Part shown: piece after piece, positions 1 to 64,000 of the stretch
Layout: each line of letters starts with the position of its first letter
How positions within the stretch are numbered: position 1 is the stretch's first letter
Assembly (NCBI GenBank): GCA_964187785.1
Contig: OZ076409.1
Location: 20,152,001 to 20,216,000, forward strand
Source: Amphiscolops sp. MND2022
Lineage: Eukaryota
Reading direction: 5' to 3'
DNA: 64,000 nucleotides
Position numbers and translations under genes: made by a program
The notes under the pieces: model-generated
The model's input: only the letters and a program-made list of their open reading frames with translations
What the model was told of the DNA's origin: nothing
Databases searched by the model: none

Positions 1-2594
1 GTTTTCGAGTGTTTTGAAATTTCTTATTCACAAAAGTGTTCAAAATTGTACAGAAAATTCACGAACAACCACAAACTGCAAAGGTTTGGGATTTATTATT
101 TTGGAATGTGTCTTTCAAGAAACTCATGAATGACTTTTCAATGAAATAATTGATGTTTTGGTGTTTAACAGTTATTGTACGTTATGTAATTTCACTTTTG
201 AGTCAACGATTTACGAGAAAGTTAGCATGGTTAGTAAACATTTTACTTGCTTTTGTGGGAATTTGAATACTGAGCTATTTTTGCTGGTATTGTAGATTTG
301 AATCAATTCAACTGAAGTCTTTACAAACACTGATTGTGTTCCACGAAAACTACCCGACGAAGAGTAGTCTTCCCTAACGGCAATGAAATTGAGGCATAAT
401 TCCTTTGATAGCTTGCATTTTTTCAAAATGTTTACTAGAGATTATTTTCAAATCCATTGTTCCGAAGGTATGACTTACGAAATCGTTCAAACTCTCGGAA
501 AAAAGAGCCAATTTTTGACTTTTCAGTGGTTCTAGGGACATTTTGAGGCTTTTTTCGAACAAAAAACTGCAATTGATTTTCAAAAACTCTACTCTACTTT
601 GCTGTTCAATATTTTCATTTTTCTATTATACGAAATTTCCGAAATATCCAAAAAAATCGTTTTTCGGAAAAATTTTGTATTTTAGACCCTATTAGATCAT
701 TCTGAGATAATGGTCTACCTAGGAAACTACAAAGTCCTTCAATAGGCGTACTGCATAGCATGATATATTGTCTGGAGCTTTAGGACCATCTAGTTCACGA
801 AAGGTTTCACAAACTATCACTGAGAAAATGAAACAACTTTTTCGATTCATATTGAGACATTTTCCAAACACAAATCAGCATATACCTCCCACAAAGCCAA
901 CTGGCTGTCAATTGTATAAAAACGGTAAAAATCTGAAATTTTTGGATTGTTTTTTCAATTTCGGTCTCAGTTTGAGGCATTTTTTCTTCAAAAAATTGCA
1001 TTCATTTCTTCGAAAAGGCTCTTGGGTAACAAACTTTTTCCGTTTTGAACGTTTGCAACGTTCTTAGCCGAAAATTTGACAAAAATTGCACAAAAACGTT
1101 AAAAATTGGAAAAGTTTGCAGTTTTATTGTTTTTGGGGTGATTTTTGAGTCATTCTGGGGTCTTTGGGGTCAACCAGAAAAGTCCAAAAATCTCTAATAA
1201 AAATACATAACGCGTGATACTAATTTTACGTCAGTTGAATTCTATGGGTGAAACCCTTTAGCTTAGTTATAAATTTGGTGCTCGTCAAATTTTGTAAAAA
1301 CTCAATCGATTTATATATTTTCTTTTTCCACATGAAATATGGATGGAAAATAACAACTTTCCTTTAACAACAAGCCAAACTCTCCTATGACTATTTGGTT
1401 ACGTTAATTGAGAAAAACCGTGATCTTATCCACCGTTTAGACAACAGGCCAGTTCGGTAAGAGCACAGTAATTTGATAGCAAATACTTCAAAATTTTTTT
1501 ACTGAGCCTACTGTTTTCTACTGTTTTGTTTTTACGGGAGAATTATTTGGGATTTTGTTCACTGACCAATGACGCAATCAAGGTCTTGGAAGTTTCCCAG
1601 CCCAAGAGAAGACAGGTATTTCTCCATGATACATTTGGGCAATCTCACAAACAGTCTGTTGAGATTCTCCCTCACCGCATCTTCGTCAACTGAAACTCGT
1701 CATTCAACTATTCAAATTTTACCAAATGACGTCATTGAAATGAATGTCCAAAATGGACGATTAACGATGAACGATGAACTTCAAGTTTAAAATGAAAGAA
1801 AGTATCATTCGTTAAGGTAGAGTTTAGACCAAGGAGAATGTTTCGGCATTTTCTGCATGATTGAAACTACGCCGTTTGTTGAGTTCAAGGGAAACTTATA
1901 AGATATTGAAAGATAATTTTCTTCGTGTCTTTCTCAATTCCCCGATAATTGGTTTCAAGTAGTTCATCAATGCTAATAAAGACCCATTCAAAAAATACTC
2001 AAAATGGTATATATGAACTTTTCGTGGGGTATTTTGATTCTTGAAATGATCCACAAAATCTTAGGGACAAAATTCTTTTTGGCCCATTTTCGTTTTCATT
2101 TCGTTTTCAAAACGTGTGGGGTAGAAAAAAAGCCGATAATGCTTCATGGTTTATCGTCAAAAATTACCCTCACAAGATATTGGTGCCTTATCAGAAGTAG
2201 CCACGTTGTTTTTCTCGGCACTTCGGACGAACAGTGCAACTGGGTCGACAGTCTCGTGGAGCAGATATTTGCGCAAATTGCGAAACATGAGTTTGTTCTT
2301 GTACACAATGAAGGTGTTGCCTGCAGCCACAACAGATTGCTCGTTCTCGTATCCGACCAGACTCAGGATTTTAAGACGAGGAGCTGCGAAAAGGGAAACA
2401 GTTCCAAACATCGGTTCCAGTATGCGAATCAAGCTGTCATTTTTATTAAGCTTCAAAATTTTTTAATGCTGAAATCTGATTTACAGCCGTGTTGATTCCA
2501 TAATTGTACTATCAAACAACTCGGTAAGGAGGCGAAAAACTCAGAATATGACAAAGATTACAGTACTTTATTCAGTAAGGTTAGCAATTACTTT

Positions 2595-2665
2595 TCAGCT
2601 GAAACTTTCTGCGTTGAATTTCAAGTAGATGAACCACCCTCTTTTGCCATTGTAGTAGAAGAAAA
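2595..2665 (-). CDS. Probable last coding exon of the LRR gene (FFFYYNGKRGWFIYLKFNAESFS*)
   Basis: Acceptor atccttag in matching phase 1; TGA at 2595-2597; AATAAA at 2567-2572 on the minus strand. Confidence 0.65.
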
Positions 2666-2892
2666 CTAAGGATCTAGCCAAAAAAGTTTTAAAAATGATG
2701 GTGACCCATGTGATTTTATCCATTTTTTTGGAAAATTTTGGTGCTGTCTGAATCATGTATCATGTATTTTAGTCGACTTAAGAAGAGGTATCAAAACAAA
2801 CAAAAATGCATCCAGAAGCAGAAATGCAACAGAAAAATTGCAGAATGCAACAGAAAAATGCCCTTTAGTAATCAATTCAATGTTTCACTAAC

Positions 2893-3016
2893 ATTTTCCA
2901 AGTGTGCGCACATATTGCTGGAACACTTCAGTGGTGATTTTGTTGTTGTCGAAAAACCAAGATCGTATCTTGCACCTGACTTTGGAGAAGTTTTGGGCAA
3001 ACTTCAGCAATTGTTC
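2893..3016 (-). CDS. LRR gene exon (EQLLKFAQNFSKVRCKIRSWFFDNNKITTEVFQQYVRTLGK)
   Basis: Follows a 70 nt GT-AG intron (3017-3086); acceptor ctttgtttttag, donor T|gttagt; degenerate LRR. Confidence 0.8.
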
Positions 3017-3086
3017 CTAAAAACAAAGGTAGTCAAGTGGGTAGATATTGGTGAACTATTTCCAAAGTTTCCCTGAAAAGAATTAC

Positions 3087-3273
3087 TGGTTCAAGGTGAT
3101 TGTCAGACAAATCGAGACTCTCTATGCTCGTTTTCATAAGCACTTTGTGAAGTACTTCTGCGGCGATTGGTTGCAACTGGGTTCCAGCCAATGACAAGTG
3201 GCGAAGAGCTTTGTTGGTCTTGTTCATAGTTCCAATCGCCACAGCTACTTCCCGGGTCCCCACCATATTGTAT
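3087..3273 (-). CDS. LRR gene exon (YNMVGTREVAVAIG...LRHLSLAGTQL...IESLDLSDNHLEP)
   Basis: Acceptor ctttttctcag, donor CCA|gtaatt; 187 nt, phase 2 to 0; completes the LNIGYN repeat from the previous exon. Confidence 0.9.
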
Positions 3274-3512
3274 CTGAGAAAAAGACGGCATTTACAACAT
3301 TTTTCTTTTATCCCAATAACGTCAGTGAGTGGCTCATAGATCGTTCTCTTTTGATTAACTGACTTCAGCTGAGTGCTATCTCTCCAACGGGCAGCATTTC
3401 CACAACCAAGTGGTCAAGCAAGGCTGTGATGTCAAAGTAACTTATTCGATGTCAAAGGTGTTACTACTAATGGTTGCTCTTTTTATTCTGCCTTTATCCA
3501 TCAAAGACGTTG

Positions 3513-3896
3513 TTTTTATTTTCCGCCCACATTTAATGGGGGAGGAAAATCATGATCTGTGTTGCGTTTTTTTCCAAATTCTGCCAAATCTCCTCCGAGG
3601 TCCTCATTGGACTTCAGTACTTGACTATTTTATATAAGCTGCTTGACTATTTTAGTTACTTGTAACTAAAATAGTCAAGTAATTAAAGCAGCTTGGAGGG
3701 GAGAATAATATCCAAAAAAATGGGAATAAGATCTAAAATTTCAGGACGGGAATGATATCTAAAGAGAATAATATCTAAAATCATTAAAGTTTAGATCTTA
3801 TACTTTAAATCCTATTCCCCCCCCCCAAATAGCTATGGCTCAGTTGGTGAAGGCGAAGAAGACGGAAAATATCCCGGTGCTTAGCGGGCGTCTTGT
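3513..3896 (+). mobile_element. HINE-like family 2 (second copy at 14633-14835)
   Basis: Both copies start tttccgcc and end (g)cggaaaatatcccggtgcttagcggg..ttgt (subterminal inverted repeat + hairpin). Confidence 0.65.
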
Positions 3897-4128
3897 ATAT
3901 CATAGACATTAAATATTAATGAATGATTTTTTGCTCAGTTCCCATCAACTGTTGTCATGGTTATTACAATACCATGCAACATTGGATCAAGACTTTCATT
4001 GATTTCATGCAATCATCCTTTTATGGGTAACAGTAACAGTTGTCATCGCAAAGTTGTCATTCTGAGACAGTAGTAGAGATTATACCGTTATGGAATGGAT
4101 TTGTTCTGCAAGAAGACATCCTAGAACT

Positions 4129-4813
4129 CCCAGGTTTTCAATCTTTGCTAATCTGTAAAGATCTGCAGAATTTTTACAGATATTTGCAGATATGTGCAGA
4201 TTGGGAAAAAAGAACAACTCAGGAACACCCACTCAGAAAAAACCCCACAGCAATGTCAAATGAGTAATAAAAGTGTTAAGGACTGCAGAGAAGTCTCATT
4301 CATGTCAAAATGATGAAACATTTTTCTGCAGCAATCTGTACAGATCTGTGAAGAAATTTACAGAACTCTGCAGATCTATCGAAAACTTGAATGCTGGATA
4401 CGTTGTTTTGAAAAGCACATTCCTTGTGTTGTAATCGAATTGATGACTGCAGCCCACTGTTTCAAAACTATTTTTATACTGTATAGTTTCGTATCTCCGG
4501 ATTCTGTTTTTAAATACTCCGCTATAGAACAACATATTTTCCTTACTTTTTTTACTTGAGCTGAGAAGTGCTTAGGTACAGGCTATCACAATGAATCCAG
4601 GATGAAAACCTAAAAGCTGCAGAAAAACATATTTCTGCAGAAATCTTTAAAGAAAATCTGCACACTTCTGTAAAGATCTTGCAGATCTGCACACTTCTGT
4701 AAAGATCTTGCAGATCTGTATGGATCTTCAAGATTCAGTGCAACGATCTTTGCAGAGCCCTGCAGAAAAAATTCTGTAGATCTTTACAGATTCGCAAAGA
4801 TAGAAAACCTGGG
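4129..4813. mobile_element. Non-autonomous TIR DNA transposon with CCC...GGG ends (CMC/CACTA-like)
   Basis: ~45 bp imperfect TIRs cccaggttttcaatctttgctaatctgtaaagatct / agatctttacagattcgcaaagatagaaaacctggg; CT on both flanks; internal ctgcag/agatct subrepeats. Confidence 0.8.
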
Positions 4814-4837
4814 CTTGGCAACCAATAAAAAAGTTTT

Positions 4838-5362
4838 AACAAGCCGAGAACGGCCAAAGTCGGCGCCATATCTAAGGCTCAATATTTAAAAGGGGGACCC
4901 TTCGGGCTTGTGAAACTCCAGCTGGTTAAAGGGGACCCTTTGGAGACATGAAAAAATTTCCCAAAAATTTTTTTTCAATGATTTTTGAACAGTGTCACTG
5001 TGCCGAAAAATGTAAAAGGGGGGACCCTGTGCGATTTTTTGACATCCATTGTGTTGCAAAATATCGAAACAAATGAAGGGGGCACTCTGGTGCAATCCAA
5101 AAAACTTCAAAAAAAGTCCCATAGTGCCGAAAAAAAGTGGGGCTAAGGTGGGATCTTTAGTGTGTTTTCGAGGTTGTGGACGTCTGTTTTGTTTTTTCTT
5201 TTCGTTTTGGACGCGCTTCTGAGGTTGGAGCTGTTGAGGTTTGAAGTTGTTGAGGTTTGAGGTTGTTGAACAAATGAACAAAAAAGTGGACTTTTCGTGT
5301 CTAAAAAAACTACCCACTGTAATAGTCGGGCACATTTTCTACTAAAATGCGCCGACTAAAAA
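4838..5362 (-). mobile_element. HINE/DINE-1-like non-autonomous Helentron, family 1
   Basis: Minus strand starts tttttAGTCGGCGC and ends GCGCCGACT + short hairpin + ttgtt; internal gggggaccc subrepeats; no TSD. Confidence 0.7.
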
Positions 5363-6142
5363 TAGCTTCGGTAAAAAAAGTTGAATTGAAGTTTAGACTT
5401 CGCCGGTTAGTGCTCTTTTTGGCGATCCAAAATTGATTGGTATACCTTATGCTTTGTGATCAATTTCTAATCGCTAATCGGCTGAATGATTTATAACATA
5501 GATAAATACCCAGATCCACGCAAATCACTGGAATGATTGGTTCGGCAACTTGATGATTTCCACACTCGAGACTTCAATTATGAAAAAGCTGCCTGACTTA
5601 GACAGACATTAGAATGTGTCGAGAAGCGAATGACAATCTCCGTTACTGTAGGTTTTAACATCCATGAGCCCTGAAAATTTCACGTCAAAGATTGTTAGCG
5701 TCCGTTTACAAGAGCAGGACTTCACTTACGGCTCATACGGTTCAGCAAACAACGTACTTGTTTCTGCATACGTCGAACGCTCTTTATAAAACTGCTACGG
5801 CCTTTAGAATTCATGTTTCGTGGGCAGTCGTTTTCGTCAACTACGCATGTGGTACCTCATTATATCAGAATTTTTCAATATAAGTAGGTGATTTTATTAG
5901 CTTTTGGCAACAGTTCCGATAATTTTGTGGTTTGTCTAAAAATTTCTCGACATGGGACTTGCGCAATGAGCTTTTATCACAAGGACCATGCTTTTAGCCA
6001 TTATTCAATGTCGCATTTTTAGTATATGATAACACAACGCACAAGAGAATGACGTTTAACTCGAAATGAACATCTTTGAAATTGATTTTTTTTCGTACAA
6101 TATTTTTTAACGAAAGAATACTCTGGGAATTGGATGATTCAC

Positions 6143-6357
6143 CCGATGTTTAGAGACACGAGACAGGAGTTGTGTTTGAGGGAGTTGAACAGTTTGACAA
6201 CAGCTGCACTTTTGGCGATTGTGTTGTGAGACAAGTCCAGCACAACTAGAGAGCTGTTTTTGGCAAGAGAGGGGGCCACTTTGAGCAGAGCTCTGTCTGA
6301 CACCCTGTTGCGGGCAAAGTTCACCTGCCTGATTGTGGTCCCAGTCACGGAGAACAC
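6143..6357 (-). CDS. LRR gene exon (VFSVTGTTIRQVNFARNRVSD...LVVLDLSHNTI...LVSLNIG)
   Basis: Acceptor gttgttccag, donor GG|gtgaat; 215 nt, phase 0 to 2; LRR motifs. Confidence 0.9.
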
Positions 6358-7490
6358 CTGGAACAACAAGCACTTGAACTCAATGATGAGGTATTACACA
6401 CACGGTTTATTCCTTTAATTAAGTAATACTATCATTTTCGAACAAACTGTTTTCATTTTTGTTCATTGTTTTATTACAATTATTTCAAACGTAAATCAGT
6501 TTTTTAGAACGATTGTGTTTCAAAATTTTCACAAAGCATTTTTGTCCTGAATGATGACGACTTCAATTTCAAAATAGGAGAAAATCTTCTCTACATTCCG
6601 TCCCCCCAGGTCAACTTTTGGCCACCTCTAAGGTAATGGAAGCTACGTTTGTGAAGCGATGGAACTCACTGCCCAAGGATCTTGAGAAATCTGCACCGAA
6701 ACTTGAAAAACTGGTTCAAATCAATCCTAAGCGGAGTCTATTTGCACAGAAATGAAGATTAATCAAAAGAGTAAATATCTAGTTGAACCCAAAACTCATC
6801 TTGAAACAATCATATTTGACTACGTGAAAAAAGAACGGAATTCGTTTCCAAACCAAGTATGACTACCCGAGAAATTGTCAGTTAACTCTACTCTTACAAT
6901 ACTCTATCAAGCATATGCGCAATCTGTCGGCTCTTATAGTATAGCCTCAATAAACTTGGCTCCACGTTCAAAAGCACCTCAGATCGTATTGAGAAAGCTT
7001 AGCGATGAACTTTACGAATATTTTTCACGGAGAAGGTGGGAAACGTTTCATATGGCAACATCAGTCAGGAAAGAGTTTTTTCGTTTCCTTCAACTCGTTT
7101 ACAAACTGATTCTCAGATGCAAAAACTAGACGACTTGATCAGAATGTCGTTCACCTTTTCTGATTGGATATATCATGTCTTTCATTTGATTTATAGATTT
7201 TTCAACTAAGGAACTGTTCTGTCGAGTTCCCTAAAATTGAGAAAAGTTCCCAATACTTTTCATAAGGTTCGTCAAAGTAGTTTACATGGTGCTACACACA
7301 CAATCCACTTAAATACTTGCTAGGATAACTTAAGGATTCCAAGTCCTGGTCAAGATAACTCAAGTATTCCAGGGACTTGCAAGGGTAAGTCTAGTTCTCG
7401 TAAAGTTCTTATAAATTCTGGTCTACTCCTTGGCAGATTGTATAGAAGTTGGTACCCGGCCATTTTGAATTTTTACCAAGTATCAAATGC

Positions 7491-10400
7491 TATGGTATCA
7501 GGTAACATTTTATCGCTGCTTTGGCTTGGAAAACTGTTTTTGGCCTCAATTCAGTCACTGTCGAAACTATGTTTTGGCTTGAAAGGACAAGAAATATCGC
7601 ACAAAATAGGTCTTTCAAGGGTTGAGAACCATAATCACTGTACTCCCGAGGACTCGTAAGGACTAGTAAAGTCACCAACTGGGCCTCATAAGTGCCCCCT
7701 CCTTCGGGTACTTATTGGCACTGAGAAAGTGATTAAAACTGTGTCATTTGCATATCCAAGAAACTTGACCAAAGCGCCGTTTCGGGCCGGTGCCGTGTTG
7801 TTGTCAATAGCCGTATCTTTCGTCAATTCTGTTATAAAATATGGAATTCCATCTGTTAAAGTTACTGTGTTGTGATAGACTGATAAAATAGAAGTTTTTA
7901 AGAGTTCTTTAAAGTTAACATTTGTGTAGAATCAACATGTATCATCAACTGTGACTGATATCTAACTGACCTCAAAAATAGCATCAACATGAAATGAGTA
8001 TTTTAAAGGTCAATGTTCTTGGCAGGTATATAGATGTCATTGCCGTCTAGCCATCTAAACTACGCTGGCTATACCACATCCCCACCTTCGTGGATCAAGG
8101 GAACCAGTCTTGCTGTCTTCCGGGCGTTTTGAGTGAAAGGGATCCAGCTTTAGTGGCGAAGTTGTTGCGGGTAAAGCGGATAACTCGTCCCAGTGTCTTG
8201 GCTTCGTTTCATAAACGCAACTACGCTATAACTGGAAATACTCCTTTCCACCTAATGTTTCCACCCATTTCGTTGTTTTCAGTCTATCAGATCTCCGGAT
8301 ATTGTTTTCCCTTTCAAATCTCACGGTGTTTTTCTTTCCTTTCTTCCCGACCCCCAAATACACCCTACCTTTTTTTCACCGTAGCGCGGTCGCTCGATGG
8401 TCCTGCTGGCGTTGCCGTTACATCGCGCGTACTTTTTCAGGTAGTACGTTCGGTGACATCGGCATCGGTGTTCGCTCACTAAACGGTTGATTTGCAGCCG
8501 TCGTTCTTCCTTCGTCGTTGTATGTTGTTTCCGCAACCAGCGGGAAAGCGTCACGTCCCGTGGTGTCAGATGCAACCGATGCAGTTTCTTCTGTGATGGG
8601 GTGTTTTTCAGTCTCCGTGAGTCGATCGTCCGTGATTACGGTGCTTTCTACCAAATCCTCGGGCTCCCTTAACGACATTGTCGTGACAGTGGTACTCGGG
8701 CCAGCTTCAGCGCAATTTTCTGCCATTAGTCTTCTGTGTGTGTAGCAGAAGTCTTCATTGCTAAATCACCCGCAACTTCGACATCTGTTGGTTGGCCTTC
8801 TGGTCTTCACCTGACTTTTTCAGGGCTGAAATTTTATGAGATTAGGTGCTAATTTTTTATGTATTACCCTTTCCGACGCTGTAGTTATAGTGTGAACAGT
8901 TTCCTTTACAGCAGTTAACACCTTGTCTGTTTTGAATCTACAATTCATGGCAATGAGTTTAGTCTCCTTTTCGTAAAATTTTCATTTTTTAAAATCTTGG
9001 TTTACCAATTGGGCTCTCTTTCTCGTGTCGTTGAGTACCAGATAGTCCACTAGTTCTCCATCACAATAGTTTGTGGTGAATACTTCCAATTCTGTGGTTG
9101 TGTGCTGAATTATATTTTGTCAGGGTTTTCTCCCAATTGGTTAGGAGACATGACGGTTGGTTAATCAGGTTAGTGATAGTCGTACGCAGTTTACGTCGTA
9201 ATAGCATTTGGAAAGGAGCTATACTTAGCGTGTTGTGCGGCGTTTGTCTAATTGTTTTGATTGCCAACTGGAAGCTTTCTTCAATCGTCAAGCGGTCTTC
9301 TAAATTAGCTCTTGTTAATGACTTAAGTGTCTGCATCGTTCTTTCCACCAATCCGGTGCCGGTATGTAATTTTGGCCTACACCGGATTCTCTTTATTTTT
9401 TCACCGTCACAAAATTCCTTGAATTCCTTACTTTTAAAAATTGCTACCGTTATCGGTACGATATTTCCGTGGTGTTCCGTTGTCTGAAAAGTATCTGAAT
9501 AAACATTCTAGGACAGTCCGAATTCTCGTAACTTTATAAAAGTGTGCAAATGGCCACTTGCTAAATCGGTCAATTGCTAAAAGGAAACATCTTCTCGTGT
9601 TTTGGATTTGATTGGGCCAGCGAAAGCCAATTGAATTTCTTGATTCGGTTCTATTAAACGTTCTAGTTATTATCTTCCGTATGCGGTCTTTGCATTTTAG
9701 GGTTCTTACCTGCGGCTCCACCACTGGAACAATTTTTTTGTCTTTCCTGTAACTCTCGGTGCATTCGTCGCCACCAGAGCGCCTCTGCTGCTTTGTCCAT
9801 TTTCGTAACTGCTACGTAGCTTGATGTAGCATTGCGATTATGGATGTCCCCACTACCTATGGGATGACGATCTTGTAAAAGTTGAACAGTAGTCCAAATC
9901 AGGTGGTGAGATGTTCTGTGTGGCCGGTAGGGATACAAGATGTCCTCTATCCGATCAGTTCCTATTGCTGCGACGGCGTTGAGGATTTTTACATCTCTGA
10001 CTGTATCATCTACAAGGAGACATCTTGTCTCATCTTCTCAGCTTTCTTAATTGCTTCTGCCGTCTTCTCATTGTTGATTCCGCCATGCAAGTTTAACTTG
10101 GCGGTTTTTTTCAGCCTAACAAAGTTGATGCCCTCATGTCGGTGGAACTTTCACAAAACGTCTGTTGGGCATTTGTCCTGTTTCACGTAGCTGGCTTGGC
10201 TATCTCCGTCGGTTACATTGTTCTTCGAAGATTTATTGCTGTTCTGTCGATTTCTGAGGCCCCAATTTTCGATGTCAGTTCCGTTACCTTTATCCTTTTT
10301 TGATTTTCACTGTAAGTTGTTTGCTTTTATCGAATTACCGATGTTTGATGGAGTGGTTGTTTCAAGCGAATGAATTAATTTTGGTTTGGTTCATGCATAT

Positions 10401-13400
10401 GTGTGCCATGCTGTGGTTGGTCTATTTTCCGTGACGACGCCGATTATTCGATATAATTGTCCGCGTAATCCTTAAGTTCGTGCGATTGAATTCGAACTGA
10501 CCGTATACTTGGAAAATTACGAATTTATCTTCGGCTTCTATTTCATCTTGTTTGGCGTTTTTGTTCTACTTCGTGTTTCTCACGGTAATCGATTACATGT
10601 CGGCATGTCGGTTTAGATAGCGGGTCAATGTGATGTTCTTTCCAGCTGTGTACGGTTCATTTACCTCAAAATGGTTTAACCGGTCGAACCAACGCGTTAT
10701 TGTCGCGCTGTACTGTTTATGCGCCCTATTGCGTTTGAGTAAAGGTTGAAGGGCTTGAATATTGGTTAATAAATTTACTTTTTTCCCGTAAACGTAATAT
10801 CTAAAATGCTCAAGGCCCCATAGTGCTCCCAGTAGTTCTAAATCATTTATAGCGTACTTCGTTTCACAATATGTCAGGAATCTGCTGAAAGGTTTGAGCT
10901 GAATGTCTCGTCTTCTTTTGGCCACAATGTTGTGCCCAGGCCGGTATTGCAAGCTTCTGTTGTTATGTAATTTTCCTTCTTCGGATCAAAATGTGTCAAA
11001 CACGGTGCTTTAGCAATTTTCTTCAGTGATTCGTAATCTTCGTTTATTTTCGCCGTCCACTCCAGTTTCATCCGTTTCTTTTGTAATCTTCTCATTCTAT
11101 CGGGCTTCTAGGAGAGATTAATTATGAACAATCATAGATGTTGAAAAGATCCCATTTTTTTAAAACTTAAGACAGACTCGAAGCGACGAACGTTAACGTT
11201 CAACTAAAGGAAACTAAATACCAGGGAAACAAATGTAAATTGTTCCAAAGGATCTCCCTTTGGTTTTTTACTTTTTAAACGTTACCTACAAGCCCGGACG
11301 GGACTGAAGGGTTCCCCCTTTCAATTTTTTTTCGGCACTTTGCGACTTTTTTTCGAATTTTTTCTGATGTCCCAAAATGGTCCCCCTTTTGAGTTTTTGG
11401 TTATTTTGCTACAGAATGCGTGTTTATAAATCAAAAAGGGTCCCACTTTTACATTTTTCGGCACTACGCGACATTTTCCGAAAGAAAGTTTTTTTTCGAA
11501 AATTTCAAGTTTTTTTCTAAAAAAATGTTTTGCGCTTTTTGAGCCTTAGATATAGCGCCGACTTGAAACGTTCCCGTCTTGTTTTCACTTGCTCTGTACC
11601 GGGCGTCTTGTAATTTGGATAAAATTTCACACAGCTCCCGTTAATGGTCTTCAACAGTTCCATTAGTTACACAAATGATGTCATTCAGACAGAGCGGTGT
11701 TTTGAATTCCCAATTTTTGTCGATGTGTTCCCGGAATACGGTGGGGATATCCGACAGTCCGTAGAAGCCTTTTTCAAACCGGTAGTGTCCGGTGTCTCCT
11801 CCTCCAATTATTGAAAACACGCAATGCTTTGATGCTTCTTTTGGCAACATTGCCGGCCCATACGCAGATTCTAAGTCGATTTTTGAAATCCATGTTTTAC
11901 CTTCGTCCTTCGTTATTTTTGCCTAACGTTTGCTGAATAAATCCTTTATATTTGGCATTGTTGCTTTCCTTCTGATAAAAACCTCATTCAACCTTCGTTA
12001 ATCTAGCGCTATTTTAACTGATTTATCTTTCTTTCTGGTTATTACAGCGGGAGATACAAGCAGTTTTCGAATGCCTTGTCCGCCCATTCCAATTGTCCTT
12101 TCTCGAATATTTTTCTCCAACTCTTGCCGTACAATATTTAGGACTGGATAAGGACTGGTCTCCTTTCTGTTGTATTGGTTTCGTGTCTTATTTCAAATGG
12201 ACAGCAATCGTCAGGTCTTTTATCGTGTCGTTCTTCTTGAATAGGTTTTCATATTCTGTGAAAGTTTTTCTATTCTTTCATTAGTGTTCACATTCCGAAA
12301 AATGTTTGTGCTTTTGTTTCCTTGTAATCCGATTTCCAGTTTGTCTAGTTAGTTCAATCAGTGTAGTGGTTGTGTATTTTTGCTTTCTGTAATGAGTACC
12401 GGCAGTGCCTCCTTGTTTTTTTCGGTTTTGACTTCCACCATGGATCGCCTTCAAACGTTATTGGATTTTTGTTTACGTCCACGAAGCACTTCGCCATCTC
12501 TTTGAATTCTTTCGGATTAATTATCCGCGAAATAATGACTGGAGAGCCTGTATCAATAATGAATGCTATTGGCTGTCCCTCGACCAATGAGATCGCTTTA
12601 TAAAAGTCTACTCGGTTCACGCCGTTGACTGATTGTATGTGATCGATTTCTGGCCATGACTCCGTATTACTGCCCGCTTCGTCTTTTTCCCGTATTTAAT
12701 ATAATGTCTTGGATTGGCAACGTTTGGCAAAGTGTCCCGTTCTCTTGCAAATGTTACATTGTGCTTTCCATTTCGGACATGTATGTTCCGGTGTCCATTT
12801 TGATATGCCGCAAAAGTGACAATTTCGATACGATTGTTTCCTCTTTTCCGTGTCGTTGATCCTCTATTTCCGTATCGACTTGGTGAATTTGATTTGTTCT
12901 CCGTCTGATTAGCTGTCAGATGAGCTGCCTGATGACAAGCTTCTCTGTATCTTGTGTTTCGACTTTTTGTTTCCATATTTACGGTATTAATTGTCTAGTT
13001 CAATGGTTTGAAGTACCAATTGTAATTTTAGTTGTCGTTGATGAACTTTTCCCGTGCTTTTTTATTGTTTATGTTTGCTGCAAATTTGCAGGTGTTTATT
13101 TCTTCCGGCCTAATTTTGTTTAATATCCACAAGTCTTTTCCAATATTCATCTAATGTTTCGTTTTCTTCTTGTGCCCAGATACTGAAGAACTGGGCTCTA
13201 CTGTGGAATACATTTTTTGTGGATAGGAACGTCTTTTTGAATAGTTTTAGAAGTTCATGTAGATTGATTTTTTTAAAATCTTTGCCCCATTGGCCTCTCA
13301 TCATTTCATTTTTCGCTTTCGAGCCCAGTGCCCAAACTTAAATACACTTGATATGATGTGTTGTGGGTGCGTCCAAAGTATCTGCTGCAAACAGATCCAT

Positions 13401-13560
13401 CATTTCATCTAGGTTTTTCTGATGTGGTTTTCTCCCACTTCCTCGGGTTTATTTTTGTCAATTCCGTGTCTCTGTCCAAGGAGATCGGTATTTTGTATTT
13501 GTTTTTCTCCATTCTCTCGATAACTGTAGTTTGATTTGGAGCCGTCTGATCGGATACATC
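7491..13560 (-). mobile_element. Decayed, 5'-truncated Ty3/Gypsy element in the intron 6358-14047
   Basis: Fragments in order: gag (Q..NETLDEYWKRL; CCHC near 12720-12760), PR (IIDTGSP), RT (FYGLSDIPTVF), RH (YAINDLELLGALWGLEHF), IN (IDRFSKWP, RTDNG, VERTMQTLK). PPT aaggtgggga precedes TGT at 8078. The left LTR boundary (~7491) and the right end are approximate. Confidence 0.88.
11156..11583 (+). mobile_element. HINE family 1 copy (5'-truncated) inserted in the decayed Gypsy pol
   Basis: Ends gagccttagatatagcgccgacttgaaacgttcccgtcttgtt; interrupts the RT/RH region. Confidence 0.7.
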
Positions 13561-14047
13561 GGGTTCAATCGTAGAGTCCATGTTTTCTTGTTCTTTATGC
13601 TACTGTGCTTTGTAATACAATGATAAAAGAGATGTTTTAGGCCCAACATGTCGCCTCCGTTTTTTTCCAGCCATGTGCGAGTTTTGTTTTTTTTTGGGGA
13701 AAATCGTTTCATAAAGGAGGTCTTGTTCAGTGGAATTTTTTCAAAAGAGAATCCTTGACGCTTTAAAGTACATTTGCTCTTTTTGAGTCTCAACAGCAGC
13801 GTCGACTGATGTCGTAAACACTGCGGCAGAGGCAGATCTTTTTTAGGTATCATGTGTTCAAAAAATTACGTGGGAGAATGCTTGAACTTTCAACCTTGTA
13901 AAAACCGGTTGTTTTTTTCTCTCGTTGCAGGTATCAAGAATTGGTTCCAACCATTTTCAGTGCAATTATTTTATGCTTTTTTTCTCTATACAATTCATTC
14001 AGTTTAAAATCATATTCATGAAGAAGAGAATTCAAACTGAGCGGAAC

Positions 14048-14191
14048 CTTGTGGAATGATCCAAAACCGTCATGTATTTTGTTGTTGGCGAGGTTGAGGC
14101 GACAGACGAACGTGTTTCTGAGCAACATCTCTGCAACAACTCTGCAGCTGTCATCTTCCAGGAAGTTCCCAGACAAATCCACTTCTTCTAC
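14048..14191 (-). CDS. LRR gene exon (VEEVDLSGNFLEDDSCRVVAEMLLRNTFVCRLNLANNKIHDGFGSFHK)
   Basis: Acceptor tcacttag, donor AAG|gttccg; 144 nt; two RNI-like LxxLxLxxNxL repeats. Confidence 0.9.
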
Positions 14192-14478
14192 CTAAGTGAA
14201 TATAGGAAAATGAGCATTATTGTTAACAACGGAAGCAAAGTTCAACCTCTCAGCAATTGTTGCTTGTAAATGAACATGTATTCTTCTAATCAAATATAAA
14301 TATTTTGTTGTCAAAGTTGTTCAAAACACAACTCACAATATGACACTGAATAGGCTTACTACAAGCTATTGTATGCCCTGAGATGTTCTGGTAACCCGAT
14401 TTGTCTTAAGTTGATGGAATCTTTTTGCATAAAGCCAATTGGAAAGTTGATCTTCCACTACGGTTTCAAAACGGTCTC

Positions 14479-15023
14479 TTTTTAGTCGGCACTTTATGAA
14501 ATGAAACGCAACTATTATAGTGGCTTTTCATCGTTTTTTTTTCAATCGAAATGACCATAAAAATTACACAAAACTATGCAAATTGTCAAATTGGCTCAAA
14601 GGGTCCTCCTTTTCATTTTTCAACCCTATTATTAATTTCCGCCCCACAATTTATCGTGTAGGGGAGGAAAATTATAATGTGTTGCGTTTGTTTTACCGAT
14701 TCTGCCAAATCTCCACGAGCTCCATCGACTTCAGTTAGTTACTAATTTAGTTACTTCGGCTCAGTTGGTAGCGCATCCGACTATCAGGCAGTTAGGAAGG
14801 CGGAAAATATCCCGGTGCTTAGCGGGTGTTTTGTTATTTGAAATAATATGTAGATTTTTGGCACTGTGAGACTTTTTATCAAAAAGATATCAATATGACA
14901 AGAAAGTCCCCATTTCGGTTTTTAGGCACTGAGAGTTTGAGGTTTTTTTAACAGTTCATTTGAAGTTCTTGCGCTTTTTGAGCTTTAAGAGGGGCGCTGA
15001 TTTATGCGGTTTTGGCTTTGTTT
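14479..15023 (+). mobile_element. HINE family 1 copy containing a nested family 2 copy (14633-14835)
   Basis: Starts tttttagtcggcac; degenerate 3' end ggcgctgatttatgcggttttggctttgtttt. Confidence 0.6.
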
Positions 15024-15403
15024 TTACAAAATGCTATTGTTTTTCTTGTAAATTATTGCCATTTTTATGCTGGAAAATAATTTTTCTTAGCGTTTTCGTG
15101 GTTTCAAAGAAAAAACAGGAACGTGTTCAAACAAAACGAAATCATCTCAAACCAATACTCCGTTTTACATCCGCTCAAGATATTTTATGGTTTCTAAGGG
15201 GTGCTTCCAAACAAACCACGACCAAGTCGGGAACCTAAAAACCCAAACGGGTATCCTTTGGACTTGTCTAGTATAGCAAACAAAAGAATAGGTCCTGCGC
15301 GGGATTCAAACCCTTGGACTCCTGCTTCTAGGCCATCATATCAAAAAAATCATGAGCATCCATCCCATAATGCTAACGGTACTTACCCGAATGTTAGACT
15401 TAC

Positions 15404-15553
15404 CCGGGTGTTGCTGCTGAGTCCCTCCATGAGAGCCCCCACCTCTCGCACATTCATGCTTCTGTTGGGAATGAGGATGGCGTCTCCGTCCAAGTTTTTC
15501 ATCACGTGGTTGTCTGGGGTGATCTGCAGGTGTTTGCAAGCCGATTCATAGAT
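15404..15553 (-). CDS. LRR gene exon (IYESACKHLQITPDNHVMKNLDG...GALMEGLSSNTR), LRRC74-like N-cap
   Basis: Acceptor ggtctttcag, donor CGG|gtaagt; 150 nt, phase 0/0. The YxxACxxLxIxP...ALxxxLxxNT pattern resembles LRRC74A/B-type proteins. Confidence 0.85.
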
Positions 15554-16034
15554 CTGAAAGACCAATTAATTGCACCGAATTTCAAACCGGCACCCTTCAT
15601 TCTTTTGCCTACTTTTAGAGAATGAACTGTTCTCAAGAAGGAGTTCATCGCATTTAAAAAACGATTTTGAAATTATGTGTTTCATAACTTTTCGCAAGTA
15701 TCGATAGTACTTTCAATTCCACCGAAGTTGGTTGTTTTTGAAATGAAAGCTGAACTCCGAGCTTTGGCATGCATACTTTTTATTGAATAACTGAATTGGC
15801 AATGACCTAACGTTTTTGGTATGACCTAATAGAATTCTGATGCTCAAAAATACCAGGCATGCTCAAAATCTAATGCTAAACTTCCACTTGCGATGCCATT
15901 ACTTGACTGTAATGATTCTTTATAAAGTAAATTACAATTGTATTACAAGCATCTTCAAGCATCTTACGACGTCACCAGAAACTATTTAAAAGGCACAGTG
16001 GCACTTGGAAACTTTCGTTAATCATTCACTTTGA

Positions 16035-16423
16035 GGGGGAGCATGGCCTAGTGGTTAGAGCATTCGACCTGTACTGGGGCGGTATCAGGTTCGAATCTCT
16101 CTCAACTCACCATTGTTGGGCCTTGAGCAAGTCTTTCATCCTTAGCTTAGTGGTATGGTCAGTGACAAAAAATAACGCATTTGGCGGAGAAAAGCAAAAT
16201 AAAAAGAGCAACGGTGAGCAGTCAGACCTTTGTGACCTTGAGCAAGTCACTCTGAAACCACAGCTTCAAGTCCACCATTGCTTGACCACTTGGCTGCAAA
16301 TATGGTACCATATGGTAGCTTGCTATGGGGAGATAGTATCCGAAAGGGCGCCGACTTAGAAAAGCAGAACTGCTTATTCGGCGTCCACCCCGCGGAATTG
16401 GGGAAATAAACATTCTTCTTCTT
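16035..16423 (+). mobile_element. tRNA-derived SINE
   Basis: A box tggcctagtgg, B box ggttcgaatc, two ccttgagcaagtc motifs (V-SINE-like), AATAAA then a (ttc)n tail; ctttga on both flanks. Confidence 0.8.
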
Positions 16424-16646
16424 CTTTGAAAAACTGATTAAAACTCCGAAACATAAATTCTTGAAAGCCGTTTTAAAAACTCACTCTGTTCTTCATGAGA
16501 AGAAAATGTTATTAACCATACGACACTGTTTAAAATTCAAAGAAATTCCTACTTATGACGTCAGATTACCCTTTCAAGATTTTTAAACAAACATTGTTTT
16601 TTTCTGAAATAATATTCCAGTATATTTGTGACCTAAGAGTTCTTAC

Positions 16647-16768
16647 CGCCCTACAGTTACCATCGTAGATTTTGAGGTAGTTGGCCTGCTTGTTGTGGTT
16701 CAGCTTCAGGTAGTCACTCACGTCTTCCAGGTCTGAGGACAAATATTCCTCCTCCTCCGGTTCCTCTT
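16647..16768 (-). CDS. LRR gene exon (EEPEEEEYLSSDLEDVSDYLKLNHNKQANYLKIYDGNCRA)
   Basis: Acceptor tttttttacaag, donor GCG|gtaaga; 122 nt, phase 1 to 0; joins in frame to the next exon. Confidence 0.75.
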
Positions 16769-18758
16769 CTTGTAAAAAAATAGAGATCAGATATGTTGTA
16801 TGCTTCATGAAAAGTGACTTATACTTAGCAGAACTACAAAACTTTTGATGAGTGGATTCCGCAAAAACCTGAAATTCCGAAGCATTTGGCAAAGTAATTT
16901 TGGGTATAGAAGAGACAAAAATTTAAACTTCTATGAACTTCTAACAGTCCGTGAGACTGGTACTCTTACTATCTTTTAATTACCGTCTGATTTCCGTAAT
17001 GATTCCAGGCCGATCATGGCAAGATCATGGTAAGAAAATTTGTATGATTTCTATGGTGCCATAATATGGTCAGATTATGATCGGCCTGGTCGGGAAACCT
17101 GGGATATGTTATGCATATTGGATTGAAATCCGAGAAGTGAACTCACTATTGAATCTTGTTTCCTGTCTTATCCTAAGGTAGAACTATGATGAGAAACAAC
17201 AGTAACAGCAATGTACAATAGAGAAAGAACACGAAAGTGCTAGATGCAGGGCAAAAAAAAACGTTTTTGACTATGACCGAAATTTTCCAGATCTAGTTTT
17301 CTAATATAGAATTCACGTCTATCAAACGAAGTGAAGTACATTCCCCAGGTGCAGTGCTACAAGCTCGAACGTTTTGGGATTATAATCACAAATTTTTTTG
17401 ATGGTAAGAGGTTGCTTACTGGAGTATTTCGGGTTAAACCAATCCGCCGAAGCTACCCTATGAGAACCGATGGAGCGTACAAAAAGTTCAAAGGACTTTG
17501 TAACCACTTGGAACGATGCTATCGCGACTGTTGAAAAAATTCTTCAATCAAAATTTCCACCTTGGAATGTCACTTAGGTTCCAGGATTGCCACTGGGACC
17601 ACAGCTTTCAACCACTTCCGAAAAGACATCAGCCATTTTCTCTTAATATGTTTGGCCGAACCAGATGGAATTTCTCAACATTTGTCCTAAAAGAACGTTG
17701 ATGTGGTTTTTCAAACCAATGCAAAGGGGTCGCTTTTTCGCAAGAGAAAGTGTTTCACGATAGCTCAATGCAACGATCCAATGCTACTAGGTCATGGATT
17801 CCGTAATTACTTGTTAGAAGATACTGCTGTTTCGGTTTTGCTTGGGACTGATTAGCCTAGTATTTCCCTCGAAATATTTTGACTCAGACTAACTCTGAAG
17901 AAAGGGCGTGTCCTCTGCAAACGGACCAAAAGCAACCGCCTTACTCATGTCTTTCAGAACAACCATGAGGTAAAGAATTCAATTACAGGAGTGAAAAATC
18001 CAACTATATCAATAATGATACCTCACATATGTGGCAAAACTCTGCGTCATTGTGCTGATGGGTGTTCCACAGAAAGAGAGAAAACGAGACAGAGAGACAC
18101 GGGCGGAGAGAAAGCAAGCGAAAAAACCAAAACAGAAATCATTATAAGGGCGAATGTTGAGTTTTGTGTCTCTGGGCCAAAACTTGTTGTTCGTACATTC
18201 GACTCCTTTGCATTATTTTGTGTGAAATTGGACTCAAACAATTCCGGTATTTTCACTCAGTTTGCCATATAAGATCGGCTATCAGTCGCCTCTCACATGT
18301 CTTTGACAGCTTCCAAGACGGGCCCATTTTCCAACTTTTGGTAGTCCCGATTTTAGGAACAGAAATCATGGTGCCATAATTGTCCGTATCTAAATGTTTT
18401 ACGAAACCTTCATCAATTGGGAATGAAGTCCCGCCATGCGTCGACACCAGTCCTTCATTCATTCTGTTGAGATTCATTCAAGATAATTTTTATTGTTTGA
18501 CTTTGAGTTGCCTAACACAATCGGAAAACTTTCAAATTCTCTCAGTTCAAAAGCATTAAGTATATATCGACGTTCTTTCTTGATATATTATTGAGTTATT
18601 GCTCAAGAAGATTTCACTTTGTCGCGTTGAGGACGCATTCATCGAAATCCAGTTAGTTGTAAGTTCATATTTCCTATATAATTTATAAAATTTGGTAATT
18701 TTACCAATGCTACACTACCAAGAAAGATATTTAACTTTTACTGTCTTTACCAATTAGT

Positions 18759-19154
18759 CAAATGCTTCTAATAATAACTACTTATATATCTCCTACTGTT
18801 TTTAGTCGGCGCTTTTTCCCTTGAAGAAAAAAGCGCGACTAATAGTGACGAGTTTTTCAAATGCTTCTAATAACAACTACTTATATATCTCCCACTATTT
18901 TTAGTCGGCGCTTTTTCCCTTGAAGAAAAAAGCGCGACTAATAGTGACGAGTTTTTGAAATGTTTCTATTAATAACTACTTATATATCTTCTACTATTTT
19001 TAGTCAGCGCTTTTTCCCTTGAAGCAAAATACCCGACTAATAGTGACGAGTTTTTCAAATGCTTCTAATAATAACTACTTATATATCTCCTACTATTTTT
19101 AGTCGGCGCGTTTTCCCTTGAAGAAAAAAGCCCGACTAATAGTGACGAGTTTTT
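18759..19154 (+). repeat. Tandem array of 4 x 99 bp
   Basis: Units start at 18759, 18858, 18957 and 19056; each is ~40 bp of flank plus a HINE 5' terminus. Confidence 0.95.
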
Positions 19155-19839
19155 CGTCAGGTAACAGAATGTTTGCGCATTGACACTTTTTGCAGAAACT
19201 AATAAAACTATTAAACCAACGTACCGGTCAAGCCTGGCCAGCGAAAATGCATCTGAAGTAGTGCAAAAGGTCTCCCCTCTCATTTTTTTCAACGTAACAG
19301 AAAACCGAACGAGACTAAAGGGTCCCAAATATTTTAATATGTTGCAACAGAACGGATGTTACAAAATCTCAAAGATTCCTCCTTGTACATTTTTTGGAAC
19401 TATGAGACTGTTCAAAATTCTCATTTTATGTCTCATTTTACGTTTTCTCAAAATATGTCCAGAATTTTTTTTCAATACTATCCGAATTTTGAGGGGGAGG
19501 TTCGATATTTCAACGTTATATCCGAAGGATATTGCTTTTTACTAAGGAGGAAGCGGAGGCTCGAACACAAGCGCTATCATTTGTCCCAGCACGCTATATG
19601 CGAACGTTTAACGTTATATCCGTAGTAGTTTGCGTTTTACTGAGGAGGAGCCGTAAGATCAAATAAGCGTTGGTATTTGTCTCAGGACGCTTTTGAAGCG
19701 TTTTTCGAGCACGAAAGGCGCCCTTTTGGTGTTTCGAAGTTTTATGTGAATATTTCATAAACGTCCTGAGCAAACTGTCAAAGCTTTGCACTTCCTGAGC
19801 CTTAGTTATAGCGCCGACTTTTGACGTTCCCGTCTTGTT
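19096..19839 (+). mobile_element. HINE family 1 copy
   Basis: tttttagtcggcgc start; gcgccgacttttgacgttcccgtcttgtt end. Confidence 0.7.
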
Positions 19840-19869
19840 CAACTACTATGTAACTCGTTTGATAAATTG

Positions 19870-20280
19870 GGTTCTTTTCTGTTTTCCCCCCCACCACCAA
19901 AATTTTTGAAAATACCTTTCCTTAAAAACTTTAGACTATCCTAATTAAAAGTAAAACCTTCTTTCATAACAGGAAGTTAACTTTTATTAGAGTAGTTTTC
20001 CGCTTGAACAAAACATTGTTCACGCATTTTGACTATAATTATGTTCTTATTAAGTGTCTATTGATGACTCAAAACAGGAAGCTGTTGATTTTTTCATCAT
20101 AAAAAGCGTGACTGCATATGGAAAAAGTGTGAACAAAGTTTGTATCTGAATCATAAACTTTCACCTTGAGAATAAGTTTAAAACTGAAGCTTTCTGGTTT
20201 GTATTCAAATCTATTTATTATAATATTTTCACTAATTTTCCAAAAAAAATTGGTGGTGGGGGGGAAAACAGAAAAGAGCC
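19870..20280. mobile_element. MITE A, GG...CC termini with 8 bp TSD (Merlin-like)
   Basis: ~40 bp TIRs ggttcttttctgttttccccccc / gggggggaaaacagaaaagagcc; exact ATAAATTG on both flanks. Confidence 0.9.
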
Positions 20281-21187
20281 ATAAATTGATAGTCAAAAAG
20301 TGGGAGTTATTTTTTTCAAATGTAAATTTTATATCAAATGAAGTTAGTTTTGTGTACCGGAAAAATATGAAATACAACGACGATAGTTGTATGAATTTTT
20401 ATCAAGAAGTTTGATTCCCAGAAATGTGGGTAGATAGAAAAGAACCCCAAGTTTAAAAATAACCGACGTGTTAAAACGTGGATGATGCTGTATATACTGT
20501 CCTTATATTTTATCACCTGTTGCGTGAAAATTATCTCTAGTTTTTTACCAATGATTTACATGCTGTCATTGGAAATGAATGCGTTTTAAAATGAATACTA
20601 CTTCAAGCTTCGGTTGACGTGGAAACACGCATTTTCCTATTGTTCTTTTTTTGCTACAATAGTTTCGCTTAGCTGTTTAGTTCAAAGTTGAAAGTATAAT
20701 AGCTATAATTGGTCTGACGAAAATGTTTCTGAGCATTATATATATTTCAGTGAAGCGACAACGTGGAAAACCAACCATTTTCGTTAATTTCATCGGAGTC
20801 TAGAGATGCGACGATCGGCTGTGAGGTATAATAACTAGAGTAAGTTTTATCCCCTGTTGTCGAGTAGGCAAAACTTTTCTCTTCCGCTGTCTGTTCTTCG
20901 GACATTTTTCTTGCAGTTTCTTTTTATTATACTACGAAATTTGATATTTTGGCACGTGTCTTTTTCTGCTAAAGTAATCAATCAGAATTCGAAATTCATC
21001 AAAAACAAGAAGCTCAAAAGTGGCAACGGTTCCTCGATGAGAAACAAGCACGGTGTAGAGGATCTCCTATACACGAACCGACTATCACTTTGGAACTTGG
21101 CTTTTTTCTGTTTTCCCCCACCGTCAAAATTTTTGAAAGTAAATTTCCCTAAAATTTCAGACTAGACTAATTAGAAGTAAATTTCTT

Positions 21188-21372
21188 GGATCTTCTTTGC
21201 TAATGTCTCCCAGCCTATTGCCAGAAAATCTATCTGTCCCCCAAAAATGTCACGGTCAAAATAGCCACCTACGCGGAAATAAATCAATTATCAAAACGGA
21301 ATGCTCGCATGTTTGCACGATGTCGTGAACAGAAAAGCAATAAACTTGTGGGGGCATTAGCAAATAAGATCC
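21188..21372. mobile_element. MITE C (185 bp) nested in MITE A
   Basis: TIR ggatcttctttgctaatgtctccca / tgggggcattagcaaataagatcc; flanks aatttctt / aattttct. Confidence 0.75.
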
Positions 21373-22077
21373 AATTTTCTCCCATAACAGGAAATTAACG
21401 TCTATTAGAATAGTTTTTGGGCTCTTTTTCCTTTTCCCCACACTTTTTAAAGAAGAAAACAAACTCAACATAAAGGATTATATTTGACTATATCATTCAA
21501 AATTTCTTCAAATTAGTCTTACTTTGTTTTGTTGTCTCCACATGAACTCACACAAGTAACTGTCAACCATACTTCTTCAATTCATTTTTGAGAGTCAAAA
21601 TAAAGCCGGAAGTGAATTAAACAAATTTTTCAAAAAATTTGTCAATATTCAAAAGAGACTATTTTTTAAATTAAATGAACTGTTTCATTGGAAACTCAAT
21701 TGAGATATAATTAATTGCAACAAGCCGGAAACGGCATACATCGGCGCCATATCTAAAGCTCAGAAATAGCAAAAGGACTTCAAACTGTCGAGTATTCCTT
21801 ACTTTACAAGTATTCTTTACAAGTATTCAGTACCTGAAAAACCCAAGAAGTTTGACCGAATTTGGACCCGGTGGGCTAAAAGGGGGATCCTTTTGGATTT
21901 TTAACATCCCACGTTGCAAAACATCTAAAAGTTGAAGGGGGCCCTTTAATGATACATTTTTTTTCAAAAAAAGTCTCACAAAGCCGAAAAAACTGAAAGG
22001 GGAGAACATTTGACTTTTCAACATCCATTCTATCACAGAACATTGAAGGGGGACCATTTGGAATTTTTTCGAAAAAA

Positions 22078-22803
22078 TGTAACGTCCGGCTAGCGGTGCA
22101 CATCTAGGAAGAGGGACAATGCCTAGGATGCTTAAACAGGAGACCGTTGTCTTACTACATACCTAGACACTAGTTTTTGGTCACAAAATGGTCTCCTAGG
22201 GGGACCTTTCTCATCGTCCAAAGAGGCTTCTCTAGTTAGAGCTCCGAAGCGACGCGCCGGCACTCTCAAAGTCCGGACACTCCCCACAAGCCTGTAAAAA
22301 CGTATCCTAAGGTTTCTAGCACGTTCCTACGACTTCCTACATACTTCCAAGGTCCAAAAAAGGGTCTATCTGAAATACATTGTATTTGGTAAATAAGTTC
22401 TAAAATACAGACCTAGTAGGTCTAGCATCACCCAAAACCTTGACAAATGATAACAAAATACGGGGACAAGCCCCAACAACATTACATTACAGTTTAGGAT
22501 GCTTCATCTACTCGGCCTCTGGCGTCGTTCTTCACTTTCGGGTGTCTTCTCGGAGAGATGGCACAACATTCCGATTGGGTTGATCTTTTCTTCTGCTGAA
22601 TTCTCCTTCTTCTCCATCTCATTCTTCTTTCTTATTTTTTGATATTTTCTCACGTGCTTTCTTTTTTGCTCTAGTTTCGCGCTCTTTTTTCTCTCGTTCA
22701 CGTCTTGGTACCTGCTAGGTCGGCCATTTTGAATGTGCTGTTTTGATATCGCACATTTCGAAATTTTCATCGAAATTTTGTCATGCCGTTGGATGACGTT
22801 ACA
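22078..22803 (-). repeat. 3' LTR (726 bp)
   Basis: Matches 40348-41070 with roughly 27 substitutions and 2 small indels by eye (about 96%); 9 bp terminal inverted repeat. Confidence 0.97.
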
Positions 22804-22811
22804 TCCTCCCC
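22804..22811 (-). other. Polypurine tract
   Basis: Minus strand reads GGGGAGGA immediately before the TGT of the 3' LTR. Confidence 0.8.
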
Positions 22812-23371
22812 GGGCCGTAGTTTGTCGTCCTCGGCAAACGAGAGGGTTATCATACCCAGAGGGTAACTGCGATGAGTATCGGCTAGACACTCAGACAAAA
22901 CCCTTTTGTTTTCATTTCTCCCCTTTTTTTGTTTCCTAGTTTTTCTCTTATTTCTTCCTTTCGCACTAGCTTTGACAGGCTTTAATAAGTTTAGGAGTAC
23001 TAGATAACATTACAAGTATGACAGTTGATTTTAAGATTCTATTTGCAGTCTGGGCTAAAAAAAAATTTTTAAAAAAAGTGCTCTTGCACTGCATGAGTAA
23101 CAACACTTGGATCTTGGTAGCAACAGTGAATTACCAGGTTTGAGGGGGTGGACATTGTTTCAGGGCCCAGTAACGCAATGACGATTACAAAAATTTAAGC
23201 GAGTACTTTTCAAAATATAATGTATACAGTGAATATCGCTTGAGGATGCAATGTATATAGCACCAACTGAAAGTAAATGACAAGAGGCCATTCAAACAAT
23301 ACAATGTCTTCATGTTTTGAAAGTAACTGGAATGTTTTTCAGTCTAGTTTCTATTTGGTTAGCTAGCTTCT

Positions 23372-26300
23372 TTATTCGTTATCTTGATTAGGCTGTGGGT
23401 CAGGGATGGATGACGTGTTTGCTGTTTCTGGGTTGGCAGAAGCATCCGCCACCAAGGGAGGATATTGAACAGAGTCATCTATGGTTAGCAGATTGTTTAA
23501 CTCGGATTCAATGTCGGCTGCGTCCATTTGCGATATTCCTGCCTCGGGTTCGTCTTGGGCAGGAGCTGCCCCATCCGATAGAATGAAGTTGTCGTCAGTC
23601 ATTGGCTCATCGTTGGGATCGACGATAACAGATGAAACTTCTTGATCTTCTTCAATTCGTGTTTCAGCTCTGTTCGAGGGTAGTATGACTGTTGATAACT
23701 GTTGTGAACTGCCAGTGGCAGTCGCACTTGTTGTAGCGTTTTGGTCAATAGTATTTCCCTGTGGGAAGTCAGGTAGGCTAATGGCTAATTCTGGGTGACC
23801 ATATTGCACGAATTGACTCTTGGAGATTTGGATTGCACGTGCATAATCTTCGCCAACCGATTGTTCTTGCTGTTTTCGTCTGCTGTGCAGATTTAAGAAT
23901 ATCTCCAACGCAGCGCGCGGATTGCTAGGGACCTCTGTACTGATTGGCAAGGTCTTTTTGTTCGGTTCTCTACCCATCAAGGCTATTTTGGCTTTCATGC
24001 GCAAGGATGTTTGGTGGACAGCCAACTCCACCAATTTTGGTTTTGACCAGCACGTTGTTGCGTCCAGGATCCGAGCTGGGTTACACGAGTGCTGGTTCGA
24101 TTGCAGTACATTCTCGATGTGTCCCAGACATAGGGGTATCGCAACCCGGTGGGTTCTTCACCTCGTTTTCTGCCGCCCAGTCTCTGGACTATTGTGGCTA
24201 GAACTCTCAGGACTACTTCTGCATTCCAGTTTGCGAAAGAGTCTGCGGCGCCTGTCTCTGGATTTAGGGGAATGTGTAGCCATGCAATTGGGTGGAACTC
24301 CATGGGCATTGAGAGGGCGCATCGTGCACGTGCTCGAATAATCGATGCGAAGTTGTGTTCTACTTGTTTCTTGTCTTTAATGATTGTGTAGGCCAAGGGT
24401 GGTCGTAGAGAGGCAAAACTGCTGACTGCTCTTTGGTAGGTAGGACCCCGCTGGGATCCATCTGATATCACAAAGAGTAGAATAGACAAGGTAGGGGCAT
24501 TTGCTGCTACTCGCAGGACCTGCGTCGGTTATTGCAACGCCATAACTGCACCGAAGATTGGCCAAAGTATGGGGGGATTAGGGATATCAGGTCTTCCGTT
24601 TCTACCAGCATGAGTGTGGCCATCTGCGAGGGGATCAAGAAACCTGGGAGGTGGTTGGGTTCTCTGTTGATAGCAGGGTTCTCATCCAGAGGATGCAATA
24701 TTCCTGCAACGTTGACCCAGGTGGAGTAGATCCACGCGAGGAGGGCCTCGATGTTGTGTTCCAGTTGCTTTTTAACTGTAAGGGACCCGCTGGGTCCAGG
24801 GTGTATAAGATTGCTTGTAGCCAATTCTTTTGGTTCTGGGCATACACTAAGAAACTGAAGAAGGATAAGATTCCTCTGTCAAATACGAGTTTTTGGAGAA
24901 GGCCAGAATGTCCTTTGTACACTGTGTGTAGCCCGACTGCCATCAAATATCCCAAGACTTCGCTTATTGTGGCTCCTTGCATAGCTTCCATATATAAGCG
25001 TGTCTGTTGGTCGTCCACGTAATACTCTGCATGTACGAAACTGAGAAGCCAGAACGGGATAATGTTATATAGGAGCACCGGGACTTGATTTAAAGTATCC
25101 GCATCGCAGAGCGACTTGATTTAAAGTTTCGCGCAAGGCTTGGTGCCATGTTTGGTAGGTATGCCTGGGTTCCGTCTCGTTTTGCTTTGCCAGGTTCCGT
25201 GCCATCACTATTAGAAGTGTCTGTGTGGGAGGTATCATTCCGGGTTGCGCGTCTGTTGATCTAGCAGCTATTGGAAACACTGTGGTGTTTATTCTCTCCA
25301 TTTTGATTGTTGCCGTCACCTTGAACAGTGCTAGTAGCTCTTTGTGAAATTTTGGGTCATGTCGTCTAGAGTGGATTCGTCCCTACGTTCGTACCATAAA
25401 TTATCCACGAGGTGTTTGAGCTCTTGTTCATTAGGATCGTTCACCTGACGCACACCATTTCCGTCTAAAGATCTGGACGACATTTGCATCCCATAGTCAT
25501 ACGCTGTCGCCTCGTCCACTAGAAGTTGCGAATTTCCTCTATATCCAGTGTATCCTTGTACGGCCTTGGATACTTCTGCTAAGAAAGCGGGGTAAGAGGC
25601 TTCACAGGGGCGCCATGTTTTCACATTGATTCTGTGGTTTGGCGCTACAGTATAAAAATGCAAGTCCCTTGCATAAGAAGCTTCTAGTACCAGATACAAG
25701 AATTGTTGTTATGCTCTTCGGAGATATATGTACCCAGGGGGTGACACAAACACGGTATCTGTATTTGGCTTTTTGTTTCTCATCCTGGTGGCGACGTTAG
25801 ACATCGTTTCCACAAAGGCTACTACTTCGTCAGTTACGGAACCTTCTGTGAGCCGGGTGTGTTGTATATCAAAATACCTCAATGTTCCTCGCAAGGCGAG
25901 GTGGCCAATCACGTTTGAGTATACCAAGATTGGAGGCAAGGGTATTGTTTCTGCCGCCGCTGGCGTGAATATTTTGTCAGTGACTTCTGCCATCTCGCTG
26001 AGCGAAGTACAGGGCATATTCATCAATCTGACATCCATTAAGGTGTTATTTGCGTTGTACGAGGATTTGATTGTCGAGTCGACGAAGAGTGCAATCGTTG
26101 TTTTCTGTAGCAGATCTTTTCCCATTGGCAGTAGAGTAATTGGGTCTCTAGCGTAAATTCTAGTTTGGAGTTGGTTTTCTCCGAATCTACCAGGCCTTTG
26201 ACGGGTAAGCCGCTCGTTAATGGTTTGTAGCGGTTGGAGGTAAGAAGACTCATCTCTCTGTAAATCCCTTCCGAGACGTTCAAACCATGGCGGGGTTCCA

Positions 26301-27521
26301 TCATTTGTGAATATCGGTTTTTTAACTGGCCTTGTGTATAGCACTCCAATGTTCGCCTTCTCTATAGTGCGTTGTTTTGCATAATCTCCTTTACTGGTTG
26401 CATTCTCGAATTTCTGCCTTGGGGATTCTCTTCATTAGATGTTTTCGGAACCTCTCGTTGGAGAAGCACTACGTCTCTTGCAGCTATGTCTAATTGTTGT
26501 ATTTCTGTTGCGGTGAGCAATTCTTTCGTCACCTTTTGTCTCCTAGCTTCTGGTTGACTAGGAGAAGGGGCTGGAGTTGCCCTGTTTTCTCTTGAACTCG
26601 ATTGGTCGCCTTGTTCCCTGGCTCTCTTTCCGGCATTGAGTTTATCTCGAAGGTCCATGGGGGCATTGGTGGTTTTATTTTCTGTCCGTTGTTGCTCCTG
26701 CTGACGTTCTTTCAACTTGGGGTCTTTCTAGAAGCCTATCAGGCGACTAGGTTCATATCTTGGAGGTTCGTTTCTAGATGAGGATGACGTCAACTCTTCG
26801 TATGAGTCTTTGAAGGTGACTGTTCTCTGCCTTAATGATTTTCTCTTGTCTGTACTCCTGTCGTGGTTTGTTCAATTTCTGTTGGACTCACTTGCACCCC
26901 ATCCCTCAAAAAGGCAATAAGGAGCATGAAGTTAGTTGATGAGTGTGTGAGTGAGTGCACGCTTTCAGATGCCAGGGGCATGGGTGGTGTCAAAATGGGG
27001 GAGGAACTAAGGGCAGGGTGCAGTTGAAAGTTGTATGTTGTATCGGCGGAGGAGGAGCCACAGGCTGCGAAAGGGAGGTTGTGGTGCATAGAAAAGTTGT
27101 TGTATGGTAGGCAGGGATATTCTAAAGAACGTTCTTGGTCCATGAGAGGCCTGGTAGGCTCTCCGTAAATCATGTGGGAGCGTGGATCGATTAGCTTATG
27201 GTACAGGTCGTAGCCTTGCCAAGCTCCATCGCGAAAGGTGGCGGAACGCTCAAGCGGCCCTATGCTACTGGTGATGGTCAGTAAAACCTCTGGGTGTGCT
27301 GCTTGCGCTTGCATCTGGGCTATGATCATGGCAAAGCCAGCGATCATTGTGGGGGTGGCCCCATCTTGTAGCGCTTGTTGGACTAAGGCAAGCTGGTCGA
27401 TTCGACCATTGACTTCGCCAACAGATGTGGGGGTGCTGGTAGTTAAGGAATTGGCAGCACGTTGTCGTTGGTTTTGTTGACTGGTAGGTGCGGGCATACG
27501 ATTGCGTGAGGAAGCATCCAT
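23372..27521 (-). pseudogene. ORF3, ~1380 aa when reassembled; SGNH/GDSL-like domain and acidic disordered tail; not env-like
   Basis: Chain of abutting minus-strand ORFs: 26832..27644 (ATG 27521), 26362..26715, 25709..26344, 25331..25699, 25065..25319, 24635..25078, 24507..24824, 23995..24489, 23372..24034. Confidence 0.8.
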
Positions 27522-27854
27522 TGATGATGGGTCGGATAGCGCTGGCGGGTGATACAACGAAATAGATGAAGCAAGGTGATGGTGAAATATAGGATGGCTG
27601 CGCAAGGGCGAAGCAACAGGACAAAACTGAAAAGCAAGTTTCAAATGAACATAAAAGGAAAGATCTTGAACAGACTGAAAACAGATGGGACAAACACAGG
27701 GTTATAAAATTGGAAAGGACAGTGCTTAGGATTAAAAGGTCTTTAGTATGATACTTTATCGTTAAAAGGGGTAGAGTTCGTTCTGTCATAAAAAAAATTA
27801 TATCTAAAACAGTGGTGGTGAATGAAAAGTGGGAAGTCCACTGGCCTTACAGTT

Positions 27855-30800
27855 TCAGGGATTGTCCGTGGTCCTTACATAGGATGAAGTTACCGATGCA
27901 ATGGAAACGTAAACGCGGTCGTGGAGAATTATTTCAAGGTTATGACCCGTGAAGTGGTCGCGGAGCGTGGCGTACCATTTTGATAATAGGTTTATTGATC
28001 TTTCTGGGTCATAGATTGGCAAGTAAAATCGCGTGACGCGACGTTGGTGGAGTTGATGTAGGAGATGCGTGAGGCATGCGTGTAGGGTTTCATGCAGGAG
28101 CGAATGTTTATTTGAGGCTCTGGTACACAGGAAAAAAATTTGATTGTTCCAGGGTGCAGTAGGCGCGAGCTGTCTAGGCGTACGGCTGTGCCGACTGATG
28201 GCTTTAGGCGGAATATGTTTTCTTGCCCATATTCGCGAATGACATAGCGATCTGTTGCAGAGTAAGAAAATAAGACTACGGTGCCTGGGGCCTGTAGGAT
28301 ATCTGTGTTGGAATAAGTTATCCAGGGCAGGTAGCTTGGTCTGGTTTTTGGTTGCGTTATGAGCCTTTTCCCTGCAGCATCGTCGTTGATGTCGATTGAG
28401 TGGGGTGTCAAATGTTCGCTCGACGTTCTTCCTTTACCGTGTGACGTAAGGGGCGGTCGCCCATGTTGATGCATGACCAGTCGTGTATTATGGAGAGGGC
28501 TTCGAGGGAGTGTATGGCGCTTCCGGTGTGTATGTTAATCGATCTAAGATGTGGATCTTGGCTTGTCGGCAGAAGGTGATAGCTATCAGTTGTAAGCAAT
28601 GTTGACTCAAAAACTTTCCGCGGTAGATGTCGGCAAGGTGGAATCAGAGAGTGTCATCTACGTCTACGAGGGTGCGCAAGTTTTCTAGACATATCAATAG
28701 CGTGGTTGGGGAGACTAGGGAGGAGTGATCGAGGGAAGTGACCAAGAGCCACCAGCCGTGGGTAGGTAGGTTGGTAGACGTCACCCGGGGGGAGACCACC
28801 TGATACTTCTCCCATAATTTGTGCGCAGTGATGCAGCGAAGCATCTCTGCATTGGTGCATGCTTTATCCACTTCTCCAAAAGTAATCGAGGGTGGTAACG
28901 GGAGAATAATCGCGGTTAGAGTAAATTCCAGTCCACTATGCTGATTAGAAGTCCATTCTTTAAAGCGGTAAGTAGAGCAGTCGGAGGGGAAGAGTCCTGC
29001 ATTGCTTTTAACGTGGATTCTATAGGTGGTACTACACCGGATTCTGTACTGGTATAGGTCTTTTCCACGGTCACGATGATGTGGGGTACAAAAGGTGAGG
29101 GTTCGTGTTCTTGACGCTGGGCTCGCACGGCTAGGATCCCATATTGCGGGTGTTCAGGTGTGCGTGTCGGAGCGAATTCACAAGCTGGGATGAGCGCTCC
29201 CCGGGCCAATCGAAGACTTGGGGGCTCGATGAGGATTTGGCGTACTCAAGTACAGTTACAGGAACCGCAGGTTCCACATTTATATCGTGGTGCTCGATTT
29301 GCTCGTAGCTGGTATCGTGGTGTCCGTGTTGAAACATTTCCGTGTGGACCGGATTGAGTAGATGAGGGGCTCTCAAGGATCTCATGCAATGTCATTGCTC
29401 TATCGTGAGTTCCAGGTTGGGCTCTAGTAGAGAATCTCGTTCTGGGTCCTTTTCTGGGCCGCAGTGGTGGCTTCCGAGAAGATGTTGTGCTTCTACTAGA
29501 GGAAGTGGTGCGCTGGTTTCCGCGACCAGGGGGTCTACCTCGTGGTCTTCCTGGTGCGCTTACATTTTTTGGTTGGGCTGGGAGTGAGGATGTTTCAGGG
29601 TTCTGACTATCCTGCTCGGCATTGGTCCTTGTGGCTGCTCTTCTTGTGCTAAGGGCCTTGACTCACTCGGGTTGAAGAGGGGGATGTTGCTTAGGGTGTC
29701 TGTAAGCGATGGGTTGGATAATAATGGAGCTGATGTCCCTGAGGGTGATGGTATCAAAGTTTCGGTGAGCATCTCTAGTTGAACTTCTTCTTGATCGGAG
29801 AATAGGGTCTCCAAGTCGTCGAGTTCTGGGGATACCACCTGAGGAGTTGGGTCTGGGATTGGCGGTTCTGTTATTGCTGGCTCCGAGTCGGAGTCAGATG
29901 GGTAATCGAAGTGACTGAATCTTCTTCGTGGGATTCCCTGTTCGAGAGCAGTCTGTGTGCGGGTTTGGATAGTCCGCGAGGGAACCGGTCTGGTTGGTTT
30001 CAATTCGAAAGATGCCTTTGGGAGCTGTTCCGGTACAAATGAATCTCGGGAGACGTCTGAGGTGATTTCTTCATTAGATTCCTCCACATGTGGATCGGCT
30101 ATTATGGCTACGTTCTGGTCTGGTCCGAGTGGTTGGTGTGTGGCCCAGTCCCAAGGGGCGGGTACGTGTTTTTTTCAGTATTCCATAATTGACCTTTTGG
30201 CCAGTACCAAATACGTAGAGACGTCCGTCTTGTAATACATCGGTTACTTTGTGGGGTCGGCGCCATGCGCGAATCAGTTTACGGGTGCCACCCTTGGGGA
30301 TTATGTGGCAGAAAACCCAAACAGCGTCGCCAACGGCATGTGCTTTTGCCTTGAGGTGGCAGTCAAACTTCAATTTTTGCCTGAGCTGGGCTTGGTGGGT
30401 ATTTCTTCGAACTAACTCATGAATTTCTTGTTGACTTGCCAGCGGGTGTTCCACGAATTCCTCTTAGAGTTGAATCCTCGTGCTGCGAATTCTGGGTATA
30501 TGAATTACAATGGAATGGATTTTTTGCGCCATGTTGGAGCATGTATGGCGAGAATCCTGTTGTGGCTTGCCTGGTCAAATTATAGGCACCCAACACTCTG
30601 TCAATATGTTCAACCCAGTCTTGCATTCTGCGTGACGTGTAGACTCTAAGTAAGGTAAGCAAGGTTCTGTTCTGGCGTTCGACGAGTCCATTACCCCTGG
30701 GATGTGCGGGCGTGGATGTCACTTTGGTGACTTGTGATGCCTTCATTATTTCTTGAGCTATTTCAGCAGTGAAATTTGTCGCATTGTCTGATTGCATTCG

Positions 30801-33800
30801 TGCCGGGGTGTCATGCCTGGCAAACCATTTGTTGAGGATGATCTTCGCCGTGGTTTGCGCGTCATATTCGTCGTGGGCGCATGGGATGGCTTCTGCGAGT
30901 TTAGTGAAGTGATCAAATAAGACTAGCAGTCCAGTGTTGCCCGAATCGGTCTTACAAAGCTTCAGGTGGTCGAATTGCACCAGATCGTTGAAATTGCTAC
31001 TGTTTATGTTTTGCAAAAGATAGCAAAGGTTTCTCGCTGGGTGTTTAGCCTGCTGACATGTCAAGCATTGTTTGATGTGATTTACAACATCTCTTTTGAT
31101 CCCCGGCCAGGTGTGTCGCTCTTGTATTCTTGCTAACACTTTTCCCACGCCTTGATGTCCGGATTCGTCGTGTACTCGATATGGGATCTCGTGTTGGAAG
31201 AGTTGTGGCATGACGATCATACATGGGCGCACGTGCAGTGCACATTGTTGTGGGACGTAATTGACACAGAGTATGTCGTCAGAATTCAAGAAAAGTAGTT
31301 TTTTTCTGGTTATAGTAACGTTTCGCGAAGTCTTGCACCTCATCAGGGAACACTGGGTCTTCTAAGGGTTCATTTTTGATAAACTTTTTCAATGCTAGGA
31401 GGTGCATATCTCTGTTCTGAGCCAGGTGCAGATCTTTCAGACCATATTTGGTCAGGTGGTGTTCGTGGAGTTCTGTTCCAATGGTCCTGAGGACGTCTGC
31501 TTGTATTTGACACTCGATGGGTAATTCGCTCAAGGTTGGGTCAGTGACATCTATTCGTGCTGGAGGCACTCTGGTTGTGATGCTCAAAATGCAGTTTGGT
31601 CTTTTGTCTTCTTCAAGGGTTGGCGTGGTTTCCCATTGGATTTGAGGATACCAAGGAGTATCTCCGGGTTGTTCTTCTATGGTTTTGCTTTTCCTTTTCT
31701 TTTTTAAGATATACAATAGGTGTAGGCGTGCGTTTTAAGATCACAATAGGGGTGTTCCGGTGGAAGGTCAGGGTGATATGGGATGATACGACCATGCTTA
31801 TCAAAGTATGGTACGGTGGGAAGGTCATTGTAGTCTTTTTGTGACATGAAATTAAACCCTTCGCTCACTTCTGGCAGTTTTTCGAGGATTCGTTCGCGAT
31901 GAATGTAATCATTGGTTCTTTTACTGAGTCCGTCAACGTTTCGGTGTTGTGAGCGGGGTCGGTGGACTGTTTTGAAATGATACTGGTCTAGGCGCGTGAT
32001 CCATCGACCGATCATGGTTTGATCCATTCAATAGGTTTTTAACCATGATACTGCTTGATTGTCCACGCGGAGCGTGAATTCTCGTCCGGCTAAGTATGAA
32101 TGGAACTATTCGACGAAGTAGAAAACCGCGTACATCTCCAACTTCGGAGCTCCATAGTTCTGCTGGGTTCTTGTTAGTGATTTGCTGCCATAGACCATGG
32201 GCCTCAGGATGGTTTTTCCATTGTGTTCTTGCTCTTGATGTAGGGTGCCCGCTATTGCAACAGTGCTCTCGTCTGTGTCTAGCACAAAACTTCCTTGCTC
32301 GTTTGGTGCGGCTAAAGTGGTTGCATCTGCTAGGGCTCGCTTCACCGAGTCAAAGGCTTCTTGGTGCTTATTTTCCCAGTAGAAGTGTTGGTTTTTCTTT
32401 AACAACTCTTGACTGGGTTGCACTTTGGCTGCACGGAAAGGGACGAAGTCGCGGTAATAGTTGGCAAATCCTAAGAAGCTTTGCAGTTCCTCCTTGTTTC
32501 TGGTGGTAACCATTCCTGGATTTCGACTACTGCTTCTGGGTCCGGCTTGATTCCCTCGGCTGATACCACTCGTCCCAGGTACTTTGTTTCCGTACGCATG
32601 AAAACGCAATTCTCTGCTCGCATTTTAAAACCTGCTTCTCTAAGACATTCAAATATTTCTTTGATTCTCGCGATGTGGTCTTCGATTGTTTCAGTTGCGA
32701 TTACAATGTCGTCGATGTAGGCCATGAAGACACTTCCATGTCTTTGCTGAATTTTTTGGAGGGCTCTAGTAATGGATCGTTGGAAGGTAGCTGATGCATT
32801 GCAGAGCCCAAAGGGCATGCGTCGCTATTCAAATAGACCCAGTTCGCAAGCAAATGCAGTCTTCCTTCTGCCGCATTTCTTTAGTGGTAGTTGCCAAAAG
32901 GCCCACGCCAAATTGATGCTCGTAAAGATTTTTGCGTTGCCTATTCTTGACAGACTCTCGTCTATTCTTGGCAGGGGGAAGGCGTCTTTTACGGTCACTT
33001 CGTTTAGCGGTCGAAAGTCACAACAGAAGCGAAGTTCGCCCGTCTTTTCCTTCACCATGACTATTCCACTCGCCCATGGCGAGTAGGAAGGTTGGATTAG
33101 GCCTAGGGCTAGTAAGTTTCTCGCTTCTTGATTAGCTTTGGCAGCTTTGTCGGGAGACATGCGCCAGGCGCCTTGTCTGTGGGGAATGGCCTCTGGCTCT
33201 AGTTCGATGCGGTGTTTGGCTATTGTGCACTTTTCTATGTCAGCTTTATGTTTCATGAACAGATCATCATATTCATTCAAACCTTTTGCAAGTTGGACCC
33301 TTGCACCCTCCCCCCAAAAAGAAAAGAAAGAACAGAGGAGAGATCTGGACCTGGGATGGGTTTTAACAATTGCGGATCAGTTCTTGCATGCTTCTCCTTC
33401 TCGGCTAGGCTTTCTTCTGATATGTCAGTGGAGGATAAAAAGTTTTGGGCAAAGGAGCAAAATTCAGTACTTGTGTCACTCAAGTCCACAACATTAATAT
33501 TATTAACATGTTCTACAGAAGTTACTGAAGTTTCATCAGTTTGGTCGACCAGAATTGGTTTGAACACAAAGGTTGTTGGCTCTGCCTTACCCAGGACAGT
33601 TTTGTTTTGGAGTGTCAAGTTTTCGTTGGCTGTCCGGTTTCTTACGGCTAGGAAAACCATGCCGTCTTCTCCTACCGTTGTCAGGGTGTTTTCTGAAACA
33701 AATGAGCACTTATTGTGCACCCCGCTGGGGCGTATCATTACGTTGCGGAAAAGGTATTCGTTGGTGTCCTGAGAGATTACTTGGGCTTTGAATAGTTTGA

Positions 33801-34718
33801 GTTCAAAGGGGCCTAGTACTACTTTTTCGGTGGAAACAACTAGGGAAGGTTTATGGTTACTAACCTCATGGATGGGTTTGAAATGGCGAGGAGTTTTTGG
33901 GTCTCGAATGGTGACTCTCATTGCAGTTAGGTCGTCGAGGACGTTATAGGTGCGCAAAAAGTTGCGGCCTAGCAAGAAGTGTTCTGCTCCCAAGTGATCT
34001 GCGATGACGATGAAGTTTGTTTTCAGCGTGTGACCACCTAATTGGAAGTTTACGTTTTCGGCTATACCGATGGTGTTAATGGTTTGCCATTGGCTGCAAA
34101 CAGTTGGACATCGTATGGTAGAAGGCTCAAGGTGTGGGCGGAGGCGATTTTTTGGTATGCGGCAAGTGAGAGGATGGAGACTCCTGAACCTGTGTCGATC
34201 ATGCCAAACAGCGGGATGGGTTCTTGCAAGGTGGTGCCAAAGGCAACTACCAGCGAAGCCCTTTCGTCTATCCTAGCTTCCCCCTGTGGGTCTTGGACGC
34301 TGATTATGTAGCATCGCAGTTCTTGGCGGCCTATGTATAGTCCCTGGGGGAAGTGTCCTTGTATTACTACTATTGCGTCGAATTTTATGTCTACGCCATC
34401 TACACTGAAAGCCACTGGGACTGGAGAAACTGTCTTCACCTTTTGGATGGGTGCCAATTTGGTTTCGTCTTCTCTGGCGAAGTGCGGTAATGGTCGAGCG
34501 GCGATTGTGTATTTGGTATTTCTGCATAGCTCTTCCTTAAGCTGGGCCAATGTCAATTCGGGGCGTAATTTTTGTTCAGCCGAGAGGAGCAGATGAATCG
34601 AAATGAGGGTCTCGGTGCAGTTCGGGGCGGGTGCGTCCAGCGTGGTGAGCACCTGTTTTTCGCCACAAGTGACAACAATGGGTCGTGTTGGGCCTCCGGC
34701 TTCAGCTACTGAAATCAC
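27855..34718 (-). pseudogene. pol: pol: tandem protease, dUTPase-like spacer, RT, RNase H, integrase, long C-terminal extension with macrodomain; frameshifted
   Basis: IDTGSG and LLGRNFL (PR); SPWASGIV, DFRPLN, MPFGLCNA, YIDD (RT); LDTD/LEMYAV (RH); HDESGH..CLTC, FDH, SDNA, NGLVER (IN); WRRPHKV (GPY/F-like). Coding-like fragments continue to a TGA at 27855. Confidence 0.93.
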
Positions 34719-34788
34719 TCGGACTTGGTCGTCTGGTGGCGAATTATCAAAATTGGCTGGTTTGAGGGGTATACCATGCTGCCCTTAT

Positions 34789-37632
34789 TTAATCTTCTTG
34801 CTTGGGGTTTTCTGGGGCCATACATTCGGATGCTGAGTGTTCGGTGCAGCCACAAATGACGCAGAAGGCTACAGTTCCCTGGGTTGGTAGTGACGCAGGA
34901 TAAACTTCATTTTTAATTCCGTGTGGTTGGGATGGGCAGGTCCACCCTCCGTATGGGTTTGTGTGGCAAGAGTTGACTTGTTGTTGTACCGGTTTTCTTG
35001 CGCGATCCCTTAGTGGGCAGTCTATTACAAAGTGTGATGGATCACCACAGTTGAAACACGCTCTTTGAGGTTGTTGCCTATATGGTGCAGGTTGTTGGAG
35101 CGGAAGTTGTTGGACGGGTTGTTGAGCAAGTTGTGCAGGAGGGGGAACTGCCAAAGGCAATTTTGGTTGTTGTGGCTGCTGAGGGGCCATTTGATAGTTT
35201 TCTAGGAGGCGCCACGCATGCGCAGGTATTGTTGAACAGTGAACCGAAGCGCTTCCACCGTTGGAGGAGCTTCTACGTATTGTTCTGGAGCATACATTAA
35301 CGCGAGATTTCGTTTTAATTCAAAGTTGCGTACTCCTTCTCTGAATCTTTGCGTCATTTCGTATCGTCGAACGGTTACTTCTTCGTTCAGGTAACCTTGG
35401 CTACGTAGGCCTTCGAGGGCGTCTAGATACTGCATATAGTCCTCTTCACTGTTTTGGTTTCTGGTTCTGAATTGTTGTTGGATATGGATCTTGCTTGACC
35501 CTGTTCCGAATCGGCGTGCCAGCAAGGCGAAGACTTTCTCGTCAGTATCTTTCTCTGCCTCGGACTTGTTAGTGATGTAATCTCTGACTTCGTGCTCAAG
35601 GTATTCGATTATTGTCGAGGCTTTATCGAGGGGGGTTGCCCTAGCGTGCGCTTTTTCCAGATGGCGTTTCATTAACATCATCCATCCGTCGGTGTTGCCA
35701 ACTTTCGTTCCTCGATACTTCGCTGGTTTGTTTTTTGATTCCTTGGCTGCCAGTGGTGGTTCGAGGCCCTTTGACCTCGCGGTTGATATGACTTCTGCCA
35801 AGGCTTGCCGTTGATTTGTCCTGGGGGTATCGGGGGTTGGATTCGAAGCATCTGGGGTTTCTCCCGTTTCGCTTGGATCTTGCTCCAACGTTCGTTTAGT
35901 CGTAAGTTTGCGCTGTGTGCTAGTAGCCACCGGCCGCGGGACCAAATCTATGTATGCTTGCTTCGGCTGGTTGGTGCTTGCTGCGGTCCGTGCAGTGTCG
36001 TAGTTCGACTCTCTCGTGGTCATTCCGCTCGCAGGTGAATAATAGTCTCCTGTCGTTGATGCACCGTTGGCATAGGGATCAAAGGAGATGCTAGATAGTG
36101 GATTCGTGCCAACGTCGCGGGACTCAGCCTGGAGGATTCTCGCCATTTTGCTGGTTTTTGGGGGATCTCTCTTGTATGTTGGGGGCGGTATTAGCTTTAA
36201 TGGTTCTGTTTGCTCTACGCTAGGTAGTGCTACTTTCCGATGGGTGGCTTGCAGTGGGGGCGGCACGGCACTAGTTGAAGGTAGGTTGCTGGGAAGGGAT
36301 GCGATCTGCGCCGCTGGCGCTGCTTTCGCTTGTGAAGCGTCTGTTTGAGATGCCATTGCTCTCACTCCTAACGTCAGATCTTTCATTGTGGTCATCAAAT
36401 CTATCATACGGGCGTCTGCGTCGGTTTCCCTGCGCTGCAGTAAGTCAGTCATCAGTTTCAGGCCTTCTTCAGCTTGACGATCTCTTTCTTTCATTACGAC
36501 GGACATTTCGGCCATGCGAGTGTCGGCTTGGTTTTCCCGTTGTTTGATTAGATTGTTCAGAGAAGCCATTGATTCTTCAAGTCTTCCTTGGTTTTGGCGT
36601 CCTTCCGCTTGTATTTCCAGGAGTCCTTTTATCATTTCGTCCAAGTCCCCCATGATGGCGTCGGCGCTCATCGCATGTTCGCCATTTTCTCTCGCCAATC
36701 GTGAATGCACTTTGGAAAGTTGGGCCAGACTGGTTCGGAAGTATTCTCTGACTGCCTGTGACTCTTTTCGTATCTTTGTGACAGTGGAATCTGGGGCTGT
36801 CTCTGAACTTGTTTTGGAACTAGGCGTGTAGGTGGGTCGTTCAGTATTTGTTAGACCAAAGCTCGAGCTCCTTGGTGGGGGCGTTTTAAAGACGTACCGC
36901 AGTGGGTTAGTTTCAATTTGTGTGGACGGGTTTTCAATTTGGTTGTTGGATGCCCTGGATGGTCCTACCTGTTGAGTGTAGGCGCTTGAAAAGGGGTTTC
37001 GATCTGCACTATCAGGGTGGGTCCCTGTGAATTGATGGGGTTCGGGGAGCCGCCAGTGGAGTGGCTAAATCGCTATTTTGCGATGTGGTTTCCTCTGCGG
37101 TGCTCATTTTACATGATGGCTTTTCATTTGAGTTTGGCCATTCCCTTAAACTATAGTCAGTGACTTCTAGAACGGGCCACGTATTGCTTTGCGTGGGGTT
37201 TTCAGCACTATCTAGCAGATTGGCGCTATTGGGGGAAGCTGGCGACGAATTGGGCTGTTCGGCAGCAGCTGTTTTTTCTGCAATCTGCTCTGAGTTGGAA
37301 ACGTAGTCTGACATGAGTTCTGAAAACATTTCTGTGATGGTGGATTCAAGAAGATTGTCGGTGAGGGTTTCACACCTAATGTTGGTTTCCATTTCTTTCC
37401 GAATGGATTCGTGGCATGGAAGTTTCCAAGGCTATTTCTATCCATCTTCGCTGATTCCGTGGCTTGCGAGATTATTGCGATTAAATTTGTTGGTTTGGTT
37501 CGTGGCGTGGTTACCTACGCTATCCTTCCCCTTGGAAATGGAAGTAAGTTGATTCGGTGGAAGGTTTACCGATCGAATGATTGATTCGATTACGGGAATG
37601 AGTGGGTCTGAACGGTGACGTTTCGCTTCCAC
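34789..37632 (-). pseudogene. gag: gag: long N-terminal extension, coiled coil, capsid-like region, two CCHC zinc knuckles; frameshifted
   Basis: ORFs 37438..37632, 37012..37392, 35202..36710 (RFG...QQFRTRNQNSEEDYMQYLDAL, MHR-like) and 34789..35190 (CFNCGDPSHFVIDC; CVICGCTEHSASEC). Confidence 0.9.
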
Positions 37633-40314
37633 GGGTGTTATCTTTCTCTGAGATTATAGTCAACTAAGGAAACGGTAATGTTGCTATTAACTCAAATAAC
37701 TAATGCTATGCTACCTACTAAGGTTAACAGAAAGTTTTGGTTTCTCTTTTTGCAAGTTGAAGAGAGTACGATTTGAATGAACAAAAAAAAATTTTTTGTG
37801 TGTATACTGGGGTGGGGGTTCACAGATGATTGTAGATAGGATGTTTACTAGGGGAGCTATGGGTGAAATGACGGAATCGCAATGGGAGTTTTGGATGGTT
37901 GGTTAATTCGGCGGTGAGTTGAAAGTGTCTCAGCGCAGTGCGCTTATTGGTTTCTGTGAGACTCAGCTTTCTCGCTACGTTTTCCTAATTGATGTATTCG
38001 AGTGTCATGGGCTAAACAAAATGGAGGTTGATTTTGGGGGTGTGTATGGAGATAGGCACTGAGTTTGGTGGAATGGTGGGTACCGTAATGGTAGTGTTAC
38101 GCCAACAAACGCTCACTTTTTTATAGACGCGATTACTGGTTTGCTAGTTTTCCATCTCACTAAGTGCCTTGCGGGGAGTCCTTGATTTTGGAAACGCTTG
38201 GAAGGTGGTATTATCGATTCAACGGGATGCGTTGGGGACGCTATCTGCGGTAGTTGGGTATTTGTGTTCTTTGTAGGCTTGTTTTAGGGTATGAAACTCG
38301 CAATTTTTTACTCGATTTTTGGGAAATCGATGAATTTTGTGTCAAATAGCACGCTTGGGAGGGGTGAAAATTGCTTCCAGCGCTAGTAGCGACTTGAAAA
38401 TTTCACATCATAAATTATGCCAGTTGAATCGTGGGGAATTGGTCACCGATTGCGCAGAAATTGATTCAGTGGGTGTTACGGTCACTTTACAACAATTTTC
38501 AAAAATTTGACTATGTCGTGAAATTCACAAAAATGTCAAACTCGCCTTCTAGGCGTTCGCGCTACCTGAAATTTGCATGCGAGGGTAACCTTTGCCCACG
38601 TAACGGAAAAACACGGCTGGGAGGCGTCTGGATCAACATTCGGCGATCCGAGGTGACAAAACCTTGATGTACCAGAGGGACCACTTTTTTGGCTCAAAAT
38701 TCACAAAAATGTCAATTTCTCAGCTTTGGTTAGTAGCCGGCTGCTCAAATTGCACGAATCGTCGGGATTTAATGCCATGCGTACGAAAAGGCAAGAATTC
38801 TAGTGCTGGGATACCTGCAAGGTATTGTACTATGCTCAACTAAAATTCAAAATTTTTTGACAATTTCGTACACTTTCTGAGCAAAACTGCGGCTAAGTTT
38901 TCTCGATCACCAGTAATGCTTGCGGAACGAAATCTCTCTGGAACATTTCATTAGAAGAGAGACTCTCTCATCCCTCATCTCTCCAATTTCTCTCTCATCC
39001 CTCTGGAAACGCTACACCAATGTCTTGGGATTTTCACCGAAGTGACACGTTTTTGGCTATTTCTCGGCAACCACTGGTTGGAATCACTCGCAGTTTTCTG
39101 CGTTTGCAACGTTTTACTTGGTATTGACAGAAAATAGGCAATCTAAACCTAGTAGGTTCCAAATAAGGTCTTCAAAATTTTTATTTAAGTTATATTTTTT
39201 ACCATCTCGGGACTGTACAGAAAATGTTCGTTTTCGCTGAGAACTTTATATTTCTCGGTACTGGATTGTTTCAAGTGGTCTTTTTCAGAAGCGTTCAGGT
39301 GTACTAAAATTTTATTTAGGGGTTTGGGTGGTTTCAATTATTAATTTGATTTCAATAACACTCGGGTCTATGGGTTCCTCTGCTCAGGCCTGTATGTAAT
39401 AAAAGAAAGGGGTTGATAAAGTTTCAATTTATATTGGGGGAAAGCAAAAAACCGTCTTGGTAGTAGTGTTTCAGACTGCCAAGCTCGACAAAAAAATTTT
39501 GGGACTCTGAAAAGGCTTGGGAACTGACGCCCAAGGCTTTGCCCTTGTCAAATTGGGTCGAAATGACCGAATTTGGCGATTTTTCAATAAAATTTACTGT
39601 TTTTCGTTATTTTCGAAAAAGTGGCCCAGCAAAATTTCTTGTTCTAGACCCACTGGGTCTGTTAGAACGTTTCACTAGTATTCCCGCTGGCCGTACTTCG
39701 TTTAACAAAATTTTGGCTTTCAAAATTGAAAATTTCGGGGTTTAAGCCATAAATAGCGTTATTTTCGAGGTTTTCAAGCTCGAATCACTTAACAACTGAT
39801 CGGAACACCCTCTAGGTATTTTCTCAGTTAGTTAGTATGGGGACAAGCCTGGGAATACTCTTTTTGGGCCTTTAAAAGCGATAGGAAAGAATTAACCTAG
39901 CTGTACTTGTAGATTCGGCCACTGCAGGGGAGAGTGAGGTGGTGACGTTAAGTACCTGACGTCTTGCACTCAGCAGGTTGGGGCGTTCACGAATTGTCCT
40001 CTCGGTCCCTGAACATTGCCAATTAGCTGAAAATAAGCTGGAAAACCCTTTAAAACACGTTCCGGATAGGCTGGAATTGCTTTTCTGTTAGGTACAAGTA
40101 AAGATAAAGGCGGTGCACCGTTAGAAACTGTTAATTTCTCATTGTAGACATCAGAAACATGCGGAAAACGTAGAAACAACATTAGTACAGAGCCCAGAGG
40201 GCTAGAAAAAGGCTATGAAAAATTCTAGGACCCTCCCTTTAGTTCTTCCTAGATCCGGACCTAACAGGGCCGGAAAGCAGAAATTGCTCCTACTTGTACG
40301 CAAAATGAAAAATA

Positions 40315-40331
40315 TCCCTCTGTGGTCGCCA
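40315..40331 (-). other. Primer-binding site, tRNA-Arg-like
   Basis: Minus strand TGGCGACCACAGAGGGA resembles the complement of the animal tRNA-Arg(TCG) 3' end (...TCCCnnnGTGGTCG-CCA); it lies 16 nt inside the LTR edge. Confidence 0.7.
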
Positions 40332-40347
40332 TAAAAACTATTCCAGA

Positions 40348-41070
40348 TGTAACGTCCGGCTAGCGGTGCACATCTAGGAAGAGGGTCAATGCCTAGGATG
40401 CTTAAACAGGAGACCGTTGTCTTACTACATACCTAGACACTAGTTTTTGGTCCCAAAATGGTCTCCTAGGGGGACTTTTCTATCGTCTAAGGAGGCTTCT
40501 CTAGTTAGAGCTCCGAAGCGACGCGCCGGCACTCTGAAAGTCCGGACACGCCCCACAAGCATGTAAAAACGTATCCTAAGGTTTCTGGCTAGTTCCTACG
40601 ACTTCCTACATACTTCCGAGGTCCAAAAAGGTGTCTATCTGAAATACATTGTATTTGATGGATAAGTTCTAAAATACAGACCTAGTAGGTCTAGCATCAC
40701 CCAAATACTTGACAAATGATAACAAAATACGGGGATAAGCCCCAACAACATTACATTACAGTTTAGGATGCTTCATCTACTCGGCCTCTGGCGTCGTTCT
40801 TCACTTTCGGGTGTCTTCTCGGAGAGATGGCACAACATTCCGATTGGGTTGATCTTTTCTTCTGCTGAATTCTCCTTCTTCTCCATCTCATTCTTCTTTC
40901 TTTTTTTGATATTCTCTCACTTGCTTTCTTTTTTGCTCTACTTTCGCGCTCTTTTTTCTCTCGTTCACGTCTTGGTACCTGCTAGGTCGGCCATTTTGAA
41001 TGTGCTGTTTTGATATCGCACATTTCGAAATTTTCATCGAAGATTTGTCATGCCGGTGGCTGACGTTACA
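40348..41070 (-). repeat. 5' LTR (723 bp)
   Basis: Direct repeat of 22078-22803; TG...CA termini. Confidence 0.97.
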
Positions 41071-43289
41071 AAAAGTCTCACAATGCCGAAAAAATCTGAA
41101 AGGGGGGACCCTTTAGTCTCCTGGTATTGTGTTACGCTGAAAAACATGAAAAACCTTTTTGGTTCAGTTCGCTAAGCCAAATGTTTTAATTTGGCACCAT
41201 AAAAGTTCGTAGAACTTTTAAGAACTATTTTGGTCAGTTCGTGTGGATTGAAAAAAGGGTTACTATAGTAGTCGCGTTTCACTTCATGAAGCGCCGAATA
41301 AAAACATCATCTTGAAAAGTGTGGGGGAAAAGGAAAAAGTACCGTTTATTGTTTCAACAAAACATTTTTCACGCATTTTGACTATGTTCGTATTCACTGT
41401 TTGTTGTGACTCAAAACAGGAGGCTGTTGATTTCTTCAAGAAGAATTCGTGACTTCATAAAGAGAAATGTTTTTGCTTCGTAATCAAGTGTTTTTGTTAT
41501 CATATTTTCACGAATTTTCCAAAAGAAATTGTTGTTGGGTGGGACAGAAAAAAGCCCGGCATTTATGTCGTCTGAGTCGTCTGAGTCGTCAGATTGAGAA
41601 ACAAGATTGTTTGCAAATTTCACCTTAGAACTTGCCGAAAGTATCAAAAAATTATACAAAACTTTCAACAAGCGTACGATATAAAGATCGCCGAGAATTC
41701 CGACAGTCCAACTTTTATTTATTGACAAAATTTCTCAATTACAAAGCTGTAAGTTATTTTTTCGACACGACTGTGTGAATTTTTTGGGATTTTTTTTCAT
41801 GTAACAAAAAGTTTTCGTTTTTCTATTCTCAGTTAGAGAAATGTCCTTTTTGAGTCCTTGATATCTTCACTTCGAAAATGAACTGGTACTATGGAAGTTT
41901 GAGAATTGTGTTCCCGATTTCTTACATTGAGGAGGGTTGCCCTAATGGCACGAGATTGCAAGAACGTTTCAACACAGAACTTTTTAGCGCGCCGCTAAAT
42001 GGATGAGAAATTTTCACGGTTTCACATTTTTTGGGGTTTCTTTAGGGCTCCTCAAATTCAATATAATCGAAAGTGGATTCCTCTGGCACAATTTGATAAT
42101 ACCCACACTTTTTTCAAACTGAACCGAAACAACAGAAACTTCTGATATATCGAGCAAAAATCAAGTAATAATTTCTGATATACCTTATATTCATTACTCT
42201 ACATTTCAATGTATACACTAAAGTTTAGATATCTTCCATCCGGTTATGGTGTTCTGACGTAATCCATTTTTTCGGTGTTGACAAGTAATGATCGAATTTG
42301 TTCAAACCGTTTCCTGTTTGAATATGAAGGTCTTCAAAATTATTAGGGGAAAAACAGCGACTCCGGACGAATTTTTAAAAACTTCCTAAGCACTTGTCGA
42401 AACACCATGGCTGCGCTGGTACCCTGGAGCAATTTTGACGGAACCCAACAACCGCCTAACCCAAAGTGACAAGGAAAACACGTACAACATAGTCAACTAG
42501 TTTTATGAATTCATTTCAGTCATGTAACGTTATATTTGTTAGGTCTATTGTTACATTGGAGTTGAGTAAACATTGTTAATAATCCAATATGTCATATTTG
42601 CTAGGGCTCATTCATAAACAGATGACTTGGGTTCATAAAGTATGTCTTCAAGTGAATGAGTTGAACTGAAGTTGTGCAATCTGAATGCCCTTGAGTGACT
42701 TCTGTGTCCTTATACATCGTATTATGATGAAGATAGAGGTTAATATACCTTTTAAAGCCATATGAATGTTCGTCAATTTGCGTTTCTCAGATTAGTGAAT
42801 ATGCATCAAAATGCAGTTCGAAAATTTGTGACCAAAAGTCACTTTGAGCTTTAGCAATAACAAAAGGACGTCATGATACGTCTTTATGGATGACGTATAT
42901 ACCCTTAACGTTCCTTAATGTACTCTTCATGTGTAATCCTTAAGGCTCCATGGTTTTACATGAATTATACTGTTGTTGCGATGTCATGTAGCGGAATTTT
43001 TGCAATCTATGAACAGAATGACAGCAGGTGACGTAATTCTTTTTATTTCTAATAAATGTTTCAAAAACCGAGTGCCATGCAAAAAAAAATTGGAAAAGCG
43101 TGCGCTAAACATAGGATTTCACTTTTTGAAAAACTGTTATACTCAACAAGAACTCTCCACAATCATTTACTCTTGTAAAGAGATAATTGATCACGTGTTA
43201 GTTCTTCATTATCTCAAGTTTTGATATCAATTTAGTCAATCAAAAAATCAAATATTTCTCGCAACAAAGCGGATTTTCAATCGAGCAAA

Positions 43290-43600
43290 GATGGGAAACA
43301 GAAAAAATACAATGTCTGGAAGACTAGATAGTCCCTCGCCAGAAAGAGAAACAAACAACATAGAAGTAGAAACTCCAAATCAAGGTAATGAGACTTTACC
43401 GAATAATAATGTTGATTGTCAAGAACGTTTAGGTGAAAAAATCTGGTTTCCCAAATGACTGAACCTAGCCAATGAGTAATGAAATACAAGTTTGGAGTCA
43501 AATTCTTGAGCAGATAAATGACGAGAAAACCGGACGAATGAGATCAGGAATGGTAGACAAAGTCGAAGCAATACTTAAAGAAATAAAATCCGACATTCGG
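43290..43600 (+). pseudogene. Possible N-terminal gag fragment of another LTR element
   Basis: Frameshifted coding-like stretch ending in a coiled-coil-like SNEIQVWSQILEQ...VEAILKEIKS; no diagnostic motif. Confidence 0.3.
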
Positions 43601-45760
43601 GCTCCAGAAATGAGCAGTTTGTATGAGTTCACGCCTCAGTTATTGAAAATACGGAATATGAATGTTTTTCGTTAAGGGCCTCAGAAATGAAGAAATAAGA
43701 ATACTGTGATACCTATGCCTCAAAACGTATTCGATGTAGACGGGACTGTAAATATAAACCAGAACCCTGACGAGGATTATCGCAACTCTTCAATGGTAAC
43801 TTCACGGACACTTTGAGTCTGAGATTTTATGCAGACTTTCATTTTCTTGGAAAAACTTCTCAGCTTGTTTGAACAATCAAAGGTTCCCTTTGCGATGATT
43901 GTTGGCCCTATCAATCCAATTAAACCTTTCCAAACATTGACTGAAACTTTCTCATAAACACTATAATAGTCTTTTTTCCTATCAAAATATACCCCTCTAT
44001 TTGCAATTTCTTTATTGAACCTCTGAATTCGTTTGGAATGAACTGCACTGCGTACGGCATAATTAGCGAGTCTGGACATTAATGCGTTGGCCATTTTCGA
44101 ACCGCCCGTTGGCAAAACGCCAATTTCGCAACATTTACCTGATTTTAGTATCGCTTTGTGAAAACAAAACACGCAAGATTGGCATCTCAGAGCTAGATTA
44201 GAGATTTTTACTCGTCAGAACCGGGTCCCAGAGGTAACAGGGATTTCGTAGTCTCGCCTAAAGAAACCACAGGTTTTTAGTAGGAGCACGCTTTTAGCCG
44301 TAGACGACTAAATCTAAAAAACCTCAGGCTTATAGAACTGTTCTTTGAACATACTTGTAATGGAATTTCTTTTGTATTCTGTATCCAAATGGAAAATTAC
44401 CTCATCGGAGTACCTCACAAACCCCAAATTAGCTGCAGAAAGCAATATGAGAATGGAAAAAGGGAATTTCCAGCAAATCAAAAAGTTACTATAACGAATT
44501 CTGAGTTACCGGAAATACTTGAACTACTATGGCAAATCATTTTCCCGAAACATTACATTAACACAGTTTTATCATCTTCTCTACCAACCCAGGTCACCCC
44601 CATGTAATCATTTCAACCGCCAAAACGAATCCAATGTGGAAAGTGAGCGTCTCAAATTTTCAAAACCACTCCTGAAAAATTTGAGTGAAATGGATTAAAA
44701 AACATTGTATACCTTGCATTCTCTAGCTACCTTACATTCTCTAGCTCTCACAACTAGGGACAAGTTTTCTGGTCGAGCTGCGGAATCTTGGGTTTGATGG
44801 ATCCTAGCTCGGTTTCGAGCTAGCTTTACAGCTGGCAGTCGAGCGCAGCATAGTTTCAAGTGATCTCTAAAAATGCTAGTTGTCAGACATTCATTATTAG
44901 TCTGAGATCAGGCCCGAGCACGAAACCTGAACTGGTCTGGGCCTAGACAAGAGATTTCTTGGTCTTTGTCAGGTCTGGTCAGAGATTTTGAACAAAAATT
45001 TTGTCACCTGTGTTTCGTCAGTCAGACATGGGGCCAGATCTGGCGCCTGATTAAGAAACAACTGGGTGGCAACTAGCGCAGCTTCAGTGGTTTTACGTTT
45101 TTTTTGTGGTCGAATCCAATCGGGTCGAAAGGACCAAAAATTCTTCAAAAGTTTACTAAATGTCCAAATCTTTCAACCGATGTCCTTTTTCATTTACTAA
45201 CATATTTATTTGGATTGAAAAACAAATTATTTATATATTGTTTTGTCTATGTGCAAGTTTGATTAGATTCTTTCCTAATTTCACGCTTCAATTTTGTATT
45301 TTTTGGTTAGAAAGAACCCTTTTGAGACCAGAACATTTCCCGTTGAAATTTTTTGTATTGTGCGCAACTTTGCTGAATTTTTTCTTTCTGCCAAAGAACT
45401 GTTTTGTCATTTCAGTTAGAAAAAATTCAAAGGTTCGTTATAGACACTAGATTTTTTGTATTTTTTCTCCAAGACAATCTTCTAGCATAGTTGAAAAAAT
45501 ATAACTTTTTTAAACATTGAAGAAAAAACAAGTTTTTAATGCTTTGGCACTGTGAATTCTTTTCAAACAGTTTTTTTAACACTTTGAAGTACTAGCGTTT
45601 TTCCAGCCTGAAGAGGGGCGCCGACTTATGCCGTCCTCCGTTTGCTTTTACAAGGAGTTTTGTGTTTTTTCTGTTTATCATTGGCATTTTTAGACTGGAA
45701 GTTTTTTCGGAGTGTTTTTGTGGTTTCAACATGCGCAAACAAAACTGAAACGTCTCAAAT

Positions 45761-46028
45761 GGTGGCAAGACAAAATAACCAAAGTCAAAATAACCAAGGT
45801 CAAAATAGCCAATGCCAAAATATCCAATATGCCAAAATGCCAAAATAGCCAAGACCAAAATAGCCAATGCCATATAGACCAATACCAAAACAGTCAAAGT
45901 GACACTATAACATTGGCTATTATGTCACGTTGGCTATTTTGGCATTGGCTATTTTGTCACGTTGGATATTTTGGCATTGGCTATTATGGCATTGGTTATT
46001 ATGACTTAGGATATTCTGACATGTAACC
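45761..46028. mobile_element. Foldback/MULE-like MITE with 9 bp TSD
   Basis: Arms of ~15 bp caaaatagccaatgc subrepeats and their inverse; GTCTCAAAT on both flanks. Confidence 0.85.
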
Positions 46029-46523
46029 GTCTCAAATCAACACCCCGTTTTGTCAGCTCAAGGTCTTTCATATATTGTTAGGGGTGCTTCTTCCTTCAAA
46101 CCTAAACGGGGAGCATTTGGTCTTGTCTAGTTTTGCAAACAAAAAATTGATCCTGTGCGGAATTCAAATCCTTGAAATGAGCAACTTAAAAGTACTAAGC
46201 GCTTTGGAACCTTAGGAGTCTCCCCAAATTAATCCGTTCCCTGTTTTTTTTGTGAAAACTCCGTGAAATTTAGTTTCGCAGTGCAGTTTAAAGTTCACTT
46301 TTTTTCTCAAATTTCACAATATAAGAAATCTGCAATGCCTCATTAATTCAGAGGTGGGCTTATGAAAAACCTGGAGTTTGTGATTATTGCCATTATTGCG
46401 AAATCATGTTGGATCAAGCTCATGAAAAACTATTCAAAATAATATTTTTCTTCTAATAAAAGAATAACAATCTATGTCAAACATCGTTTGCATTTCAACA
46501 CTCAGGGAAACATGCACTTTTGC

Positions 46524-48210
46524 CTCTGATTGGTCCAGGTGTGGTTATTCTACTTGAAGACGTGGTCGTGTCAATATCTAGGTGACTCAGCCGAGTTGCC
46601 CCTCCTGCATTGATGGAATCCCTCCACTCTTCCACGTAATTCTTCCCCATTTCGCCATTGTCATTGCCTTCTGGCATCGACTTGTGGGGCTGGAATATGA
46701 TGGTGCATTCTGACACATTTGAGATGTCGTTGCGTCGAAGTAATTTGCTACTAGGCTCACTTTGTTCACAGTTTCCTTTGGTTTGTTCAGAGCTCTTTTC
46801 AATAGCTTCTGTCGACGTTTCTTTGTATGCTTCGGATGAAGACTCCTTAACATTCTCGTTTTCATCTTGAGTTCTTGTTTTTCCAACTTTTGATGGTTTT
46901 TGTTCTTCTAAAACAAAAGTTTCGTTTTTGTTGACTCCTTGAAATGGTGATGATTTTTCTTCCTGGGGTGGGAATACTTCATTTCGAACACTTGTATTGC
47001 AACTTTCAGTTTTTGCATCTTTAAATTCAGTAGCTTCTGCTTCCGTTTTCCTCGGTTTGGCGTCTTCAAAACCAACATTGTTTTCATTCTTGGGAACTTG
47101 TTCAGATGACGGCTCACTTTTTGAATTTTTCCTCGAAGTCTCCCTTCCTTTATTTTTTTCCTTGCCATCTTTATTAATTGGTAATTCAACAGGGACATTA
47201 CGTGGATCTTCTGAATTGAAATTTTTGCTATTTTTCACATCTGATTGAGGTTCTTCACCTAACACTCTTCTGTTCGCCGGCTCTTTTTTCAACCTTTTCT
47301 TTCCGGAAACAACCACTGGCCTACTATCATCTTTCGATTGAGGCTTCGATTTTTCCTTGTGAATAATTTTGTCTTTTGCTTTCTTCGATACATCAATTTT
47401 TCCGTCATTTGATCCGTTGGACTTCGAACTCGAACAATTTTTCAGTTTTTGACCCTGAGTTTCCGGAGATTTTTCAGTAACACTGTCATTCTGTTTAGTT
47501 TGATGTTTCACGATTGGGTTTTTGTTTGTCTTGACACCCATGAGTTCTCGGAATTCACTCTCCAAGTTCAAGTTAGCAGTCTTGACGCGATTGTCAATGG
47601 GAATATAAAATTGATTGTCATTAGCGTAGGTCTTGGAATGAGAACTGGCTTTGACTTCAGATCTGATGCTCACAGTCGAATGTTTAGTCGAAGGTATTTC
47701 AGGCAGCTTAGGAGGTTTGATTTCAGGCTGGGCACTACCATGTTTCACTAAAAGTGCGGGTAATCGTTTGGAATCTTGTAAACTGAAATGGTGAATTTTG
47801 TAATCGAGAAGTCGTTGCTTGTGGAAAGTTTCTTCGGATCTTTGTTCCAAAAACAGTTTCTTCTTCAGCTTCAAATATTTCAAAGGATTGTTACTTTGGT
47901 AACTCAAAGGACTTTCTTTTTGCTTCGGAGTAGAAGATTTGTTGTTTTCAATTCTCCGCATGCAGCTGTCAGTGAACTTTTTCGACCCCATGTAAGCAAA
48001 GTAACCGCTTTCAGAATGCGATGGCAAAGCTTTCACCAAGTTTTTGTTTCTCGGCGCTTTTCTATGTTCCATGTAAAAAGTACTCAATATTGAATGACTT
48101 CTCATTGGCTCAAGAATCTCGTAGAAATGGGAGTCTGACCCAGTCACTGTTGTTACTTCGCGTCTCATATCGAATCTGTTTTTGAGACGATAGCTGGTTT
48201 CCGAAGGTGG
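46524..48210 (-). CDS. Large exon encoding a ~560 aa K/E/S-rich, probably disordered region; likely the N-terminal part of the LRR gene
   Basis: 576-codon stop-free ORF 46495..48225, opened by a pyrimidine-rich acceptor (ttttttgttttcgtttcag|CCA, exon start 48210). Two candidate phase-1 donors (G|gcaaaa after 46524, A|gtgcat after 46518) match the phase-1 acceptor of exon 16647-16768. The link is inferred; the ORF could instead end at its own stop (46495). Confidence 0.7.
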
Positions 48211-51200
48211 CTGAAACGAAAACAAAAAACTTCATTCTTTGAAAACTTTTCATGATTCAGTCTTTAAGATTCGGCTATAATTAGAGGAATCAAACAAAAA
48301 CAAGATGGATGTATTTCATGTTATCAAAGAACTCTTAGCAGCAGTTATTTGTATTTTTGAATTTTTGAAATGCATTGAAATTTTAAGCTAGTAACATCTC
48401 ATGAGCGACTTGAAATTGCTTGAATTTTAAATATGTCTCCCAATAATGCTGCTCATTCTATCTTCAAAACTACCGGTAACTTTAATGTTTTGAAACTTTC
48501 ACGTATTTGTGAAAATTTTGGGTTTTTTCAACTTTGGAACAATTTTCCAAAAGTTTTTTTTGTTTTTTTTTTTAAAAACAACTTTAATTTTTTGTTTGAA
48601 GTTTTTCTCGGAACAGAGGATAGTTACAAAAGAAATAGTTTCACTTCTGGTCAAGTGATACTCTGAGCATTTTAGGCTCATTATTTCATTATTCGATTTG
48701 TTTTTAATTGCGGCGCTTTTCACTAGTAAAAAGTGCAAGACTCTTACAGTGGTTTTTTACAGTCAGTCAATCTGAAGCGTCCTTTTTAAAAAATTTTCCC
48801 GAGTTTTATACAACTTTTTGGTCTAGCTGTTAACGCATATTCATATTTTCAAGCCTGGTTCGAGTCCCGCACTAAACTAAAGTTTTTATTATTCCAAAGG
48901 TAGAGGAAAGACCTATGGCCCCCCTTCGTGTTTTTTTTCGGTACCATGAAACTTTTTTTCTGATTTTTCGAACTAAAGCCCCTCTTCAATTTTTAGCAAA
49001 CATAAAGCGTTTTGCGAGCATAGAGGAACCCTATGCAATTTTTCGAAAAAAATAGAAGGAAAAACTTTTTGAACTCTTTTTCACACACAATCATGGGAAA
49101 CTGTTTTCCGAGTCTTAAGGGTGACCTCTTTGGTTCTTTTGTGCTCTTTTGGGACTGATGAGAGTCTTCTCAATGAATACCTTCTTCACATTTAAAAAGT
49201 TTTTGCCTTGGAAAAAGCGTTTTGCGAACTTAGAGGGTCTTTTTTGACGCCGTGAGACTTTTTCCGAAAGACAAAGTTTGGATTTTTTTCAAAAATTAGG
49301 TTTTTGATGTTTCGAGTTAGGGCAAAAGCGGTTTTTGAATCTTATGGGTATCCCTTTGGGTGTTTTTGGCACTGCTAAAGTGATGAAAATTTTCCTTACT
49401 TCAGAAACTTCAAGGGGCATTGCAGATAAATTGAAACAAGTTAAAAACTAAGTAATAATCAGTAAGTTAGATATAGCTTGAACTCTTGACGATTATAATC
49501 ATGTAGAATTGAAAGATTTCACCAAGATTAAAACCGTTCGTAGAAATATCCATTTTTTGAAGAATTTGGAACTGCAATGATAAAACTGAACGTCAGGTCA
49601 AGAAATAATTGAATATTTGTTGTCATTGAAACGACCTGAGGTGTTATTTGGCTTATTTCTTTTCCCAGCATTAATCTGAGACTTGGTCCATTCATGTGTA
49701 ACCAAATTGGAAAACGTAATTTGATTGTTTCGGTTGTTAAAACAGCAAAGACGGTAATTCCTGCCCGCCTTTCATTCTCCAGACATTGTCTGGTTGCTTT
49801 AAGGAGCCAGAGAAACAACATTCAAAGCTGCAGTTCTGGCTACTGTGACATACTGGAAGAGGGTTTGCAGGTAAGGCTTGCTAACATCTGCGACCTCTTT
49901 GTTACCTGAACGGATTAATTTAGGCCACACAAAACATCAAATTCCTCAAAGACTCCTCCATTCAAAAGCAATACCTTTTCTGTTTTGAAATGGCTCCTGG
50001 TCCAACTACCACAAGGTAATTGTTCTACAACAATGATCTTAATCAGCTCTCAATCGGGAAACGTCTTTTTTCAAAAAAAAACTCTGTAGGATGTTTGCAA
50101 ATCTAGAACAAAATTAGCTGAAAACAAAACAAATTTTGCTATTCAAATATATGCTTTTCTTTCCATTACCAATTGAGCTTTTTCAACAAAAGACTTCTCG
50201 GGTGGCTATAGTTATTATTTCAGAATTCCTTCTTCGAAATTATTAATTCCCGTGCGTGTGCATTATTCGTCTTTAGGTCTCGATGGTTTTCTTGGAACTA
50301 TCAGTGAAAATTCACTGTATCCTCGCCATATAAACACAGTCTTCAAGCAAATAAAAACTAAACTATTAAGTAAGATATGACCTCGCAAACAATTCGACTT
50401 CCTCTTTGTGCTCTGTGAAATTATATTTTAGACCATGACGTTTTGAAACGCAAAATCTTGTCAACCAAAACAAGTCCTTGTGCAACAAACCCGAATAATA
50501 TCCTGTTGTTACTACAAGCCCCCGCTTAGTGGGCCGCACGAAGTACGGAACTGCCGCGAAGCGACAGTACCGGAAAAAAACTAAAATTCTGAAGGAAGAG
50601 GCGCGCGGCGACAGGAGCTCACGTGACCAAAATGAAAGCCCAATACCAGACCTTTCAAACGCACTATAGTTAGTTTCTTTTGTACGCGTAGTTGTAGAGA
50701 TATTAATGATTTAAAATTTTTTGTTCAGATTTTTACAAAATTTGCAAAAACGCCCAGATCAATTAGGGTTAACAACCCATTATAGCACCAAACGTTGGAT
50801 CAGGAATCAGTAAACAGAAATTTAATGGTCGTGAGTAGCCTCTGGATTCCTGAGAAGCAAAAGCTAAATTGAAGCAAGTGAAAAAAGTTGGTAGTTCATT
50901 TTCCTTCTTTCATGATCATGTTAGACAAACTTATAAGCTATTATATAAAATGCCGGGTACGGAACAAGTCGGCGTCTCGCTCAAGTTTCAAAAACCCAAG
51001 TTTTTTCAAATATGCAAAGAGCCATTTTGTTCAGGGCCGAAAAATATCCGAAGGATACGCATTAGACTCGAAATTCACAAAAATTTTGAAAAACCGCAGA
51101 GTGCCGAAAATTTTATAAAGGTTTTTTTACAATTATGAATAACTCTCATCAGGTCCACAGGAGCCAAAACTATCGATGAGGTCACCTTTAAGACTCTGAA

Positions 51201-51758
51201 AGTTTTTGCCCTCAGAGAAAACTTTATGAATCTATTGGACCTATTTCCAACGTATGAAATATAAACCTTTTTTCCATGATTTTTCAAAACTCTACGGAAA
51301 GTCGCATTGTGCCGAAAAACCCTCATTGCTCGCAAAACGTTTGGATCCTGCTGAACAACAAGACGACGCAACTCGGTTGAAAAAACCTCTGAAAACATGT
51401 TGCATAGTGCCAAAAACATAAGATTCCAACCTCCGTCTTCTCCCTATTTGAACGCAATTTACTTAGTGAAGTAGATACATTTTTAACACCGTTTTAAGTC
51501 TTACAGTGGCTAGTTTTATCTAAGTAAAACAGAATTTTTGACGTTATCTCCAAACTATGTTGCGTTTTGAAGAGGAGGAGGTGTAGAATCGAGAAAAGGC
51601 GCTCCCAATTGCCTCGGCACACTATCCGAATTTTTGACGTCATATCTGAATTAAATTGCTTTCGAGAAAAAAATACGCCCCGCTCAAGACTCAAAAGCGT
51701 GAAGTCTTTCAAAACTTCGAATTTTGATAGATTGAAACGGTGAGACATAAGATTGCAA

Positions 51759-52541
51759 AACAAGCCGGGAACGGCATAAATCGGCGCCATGTCTAAGGAT
51801 CAAAAATAGCTAAAGGACTTCATAGTGTCATGTATTCTTTTACAGTACCCGAAAAACCCGAAAGTAGGAACGAATTGGCGCGCCATGGGGGACGCTTTGA
51901 GATTTTTCATCCATTCTGTCGCGCAAATCATCAAAACAAGCCGGGACCGACCCAAGTCGGCGCCATATCCAAGGCTCAAAAATAGCAAAAGGTCTTCCAA
52001 GTGTCAATTTACAGTACTCGAAAATCGAAAAACCAAAAAAATGGACAGAGTGGCGCGCCGGCGCCCGCTAGCGCGAGCCCCTGGCGCGCTAAAAGGGGGG
52101 ACACTTACGAAATTGTCAACATTTTTGTCACAGTTGAAGGGGGACCCTTTGGAGAGAAAACAATTTTAGGAAAAAAATCTCACAGTGCCGAAAAATCTGA
52201 AAGGGGGGACCCTTCGGGATTTTCCAACATCCATTCTGTCGCAAAACAGCAAAAAAATTGAAGCGGGGGGAAAAATTTGGGGAAAAATTTTATTCGGAAA
52301 AAAAGTCTCATAGTGCCGAAAAAAATTAAAATGGGGACCCTTTGGTATCGCCCGGTATGGTGTGTTACGCGGGAAAACAGGAAAAACCTTTTTGAATCAG
52401 TTCGCTAGGCCAAATAGTGCAATTTGGTGCAATAATATTTTATAGAACTTTTAAGAACTATTTTGGTCAGTTCGTGTGGATTGAAAAAAAGAAAAGCCAC
52501 TATAATAGTCGCGTTTCACTTCATGAAGCGCCCACTAAAAA
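51759..52541 (-). mobile_element. Composite HINE family 1 copy with two 3' ends (51759 and ~51935)
   Basis: aacaagccggga...tcggcgccat occurs twice; gcgcccactaaaaa at the other end. Confidence 0.7.
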
Positions 52542-52619
52542 TGCTACAGAAAAGTTCGATATGAAAATTTTAGCTTTAACTAGAAACGAATCATCCACTG
52601 GTAGTCTGGTGAATAGCAA

Positions 52620-54660
52620 AACAACCAGAGCCGCAAATGCGGTAAAGGAGTCGGCTTAGGTCTTTTTCCTTCTGACGCGCTCCATTCCCAGTTATACGAA
52701 TTTATTGAAATTGCACATATAGACCAAGCTATGGTGTAGAAAATGACTGTAGAAATTTTTGTTCGAAACGTATGGACAACTTTTGTAAATATCAAAAAAG
52801 TCGAAAATGGCTGTTTTTTAGCCATTTTTGGGGTATTTTTGGCTATGTTTCTCACATCTCAGCCATACGAATTTAATGAAATTGCACATAAAGGACCATA
52901 ATATAGTGTAGAATGACTGTAGAAAATTTCGTTTGAACCGTATGGACAGTTTTTGAGAAAATCAAAAAAAAATTGAAAAATGACTGTTTTTTGGTCATTT
53001 TTGGGCTAATTTTTGGCTATGTTTCTCACATCCCAGCCATACGATTTTGATGCCATTGCACATATAGGACTCTAATATGGTGTCTGTTTTTGAGAAAATA
53101 CTTTTGCTTGAAGCTCAAAAAGTGGAGCTTCGAAAATTATATTGTGTCTACAGTTAATTCTGTTACCGTATTTCTTCGATTGCATGCGGCGGCTTCAAGT
53201 TTCGGCCGTAGTTATTTTGTGGCCTATATTCGAAGAAATACGGTAAGTTGTGGATTTTAAGATTAATTTTCAGCCCTAATGTGGCTTCTATTCGAGGGTG
53301 GTCTATATTCGGTGGCGACTTCTTTTCGAAGAAATACGGTAATATTAAGCTTGTTGCATGCACGTTGCCCCTTCTAGTAGTCGAAAATACATGCTCGCTT
53401 TTAGGAATATCCCAGATGGTCGCCTCAAAAGTGTTGTCAAGGGACTTTAGTAACCATGAACATAGCATTTTTTGCAATTTTTGAAAGTTGAAGTTTTTCG
53501 CCCTCAATTGGAAACGATTCTGGGACCTACAGTAATGATATTTTTAAAGGCAACAAAAAGCAAATCGCAAAATCGAATATCTCTAAAAAAGCAGCGATTT
53601 TTGAAAAATGATAAAGGTGAAAATTTCTTAGATTTTTATCTAGTTCACAAATATGTTTTTTGAAGGTTATGCGATGAAAATTGTAGAAGTTACGATAGGC
53701 AATTTTTTACTAAATTTAGGTTGAAATTGAAGTTTTTCTCACTTTTAGTCAACTTTTGCTTAAAATTTCAGAGAAATTTTACGGGCAATCAACTCCCCTG
53801 ATTTAATTGAAGCCCTTGATATGTTTTGATGTAGAAATCATCTTAAAATGGGAAAAATACGCTGTAAAATTAGACCTTTTCGAAAATACATGTATTAAGA
53901 TACGATTTCGCAGTTTGACAACTTACAAGCTCGTACTAAAGCAAATTAGAATAATCTCGAGAGAAAATTATATTGTCAGATTCGAAATGTTTGGGAGAAG
54001 TTTTCTGTCAAAATAATTTGGAACCAAAAAATTGTAAGCGGGTCAAAAACTCAAAAAACTAAAAAATGATGTTTTGGAAATCGCTCTCGACCAATGAAAT
54101 GAGCGCGTGAGACCTTGATTAGCCAATAAAAATTGTTTATTTGCTCCTTCCGCATGCTATGTTGCTTCTTCTAGAGTCACTACTGTAGATCAAGAAACCA
54201 CATTTGAGCCGAGTAATTCAATGAATGGTATCACAGCAGCGAAACCTCTGATAAAGATCATTCAGAACCAGAGCCGCATGTGCAGTAAAGGAGTCAGTTT
54301 AGGTCTTTTTCCTTCTGACTCGTTCGATTTCCAGTCATGCCATTTTGATGCCAATGCACACATAGGACCATAATATGGTGCAGATAGACTGTAGAAAATT
54401 TCGTTCGAATCGTATGGACAGTTTTTGAGAAAATTGAAAAAGTCCAAAAATGGTCGTTTTTTAGTCATTTTCGGGCTAATTTAGGCTATATTTCTCACAT
54501 CCCAATCATACGATTTTGATGCCATTGCGCACGCAGGATCACCTTTGGTCGTAGAAAGACTGCAAAATTTTATGGTAATCGTATGGACAGCTTTTGAGAA
54601 ATCTGAAACCTTCATTGAAAGGTTGGGAGAAAAAAAGTTGTATAAGTTGTCGAGTTTTTT
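52620..54660. repeat. Two copies (~52620-53100 and ~54265-54600) of an interspersed repeat with internal ~160-170 bp subrepeats
   Basis: Shared aaccagagccgca...aaaggagtc..taggtctttttccttctgac start and recurring cgtatggaca / tttctcacatc units. Confidence 0.7.
53166..53339. mobile_element. Tc1/mariner-pogo-like MITE
   Basis: ta|ccgtatttcttcga left end; tcgaagaaatacgg|ta right ends at both 53243 and 53339. Confidence 0.7.
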
Positions 54661-55144
54661 CCAACTCCTAAGAAGCAACTTGGGTTCTTTCAATATTGTT
54701 TTCTTGTAAAGTACGTCTCAAATATGTATTTCCGTCAATTGTCAATTTCGCTTTTCTCTAGGTGGTCATTGCGGTTGCGTTCAAAAAATTCCGGCCTCGG
54801 GGGAGGGTTCCCTGATGAGGCCGGTCATTGATCAGTAACCAGTTTTCTTATGCCAAAACGAGGGAAATATGCCTCAAATCTCAAATTTCTCAAATCTTTT
54901 CTATACGATTTGGCGTGTAGGTAGTGCATCGGAAATGATTAGGATGGGTTATAGTCTTATGTTTGGCAAAATGTTTTTTGTTGCTGATTTTTTGTCAAAT
55001 AGGGCCAAAAATGGCCTTTTTGCACATTTTCCGCTTGACAAGCTAATAGCTTGCGTTGAGTTGGTACAAGTGATACAGGTGTGGGGTTTGAATTTGTAGG
55101 CGGTCTAAGTAGCTTGCTGATGATGTTTTTCAATCTTCGCTCAC

Positions 55145-58100
55145 ATCACCCCCTACACCGGATATGCCCAATTTGTCACCTCCGGTCGCAATTTTCGACT
55201 TTTTTGGATGGAGTCAGAGCCGTTTTCCAGTGTGAAGGAATGGGTTAAGCGCGCCGACAGCTGAATACTAAAAGTAGGTTTAGGCAAAGTCTTTTCAAGA
55301 AAAAAATAATTTGAGTTTGTACATATCACACCCCCTCACCGGAAATTTGCGTCACGCCTCCTTTTTCTGTGTTGCAAAAGTGACATGTGAACATTTGACA
55401 AAGTCTGAAGCCCCTGAGCATCGTGGAACCCTACTACTTTCTAAACACCTATCCCTCGCACTACCCGAAGTGGCCGGAAGTTGCACCGGGAATGACATTA
55501 TTGGACCGGAAAAGGTCAAAAAGTGACTCTCTCTCTTGGTACAATTTTGAGGCAAAAAGCATATTTCGCTTGTTGCACTTGAAAGTGTCGTTCTTCAACA
55601 ATATTCCGAAAGGCATTTCGTAGCACATCAAGTAATCGGTAAGGTTTCGTTCAAAATACCCAAATGACCAAATTTGGCCAGTTTTGAAACGAAACCATCT
55701 TTAGCTCGAATTTAATCGGGTTTTTCCGCCATGAAAGCGCAGGACTTGCTGGTCGGATGCTGTAGATCATCAATTTTAGGACTAGCATTTTGCTTCTTAG
55801 AACATATATCTCAGAAGTCCCAATCTCTACCAGATGACCGGAAATGGGAGTAATTGCCGCCTTTGACATTTTTAGGTTAAATGGTTAAAATCGGCAAATT
55901 TTTTTCCACGACTGTTGCTGAGATTCTATCTAACCAATAAAGTGTTATCATGAAGTGCTCCCAATCTATGAGATATAAGTTTTGCTATGTTTTAGTATTA
56001 CATACGTTAATATTCGCCGGAACAAAATATTCTTAAAAATCAACCATTTTAATGTCCTACAGATTGTCCTCAAACCCGAAACAATTCAAGTTTGTAGTTT
56101 CAGTTTTCAGGCTTCCGCGACGATTTAGTTGAGATGATAGTTTTCACATTCTCCGCGAAACGTGCATTTCAATGTGTTCTTGACACATTTATTGGGCTGT
56201 TTCACATTGTAATTCAAAACTAGTTGACCAAACAATTTGGAACTATTGTAAAGTTTTTATTAAATATTAAGTTTATTATCAATGCGTTTCCGTTGAAGAC
56301 ACCATTTCGTGGTAGTTAGAGCAGGTCGAATAAGTAGCCAGTGCGATAAATCGTTTAATACAAAGCGTTTAACATTGGCTTTTTGCGAATAAAGAAGCAT
56401 GATTTGTTAGAAGTTATCACCATATCGCTACAAATCGGTTGTGATGTGACAAAAATTAAACTCCTGTTTTTATTGCTACTTCGAAATCAACGTGAAAACT
56501 TGAATCAATCTATTGAAATCCGAGGCTGAAAAAAACATTTCAAGTCGGGGTTCAACCTAATTCTATCACTCCAGACAATTTTTATGTCGTAGGATCAATA
56601 AAGTTTGTTAAACAGATAAGAACATTGAACAATTGTAATTTTAAAGCTTCCACAATACGAAGAAAAAAGTTAGATTTTCTGTTCAAAACAATGAAAATCG
56701 AGATTCTATCTAACCAATAAAATGTTGTCATGAAGTGCTCCCAATCTGGGAGATATAAATTTTGCTTTGTTTTAGTATTACATACGTGAATATTCGCCGG
56801 AACAAAATATTCTTAAAAATCAACCATTTTAATGTCCTACAGATTGTCCTCATACCCGAAACAATTCAAGTTTGTAGTTTCAGTTTTCAGGCTTCCTCGA
56901 CGATTTAGTGGAGATGATAGTTTTCACATTCTCCGCGAAACGTGCATTTCAATGTGTTCTTGACACATTTATTGGGCTGTTTCACATTGTAATTCAAAAC
57001 TAGTTGACCAAACAATTTGGAACTATTGTAAAGTTTTTTATTAAACATTAAATTTATTATCAATGCGTTTCCGTTGAAGACACCATTTCGTGGTAGTTAG
57101 AGCAGGTCGAATAAGTAGCCAGTGCGATACATCGTTTATTACAAAGCGTTTAACATTGGCTTTTTGCGAATAAAGAAGCATGATTTGATAGAAGTTATCA
57201 CCATATCGCTACAAATCGGTTGTGATGTGACAAAAATTAAACTCCTGTTTTTATTGCTACTTCGAAATCAACGTGAAAACTTGAATCAATCTATTGAAAT
57301 CCGAGGCTGAAAAAAGCATTTCAAGTCGGGGTTCAACCTAATTCTATCACTCCAGACAATTTTTATGTCGTAGGATCGATAAAGTTTGTTAAACAGATAA
57401 GAACATTGAACAATTGTAATTTTAAAGCTTCCAAAATAGGAAGAAAAAAGTTAGATTTTCTGTTCAAAACAATGAGAATCACCTGAAAAATCATCAAGCT
57501 TTCGTATCGTTCAAGGGTCTAAAATGTGAATGTTTTTTTAATATCCAAGAGTTCCTAATCAAGCATGCGTTTCAAATGTTACACGAGTAGCATCGTTTTC
57601 AAACCACATAGCTTTTCAATGTGGTTTCAAACTGGCAAAAAGAACACAGGCACAACCACCACGTTCCCAAAATTCCTGCAGATCAACCGATTTCATTGAA
57701 AATCCTAGTTGATTCTACAGGGTATATGGTGAGAATACTGTGGGATTCCGAAATTGATAACCTGATTTCTTGGGTTTCCGAGATGAATTGCAACGGAAAT
57801 CTGAAAGCAGGTCGTCTCAATAGAAAACCCGTTGCTCTGCAAACGAATGGACTGAAGAAGTCGAAATGTTACTCTGACACTTTCGATCCGAGAAAGTTTT
57901 AGTCCTAAGGTTCGAATCAGGTTGGTTTCAGATGGCTCGAAGGGTCAACTGAACCAACCTTTCAAATAACGAAAAACACCACACCTCCATTCATGCCGTG
58001 CTACCACGTATAGCGTTTGAACTTTGACAAAAATTGGAATGTTTGATTTGGTCGTCGATTGGTATTGTCGCACCAGTGTTGATATTGAATTTGGCAAAGA

Positions 58101-61100
58101 GAAATTGGAGAGTTGATTTCTGTTCTTTCCCGTTGATTGAGTCTGTTGTGTGTACAAAGTATTGTGGGAAAATAACTTGCATTTCCCCTGAACAAAACAA
58201 AGTAGTAACCTTGAGAACTTGCGGAATAAATTGAATCAGGTTTCCCTATTTGTGAGATCAGCAGTCACTCAATTATCAATTTCTGTTCAAATTTTTAAGG
58301 ACGATTAGTCTAATTTTGCTTGAATGTCTTCGATAATGCAACGATAATTTACTGATATGTCCTCGTGACAAAAAAAACTGACAGTCCAAAAACCATCTGT
58401 ATGTATTTGGGTCATCTCGTAGAAAGTCATTCTTTAACCCCCTGTGACTCAACTATAAGCTGTATGTAAAGAAACCTTTAAACCATCTAACTCTCAATCA
58501 ACGCCCGACGTCCGTGGGCAAGCCTTTTGACGACGCGCGCCAAATACAATCAAACGGCGCCACTAGATTCTGGGTTTTTTCTCAATCTACAAGTTATGTT
58601 TATTTGTAGTTTAGCTGTATATTTATATATTGAAGTAGCGTTGTTAATAAATCTGCCTGAAGTTTCTAAAATCGTGTTTCACAAACACGTCGACACTTTC
58701 AATTTCTTCGGAAAATGAGAATCTCGTGGTTATTTATTTCGATAAAAATTATTTCGTTAAATCGATTTTGGTATTGCGTTAGTTTTGAATAAACTTTTAA
58801 TTCAGAAAGTCGCCGTTCCGTGAGTTACAGGCGAATTTGTTATAATCACCCCCTACACCGGATATGCCCAATTTGTCACCTCCGGTCGCATTTTTCGACT
58901 TTTTTGGATGGAGTCAGAGCCGCTTTCCAGTGTGAAGGAATGGGTTAAGCGCGCCGACAGCTAAATACTGAAAGTAGGTTTAGGCAAAGTCTTTTCAAGA
59001 AAAAAATAATTTGAGTTCGTACCTATCACACACCCTCACCGGAAATTTGCGTCACGCCTCCTTTTTCTGTGTTGCAAAAGTGACATGTGAACATTTGACA
59101 AAGTCTGAAGCCCCTGAGCATCGTGGAACCCTACTACTTTCTAAACACCTATCCCTCGCACTACCCGAAGTGGCCGGAAGTTGCACCGGGAATGACATTA
59201 TTGGAGCGGAAAAGGTCCAAAAGTGACTCTCTCTCTCTTGGTACAATTTTGAGGCAAAAAGCATATTTCGCTTGTTTCACTTGAAAGTGTCGTTCTTAAC
59301 AATATTCCGAAAGGCAATTCGTAGTACATCAAGTAATCGGTAAGGTTTCGTCCAAAATACCCAAATGACCAAATTTGGCCAGTTTTGAAACGAAACCATC
59401 TTTATCTCGAATTTAATCGGGTTTTTCCGCCATGAAAGCGCAGTACTTGCTGGTCGGATGCTGTAGATCATCAATTTTAGGACTAGCATTTTGCTTTTTA
59501 GAACATATATCTCAGAAGTCCCAATCTCTACCAGATGACCGGAAATGGGAGTAATTGCCGCCTTTGACATTTTTAGGTTAAATGGTTAAAATCGGCAAAT
59601 TTTTTTCCACGACTGTTGCTGAGATTCTATCTAACCAATAAAATGTTGTCATGAAGTGCTCCCAATCTGGGAGATATCAATTTCGCTTTGTTTTAGTATT
59701 ACATACGTGAATATTCGCCGGAACAAAATATTCTTAAAAATCAACCATTTTAATGTCCTACAGATTGTCCTCATACCCGAAACAATTCAAGTTTGTAGTT
59801 TCAGTTTTCAGGCTTCCGCAACGATTTAGTTGAGATGATAGTTTTCACATTCTCCGCGAAACGTGCATTTCAATGTGTTCTTGACACATTTTTTGGGCTG
59901 TTTCACATTGTAATTCAAAACTAGTTGACCATACAATTTGGAACTATTGTAAAGTTTTTTATTAAATATTAAGTTTATTATCAATGCGTTTCCGTTGAAG
60001 ACACCATTTCGTGGTAGTTAGAACAGGTCGAATAAGTAGCCAGTGCGATACATCGTTTAATACAAAGCGTTTAACATCGGCTTTCTGCGAATAAAGAAGC
60101 ATGATTTGTTAGAAGTTATCACCATATCGCTACAAATCGGTTGTGATGTGACAAAAATTAAACTCCTGTTTTTATTGCTACTTCGAAATCAACGTGAAAA
60201 CTTGAATCAATCTATTGAAATCCGAGGCTGAAAAAAGCATTTCAAGTCGGGGTTCAACCTAATTCTATCACTCCAGACAATTTTTATGTCGTAGGATCGA
60301 TAAAGTTTGTTAAACAGATAAGAACATTGAACAATTGTAATTTTAAAGCTTCCAAAATAGGAAAAAAAAAGTTAGATTTTCTGTTCAAAACAATGATAAT
60401 CACCTGAAAAAACATCGGGTTTTCGTATCGTTCAAGGGTCTAAAATGTGAATGTTTTTTTAATATCCAAGAGTTCCTAATCAAGCATGCGTTTCAAATGT
60501 TACACGAGTAGCATCGTGTTCAAATCACAGAGCTTTTCAATGTGGTTTCAAATTGGCAAAAAGAACACAGGCACAACCACCACGTTCCCAAAATGCCTGC
60601 ACATCAACCGATTTCATTGAAAATCCTAGTTGATTCTACAGGGTATATGGTGAGAATACTGTGGGATTCCGAAATTGATAACCTGATTTCTTGGATTTCC
60701 GAGATGAATTGCAACGGAAATGTGAAAGCAGGTCGTCTCAATAGAACACCTGTTGCTCTGCAAACGAATGGACTGAAGTAGTCGAAATGTTTCTCTGAAA
60801 CTTTCGATCAGAGAAAGTTTGAGTCCTAAGGTTCGAATCAGGTTGGTTTCAGATGGCTCGAAGGATCAACTGAACCAACCTTTCAAATAACGAAAAACAC
60901 CACACCTCCATTCATGCCGTGCTACCACGTATAGCGTTTGAACTTGACAAAAATTGGAATGTTTGATTTGGTCGTCGATTGGTATTGTCGCACCAGTGTT
61001 GATATTGAATTTGGCAAAGAGAAATTGGAGAGTTGATTTCTGTTCTTTCCCGTTGATTGAGTCTGTTGTGTGTACAAAGTATTGTGGGAAAATAACTTGC

Positions 61101-61766
61101 ATTTCCCCTGAACAAAAAAGTAGTAACCTTGAGAACTTGCGGAATAAATTGAATCAGGTTTCCCTATTTGTGAGATCAGCAGTCACTCAATTACCTATTT
61201 CTGTTCAAATTTTTGAGGACGATTAGTCTAATTTTGCTTGAATGTCTTCGATAATGCAACGATAATTTACTGATATGTCCTCGTGACAATAAAAAACAGA
61301 CAGTCCAAAAACAATCTGTATGTATTTGGGTCATCTCGTAGAAAGTCATTCTTTAACCCCCTGTGACTCAACTATAAGCTGTATGTAAAGAAACCTTTAA
61401 ACCATCTAACTCTCAATCAACGCCCGACGTCCGTGGGCAAGCCTTTTGACGACGCGCGCCAAATACAATCAAACGGCGCGACCACATTCTGGGTTTTTTC
61501 TCAATCTACAAGTTATGTTTATTTGTAGTTTAGCTGTATATTTATATATTCAAGTAGCGTTGTTAATAAATCTGCCTGAAATTTCTAAAATCATGTTTCA
61601 CAGACACGTCGACACTTTCAATTTCTTCGGGAAATGAGAATCTCCTGGTTATTTATTTCGATAAAAATTATTTCGTTAATTCGGTTTTGGTATTTATTTA
61701 GTTTTGAATAAACTTTTAATTCAAAAAGTCGCCGTTCCGTGAGTTACAGGCGAATTTGTCATAATC
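55145..61766. repeat. Head-to-tail duplication of a ~2.92 kb unit; the first unit also carries an internal 780 bp duplication
   Basis: atcaccccctacaccggatatgcc at 55145 and 58845; both units end gttacaggcgaatttgtYata; gagattctatctaaccaataa at 55920, 56700 and 59621. Confidence 0.95.
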
Positions 61767-64000
61767 CTGGCTCTTATGTGGGCTAGCTGTCAACTTCAGT
61801 GCCAATTTTAAATTTTCATGAAAAGGTCGGGAGAAAAAAAAACAAAAAAACGACACGATTGGATATGTAGTCGAAGTTTTTTTCATACAAATATAAGCTG
61901 CTGCTAGTGTTCTATGAACAGATCAGAAGCGTCTGTGGGTTTTGCAATGAAACAGATTGGCAGCAGCTGCTCCAGCTGGAAATAACGCCGAAATAGCAGA
62001 ACCGAGAATAGGGAGGTAAGTTTTGCGACTTACATAGGTACGTTCAGTGAGTTGTCACAAGGCCCAAAAGTGTTCTCGCATATAGCAGATTTGAAACTCG
62101 GCTATTAAGGGAGGCACCCGAGATCTATGTTATTTGCGGTAAAAGGTGAGGCTCATTTAACACAGAGGCGAAGCCGTGCTTCGCAAACACTTGCGAACTT
62201 TTGAAGAAAACCAAATAAGCAATATCATACGGAAAACCAAGGGTAAAAGGAGATTAAAATTTCATCAATTTTACAGCGCCAAAAAATACCCGAAGGTACG
62301 CGTAAGTCTCGAAAACCATTCTTCCCCAACTGAAAACAGCAAAAAAAAACCATTCTTTCTCAACGGAAAACCTTAAACAGAAAATAGAAGAAAAAAATTT
62401 CAACATTTTTCGAAAACATTTTTGATGGTCTCCGGTAAGTCGCAAAGCCTTGAGGAGTCCTCTCGCAAAACGTTTCGTTTCTTGTAAAAATTGAGCAGGG
62501 GCTTCGGTGAAAACAAATTTTAAAAAAGTCACATAGAAAAAAGATCGGTCTTTAAAAACGGTCTTTTAAAACTAAAAATTGAGAAAAAACTTTCCGAATT
62601 TTTTTGAAGTTTCCGCTAAGTCGCATAGTGCCGAAAAATGTGAAAAAGGGACCCTTTAGGATTTTATAACATTCGTTCTGTTGCAAGATATCAAAAAATT
62701 GAAAGGAAGACTCTTTGGGGACATTTAAAAAATTTCGAAAAACTCTCACAAAGCCGAAAAAAAGTCTCACAAAGCCGAAAAGTCTCATAGTGCCGAAAAA
62801 AGTCAGAACCTTCTGCCTCAGAATACTTGTAAAAAAATAGCGCATACCCACGGGTTCGAACACGAAACCTCTGGGTTGAAAAGCAAGCATCTTACCACTA
62901 GACCACGAACGCGTGAAACGTGCGAGTTGCCGCGTGAAATCAGAGAGTTGTCGCGCGGAAAAAAAAGCACCCGCACTTTCCCATAACACTTGCTTATCGC
63001 AAGTGTAATAAATATATTTATTTAGAGAATTTTTTGTTTCGTCGAAATTTTTAGTGGTCATTTCTGACCTAGAAATTGACACCATTAGACATCAATCAAA
63101 TTGAAATCGGCTATCGGCGCTCAGCTATTTAAAATACAAATTCACAAAACCTCACTACTTCAGATAGTGTTCAGAATTGTTCAACTTTTTTGCAAGAGTG
63201 CAAACGCAGTAAGTTTAACGGAAAGCCAACTTTTGATCTAAAGTGTTTATTACTTGAATTGAGACTATACGTTTTCGCTTCGACACAGGATATCAGTAAG
63301 TTATACTGTGTTCGCTCCTCCAAAGGTAGCTAGAAAGCTCGCAAGGAAGTAGTAGTAAGTCAATAGAAAGCACTTGCTTTTTGCCAAAGTTTTACTTTCA
63401 CTTACTTTAAACCCCGCTATAAACAACCGACGTGGCTTAGATGTTCAGTCACTTTGAGGCTGTTTCTTTTCCGTTGATTGATTCGAAATCCAGCGAGGTT
63501 CGTGAAACTCTTTTTGAAAAGTCAGTTTAACCAAGCGTGCTAGTTATCATTCCATTTCATAATTTGACACCATAAGCAATTTCCAAAAAGAAAATGGCAA
63601 CTCAGATTTGCGAAATAAAACATTTTCTACATTAACATTTGATTAAGTTGGTTATGTTAGTCCGTTACCTCCTTTTTGCGAATTCAACGTTGCAAAGAAA
63701 AGGTTTTCCTAAAAACATTCTGTAACAGGATACGAAAATTCGGCGGTACCAGTGCGCATCTTGTAAAACATCGTCTTAATTCACGGGTTCATAGCGTCTT
63801 CTAGCGGTGGAAAACAAGGAACCATGTGGTAAATTGAAGTAATTCAGTACTTGAGTCGCATCTGACAGGTGGATTACAATTCTGCGTCTATGATCTGTGT
63901 CAAAATTGCACAACGAAGTAAGTATAAGATTCCACAACAATTTAATTCCATTTGAACTGAGACCAACAAATCAGTATTTCATTTTAGATTTATATACTTT

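Follow-up and report, generated by a model that had tools for sequence, protein, structure and literature searches.

A 64,000-nucleotide stretch of genomic DNA from Amphiscolops sp. (the window) contains a decayed copy of a Ty3/Gypsy-type LTR retrotransposon of 19.0 kb, located on the minus strand at positions 22078-41070; the parts of the element given below lie on the same strand. Probably this copy belongs to a lineage of 19-kb Ty3/Gypsy-type elements that is abundant and has been mobile recently. Members of this lineage make 3-bp target duplications, use an 18-nt tRNA primer site set 15-16 bases inward from the end of the LTR, and carry extra protein domains that are likely non-catalytic. 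The strongest oddity of the lineage is its ends, with TG...CA termini and 3-bp duplications, the latter otherwise known from Troyka elements. What appears to be new is the end chemistry and a tandem protease predicted to be catalytically dead; the parts of the cargo have precedents singly.

Self-comparison located a 5' LTR of 723 bp (40348-41070) with TG...CA ends and a 3' LTR of 726 bp (22078-22803). The two are 95.9% identical according to blastn (27 substitutions in 723 aligned bases, K2P 0.038), which bears out the pairing over 19 kb described in an earlier note on this DNA. Directly before the 3' LTR lies a short polypurine tract ending in GA (22804-22811). The copy is broken as compared to a young relative, with gag-pol divided over 18 tblastn segments and the second open reading frame over 7, and its segments align colinearly, from end to end, with both open frames of that relative. 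Beyond the LTR pair, self-comparison found no further repeat in the interior. The colinear map and the clean self-comparison indicate that no nested element is present, and all eight sister copies are likewise colinear, deletions aside; a nested insertion as the source of the size is thus ruled out, and the size is intrinsic, as had been proposed. The sizes proposed for the parts were also right within about 0.2 kb (leader 2.9, gag ca. 2.7, pol ca. 6.9 and last ORF ca. 4.15 kb). The name ORF3 for the last part had to be dropped: gag and pol share one frame in intact relatives, so it is the second ORF. Pfam searches with 28 frames of the window detected pieces of the knuckle, reverse transcriptase, RNase H and integrase and none of the extra domains, which came to light through profiles and folds.

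In the genome of 1.07 Gb, a search with the LTR gave at least 42 matches among the best candidates, which were the ones scored, and from these eight other copies with paired LTRs were retrieved. They are 75-91% identical to the window copy and colinear with it apart from deletions and local duplications. The second-ORF region and the tandem-protease region are found in all eight and the macrodomain region in seven of eight, and these regions recur in families with 44-69% Pol identity, so the modules on which the earlier note had built its proposal are kept in other copies. An integrase search yielded at least 150 matches, about 60 of them (hand count) in open frames of >3,000 amino acids. Six copies picked from these matches for their long frames were taken as a sample of family A: they measure 18.7-19.1 kb, have LTRs that are 99.7-100% identical, and encode a single gag-pol frame of ca. 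3,220 amino acids and a second frame of ca. 1,360 amino acids. Families B and C, the families at 44-69% Pol identity (six copies), follow the same plan; five of the six copies have whole ends and these are 18.6-19.1 kb long. The extra domains (PR1, the macrodomain or macrodomains, and the SGNH domain, see below) are under purifying selection (dN/dS 0.02-0.11). Junctions of an LTR end and a primer-binding site occur genome-wide 2,945 times with a gap of 14-18 nt, a pattern count over these gaps rather than a one-by-one assignment to the lineage, as compared to 2 with a gap of 0-12 nt and 0 in controls. The lineage may fill several percent of the genome, since 2,945 junctions at 19 kb would make up ca. 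5% if all belonged to full-length elements.

The termini read TG...CA in all 30 LTR loci checked and likewise in families B and C. Among 21 young insertions (16 of family A, including one solo LTR, two of B and three of C) a 3-mer is common to both flanks in every case and a 4-mer in none; mismatched flank pairs used as a control share a 3-mer in 22 of 420 combinations. Both ends can be read in five of the eight older copies; each of the five has a 3-bp duplication, although the left edge is less certain in one. The window copy was inserted in an A-run and has six and four A at its two flanks, whereas the target repeat, where it stands uninterrupted in the window, has seven A in five copies (one other has four). 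Comparison of these lengths fixes the duplication at 3 bp (AAA, 22075-22077, partner 41071-41073). This feature had been missed in the earlier note. Integrase geometry sets the length of the target duplication; Ty3 makes a 5-bp duplication with 2-nt end processing, and the 4-6 bp that are typical of Ty3/Gypsy elements, a range that is not formally defining, were found in none of the 21 young insertions.

Duplications of 3 bp are described for Troyka, elements with CG...CG ends that are set apart from other LTR retrotransposons with 4-6 bp in the available text of a Repbase curator's 2025 paper (PMC12440569). They correspond to the Kuafuorterviruses of 5-6 kb (PMC11673190, available text). The present elements might be regarded as oversized members or close relatives of Troyka, with which they share, besides the duplication length, a single Gag-Pol frame and the RP-RT-RH-IN order (PMC12440569, same text). 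We consider this very improbable. According to the parts of both papers that were available, Troyka has LTRs of 100-400 bp, an internal part of 1.6-7.7 kb, no GPF/Y motif and no extra ORF, whereas here the LTR is about 710 bp, the internal part 17.6 kb, a GPY/F-type motif is present and a large second ORF is encoded. Furthermore, the ends are TG...CA instead of CG...CG, the knuckles are of the type CX2CX4HX4C with none of the type CX2CX8-10HX4C, and a clade member finds its best solved match in Ty3 Gag-Pol (E 1.5e-104). Troyka membership was therefore rejected, as termini, size, knuckle and the GPF/Y motif all speak against it, the lineage being set apart by the description of Troyka itself. 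The marks of Ty3/Gypsy elements are present: TG...CA LTR ends, a primer-binding site and a polypurine tract, the Pol order PR-RT-RH-IN, the CX2CX4HX4C knuckle and the GPY/F-type motif. Ty3 is also the best solved match for the clade profile. The core enzymes and their order are common to the lineage and Ty3 (Metaviridae); size, cargo and end structure differ.

The primer-binding site of the window copy (40314-40331) consists of 18 nt complementary to the 3' end of the host tRNA-Arg(UCG) plus CCA, and is separated from the LTR by a spacer of 16 nt (40332-40347) with predicted partial pairing to U5. Families A and C have a site for the same tRNA, whereas that of family B is complementary to tRNA-Lys(UUU). 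In the window copy and in all three families the offset from the CA of the LTR is 15-16 nt. In retroviral primer sites the tRNA match stops at 18 nt. The switch of tRNA at a constant offset, together with the end of the match after 18 nt, argues that the offset site is the working one, and the offset primer site of the earlier note is accordingly a real tRNA match. An alternative primer site, starting at a TGG two bases past the LTR, is unsupported: family C has no such TGG, and two different host tRNAs fit the offset site.

If priming occurs at the offset site, the spacer has to be present at the U5 terminus of the cDNA. The linear cDNA made by offset priming would then extend beyond the LTRs by about 16 bp on the U5 side and by 2 bp on the U3 side, and the integrase (or a helper nuclease) would likely trim both ends to CA and join them with a 3-bp stagger. 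One LTR-LTR junction (G000:C5:22090501-22090531) bears on this proposal. It lies inside an insertion with three LTRs and an AAC duplication, joins near-identical LTRs (711 matches), and contains 15 of the 16 spacer bases together with GA, the dinucleotide found just before the 3' LTR of that family; the insertion's own polypurine tract is deleted. This single junction is as expected if the integrase trims about 16 nt at one end and 2 at the other, and a template switch could also produce it. A wider search with the LTR-LTR junction pattern returned five matches, four of which were unrelated DNA. Alternatively, the spacer would never be part of the cDNA end, the reverse transcriptase skipping it by a hairpin or a primer slip and the integrase performing ordinary 2-nt processing. 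Two features of families A, B and the window copy would suit such skipping: a U5-spacer hairpin is predicted in them, although it is no better than in shuffled sequences (z -0.6 to -1.9), and the spacer opens with TC, mirroring the GA at the opposite end. In family C, however, the spacer opens with TA and pairs differently, thousands of copies inherit the spacer, and the sole LTR-LTR junction holds nearly all of it, which makes skipping quite unlikely. One-sided processing of the spacer, if true, would widen the known repertoire of LTR integrases, and because there are thousands of copies, many of them young, it is directly testable. The 3-bp duplication has served as a mark of Troyka, and a Gypsy-type lineage with TG...CA ends offers a second case for comparison.

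The element starts with a non-coding leader of 2.9 kb (37446-40313), the first 2 kb of which are conserved (71-80% DNA identity) between families with saturated synonymous sites. Several leader windows fold better than column shuffles, with no excess of compensatory changes, and an Rfam search of the element gave no match. The broken gag region (34750-37445; inner coordinates estimated from the tblastn map) comprises a low-complexity N-terminal part, a capsid-like domain (about 35205-35760) with PNMA matches in relatives, and two CX2CX4HX4C knuckles. In Pol, Pfam and the tblastn map place the reverse transcriptase and RNase H, also broken, at 31980-33208 and the integrase with H2C2, core and GPY/F-type motif at 30130-31223; the latter motif was identified by eye and reads WRGPHKV in intact relatives. 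The region after the protease (33543-33873) would, by its position, be a putative dUTPase-like domain. Such a position is as in Burro and rotifer elements in the available text of PMC6431247. A genomic RNA starting in the 5' LTR would be translated to a single Gag-Pol polyprotein, which the protease PR2 would cleave as a dimer.

PR2 (33903-34262) is an aspartic protease with a DTGS motif, split by a frameshift in the window copy, and is preceded by PR1 (34275-34712, estimated from the tblastn map), a domain that resembles a protease but has no DTG motif. Alignment showed that the catalytic D(T/S)G is absent from PR1 in 11 of 11 sequences. The profile matches of PR1 to the protease fold are weak (HHalign 48%, E 2e-4; 10% with a narrow alignment), and its profile matches the true protease of an outside element with E 0.006. 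The tandem protease of the earlier note is thus probably right for the arrangement, the region being kept in all eight sister copies, but the first "protease" lacks the catalytic motif. PR1 may well act as a scaffold or timing regulator of maturation. Conserved enzymes of this kind, if dead as predicted, point to further steps in particle maturation and host counter-defence.

The macrodomain that had been proposed is present at the end of Pol (27910-28327) and is of the TARG1/OARD1 type. Its structural model resembles human TARG1/OARD1 (PDB 4J5Q, 4J5R and 4J5S) and DarG with TM scores on the target of 0.81-0.83 and an rmsd of 2.3-2.4, at 17% identity. A search of the Pol tail against the PDB by sequence found no match; distant clade members match TARG1 by sequence (E 6e-25). 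The glycine-rich loops of these distant relatives are changed in the present lineage, which makes ADP-ribose hydrolysis doubtful. Upstream lies what is likely a first, more degenerate macro-like domain (28485-28967), modelled as an alpha/beta domain, with HHalign values of 76% to the terminal domain and 0% to TARG1-like relatives. Rather than hydrolysing ADP-ribose, the macrodomain(s) would probably bind it or tether the integration complex.

The second ORF (23372-27521), broken in the window copy and ca. 1,360 amino acids long in intact relatives, has a disordered N-terminal part, an SGNH fold (about 25550-26134) and a helical region (about 23800-25394). It is preceded by a putative splice-acceptor-like signal, a T-run plus CAG (27630-27640), and would likely be expressed from a spliced or separately started RNA. 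The SGNH fold appears in the predicted structure, in line with the SGNH-like part proposed earlier for this ORF. Alignment and inspection by eye showed that Ser and Asn are kept and that the block V His is replaced by Arg in nine of nine homologues; like the other extra parts, this domain is, judging from its residues, predicted to be without enzyme activity, and likely serves as a lipid/membrane- or RNA-binding module, not as an esterase. Instead, the second ORF as a whole could encode an env-like protein or a movement protein that serves spread from cell to cell, with the SGNH fold engaging membranes, which we find unlikely. It does occupy the position of env in its own frame behind an acceptor-like signal, its second half contains hydrophobic helices, and a membrane role was proposed for GDSL ORFs (PMC5408684 and PMC6431247, available text). 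However, the ORF matches no Pfam family and its profile no PDB entry by sequence, residues 740-1270 have no match at 0.9 or above in an atlas search, BFVD matches include no fusion-protein fold, the model of the second half is weak (pLDDT mostly under 60), and by eye no signal peptide is evident. A binding module thus remains the preferred reading of the SGNH fold.

The earlier note overrated the cargo as a novelty, since there are published examples of SGNH extras, of dUTPase-like domains and of giant size. Vesta and Juno of bdelloid rotifers are Gypsy-type elements with an SGNH/GDSL third ORF and a dUTPase domain; in the available text their S-G-N-H residues are intact and the ORFs about 1.3 kb long, whereas here His is Arg and the 1,360-residue protein has a further helical region of 500 residues (PMC5408684). 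Burro/GYPSM1 of planarians and Ogre of plants are giant Gypsy-type elements with, as here, one long polyprotein and accessory ORFs; Ogre owes its size to LTRs of 1.9-6.5 kb, and the Burro cargo consists of BIR, BCL2, MATH, ankyrin, SUMO-like and env parts between gag and pol (PMC6431247, available text). The same text describes a macrodomain, SGNH domain or tandem protease for neither element and has no occurrence of "macro". Conversely, neither intact ORF of the present lineage gave a Pfam match to BIR, BCL2, MATH, ankyrin or env (E up to 1).

In a FastTree phylogeny of RT-RH sequences with midpoint root (89 sequences, after 134 of 166 proved long enough and >90% redundancy was removed), the families of this genome fall with unnamed database proteins in one long-stemmed clade with support 1.0, and named animal proteins lie outside it; the tree holds no GyDB, Repbase or Troyka reference. 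Some of the database proteins in the clade end in TARG1-type domains or SF1 helicases. The proposal of an undescribed giant lineage is supported in that the literature searched, outside which lay most subscription papers and Repbase Reports, contains no described family with the same domains, and no TG...CA Gypsy lineage with 3-bp duplications, an offset primer site or such cargo; the available parts of PMC11410931 and PMC4695847 added nothing. There is still some likelihood, below an even one, that the lineage is already deposited in Repbase or Dfam as unnamed Gypsy families, in which case at most the description of ends and cargo would be new, and perhaps not even that. Near-identical proteins occur in public ENA assemblies, automated repeat libraries would catch elements of such an abundant lineage, and the single cargo parts are published, but no close relative bears a name, no paper searched gives a matching description, and PMC12440569, in its available text, assigns 4-6 bp to LTR retrotransposons other than Troyka. 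We see evenly balanced prospects for the wider reading, namely a widespread, as yet undescribed clade of giant elements of the Gypsy type in which 3-bp integration would have evolved independently of Troyka, the integrase would process cDNA ends of unequal length (about 16 nt on one side and 2 nt on the other), the hallmark would be a duplicated protease without catalytic activity, and counter-defence cargo (TARG1-type macrodomains, SGNH folds, SF1 helicases) would be swapped at the end of Pol and in the second ORF.

Annotation pipelines whose defaults demand duplications of 4-6 bp or a primer site adjoining the LTR closely would miss or mis-trim these elements. The end features (3-bp duplication, offset primer site) are known from the copies of this genome. 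An IMG/VR scan found no relative, and among the five of 158 loci examined from metagenome and MAG scans the sole long locus near the clade was a metagenome contig, L096. This contig falls within the clade and has frames of 1,667, 2,197 and 1,808 amino acids over >17 kb, with no LTR pair; it contains a PR1-like region (HHalign 72%) and, by eye, SGNH-like and macro-like regions (HHalign 0.4% and 0.2%).

The U5 part of the LTR and the leader of the 19.0-kb Ty3/Gypsy-type element (window 38366-40743) form a non-coding stretch of about 2.2 kb that is 80% identical between families, with local values of up to 97%. The families sharing this sequence are saturated at synonymous sites and, whereas U5 and leader align at 80% identity, their U3 regions are not alignable. 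The conserved stretch gave no Rfam match and no clear covariation.

An insertion with three LTRs and an internal deletion is found elsewhere in this genome (G000:C5:22084616-22091237; loci L254 and L257-L261). Its LTR-LTR junction retains 15 of the 16 bases of the spacer that separates the LTR end from the offset primer site, together with the GA preceding the 3' LTR, and looks like the integrated junction of a two-LTR circle. Tandem duplications inside the element occur in sister copies L017-L019 and L009-L011, namely a 1.3-kb RT-region unit in several repeats and a 4.5-kb duplication.

Both primer tRNA genes form large tandem arrays (G000:C9:57.54-57.58 Mb and G000:C7:5.22-5.26 Mb), with 644 matches to tRNA-Lys(UUU) and 255 to tRNA-Arg(UCG) across the whole genome. 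Some tRNA-Arg copies carry the anticodon TCA, called as SeC by ARAGORN (locus L074).

Among related Pol proteins, P0242 and P0245 end in an Upf1-like SF1 helicase domain and P0234 has a GDSL domain C-terminal of IN. In P0249, which lies outside the RT-RH clade of this genome's families, RH and IN flank a Macro domain.

The insertion target of the element was a member of a dispersed repeat family with subterminal-type motifs, present in both orientations (window 4835-5149, 11262-11590, 21701-22042, 41070-41304, 51741-52541 and 62618-62799). A 2.9-3.7 kb segment in two to three copies of 97-100% identity (window 55145-61590) is either an assembly repeat or a recent tandem duplication. The window also contains a fold-back-like inverted pair of 15-nt arrays (45751-46028) and a 99-nt tandem array (18650-19243). 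The strong AT skew at 8001-14000 (-0.2 to -0.34) suggests a further minus-strand coding element.

Follow-up and report, generated by a model that had tools for sequence, protein, structure and literature searches.

In bdelloid rotifers, the Vesta LTR retrotransposons carry a GDSL/SGNH ORF3 after pol and, in the cited passages, ORF3s of this kind typically come from spliced messages (PMC5408684). The same source describes non-catalytic GDSL derivatives in Athena-L Penelope-like elements, while the ORF1p esterases of CR1/L2/RTEX elements (ZfL2-1) have an SGNH domain placed after coiled-coil and arginine-rich segments (PMC3905857, in the parts used here). A non-catalytic SGNH domain that binds RNA is reported for the OSK domain of Oskar (PMC10792757), Ngaro-like tyrosine-recombinase retrotransposons are described as having both SGNH and tyrosine-recombinase domains (PMC9210276), and planarians are described as harbouring Gypsy elements that are large and rich in accessory domains (PMC6431247).

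The window analysed here, a stretch of 64,000 nt from Amphiscolops sp. MND2022, contains a Ty3/Gypsy element whose third gene, ORF3, invites comparison with each of these. Similar to Vesta, the element is gypsy-like and has a third ORF after pol that is not an Env and includes a probable SGNH-type domain, a likeness to Vesta by description (PMC5408684). The rotifer ORF3s, however, have their invariant catalytic residues intact, and the GDSL ORFs that were cloned measure about 1.3 kb according to the same passages, whereas ORF3 here is 4.1 kb long, lacks the His and Asp and has ~1100 aa extra. In its mode of working, ORF3 is akin to the accessory, non-Env ORF3s of Vesta, and it does not belong to the active SGNH hydrolases. 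With the Athena-L derivatives it shares a (here probable) SGNH-type domain that lacks catalytic residues; these belong to another retroelement class, and the cited passages give for them no LTR-element ORF3 of 1380 aa and several domains (PMC5408684). The LINE ORF1p proteins differ by their gag position, conserved active site and esterase activity as described (PMC3905857). The resemblance to Oskar, an SGNH fold without a working triad, is one of principle only, since Oskar is a host gene and, as described, has lost the Ser that ORF3 keeps (PMC10792757). The Ngaro-like elements were the only retroelement type in the literature consulted to combine SGNH and tyrosine-recombinase domains, and in them the hydrolase is given as a separate ORF after the recombinase (PMC9210276). 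No description of this Gypsy family with its ORF3 was found in the literature searched, a scope outside which most subscription journals fell.

Structure of the element and its third gene

The ends of the element have TG...CA LTRs, a short target-site duplication, a primer-binding site (PBS) and a polypurine tract, and its Pol shows the protease-RT-RNase H-integrase order, all as in Ty3/Gypsy elements (Table 1). The LTRs are ~725 nt long and share 95.9% identity over 727 nt in the window copy; several other copies have LTR pairs that are >99% identical in the part compared. The gag-pol gene is broken in the window copy and forms a single frame of ~3200-3280 codons in intact relatives. The gap between LTR and PBS is usually 0-3 nt; here the offset is 16 nt in all six aligned copies. 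Two PBS variants occur across the subfamilies, and tRNA-Arg(TCG) matches one of them. Genes for this tRNA form a tandem array with ~174-nt spacing on contig C9 (about 57.54-57.58 Mb), where 99 of 100 among the matches listed are situated (258 pattern matches genome-wide). Elsewhere in the window, we observed a second, decayed Gypsy-like element (about 8400-13900, minus strand; RNase H 10596-10985, integrase 9437-9811), an open frame of 578 aa that matched nothing in Pfam (46495-48231, minus strand), and a 99-nt tandem repeat together with near-identical (97-100%) local duplications in 18650-19243 and 55145-61590, spaced by about 780, 2920 and 3700 nt.

Table 1 Features of the Ty3/Gypsy element, with positions in the window.
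Feature	Position	Strand	Remarks
Ty3/Gypsy LTR retrotransposon	22078-41070	minus	19 kb; contig C1 of a 1.07-Gb genome
5' LTR	40348..41070	minus	ends TGTAACGT...ACGTTACA; TTTT target-site duplication at flanks
PBS	40316..40331	minus	complementary to 3' end of host tRNA-Arg(TCG); 16 nt past LTR terminal CA
Conserved leader	38350..40347	minus	non-coding first 2 kb of 3-kb leader; from alignment of subfamily copies
gag-pol	27855..37444	minus	CCHC, protease, RT, RNase H, integrase, long C-terminal extension; pol stop 27855
Degenerate TARG1-type macrodomain	27888..28336	minus	Pol C-terminus; hhalign against 57 phage macrodomains
Splice-acceptor-like site	27627..27634	minus	105 nt before ORF3 ATG; phase 0 with ORF3
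ORF3	23372..27521	minus	ATG 27521, stop 23372; between pol stop and 3' LTR
Basic KR[AT]R motif, then second RRxR-type cluster	26617..26628	minus	9 of 9 aligned proteins covering the position
Probable SGNH-like pseudo-esterase domain	25520..26104	minus	residues about 471-665; Ser codon 26075-26077; Arg (His position) 25610-25612
C-terminal core, fold not assigned	23990..25040	minus	residues about 830-1190; conserved, mostly helical; holds the hydrophobic stretch
Acidic ORF3 tail	23375..23770	minus	poorly conserved; 16-25 D/E vs 1-3 K/R in last 100 aa, 5 of 5 representatives
3' LTR	22078..22803	minus	polypurine tract directly before

As the third gene of an abundant Ty3/Gypsy family, ORF3 is conserved, is not an envelope gene and is under purifying selection. 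We confirmed the ATG-to-stop interval on the minus strand that the initial annotation had assigned to it, and all peptides cited there are present in the window translations. Relative to the natural open copy P0001 (1382 aa), the window ORF3 is broken into six pieces with changing frames, four of which contain internal stops. The earlier expectation that the fragments join into one ORF is borne out by natural copies elsewhere, as open frames of at least 1350 aa were found in 15 of the 150 scored ORF3 matches; natural open copies measure 1361-1415 aa, and the proteins translated from six loci 1361-1387 aa. A 140-aa ORF3 piece yielded 2529 first-look candidates in the genome and another search of the ORF3 family 4126, while searches with distant members added more subfamilies at 54-66% identity, many of them open. 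Among five representatives, from subfamilies 55-65% identical, dN/dS was 0.04-0.13 over residues 471-1175 (pairs with estimable dS), 0.05-0.07 in the SGNH-like domain and 0.23-0.43 in the tail, values to be read with synonymous sites near or at saturation in many pairwise cells. Because of the open copies and the low dN/dS between representatives, we consider ORF3 a real gene that is protein-selected over its whole length. In a single element (L059, C5:11058600-11068400), two matches to ORF3 separated by 2.8 kb represent a partial tandem duplication, and the database protein P0009 has an internal duplication like it.

The initial annotation had pointed to two ttttcag acceptor-like sites upstream of ORF3. 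Conservation is limited to the site that ends at 27627, the other, near 27675, being confined to the window copy. All 19 aligned sequences (four of 23 loci, missed by the start-codon pattern, were dropped) and all seven subfamily representatives, one of them a dropped locus, have an acceptor-like TTT(T/C)(C/T)AG|TT at -93 or -105 from the ATG. The stretch from acceptor to ATG is always stop-free and in phase 0, with the first residues F-x-P kept, a pattern that suggests an upstream exon translated in frame with ORF3, although just two spacings in about five lineages speak for it. There was no strong conserved splice donor in the leader or gag, nor was a processed (spliced) copy of the element found; from the conserved acceptor, ORF3 is likely made from a spliced subgenomic RNA.

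Five copies from different subfamilies share 75-87% identity over the first 2 kb of the leader, where codon periodicity is absent and most gaps are not multiples of three. Identity is lower elsewhere in the same comparison, at 49-81% in the 5' region of gag and 35-77% in the 900 nt that follow the 2 kb. The leader had no match in Rfam, and covariation support for an RNA structure was absent in the one 420-nt stretch tested. Recombination between subfamilies or packaging signals for Gag could also cause this conservation.

Domains of ORF3 and the C-terminus of Pol

The SGNH/GDSL-hydrolase-like core proposed by the initial annotation corresponds to ~195 of ~1380 aa, about 14% of ORF3. In the Atlas language-model feature search, this region reached a recognition of 2659 with scores of 0.91-0.93; 13 of the 30 matches fell in sets in which 21-30% of the members carry Lipase_GDSL_2 (the other 17 in sets without a common family), and the best 10 of 10 family matches belonged to the same clan. 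Global hhalign alignment to a profile of 77 phage SGNH proteins covered 170 columns with a score of 14.1, compared to 3.0 +/- 1.8 for block shuffles (maximum 6.3, n=15), and matched F-V-D-S to the GDS block and T-W-R-P-C-E-A-S-Y to DGxHPNxxGY, block III being out of register. With sliding windows, residues 471-685 scored 14.8 (169 columns) and 16 Pol windows at most 6.3. While the Atlas features and the global alignment thus speak for the fold, ORF3 residues 786-1000 scored equally well (15.3), AlphaFold gave no confident fold for the whole ORF3 core (pLDDT 33.7), and searches of ORF3 in Pfam, PHROGs, NCBIfam and PDB sequences returned nothing meaningful; local hhalign of ORF3 against SGNH was not significant (P 0.023-0.2). 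Taken together, we regard an SGNH fold in ORF3 as probable. The LINE-type esterases of the host genome match phage SGNH strongly (99%), and they are not an evident donor because their match to ORF3 was no better than shuffles.

The active centre of SGNH hydrolases consists of S, G, N, H and usually D, as set out in the cited part of PMC10792757. In ORF3, block I reads D-S-T in 15 of 15 aligned copies and is aligned to GDS, with the Gly before Asp replaced. Block II reads P-C-T, with Cys for Gly (15/15), at a position matched by eye whose register is not fixed by the profile alignment, and a block III-like Y-[SG]-N is found in the same number of aligned copies, although hhalign put the template block III elsewhere. 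Block V reads T-W-R-P, with Arg for His and no Asp three residues before, in all 14 aligned copies covering the position, in agreement with the earlier remark that no DxxH motif is visible. If the domain is SGNH, a standard triad is ruled out by the block definitions in the cited part of PMC10792757. Since the Ser is kept, the His is an invariant Arg and the Asp is gone, the domain is probably a pseudo-esterase: a Ser-His-Asp triad would lack both its acid and its base, and catalysis would be lost. The invariant block I Ser and block III-like Asn, together with the low dN/dS of the domain, would also suit an active hydrolase with a non-standard catalytic centre, a reading we consider very improbable given the change of His to Arg, the absence of Asp and the Cys at the Gly position of block II.

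A hydrophobic N-terminus, a conserved furin site and a C-terminal anchor were absent in all five ORF3 representatives. The initial annotation had likewise seen no signal peptide, furin site or transmembrane anchor, but overlooked an internal hydrophobic stretch near residue 980 (Kyte-Doolittle 1.8-2.3 over 19 residues in all five), which has three prolines and is embedded in a conserved globular part of the protein. The N-terminal region of ORF3 is long and of low complexity, the KR[AT]R motif (Table 1) would be nuclear-localisation-like, and the acidic tail includes an ADIExEL motif in eight of the eight proteins covering the position. The env position, the probable splicing to an in-frame upstream exon and the one hydrophobic stretch could be reconciled with an unrecognised Env-like fusion protein whose signal peptide is supplied by that exon; with 6-9 Cys per ~1390 aa in the five representatives, neither a conserved furin site nor a C-terminal anchor, an acidic tail and such an N-terminal region, this appears extremely unlikely. 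Matches of ORF3 to paramyxovirus F were rejected as not significant (E 0.3-0.7), the displayed alignment being a helical stretch only.

For the C-terminal core, Atlas returned the tyrosine-recombinase clan (Phage_integrase, ResT/TelK) with scores of 0.85-0.86 and a recognition of 2125, which falls short of the mark of 2300. Relaxed alignment against phage integrases preserved the order of elements, from the catalytic-domain start through the first Arg, the Lys strand and the HxxR helix to the last helices. By hhalign, the best recombinase P value (0.009) equalled that of a wrong-pair control and ranked below unrelated ORF3 windows; ORF3 had no match to a Crypton-like profile and reached P 0.4-0.5 against a profile of 34 DIRS-type recombinases. 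This profile test is blunt because the positive control, true DIRS against phage recombinases, reached only P 0.012. AlphaFold gave no confident fold for the core (pLDDT 35.4). In a tentative register of the catalytic R-K-HxxR-H/W-Y, the first Arg and one Trp are conserved while the HxxR and Tyr positions vary, so that a recombinase, if real, would be dead. Overall, we consider a tyrosine recombinase in the core doubtful. Elsewhere in the genome (C3 about 2.08 Mb, L151-L153), tandem 993-nt Crypton-like tyrosine-recombinase units occur in one 1055-aa frame.

The C-terminus of Pol matches macrodomains with an hhalign probability of 93.5% (E 2.4e-7, 129 columns, score 45.8 compared to a block-shuffle maximum of 22.9), and both glycine-rich ADP-ribose-binding loops are replaced in eight of eight aligned copies. 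The family is presumably TARG1, a name taken from the motif used to gather the templates. A second, weaker macro-like repeat may exist before it at about 28500-28900 (P 0.012-0.05), preceded by a GTCGSxNCxC motif and a basic GRPxGRG motif.

Possible functions of ORF3

Foamy-virus Tas and plant VANC are element-encoded accessory proteins that bind the DNA of their own element and promote its expression; they serve here as a working model only, and no sequence relation to ORF3 is claimed. Along these lines, our tentative preference is for ORF3 as an intracellular accessory protein made from a spliced RNA, with a dead SGNH domain, that most likely acts as a nuclear nucleic-acid-binding regulator of its own element. 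ORF3 would be translated from the spliced subgenomic RNA and carried into the nucleus by its basic clusters, where the pseudo-esterase pocket and the helical core may interact with nucleic acid or with a ligand, perhaps at the 2-kb leader. The enzyme-derived domain would thereby bind rather than cut, and the acidic tail could recruit host factors, by which transcription of the element would be promoted or silencing countered. We favour this nuclear regulator over a membrane role because of the basic motifs, the acidic tail and the conserved non-coding leader, while the nuclear role itself is loosely inferred from short motifs and composition.

The initial annotation had proposed a lipid- or membrane-related role, which was not borne out: the SGNH-like part is a small share of the protein, and the basic clusters, helical core and acidic tail fit nuclear nucleic-acid binding at least as well. 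The hydrophobic stretch or the upstream exon may nonetheless confer a membrane role. In the most developed form of this idea, ORF3 would be a cytoplasmic helper of the particle or RNP: the pseudo-esterase, aided by the hydrophobic helix, would bind lipid or membrane and steer the particle of Gag and RNA inside a cell or from cell to cell. In the cited part of PMC3905857, the binding of lipids and liposomes by LINE ORF1 esterases was assayed and a link between lipids and retrotransposition proposed, and a membrane role was put forward for the rotifer GDSL ORF3s as a proposal (PMC5408684, cited passages); the env position and the conserved hydrophobic stretch point the same way. These LINE and rotifer esterases are, however, small and keep their catalytic residues, whereas in ORF3 the SGNH-like domain is a minor part, a signal peptide is lacking, the proline-containing hydrophobic stretch belongs to a conserved globular part, and there are also conserved basic clusters and an acidic tail, so that we rate such a helper as rather unlikely. 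The macrodomain in Pol, a second degenerate enzyme fold with its glycine-rich loops replaced, raises the idea of a counter-defence decoy, in which ORF3 and this domain are disarmed folds that sequester host defence factors or marks. The family is indeed very numerous, judging by the first-look candidates, and has several LTR pairs >99% identical, but dN/dS is low throughout, core patches of fast evolution were not seen at the resolution tested and no host target was identified, which makes a decoy improbable. More specific than the preferred nuclear regulator, and distinctly unlikely at present, is a fusion of a disarmed SGNH esterase with a disarmed tyrosine recombinase that acts as a nuclear DNA-binding regulator recognising the 2-kb leader; with the dead macrodomain, the element would then encode three enzyme folds that were captured and inactivated.

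Third ORFs of Gypsy elements are often called env by their position, and the ORF3 described here is a 1380-aa non-Env case from a family with thousands of candidate copies, many of them open, in which the protein is strongly selected between subfamilies whose synonymous sites are close to saturation. It lends itself to testing what SGNH domains do for retroelements. If the pseudo-esterase reading is true, so tight a conservation of a copy without His and Asp would mean that selection acts here on binding instead of hydrolysis, and a disarmed recombinase within ORF3, if real, would represent a new route to element-encoded self-regulators.

Follow-up and report, generated by a model that had tools for sequence, protein, structure and literature searches.

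Predicted tandem TARG1-fold pseudo-enzymes at the C-terminal end of a Ty3/Gypsy Gag-Pol

Within the window, that is, the whole stretch of 64,000 nucleotides analyzed here, the minus strand carries a 19-kb Ty3/Gypsy LTR retrotransposon whose Gag-Pol terminates in a TARG1-like macro-fold domain, M2. Intact members of the family appear to end a single Gag-Pol with two predicted pseudo-enzymes of this fold, M1 and M2. Our leading but still tentative interpretation is that the two, as tandem pseudo-macrodomains, would dock the integrase tail to a putative partner; an AT-hook-like motif and a four-cysteine motif lie beside them.

Results

The initial annotation had read the block pattern of TARG1/OARD1 in a peptide rejoined across a frameshift, and both structure comparison and a sequence bridge support this assignment. 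Models were made from natural relatives (P0110 for M2 and P0044 for M1), not from the window copy. The M2 model (pLDDT 83.5) had TARG1 as its best match in Foldseek, the top eight matches being all TARG1 (best E value 4.2e-9, TM score 0.82). Structural alignment likewise placed human TARG1 first (OARD1/C6orf130, ALC1-like class; PDB 4J5S, 4J5Q, and 2LGR), a minimal macro fold of ∼150 residues, with a Z score of 16.3 and an rmsd of 2.3 Å over 135 aligned residues, followed by DarG (5M3I; Z 15.0), Bacteroides 2AFC (Z 13.2), and yeast Poa1p (6LFQ; Z 13.1). These three differ from M2 in being free enzymes or antitoxins, and DarG has the catalytic lysine, as stated in the relevant part of PMC7050489. 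The C-terminal half of M2 aligns with TARG1 without gaps, but identity is only 14 to 17%, and M2 is fused as the second of a tandem that closes a 3,000-residue Gag-Pol. At the sequence level, homology to TARG1 is transitive: the family profile reached TARG1 directly with an E value of only 1.1, and the domain of the divergent relative P0374 matched TARG1 at 1.1e-6 and P0110 at 1e-13. Given this bridge, M2 is predicted to descend from a TARG1-like gene. Pfam Macro (PF01661, cut-off 22 bits) gave no match for the window pieces or close relatives, and the P0374 domain scored 13.7 bits (E 0.061), below that cut-off; PDB sequence searches with the window pieces, P0110, or the family alignment returned no macro match. 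In the ESM Atlas, phage hypothetical proteins of ∼150 residues (0.91 to 0.92) and a cluster at 0.89 with Macro on 14% of its members constitute a lead only.

Where a single domain had been described, a second macro-fold domain, M1, was found upstream (28931-28542, minus strand), shorter and more degenerate than M2. The M1 model (P0044 residues 46 to 161) aligned with 2AFC (Z 12.2, rmsd 2.5, 114 aligned residues) and Poa1p (Z 10.8), its best matches, and is without the first loop and helix of the fold. Comparison of the M1 and M2 profiles gave an E value of 3e-4 with a probability of 40%, and M1 is likely an older duplicate. Within P0374, BLAST of M1 against M2 gave no match, and the M1-like region was scored weakly by the M1 profile (E 0.024); long alignments at 23 to 26% only suggest that M1 is present in this lineage. 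The model of the tandem was poor overall (pLDDT 53, pTM 0.36), and the linker of ∼70 residues between the domains (28325..28541, minus strand, with two frame changes in the window copy) had low pLDDT.

In natural relatives, gag, protease, reverse transcriptase (RT), RNase H, integrase, linker, M1, and M2 are encoded in a single open frame; in P0081 (2,974 residues), for instance, Pfam recognizes protease, RT, RNase H, and integrase, and M2 forms the end of the protein. Tails of at least 800 residues were found in 58 of the 96 proteins with an RT (>50% identity) and an integrase. M1 plus M2 end 57 of these, and the 58th, P0374, ends in M2; since a single young subfamily accounts, in near-identical copies, for ∼50 of the 57 full tails, these counts are not independent. 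The fusion to Pol and the terminal position claimed at first therefore hold in intact relatives, and the consensus stop feared between integrase and domain is absent, the relatives reading straight through in one frame. M1 and M2 are retained in lineages with RTs 81 to 82% identical and M2 domains 43 to 46% identical, and M2 is retained in a lineage whose RT is 57% identical. Between lineages, M1 and M2 (43 to 48% identity) are conserved only somewhat above the linkers (30 to 42%) and below the integrase (66 to 67%), and this conservation stays patterned down to 31% identity. The [RK]GRP core of the AT-hook-like motif occurs in 44 of the 44 relatives of at least 690 residues and the four-cysteine motif in 41; neither was seen in the P0374 tail. 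A metagenome pattern search gave 92 pattern matches, none of them a relative, the best 150 of 280 matches of a profile search with representatives were all fragments of the same family, and a search for longer relatives returned 30 proteins, again all of this family. For 27800-30500 of the window, sequencing-run listings contained no entry, a result that does not bear on expression. Dozens of intact polyproteins of ∼3,000 residues are 98 to 99% identical, and the family looks recently active.

The window copy, in contrast to these relatives, is a dead insertion unable to make the fusion. M2 (27900..28324, minus strand) is divided into a 5' piece at 28324-28175 (frame of ORF 27992..28534) and a 3' piece at 28166-27858 (frame of ORF 27855..28433, with the gag-pol stop at 27857-27855), the frame changing between 28175 and 28166, and it is six codons shorter than in relatives near 28270. 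Both pieces proposed by the initial annotation are genuine: natural relatives, the closest at 82 to 86% identity, align to them consecutively in a single frame, and the 3' piece drew matches at E ≤ 0.001 from 65 of 90 candidates, so chance is not the explanation. As a rule, relatives stop 0 to 20 residues past M2. The frameshift that had been said to hide the domain does exist in the window copy but is nothing special, being 1 of the 17 changes between the 18 frame segments into which the window gag-pol falls against intact relatives; seven of these changes lie between the integrase core and M2, and in-frame stops occur at about 29248 and, within M1, at 28646-28644. The frameshift is decay. 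A programmed ribosomal frameshift was considered and rejected because a single frame covers both pieces in the relatives and because the T run at 28139-28133 sits ∼30 nt downstream of the frame switch.

Pocket residues were surveyed in 212 distinct M2 sequences, with denominators that vary with position and with numbering taken from two HMMER alignments to TARG1 (E 1.1 and 1.1e-6) and not from inspected coordinates; the D20 equivalent was placed by its position in the β1-β2 loop of the model (PMC6397177). Of the two features first ascribed to M2, the replacement of the catalytic lysine by arginine proved to be family-wide (R84 in 173/181), with a single lysine, in P0174, which still has D121 and E123. 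The other, absence of the PRIGCG loop, did not stand: the loop aligns to TARG1 without gaps, its length is kept in 159 of 163 natural M2 sequences (a gap in only 4), and it is substituted at equal length, both of its glycines having become acidic (G121 to Asp in 162/166, G123 to Glu in 155/166). Position 124 is Arg instead of Leu in 160/164, and D125 is replaced by Ser or Pro, Asp being kept in 1/161 and never together with Lys84. G43 is kept in 1/189 and is Ala in 176/189, whereas the P0374 domain keeps the equivalents of both G43 and D125. D20 (172/181) and P118 (151/167), on the adenine side, are kept, as are the equivalents of T83 (157/181) and D37. The new residues persist in a set of 16 representatives with less than 60% identity (D121 in 16/16, R84 in 14/16, R124 in 12/14); E123 is below 85% in these 16 and is found in 32/36 of the set below 52% identity. 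M1 carries Asp at the position of G121 in 138/147. Arg, Tyr, and His residues are conserved in the domains, with a pair of conserved arginines at the flanks of the pocket. The pattern of TARG1/OARD1 hydrolases, TKx(30,35)Px[IL]GxGxD (PMC6397177), was found in 0 of 405 proteins and in 0 of 6 window frames. M2 has a net charge of zero to negative in 4/4 lineages, and K+R does not exceed D+E in 8/8 counts of M1 and M2 domains.

Discussion

Replacement of the catalytic and phosphate-loop residues throughout the family argues for a docking role of pseudo-enzymes. According to the portion of PMC5928194 on TARG1 mutants, G123E loses both ADP-ribose binding and catalysis but retains RNA binding, and G43E also loses ADP-ribose binding. 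By analogy with G123E, M2 is very probably devoid of TARG1-type hydrolysis and probably does not bind ADP-ribose. ADP-ribose binding or the countering of PARPs, the lead idea of the initial annotation, thus gives way, since both GxG glycines are acidic and G123E alone suffices to kill TARG1; the combination of K84R with G121D and G123E makes countering of PARPs by hydrolysis unlikely. The retention of the new residues across deep lineages suggests that the remodelled pocket serves a function, and the fact that the domains are not net basic favors a protein partner. We propose that the pair would dock the integrase onto host chromatin through a protein partner, that AT-rich DNA would be held by the AT-hook-like motif, and that the tail, still attached to the integrase, would steer or license integration in the manner of chromovirus chromodomains.

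Fusions of chromatin readers to the C terminus of Gypsy Pol have precedent, as far as the parts of bioRxiv 10.1101/2021.11.30.470311 and PMC12440569 devoted to them describe: the chromodomain of chromoviruses and other reader fusions are also extra host-derived modules at the C terminus of Pol. M1 and M2 differ from these in fold, in that any mark they read is putative, and in lying ∼390 to 590 residues past the GPY/F region. The chromodomain-like position first suggested is therefore correct in being terminal on Pol and inaccurate in that M1 starts only after a linker of ∼390 residues, acidic or basic for the most part. Pfam Chromo gave no match in P0081, P0048, P0353, or P0374, and on this criterion the family is not chromoviral. 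A more specific and less probable form of the docking proposal is that a captured ADP-ribose eraser became a new chromatin reader, whose acidic D-x-E-R pocket would recognize a mark on a histone or other host protein, or a non-canonical ADP-ribose adduct, and thereby direct integration. If true, LTR retrotransposons would have a second way of targeting, independent of chromodomains, and the route from enzyme to reader could be traced through P0374 as an intermediate.

It is also conceivable, but unlikely, that M2 still reads ADP-ribose, poly(ADP-ribose), or another adenine nucleotide, without catalysis, the side chains of arginines replacing the backbone amides of the glycines; M2 would then bring the integration complex to ADP-ribosylated chromatin or sequester the mark. 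The retention of D20, T83, and P118 together with the two flanking arginines makes nucleotide binding by a new mode possible, and the conserved Arg at 84 and 124, the G43 and D125 kept in P0374, and a fold closest to ADP-ribose handlers such as TARG1 and DarG point the same way. These observations have to be set against the acidic phosphate loop and the near-universal loss of G43, either mutation, G123E or G43E, being enough to abolish binding in TARG1 (PMC5928194, mutant data), and against M1, which shares the Asp at 121 and is without the first loop and helix.

The closest functional analogy to M1-M2 is the SARS-unique domain (SUD-N/SUD-M) of coronavirus nsp3, which contributes two tandem macro folds to a viral polyprotein and, according to PMC2674928, binds G-quadruplexes but not ADP-ribose. 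It raises the idea, improbable in our opinion, that the M1-M2 surface contacts nucleic acid, whether element RNA, cDNA ends, or G-quadruplexes, as SUD does and as TARG1-G123E still binds RNA; tandem SUD structures are among the fold matches, and the conserved Arg, Tyr, and His residues would fit. SUD is, however, a far weaker structural match to M2 than TARG1 (Z 7.9 versus 16.3) and belongs to an RNA virus, and the domain counts speak against basic patches of the kind on which SUD and TARG1 rely, the basic G-quadruplex-binding surface being absent from M1 and M2 by net charge.

The length of the linker between integrase and M1, ∼390 residues, means that the protease of the element could release the pair as an accessory protein that would, for instance, counter host silencing as a decoy or scaffold. 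We regard this as quite improbable. The low complexity of the linker and the moderately fast divergence agree with it, as does the occurrence of macro domains as additional ORFs in fish epsilon-like endogenous retroviruses (PMC4977317, in the part citing Basta et al. 2009), but linker, motifs, and order are unchanged in lineages ∼80% identical in RT, membership in Gag-Pol ties the pair to the particle, and no cleavage site was identified. That M2 is an active ADP-ribosylhydrolase of non-TARG1 mechanism, stripping PARP marks from element proteins or cDNA, is very unlikely: of the TARG1 catalytic pair, SCO6735, still called a hydrolase, has neither residue and DarG only the lysine (PMC7050489), and P0174 has Lys84, but in M2 the changes go beyond the catalytic pair to the substrate-binding loop, acidic even in P0174. 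Drift of a captured, functionless host gene fragment hardly deserves credence, given reading frames open to the end in 57 of the 58 long tails, patterned conservation, and a foldable model, even though the domains are less conserved than RT and integrase and the sister clade of P0388, P0370, and P0392 has no macro domain in tails of 242 to 422 residues, which are possibly truncated.

Macrodomains in LTR retroelements are already known from the fish viruses, where they are additional ORFs in Retroviridae, in contrast to a tandem degenerate pair fused to a Gypsy integrase (PMC4977317, in the section concerned). In a literature search that stopped short of most subscription papers, Repbase reports, and the supplements of bioRxiv 10.1101/2021.11.30.470311, no macrodomain fused to a Gypsy integrase was found described. 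With this pair, the few host domains known to have been captured at the Gypsy Pol terminus are joined by a module that Pfam does not see. The family also offers a natural series of TARG1-fold pseudo-enzymes bearing the substitution with which ADP-ribose binding is abolished in biochemical work, which could reveal what this fold does apart from ADP-ribose. Should the domains steer integration, the targeting mechanism would be new; should they still read ADP-ribose, this would suggest that ADP-ribosylation acts on retrotransposons.

Organization of the element

All features are on the minus strand. The 5' LTR (40348..41070, TG...CA) and the 3' LTR (22078..22803) were delimited by self-alignment and are 95.9% identical (727 columns, 27 mismatches, 2 gap openings). 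A motif starting TGG, 16 nt inward of the 5' LTR (40322..40331), is presumably the primer-binding site. Alignment of the intact relatives P0081 and P0344 (tblastn), Pfam zf-CCHC, and Asp_protease in P0081 locate a decayed gag (with zinc knuckles) and protease region at 34083..37430, followed by a decayed RT and RNase H (31755..33337; RVT_1 and RT_RNaseH_2) and the integrase zinc finger and core (30522..31307; Integrase_H2C2, E 2.7e-16, and rve). The region 3' of the core that aligns with relatives at 30100..30337 (end approximate) we take to be of GPY/F type. Next come an acidic, proline-rich linker, the basic AT-hook-like motif (29519..29551), and a CxxC...CxC four-cysteine motif, a possible zinc site (29252..29290). 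Between pol and the 3' LTR, the ORF list shows a decayed, fragmented extra coding region of ∼4.5 kb (23372..27521), without a match in Pfam or the ESM Atlas, an assigned family, or a clear transmembrane segment, such as the env ORF of errantiviruses would carry, in its pieces (best 19-residue hydropathy 1.9); for ORF 26431-25709, an SGNH-like resemblance was dropped after Pfam, tblastn with P0381, and the ESM Atlas gave it no support. The polypurine tract (22804..22811) directly precedes the 3' LTR, and together with the TG...CA termini and the order protease-RT-RNase H-integrase it places the element in Ty3/Gypsy (Metaviridae). The insertion site is an A-tract inside a dispersed host repeat, as seen from the junctions and from empty-site look-alikes at 21966, 52298, and 62757, and is compatible with a 4-bp target duplication, AAAA.

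Results

In this Gypsy lineage, Gag-Pol ends in two tandem domains, M1 and the terminal M2, both predicted to adopt macro folds, and the M2 pocket carries conserved substitutions. In the window, the M2 locus lies within a minus-strand LTR element of 19 kb, with LTRs at 41070-40348 and 22803-22078 (aligned pair of 727 columns, 27 mismatches and 2 gap openings), TG...CA ends, a polypurine tract recognized in the sequence and, by Pfam, zinc knuckles, reverse transcriptase (RT), RNase H and integrase, arranged as in Ty3/Gypsy elements.

A census of 405 proteins yielded 96 with an RT of more than 50% identity plus an integrase, 58 of them with a tail of 800 residues or more. M1 and M2 end 57 of these 58, and the last, P0374, from a deep-branching lineage, ends in a clear M2; the remaining 38 of the 96 fall short of that tail length, and in some the sequence breaks off within the tail. 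The intact relative P0081 (2974 aa) shows protease, RT, RNase H, integrase and, at its end, M2. The fusion to the extreme C terminus of Pol proposed in the initial annotation is thus borne out in intact relatives, not in the window copy. Since about 50 of the 57 full tails belong to a single young subfamily whose copies are 98-99% identical, the independent cases amount to some four lineages. A 26-row RT tree places the window copy with the P0081 group and two further relatives, P0344 and P0345 (support 99/99), inside an 11-row clade (100/98) with P0351 and P0353, which carry both domains. P0374 falls outside this clade; its long branch attaches with weak support (86/83) to a group with tails of 242-422 aa, in which no macro domain was found and which may be truncated. 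Relatives with 81-82% RT identity to P0081 share 45-48% in M1 and 43-46% in M2, and an RT identity of 57% goes with 31% in M2, a parallel fall consistent with the domains being inherited vertically as part of the element. Among named sequences, the closest RTs are from fish and frog (38-41% identity), and family profiles detected no tail domain in them.

The M2 peptide of the window copy is read in one frame at 28324-28175 and in another at 28166-27858 (minus strand), and it is six codons short near 28270 compared with the relatives. The 3' piece as sole query retrieved 65 relatives among 90 candidates, and relatives match both pieces consecutively in a single frame. The frame change noted initially is therefore present, but it is one of 17 that divide the window gag-pol into 18 frame segments relative to intact relatives, in addition to in-frame stops; 7 of the 17 fall between the integrase core and M2. 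The LTR pair differs by two indels, a rate of about 1.4 per kb in each copy; at that rate roughly 13 would be expected across 9.6 kb, and the 17 frame changes can thus be explained by neutral decay, though some of them may be assembly errors. Hence, the M2 frameshift is a lesion and not a mechanism, and the window copy is unable to make the fusion protein. All models were built on intact natural relatives, leaving the window copy aside.

The AlphaFold2 model of M2 from the relative P0110 with 39 family sequences (pLDDT 83.5) retrieved TARG1 structures at ranks 1 to 8 in Foldseek (best E 4.2e-9, TM 0.82), and VIA gave Z scores of 16.3 for TARG1 (rmsd 2.3, 135 aligned), 15.0 for DarG, 13.2 for 2AFC and 13.1 for Poa1p. 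The M2 domain of P0374 matched human TARG1 in the PDB (E 1.1e-6, no other significant match) as well as P0110 (E 1e-13), so the sequence by itself supports a TARG1-like origin; Pfam Macro remained below cut-off on M2 of the relatives, P0374 included. The annotated TARG1-like fold is thus supported in intact relatives, and the single macrodomain gives way to a predicted pair. In a longer-tail model from the relative P0044 (mean pLDDT 53, block means mostly 65-82 across M1), residues 46-161 form a second macro fold (2AFC Z 12.2, rmsd 2.5, 114 aligned; Poa1p Z 10.8) that lacks the first loop and helix and maps to window 28931-28542 (minus). In its last loop, M1 has an Asp (138/147) and, three residues on, an Arg (135/147) in common with M2, which, together with the profile-profile match between the two domains (E 3e-4, probability 40%), makes an old duplication likely, short of proof.

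Pocket residues were counted in 212 distinct M2 sequences, each denominator being the sequences that cover the position; residue numbers in the aligned TARG1 chain differ by six from those used in the literature, and K84, G121, G123 and D125 are placed consistently with the available text of PMC6397177 and PMC5928194. The Arg annotated at the catalytic Lys is family-wide (R in 173/181, K in 1). The phosphate loop, described as missing, aligns to TARG1 without a gap and keeps its length in 159/163 natural sequences; it is substituted instead, with G121D in 162/166, G123E in 155/166 and L124R in 160/164. D125 is retained in 1/161, G43 is replaced by Ala in 176/189, and none of the 405 proteins matches the published TARG1 pattern. 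On the adenine/ribose side, D20 (172/181), T83 and P118 are kept. In a set of 16 representatives sharing less than 60% identity, D121 never varies, R84 occurs in 14/16 and R124 in 12/14; E123 falls below the 85% reporting line there and is found in 32/36 of a set below 52% identity. The terminal domain of P0374 (residues 2673-2819) retains G43 and D125 alongside R84, D121 and an acidic residue 123, making it a candidate intermediate.

Discussion

The GxG loop of TARG1 holds the pyrophosphate (PMC6397177, available text), and the TARG1 mutants G123E and G43E each lose ADP-ribose binding and catalysis but still bind RNA (PMC5928194, available text). With both GxG glycines acidic in M2, we infer that TARG1-type hydrolysis has very probably been lost and that the ADP-ribose binding first proposed has probably gone as well. 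M2 has a predicted TARG1 fold but falls outside the TARG1 hydrolases. Since the replacements are conserved and not scattered, M2 has probably had its pocket reshaped to serve a different role.

Neither M1 nor M2 is net basic, K+R exceeding D+E in none of 8 counts, and the linker upstream of them carries an AT-hook-like motif in 44/44 long relatives and a four-cysteine motif in 41/44, neither of which was seen in the P0374 tail. Together with the probable remodelling of the pocket, these features lead us to favour, tentatively and at somewhat short of even odds, a putative docking module on the integrase tail, in which M1-M2 would bind a host chromatin protein and the basic motif would grip AT-rich DNA. 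The single insertion site examined, an A-tract, fits such a grip as one case. That the pair constitutes a new integration-targeting reader is doubtful. Among the rival readings, a nucleotide reader by a new mode is rather unlikely: the retained D20, T83 and P118, and G43 and D125 in P0374, would suit it, whereas the acidic GxG loop speaks against it, given the TARG1 mutants. The charge counts make a nucleic acid binder improbable and argue against a surface like that of the SARS-unique domain (SUD), which is likewise a tandem of macro folds and does not bind ADP-ribose (PMC2674928, available text). We give slightly less credence to a cleaved accessory protein. An atypical hydrolase is quite improbable, even though some ALC1-class hydrolases are active without the TARG1 dyad (PMC7050489, available text), and a functionless passenger is very improbable indeed.

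Gypsy elements commonly carry fused chromatin readers, chiefly Chromo and PHD (bioRxiv 10.1101/2021.11.30.470311 and PMC12440569, available text), and fish epsilon-like retroviruses encode macro domains as extra ORFs (PMC4977317, available text). The available part of PMC4695847 concerns host MARylation of L1 silencers, that of PMC7729036 contains no retroelement macrodomain, and the word "macro" is absent from PMC13524379 and PMC12440569. Our search of the literature, with supplements and Repbase outside its scope, returned no earlier description of this Gypsy tail architecture. Captured host modules ending Gypsy Pol are known, and the predicted tandem pseudo-macrodomain would be a further one.

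Other features of the element and window

The element splits, at an A-tract, one copy of a dispersed host repeat (window 21700-22070, 41070-41300, 51740-52540, 62620-62780 and 11300-11580); empty look-alikes have seven A, and the junctions are compatible with a 4-bp duplication. A leader of ~2.9 kb (40320-37450, minus) separates the start of gag from the 5' LTR and has no ORF of at least 100 aa. Downstream of pol, the element has ~4.5 kb of additional, decayed coding sequence before its 3' LTR (27521-23372, minus), with several ORF pieces of 100-290 aa and no assignment from Pfam or Atlas; the piece at 26431-25709 bears some likeness to a degenerate SGNH hydrolase, which neither Pfam, tblastn with P0381 nor the Atlas supported. 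P0381, from a related element (RT 57% identical), has a GDSL/SGNH domain after integrase (residues 1328-1469, PF13472, E 8.8e-7, below cut-off) and could represent either read-through or a rearranged copy.

At about 9200-12200 (minus), matches to an integrase core (E 2e-5) and RNase H (E 1e-12), together with weak RT matches, mark what is left of another, distant Gypsy-type element. An unbroken 578-codon frame at 46495-48231 (minus), rich in K, E and S and without a Pfam match, is probably a host exon. Local duplications of recent origin, 0.8-2.1 kb long and about 97% identical, lie at 55145-61766, and a tandem array at 18650-19243 has a 99-bp period, its central copies being 91-97% alike.
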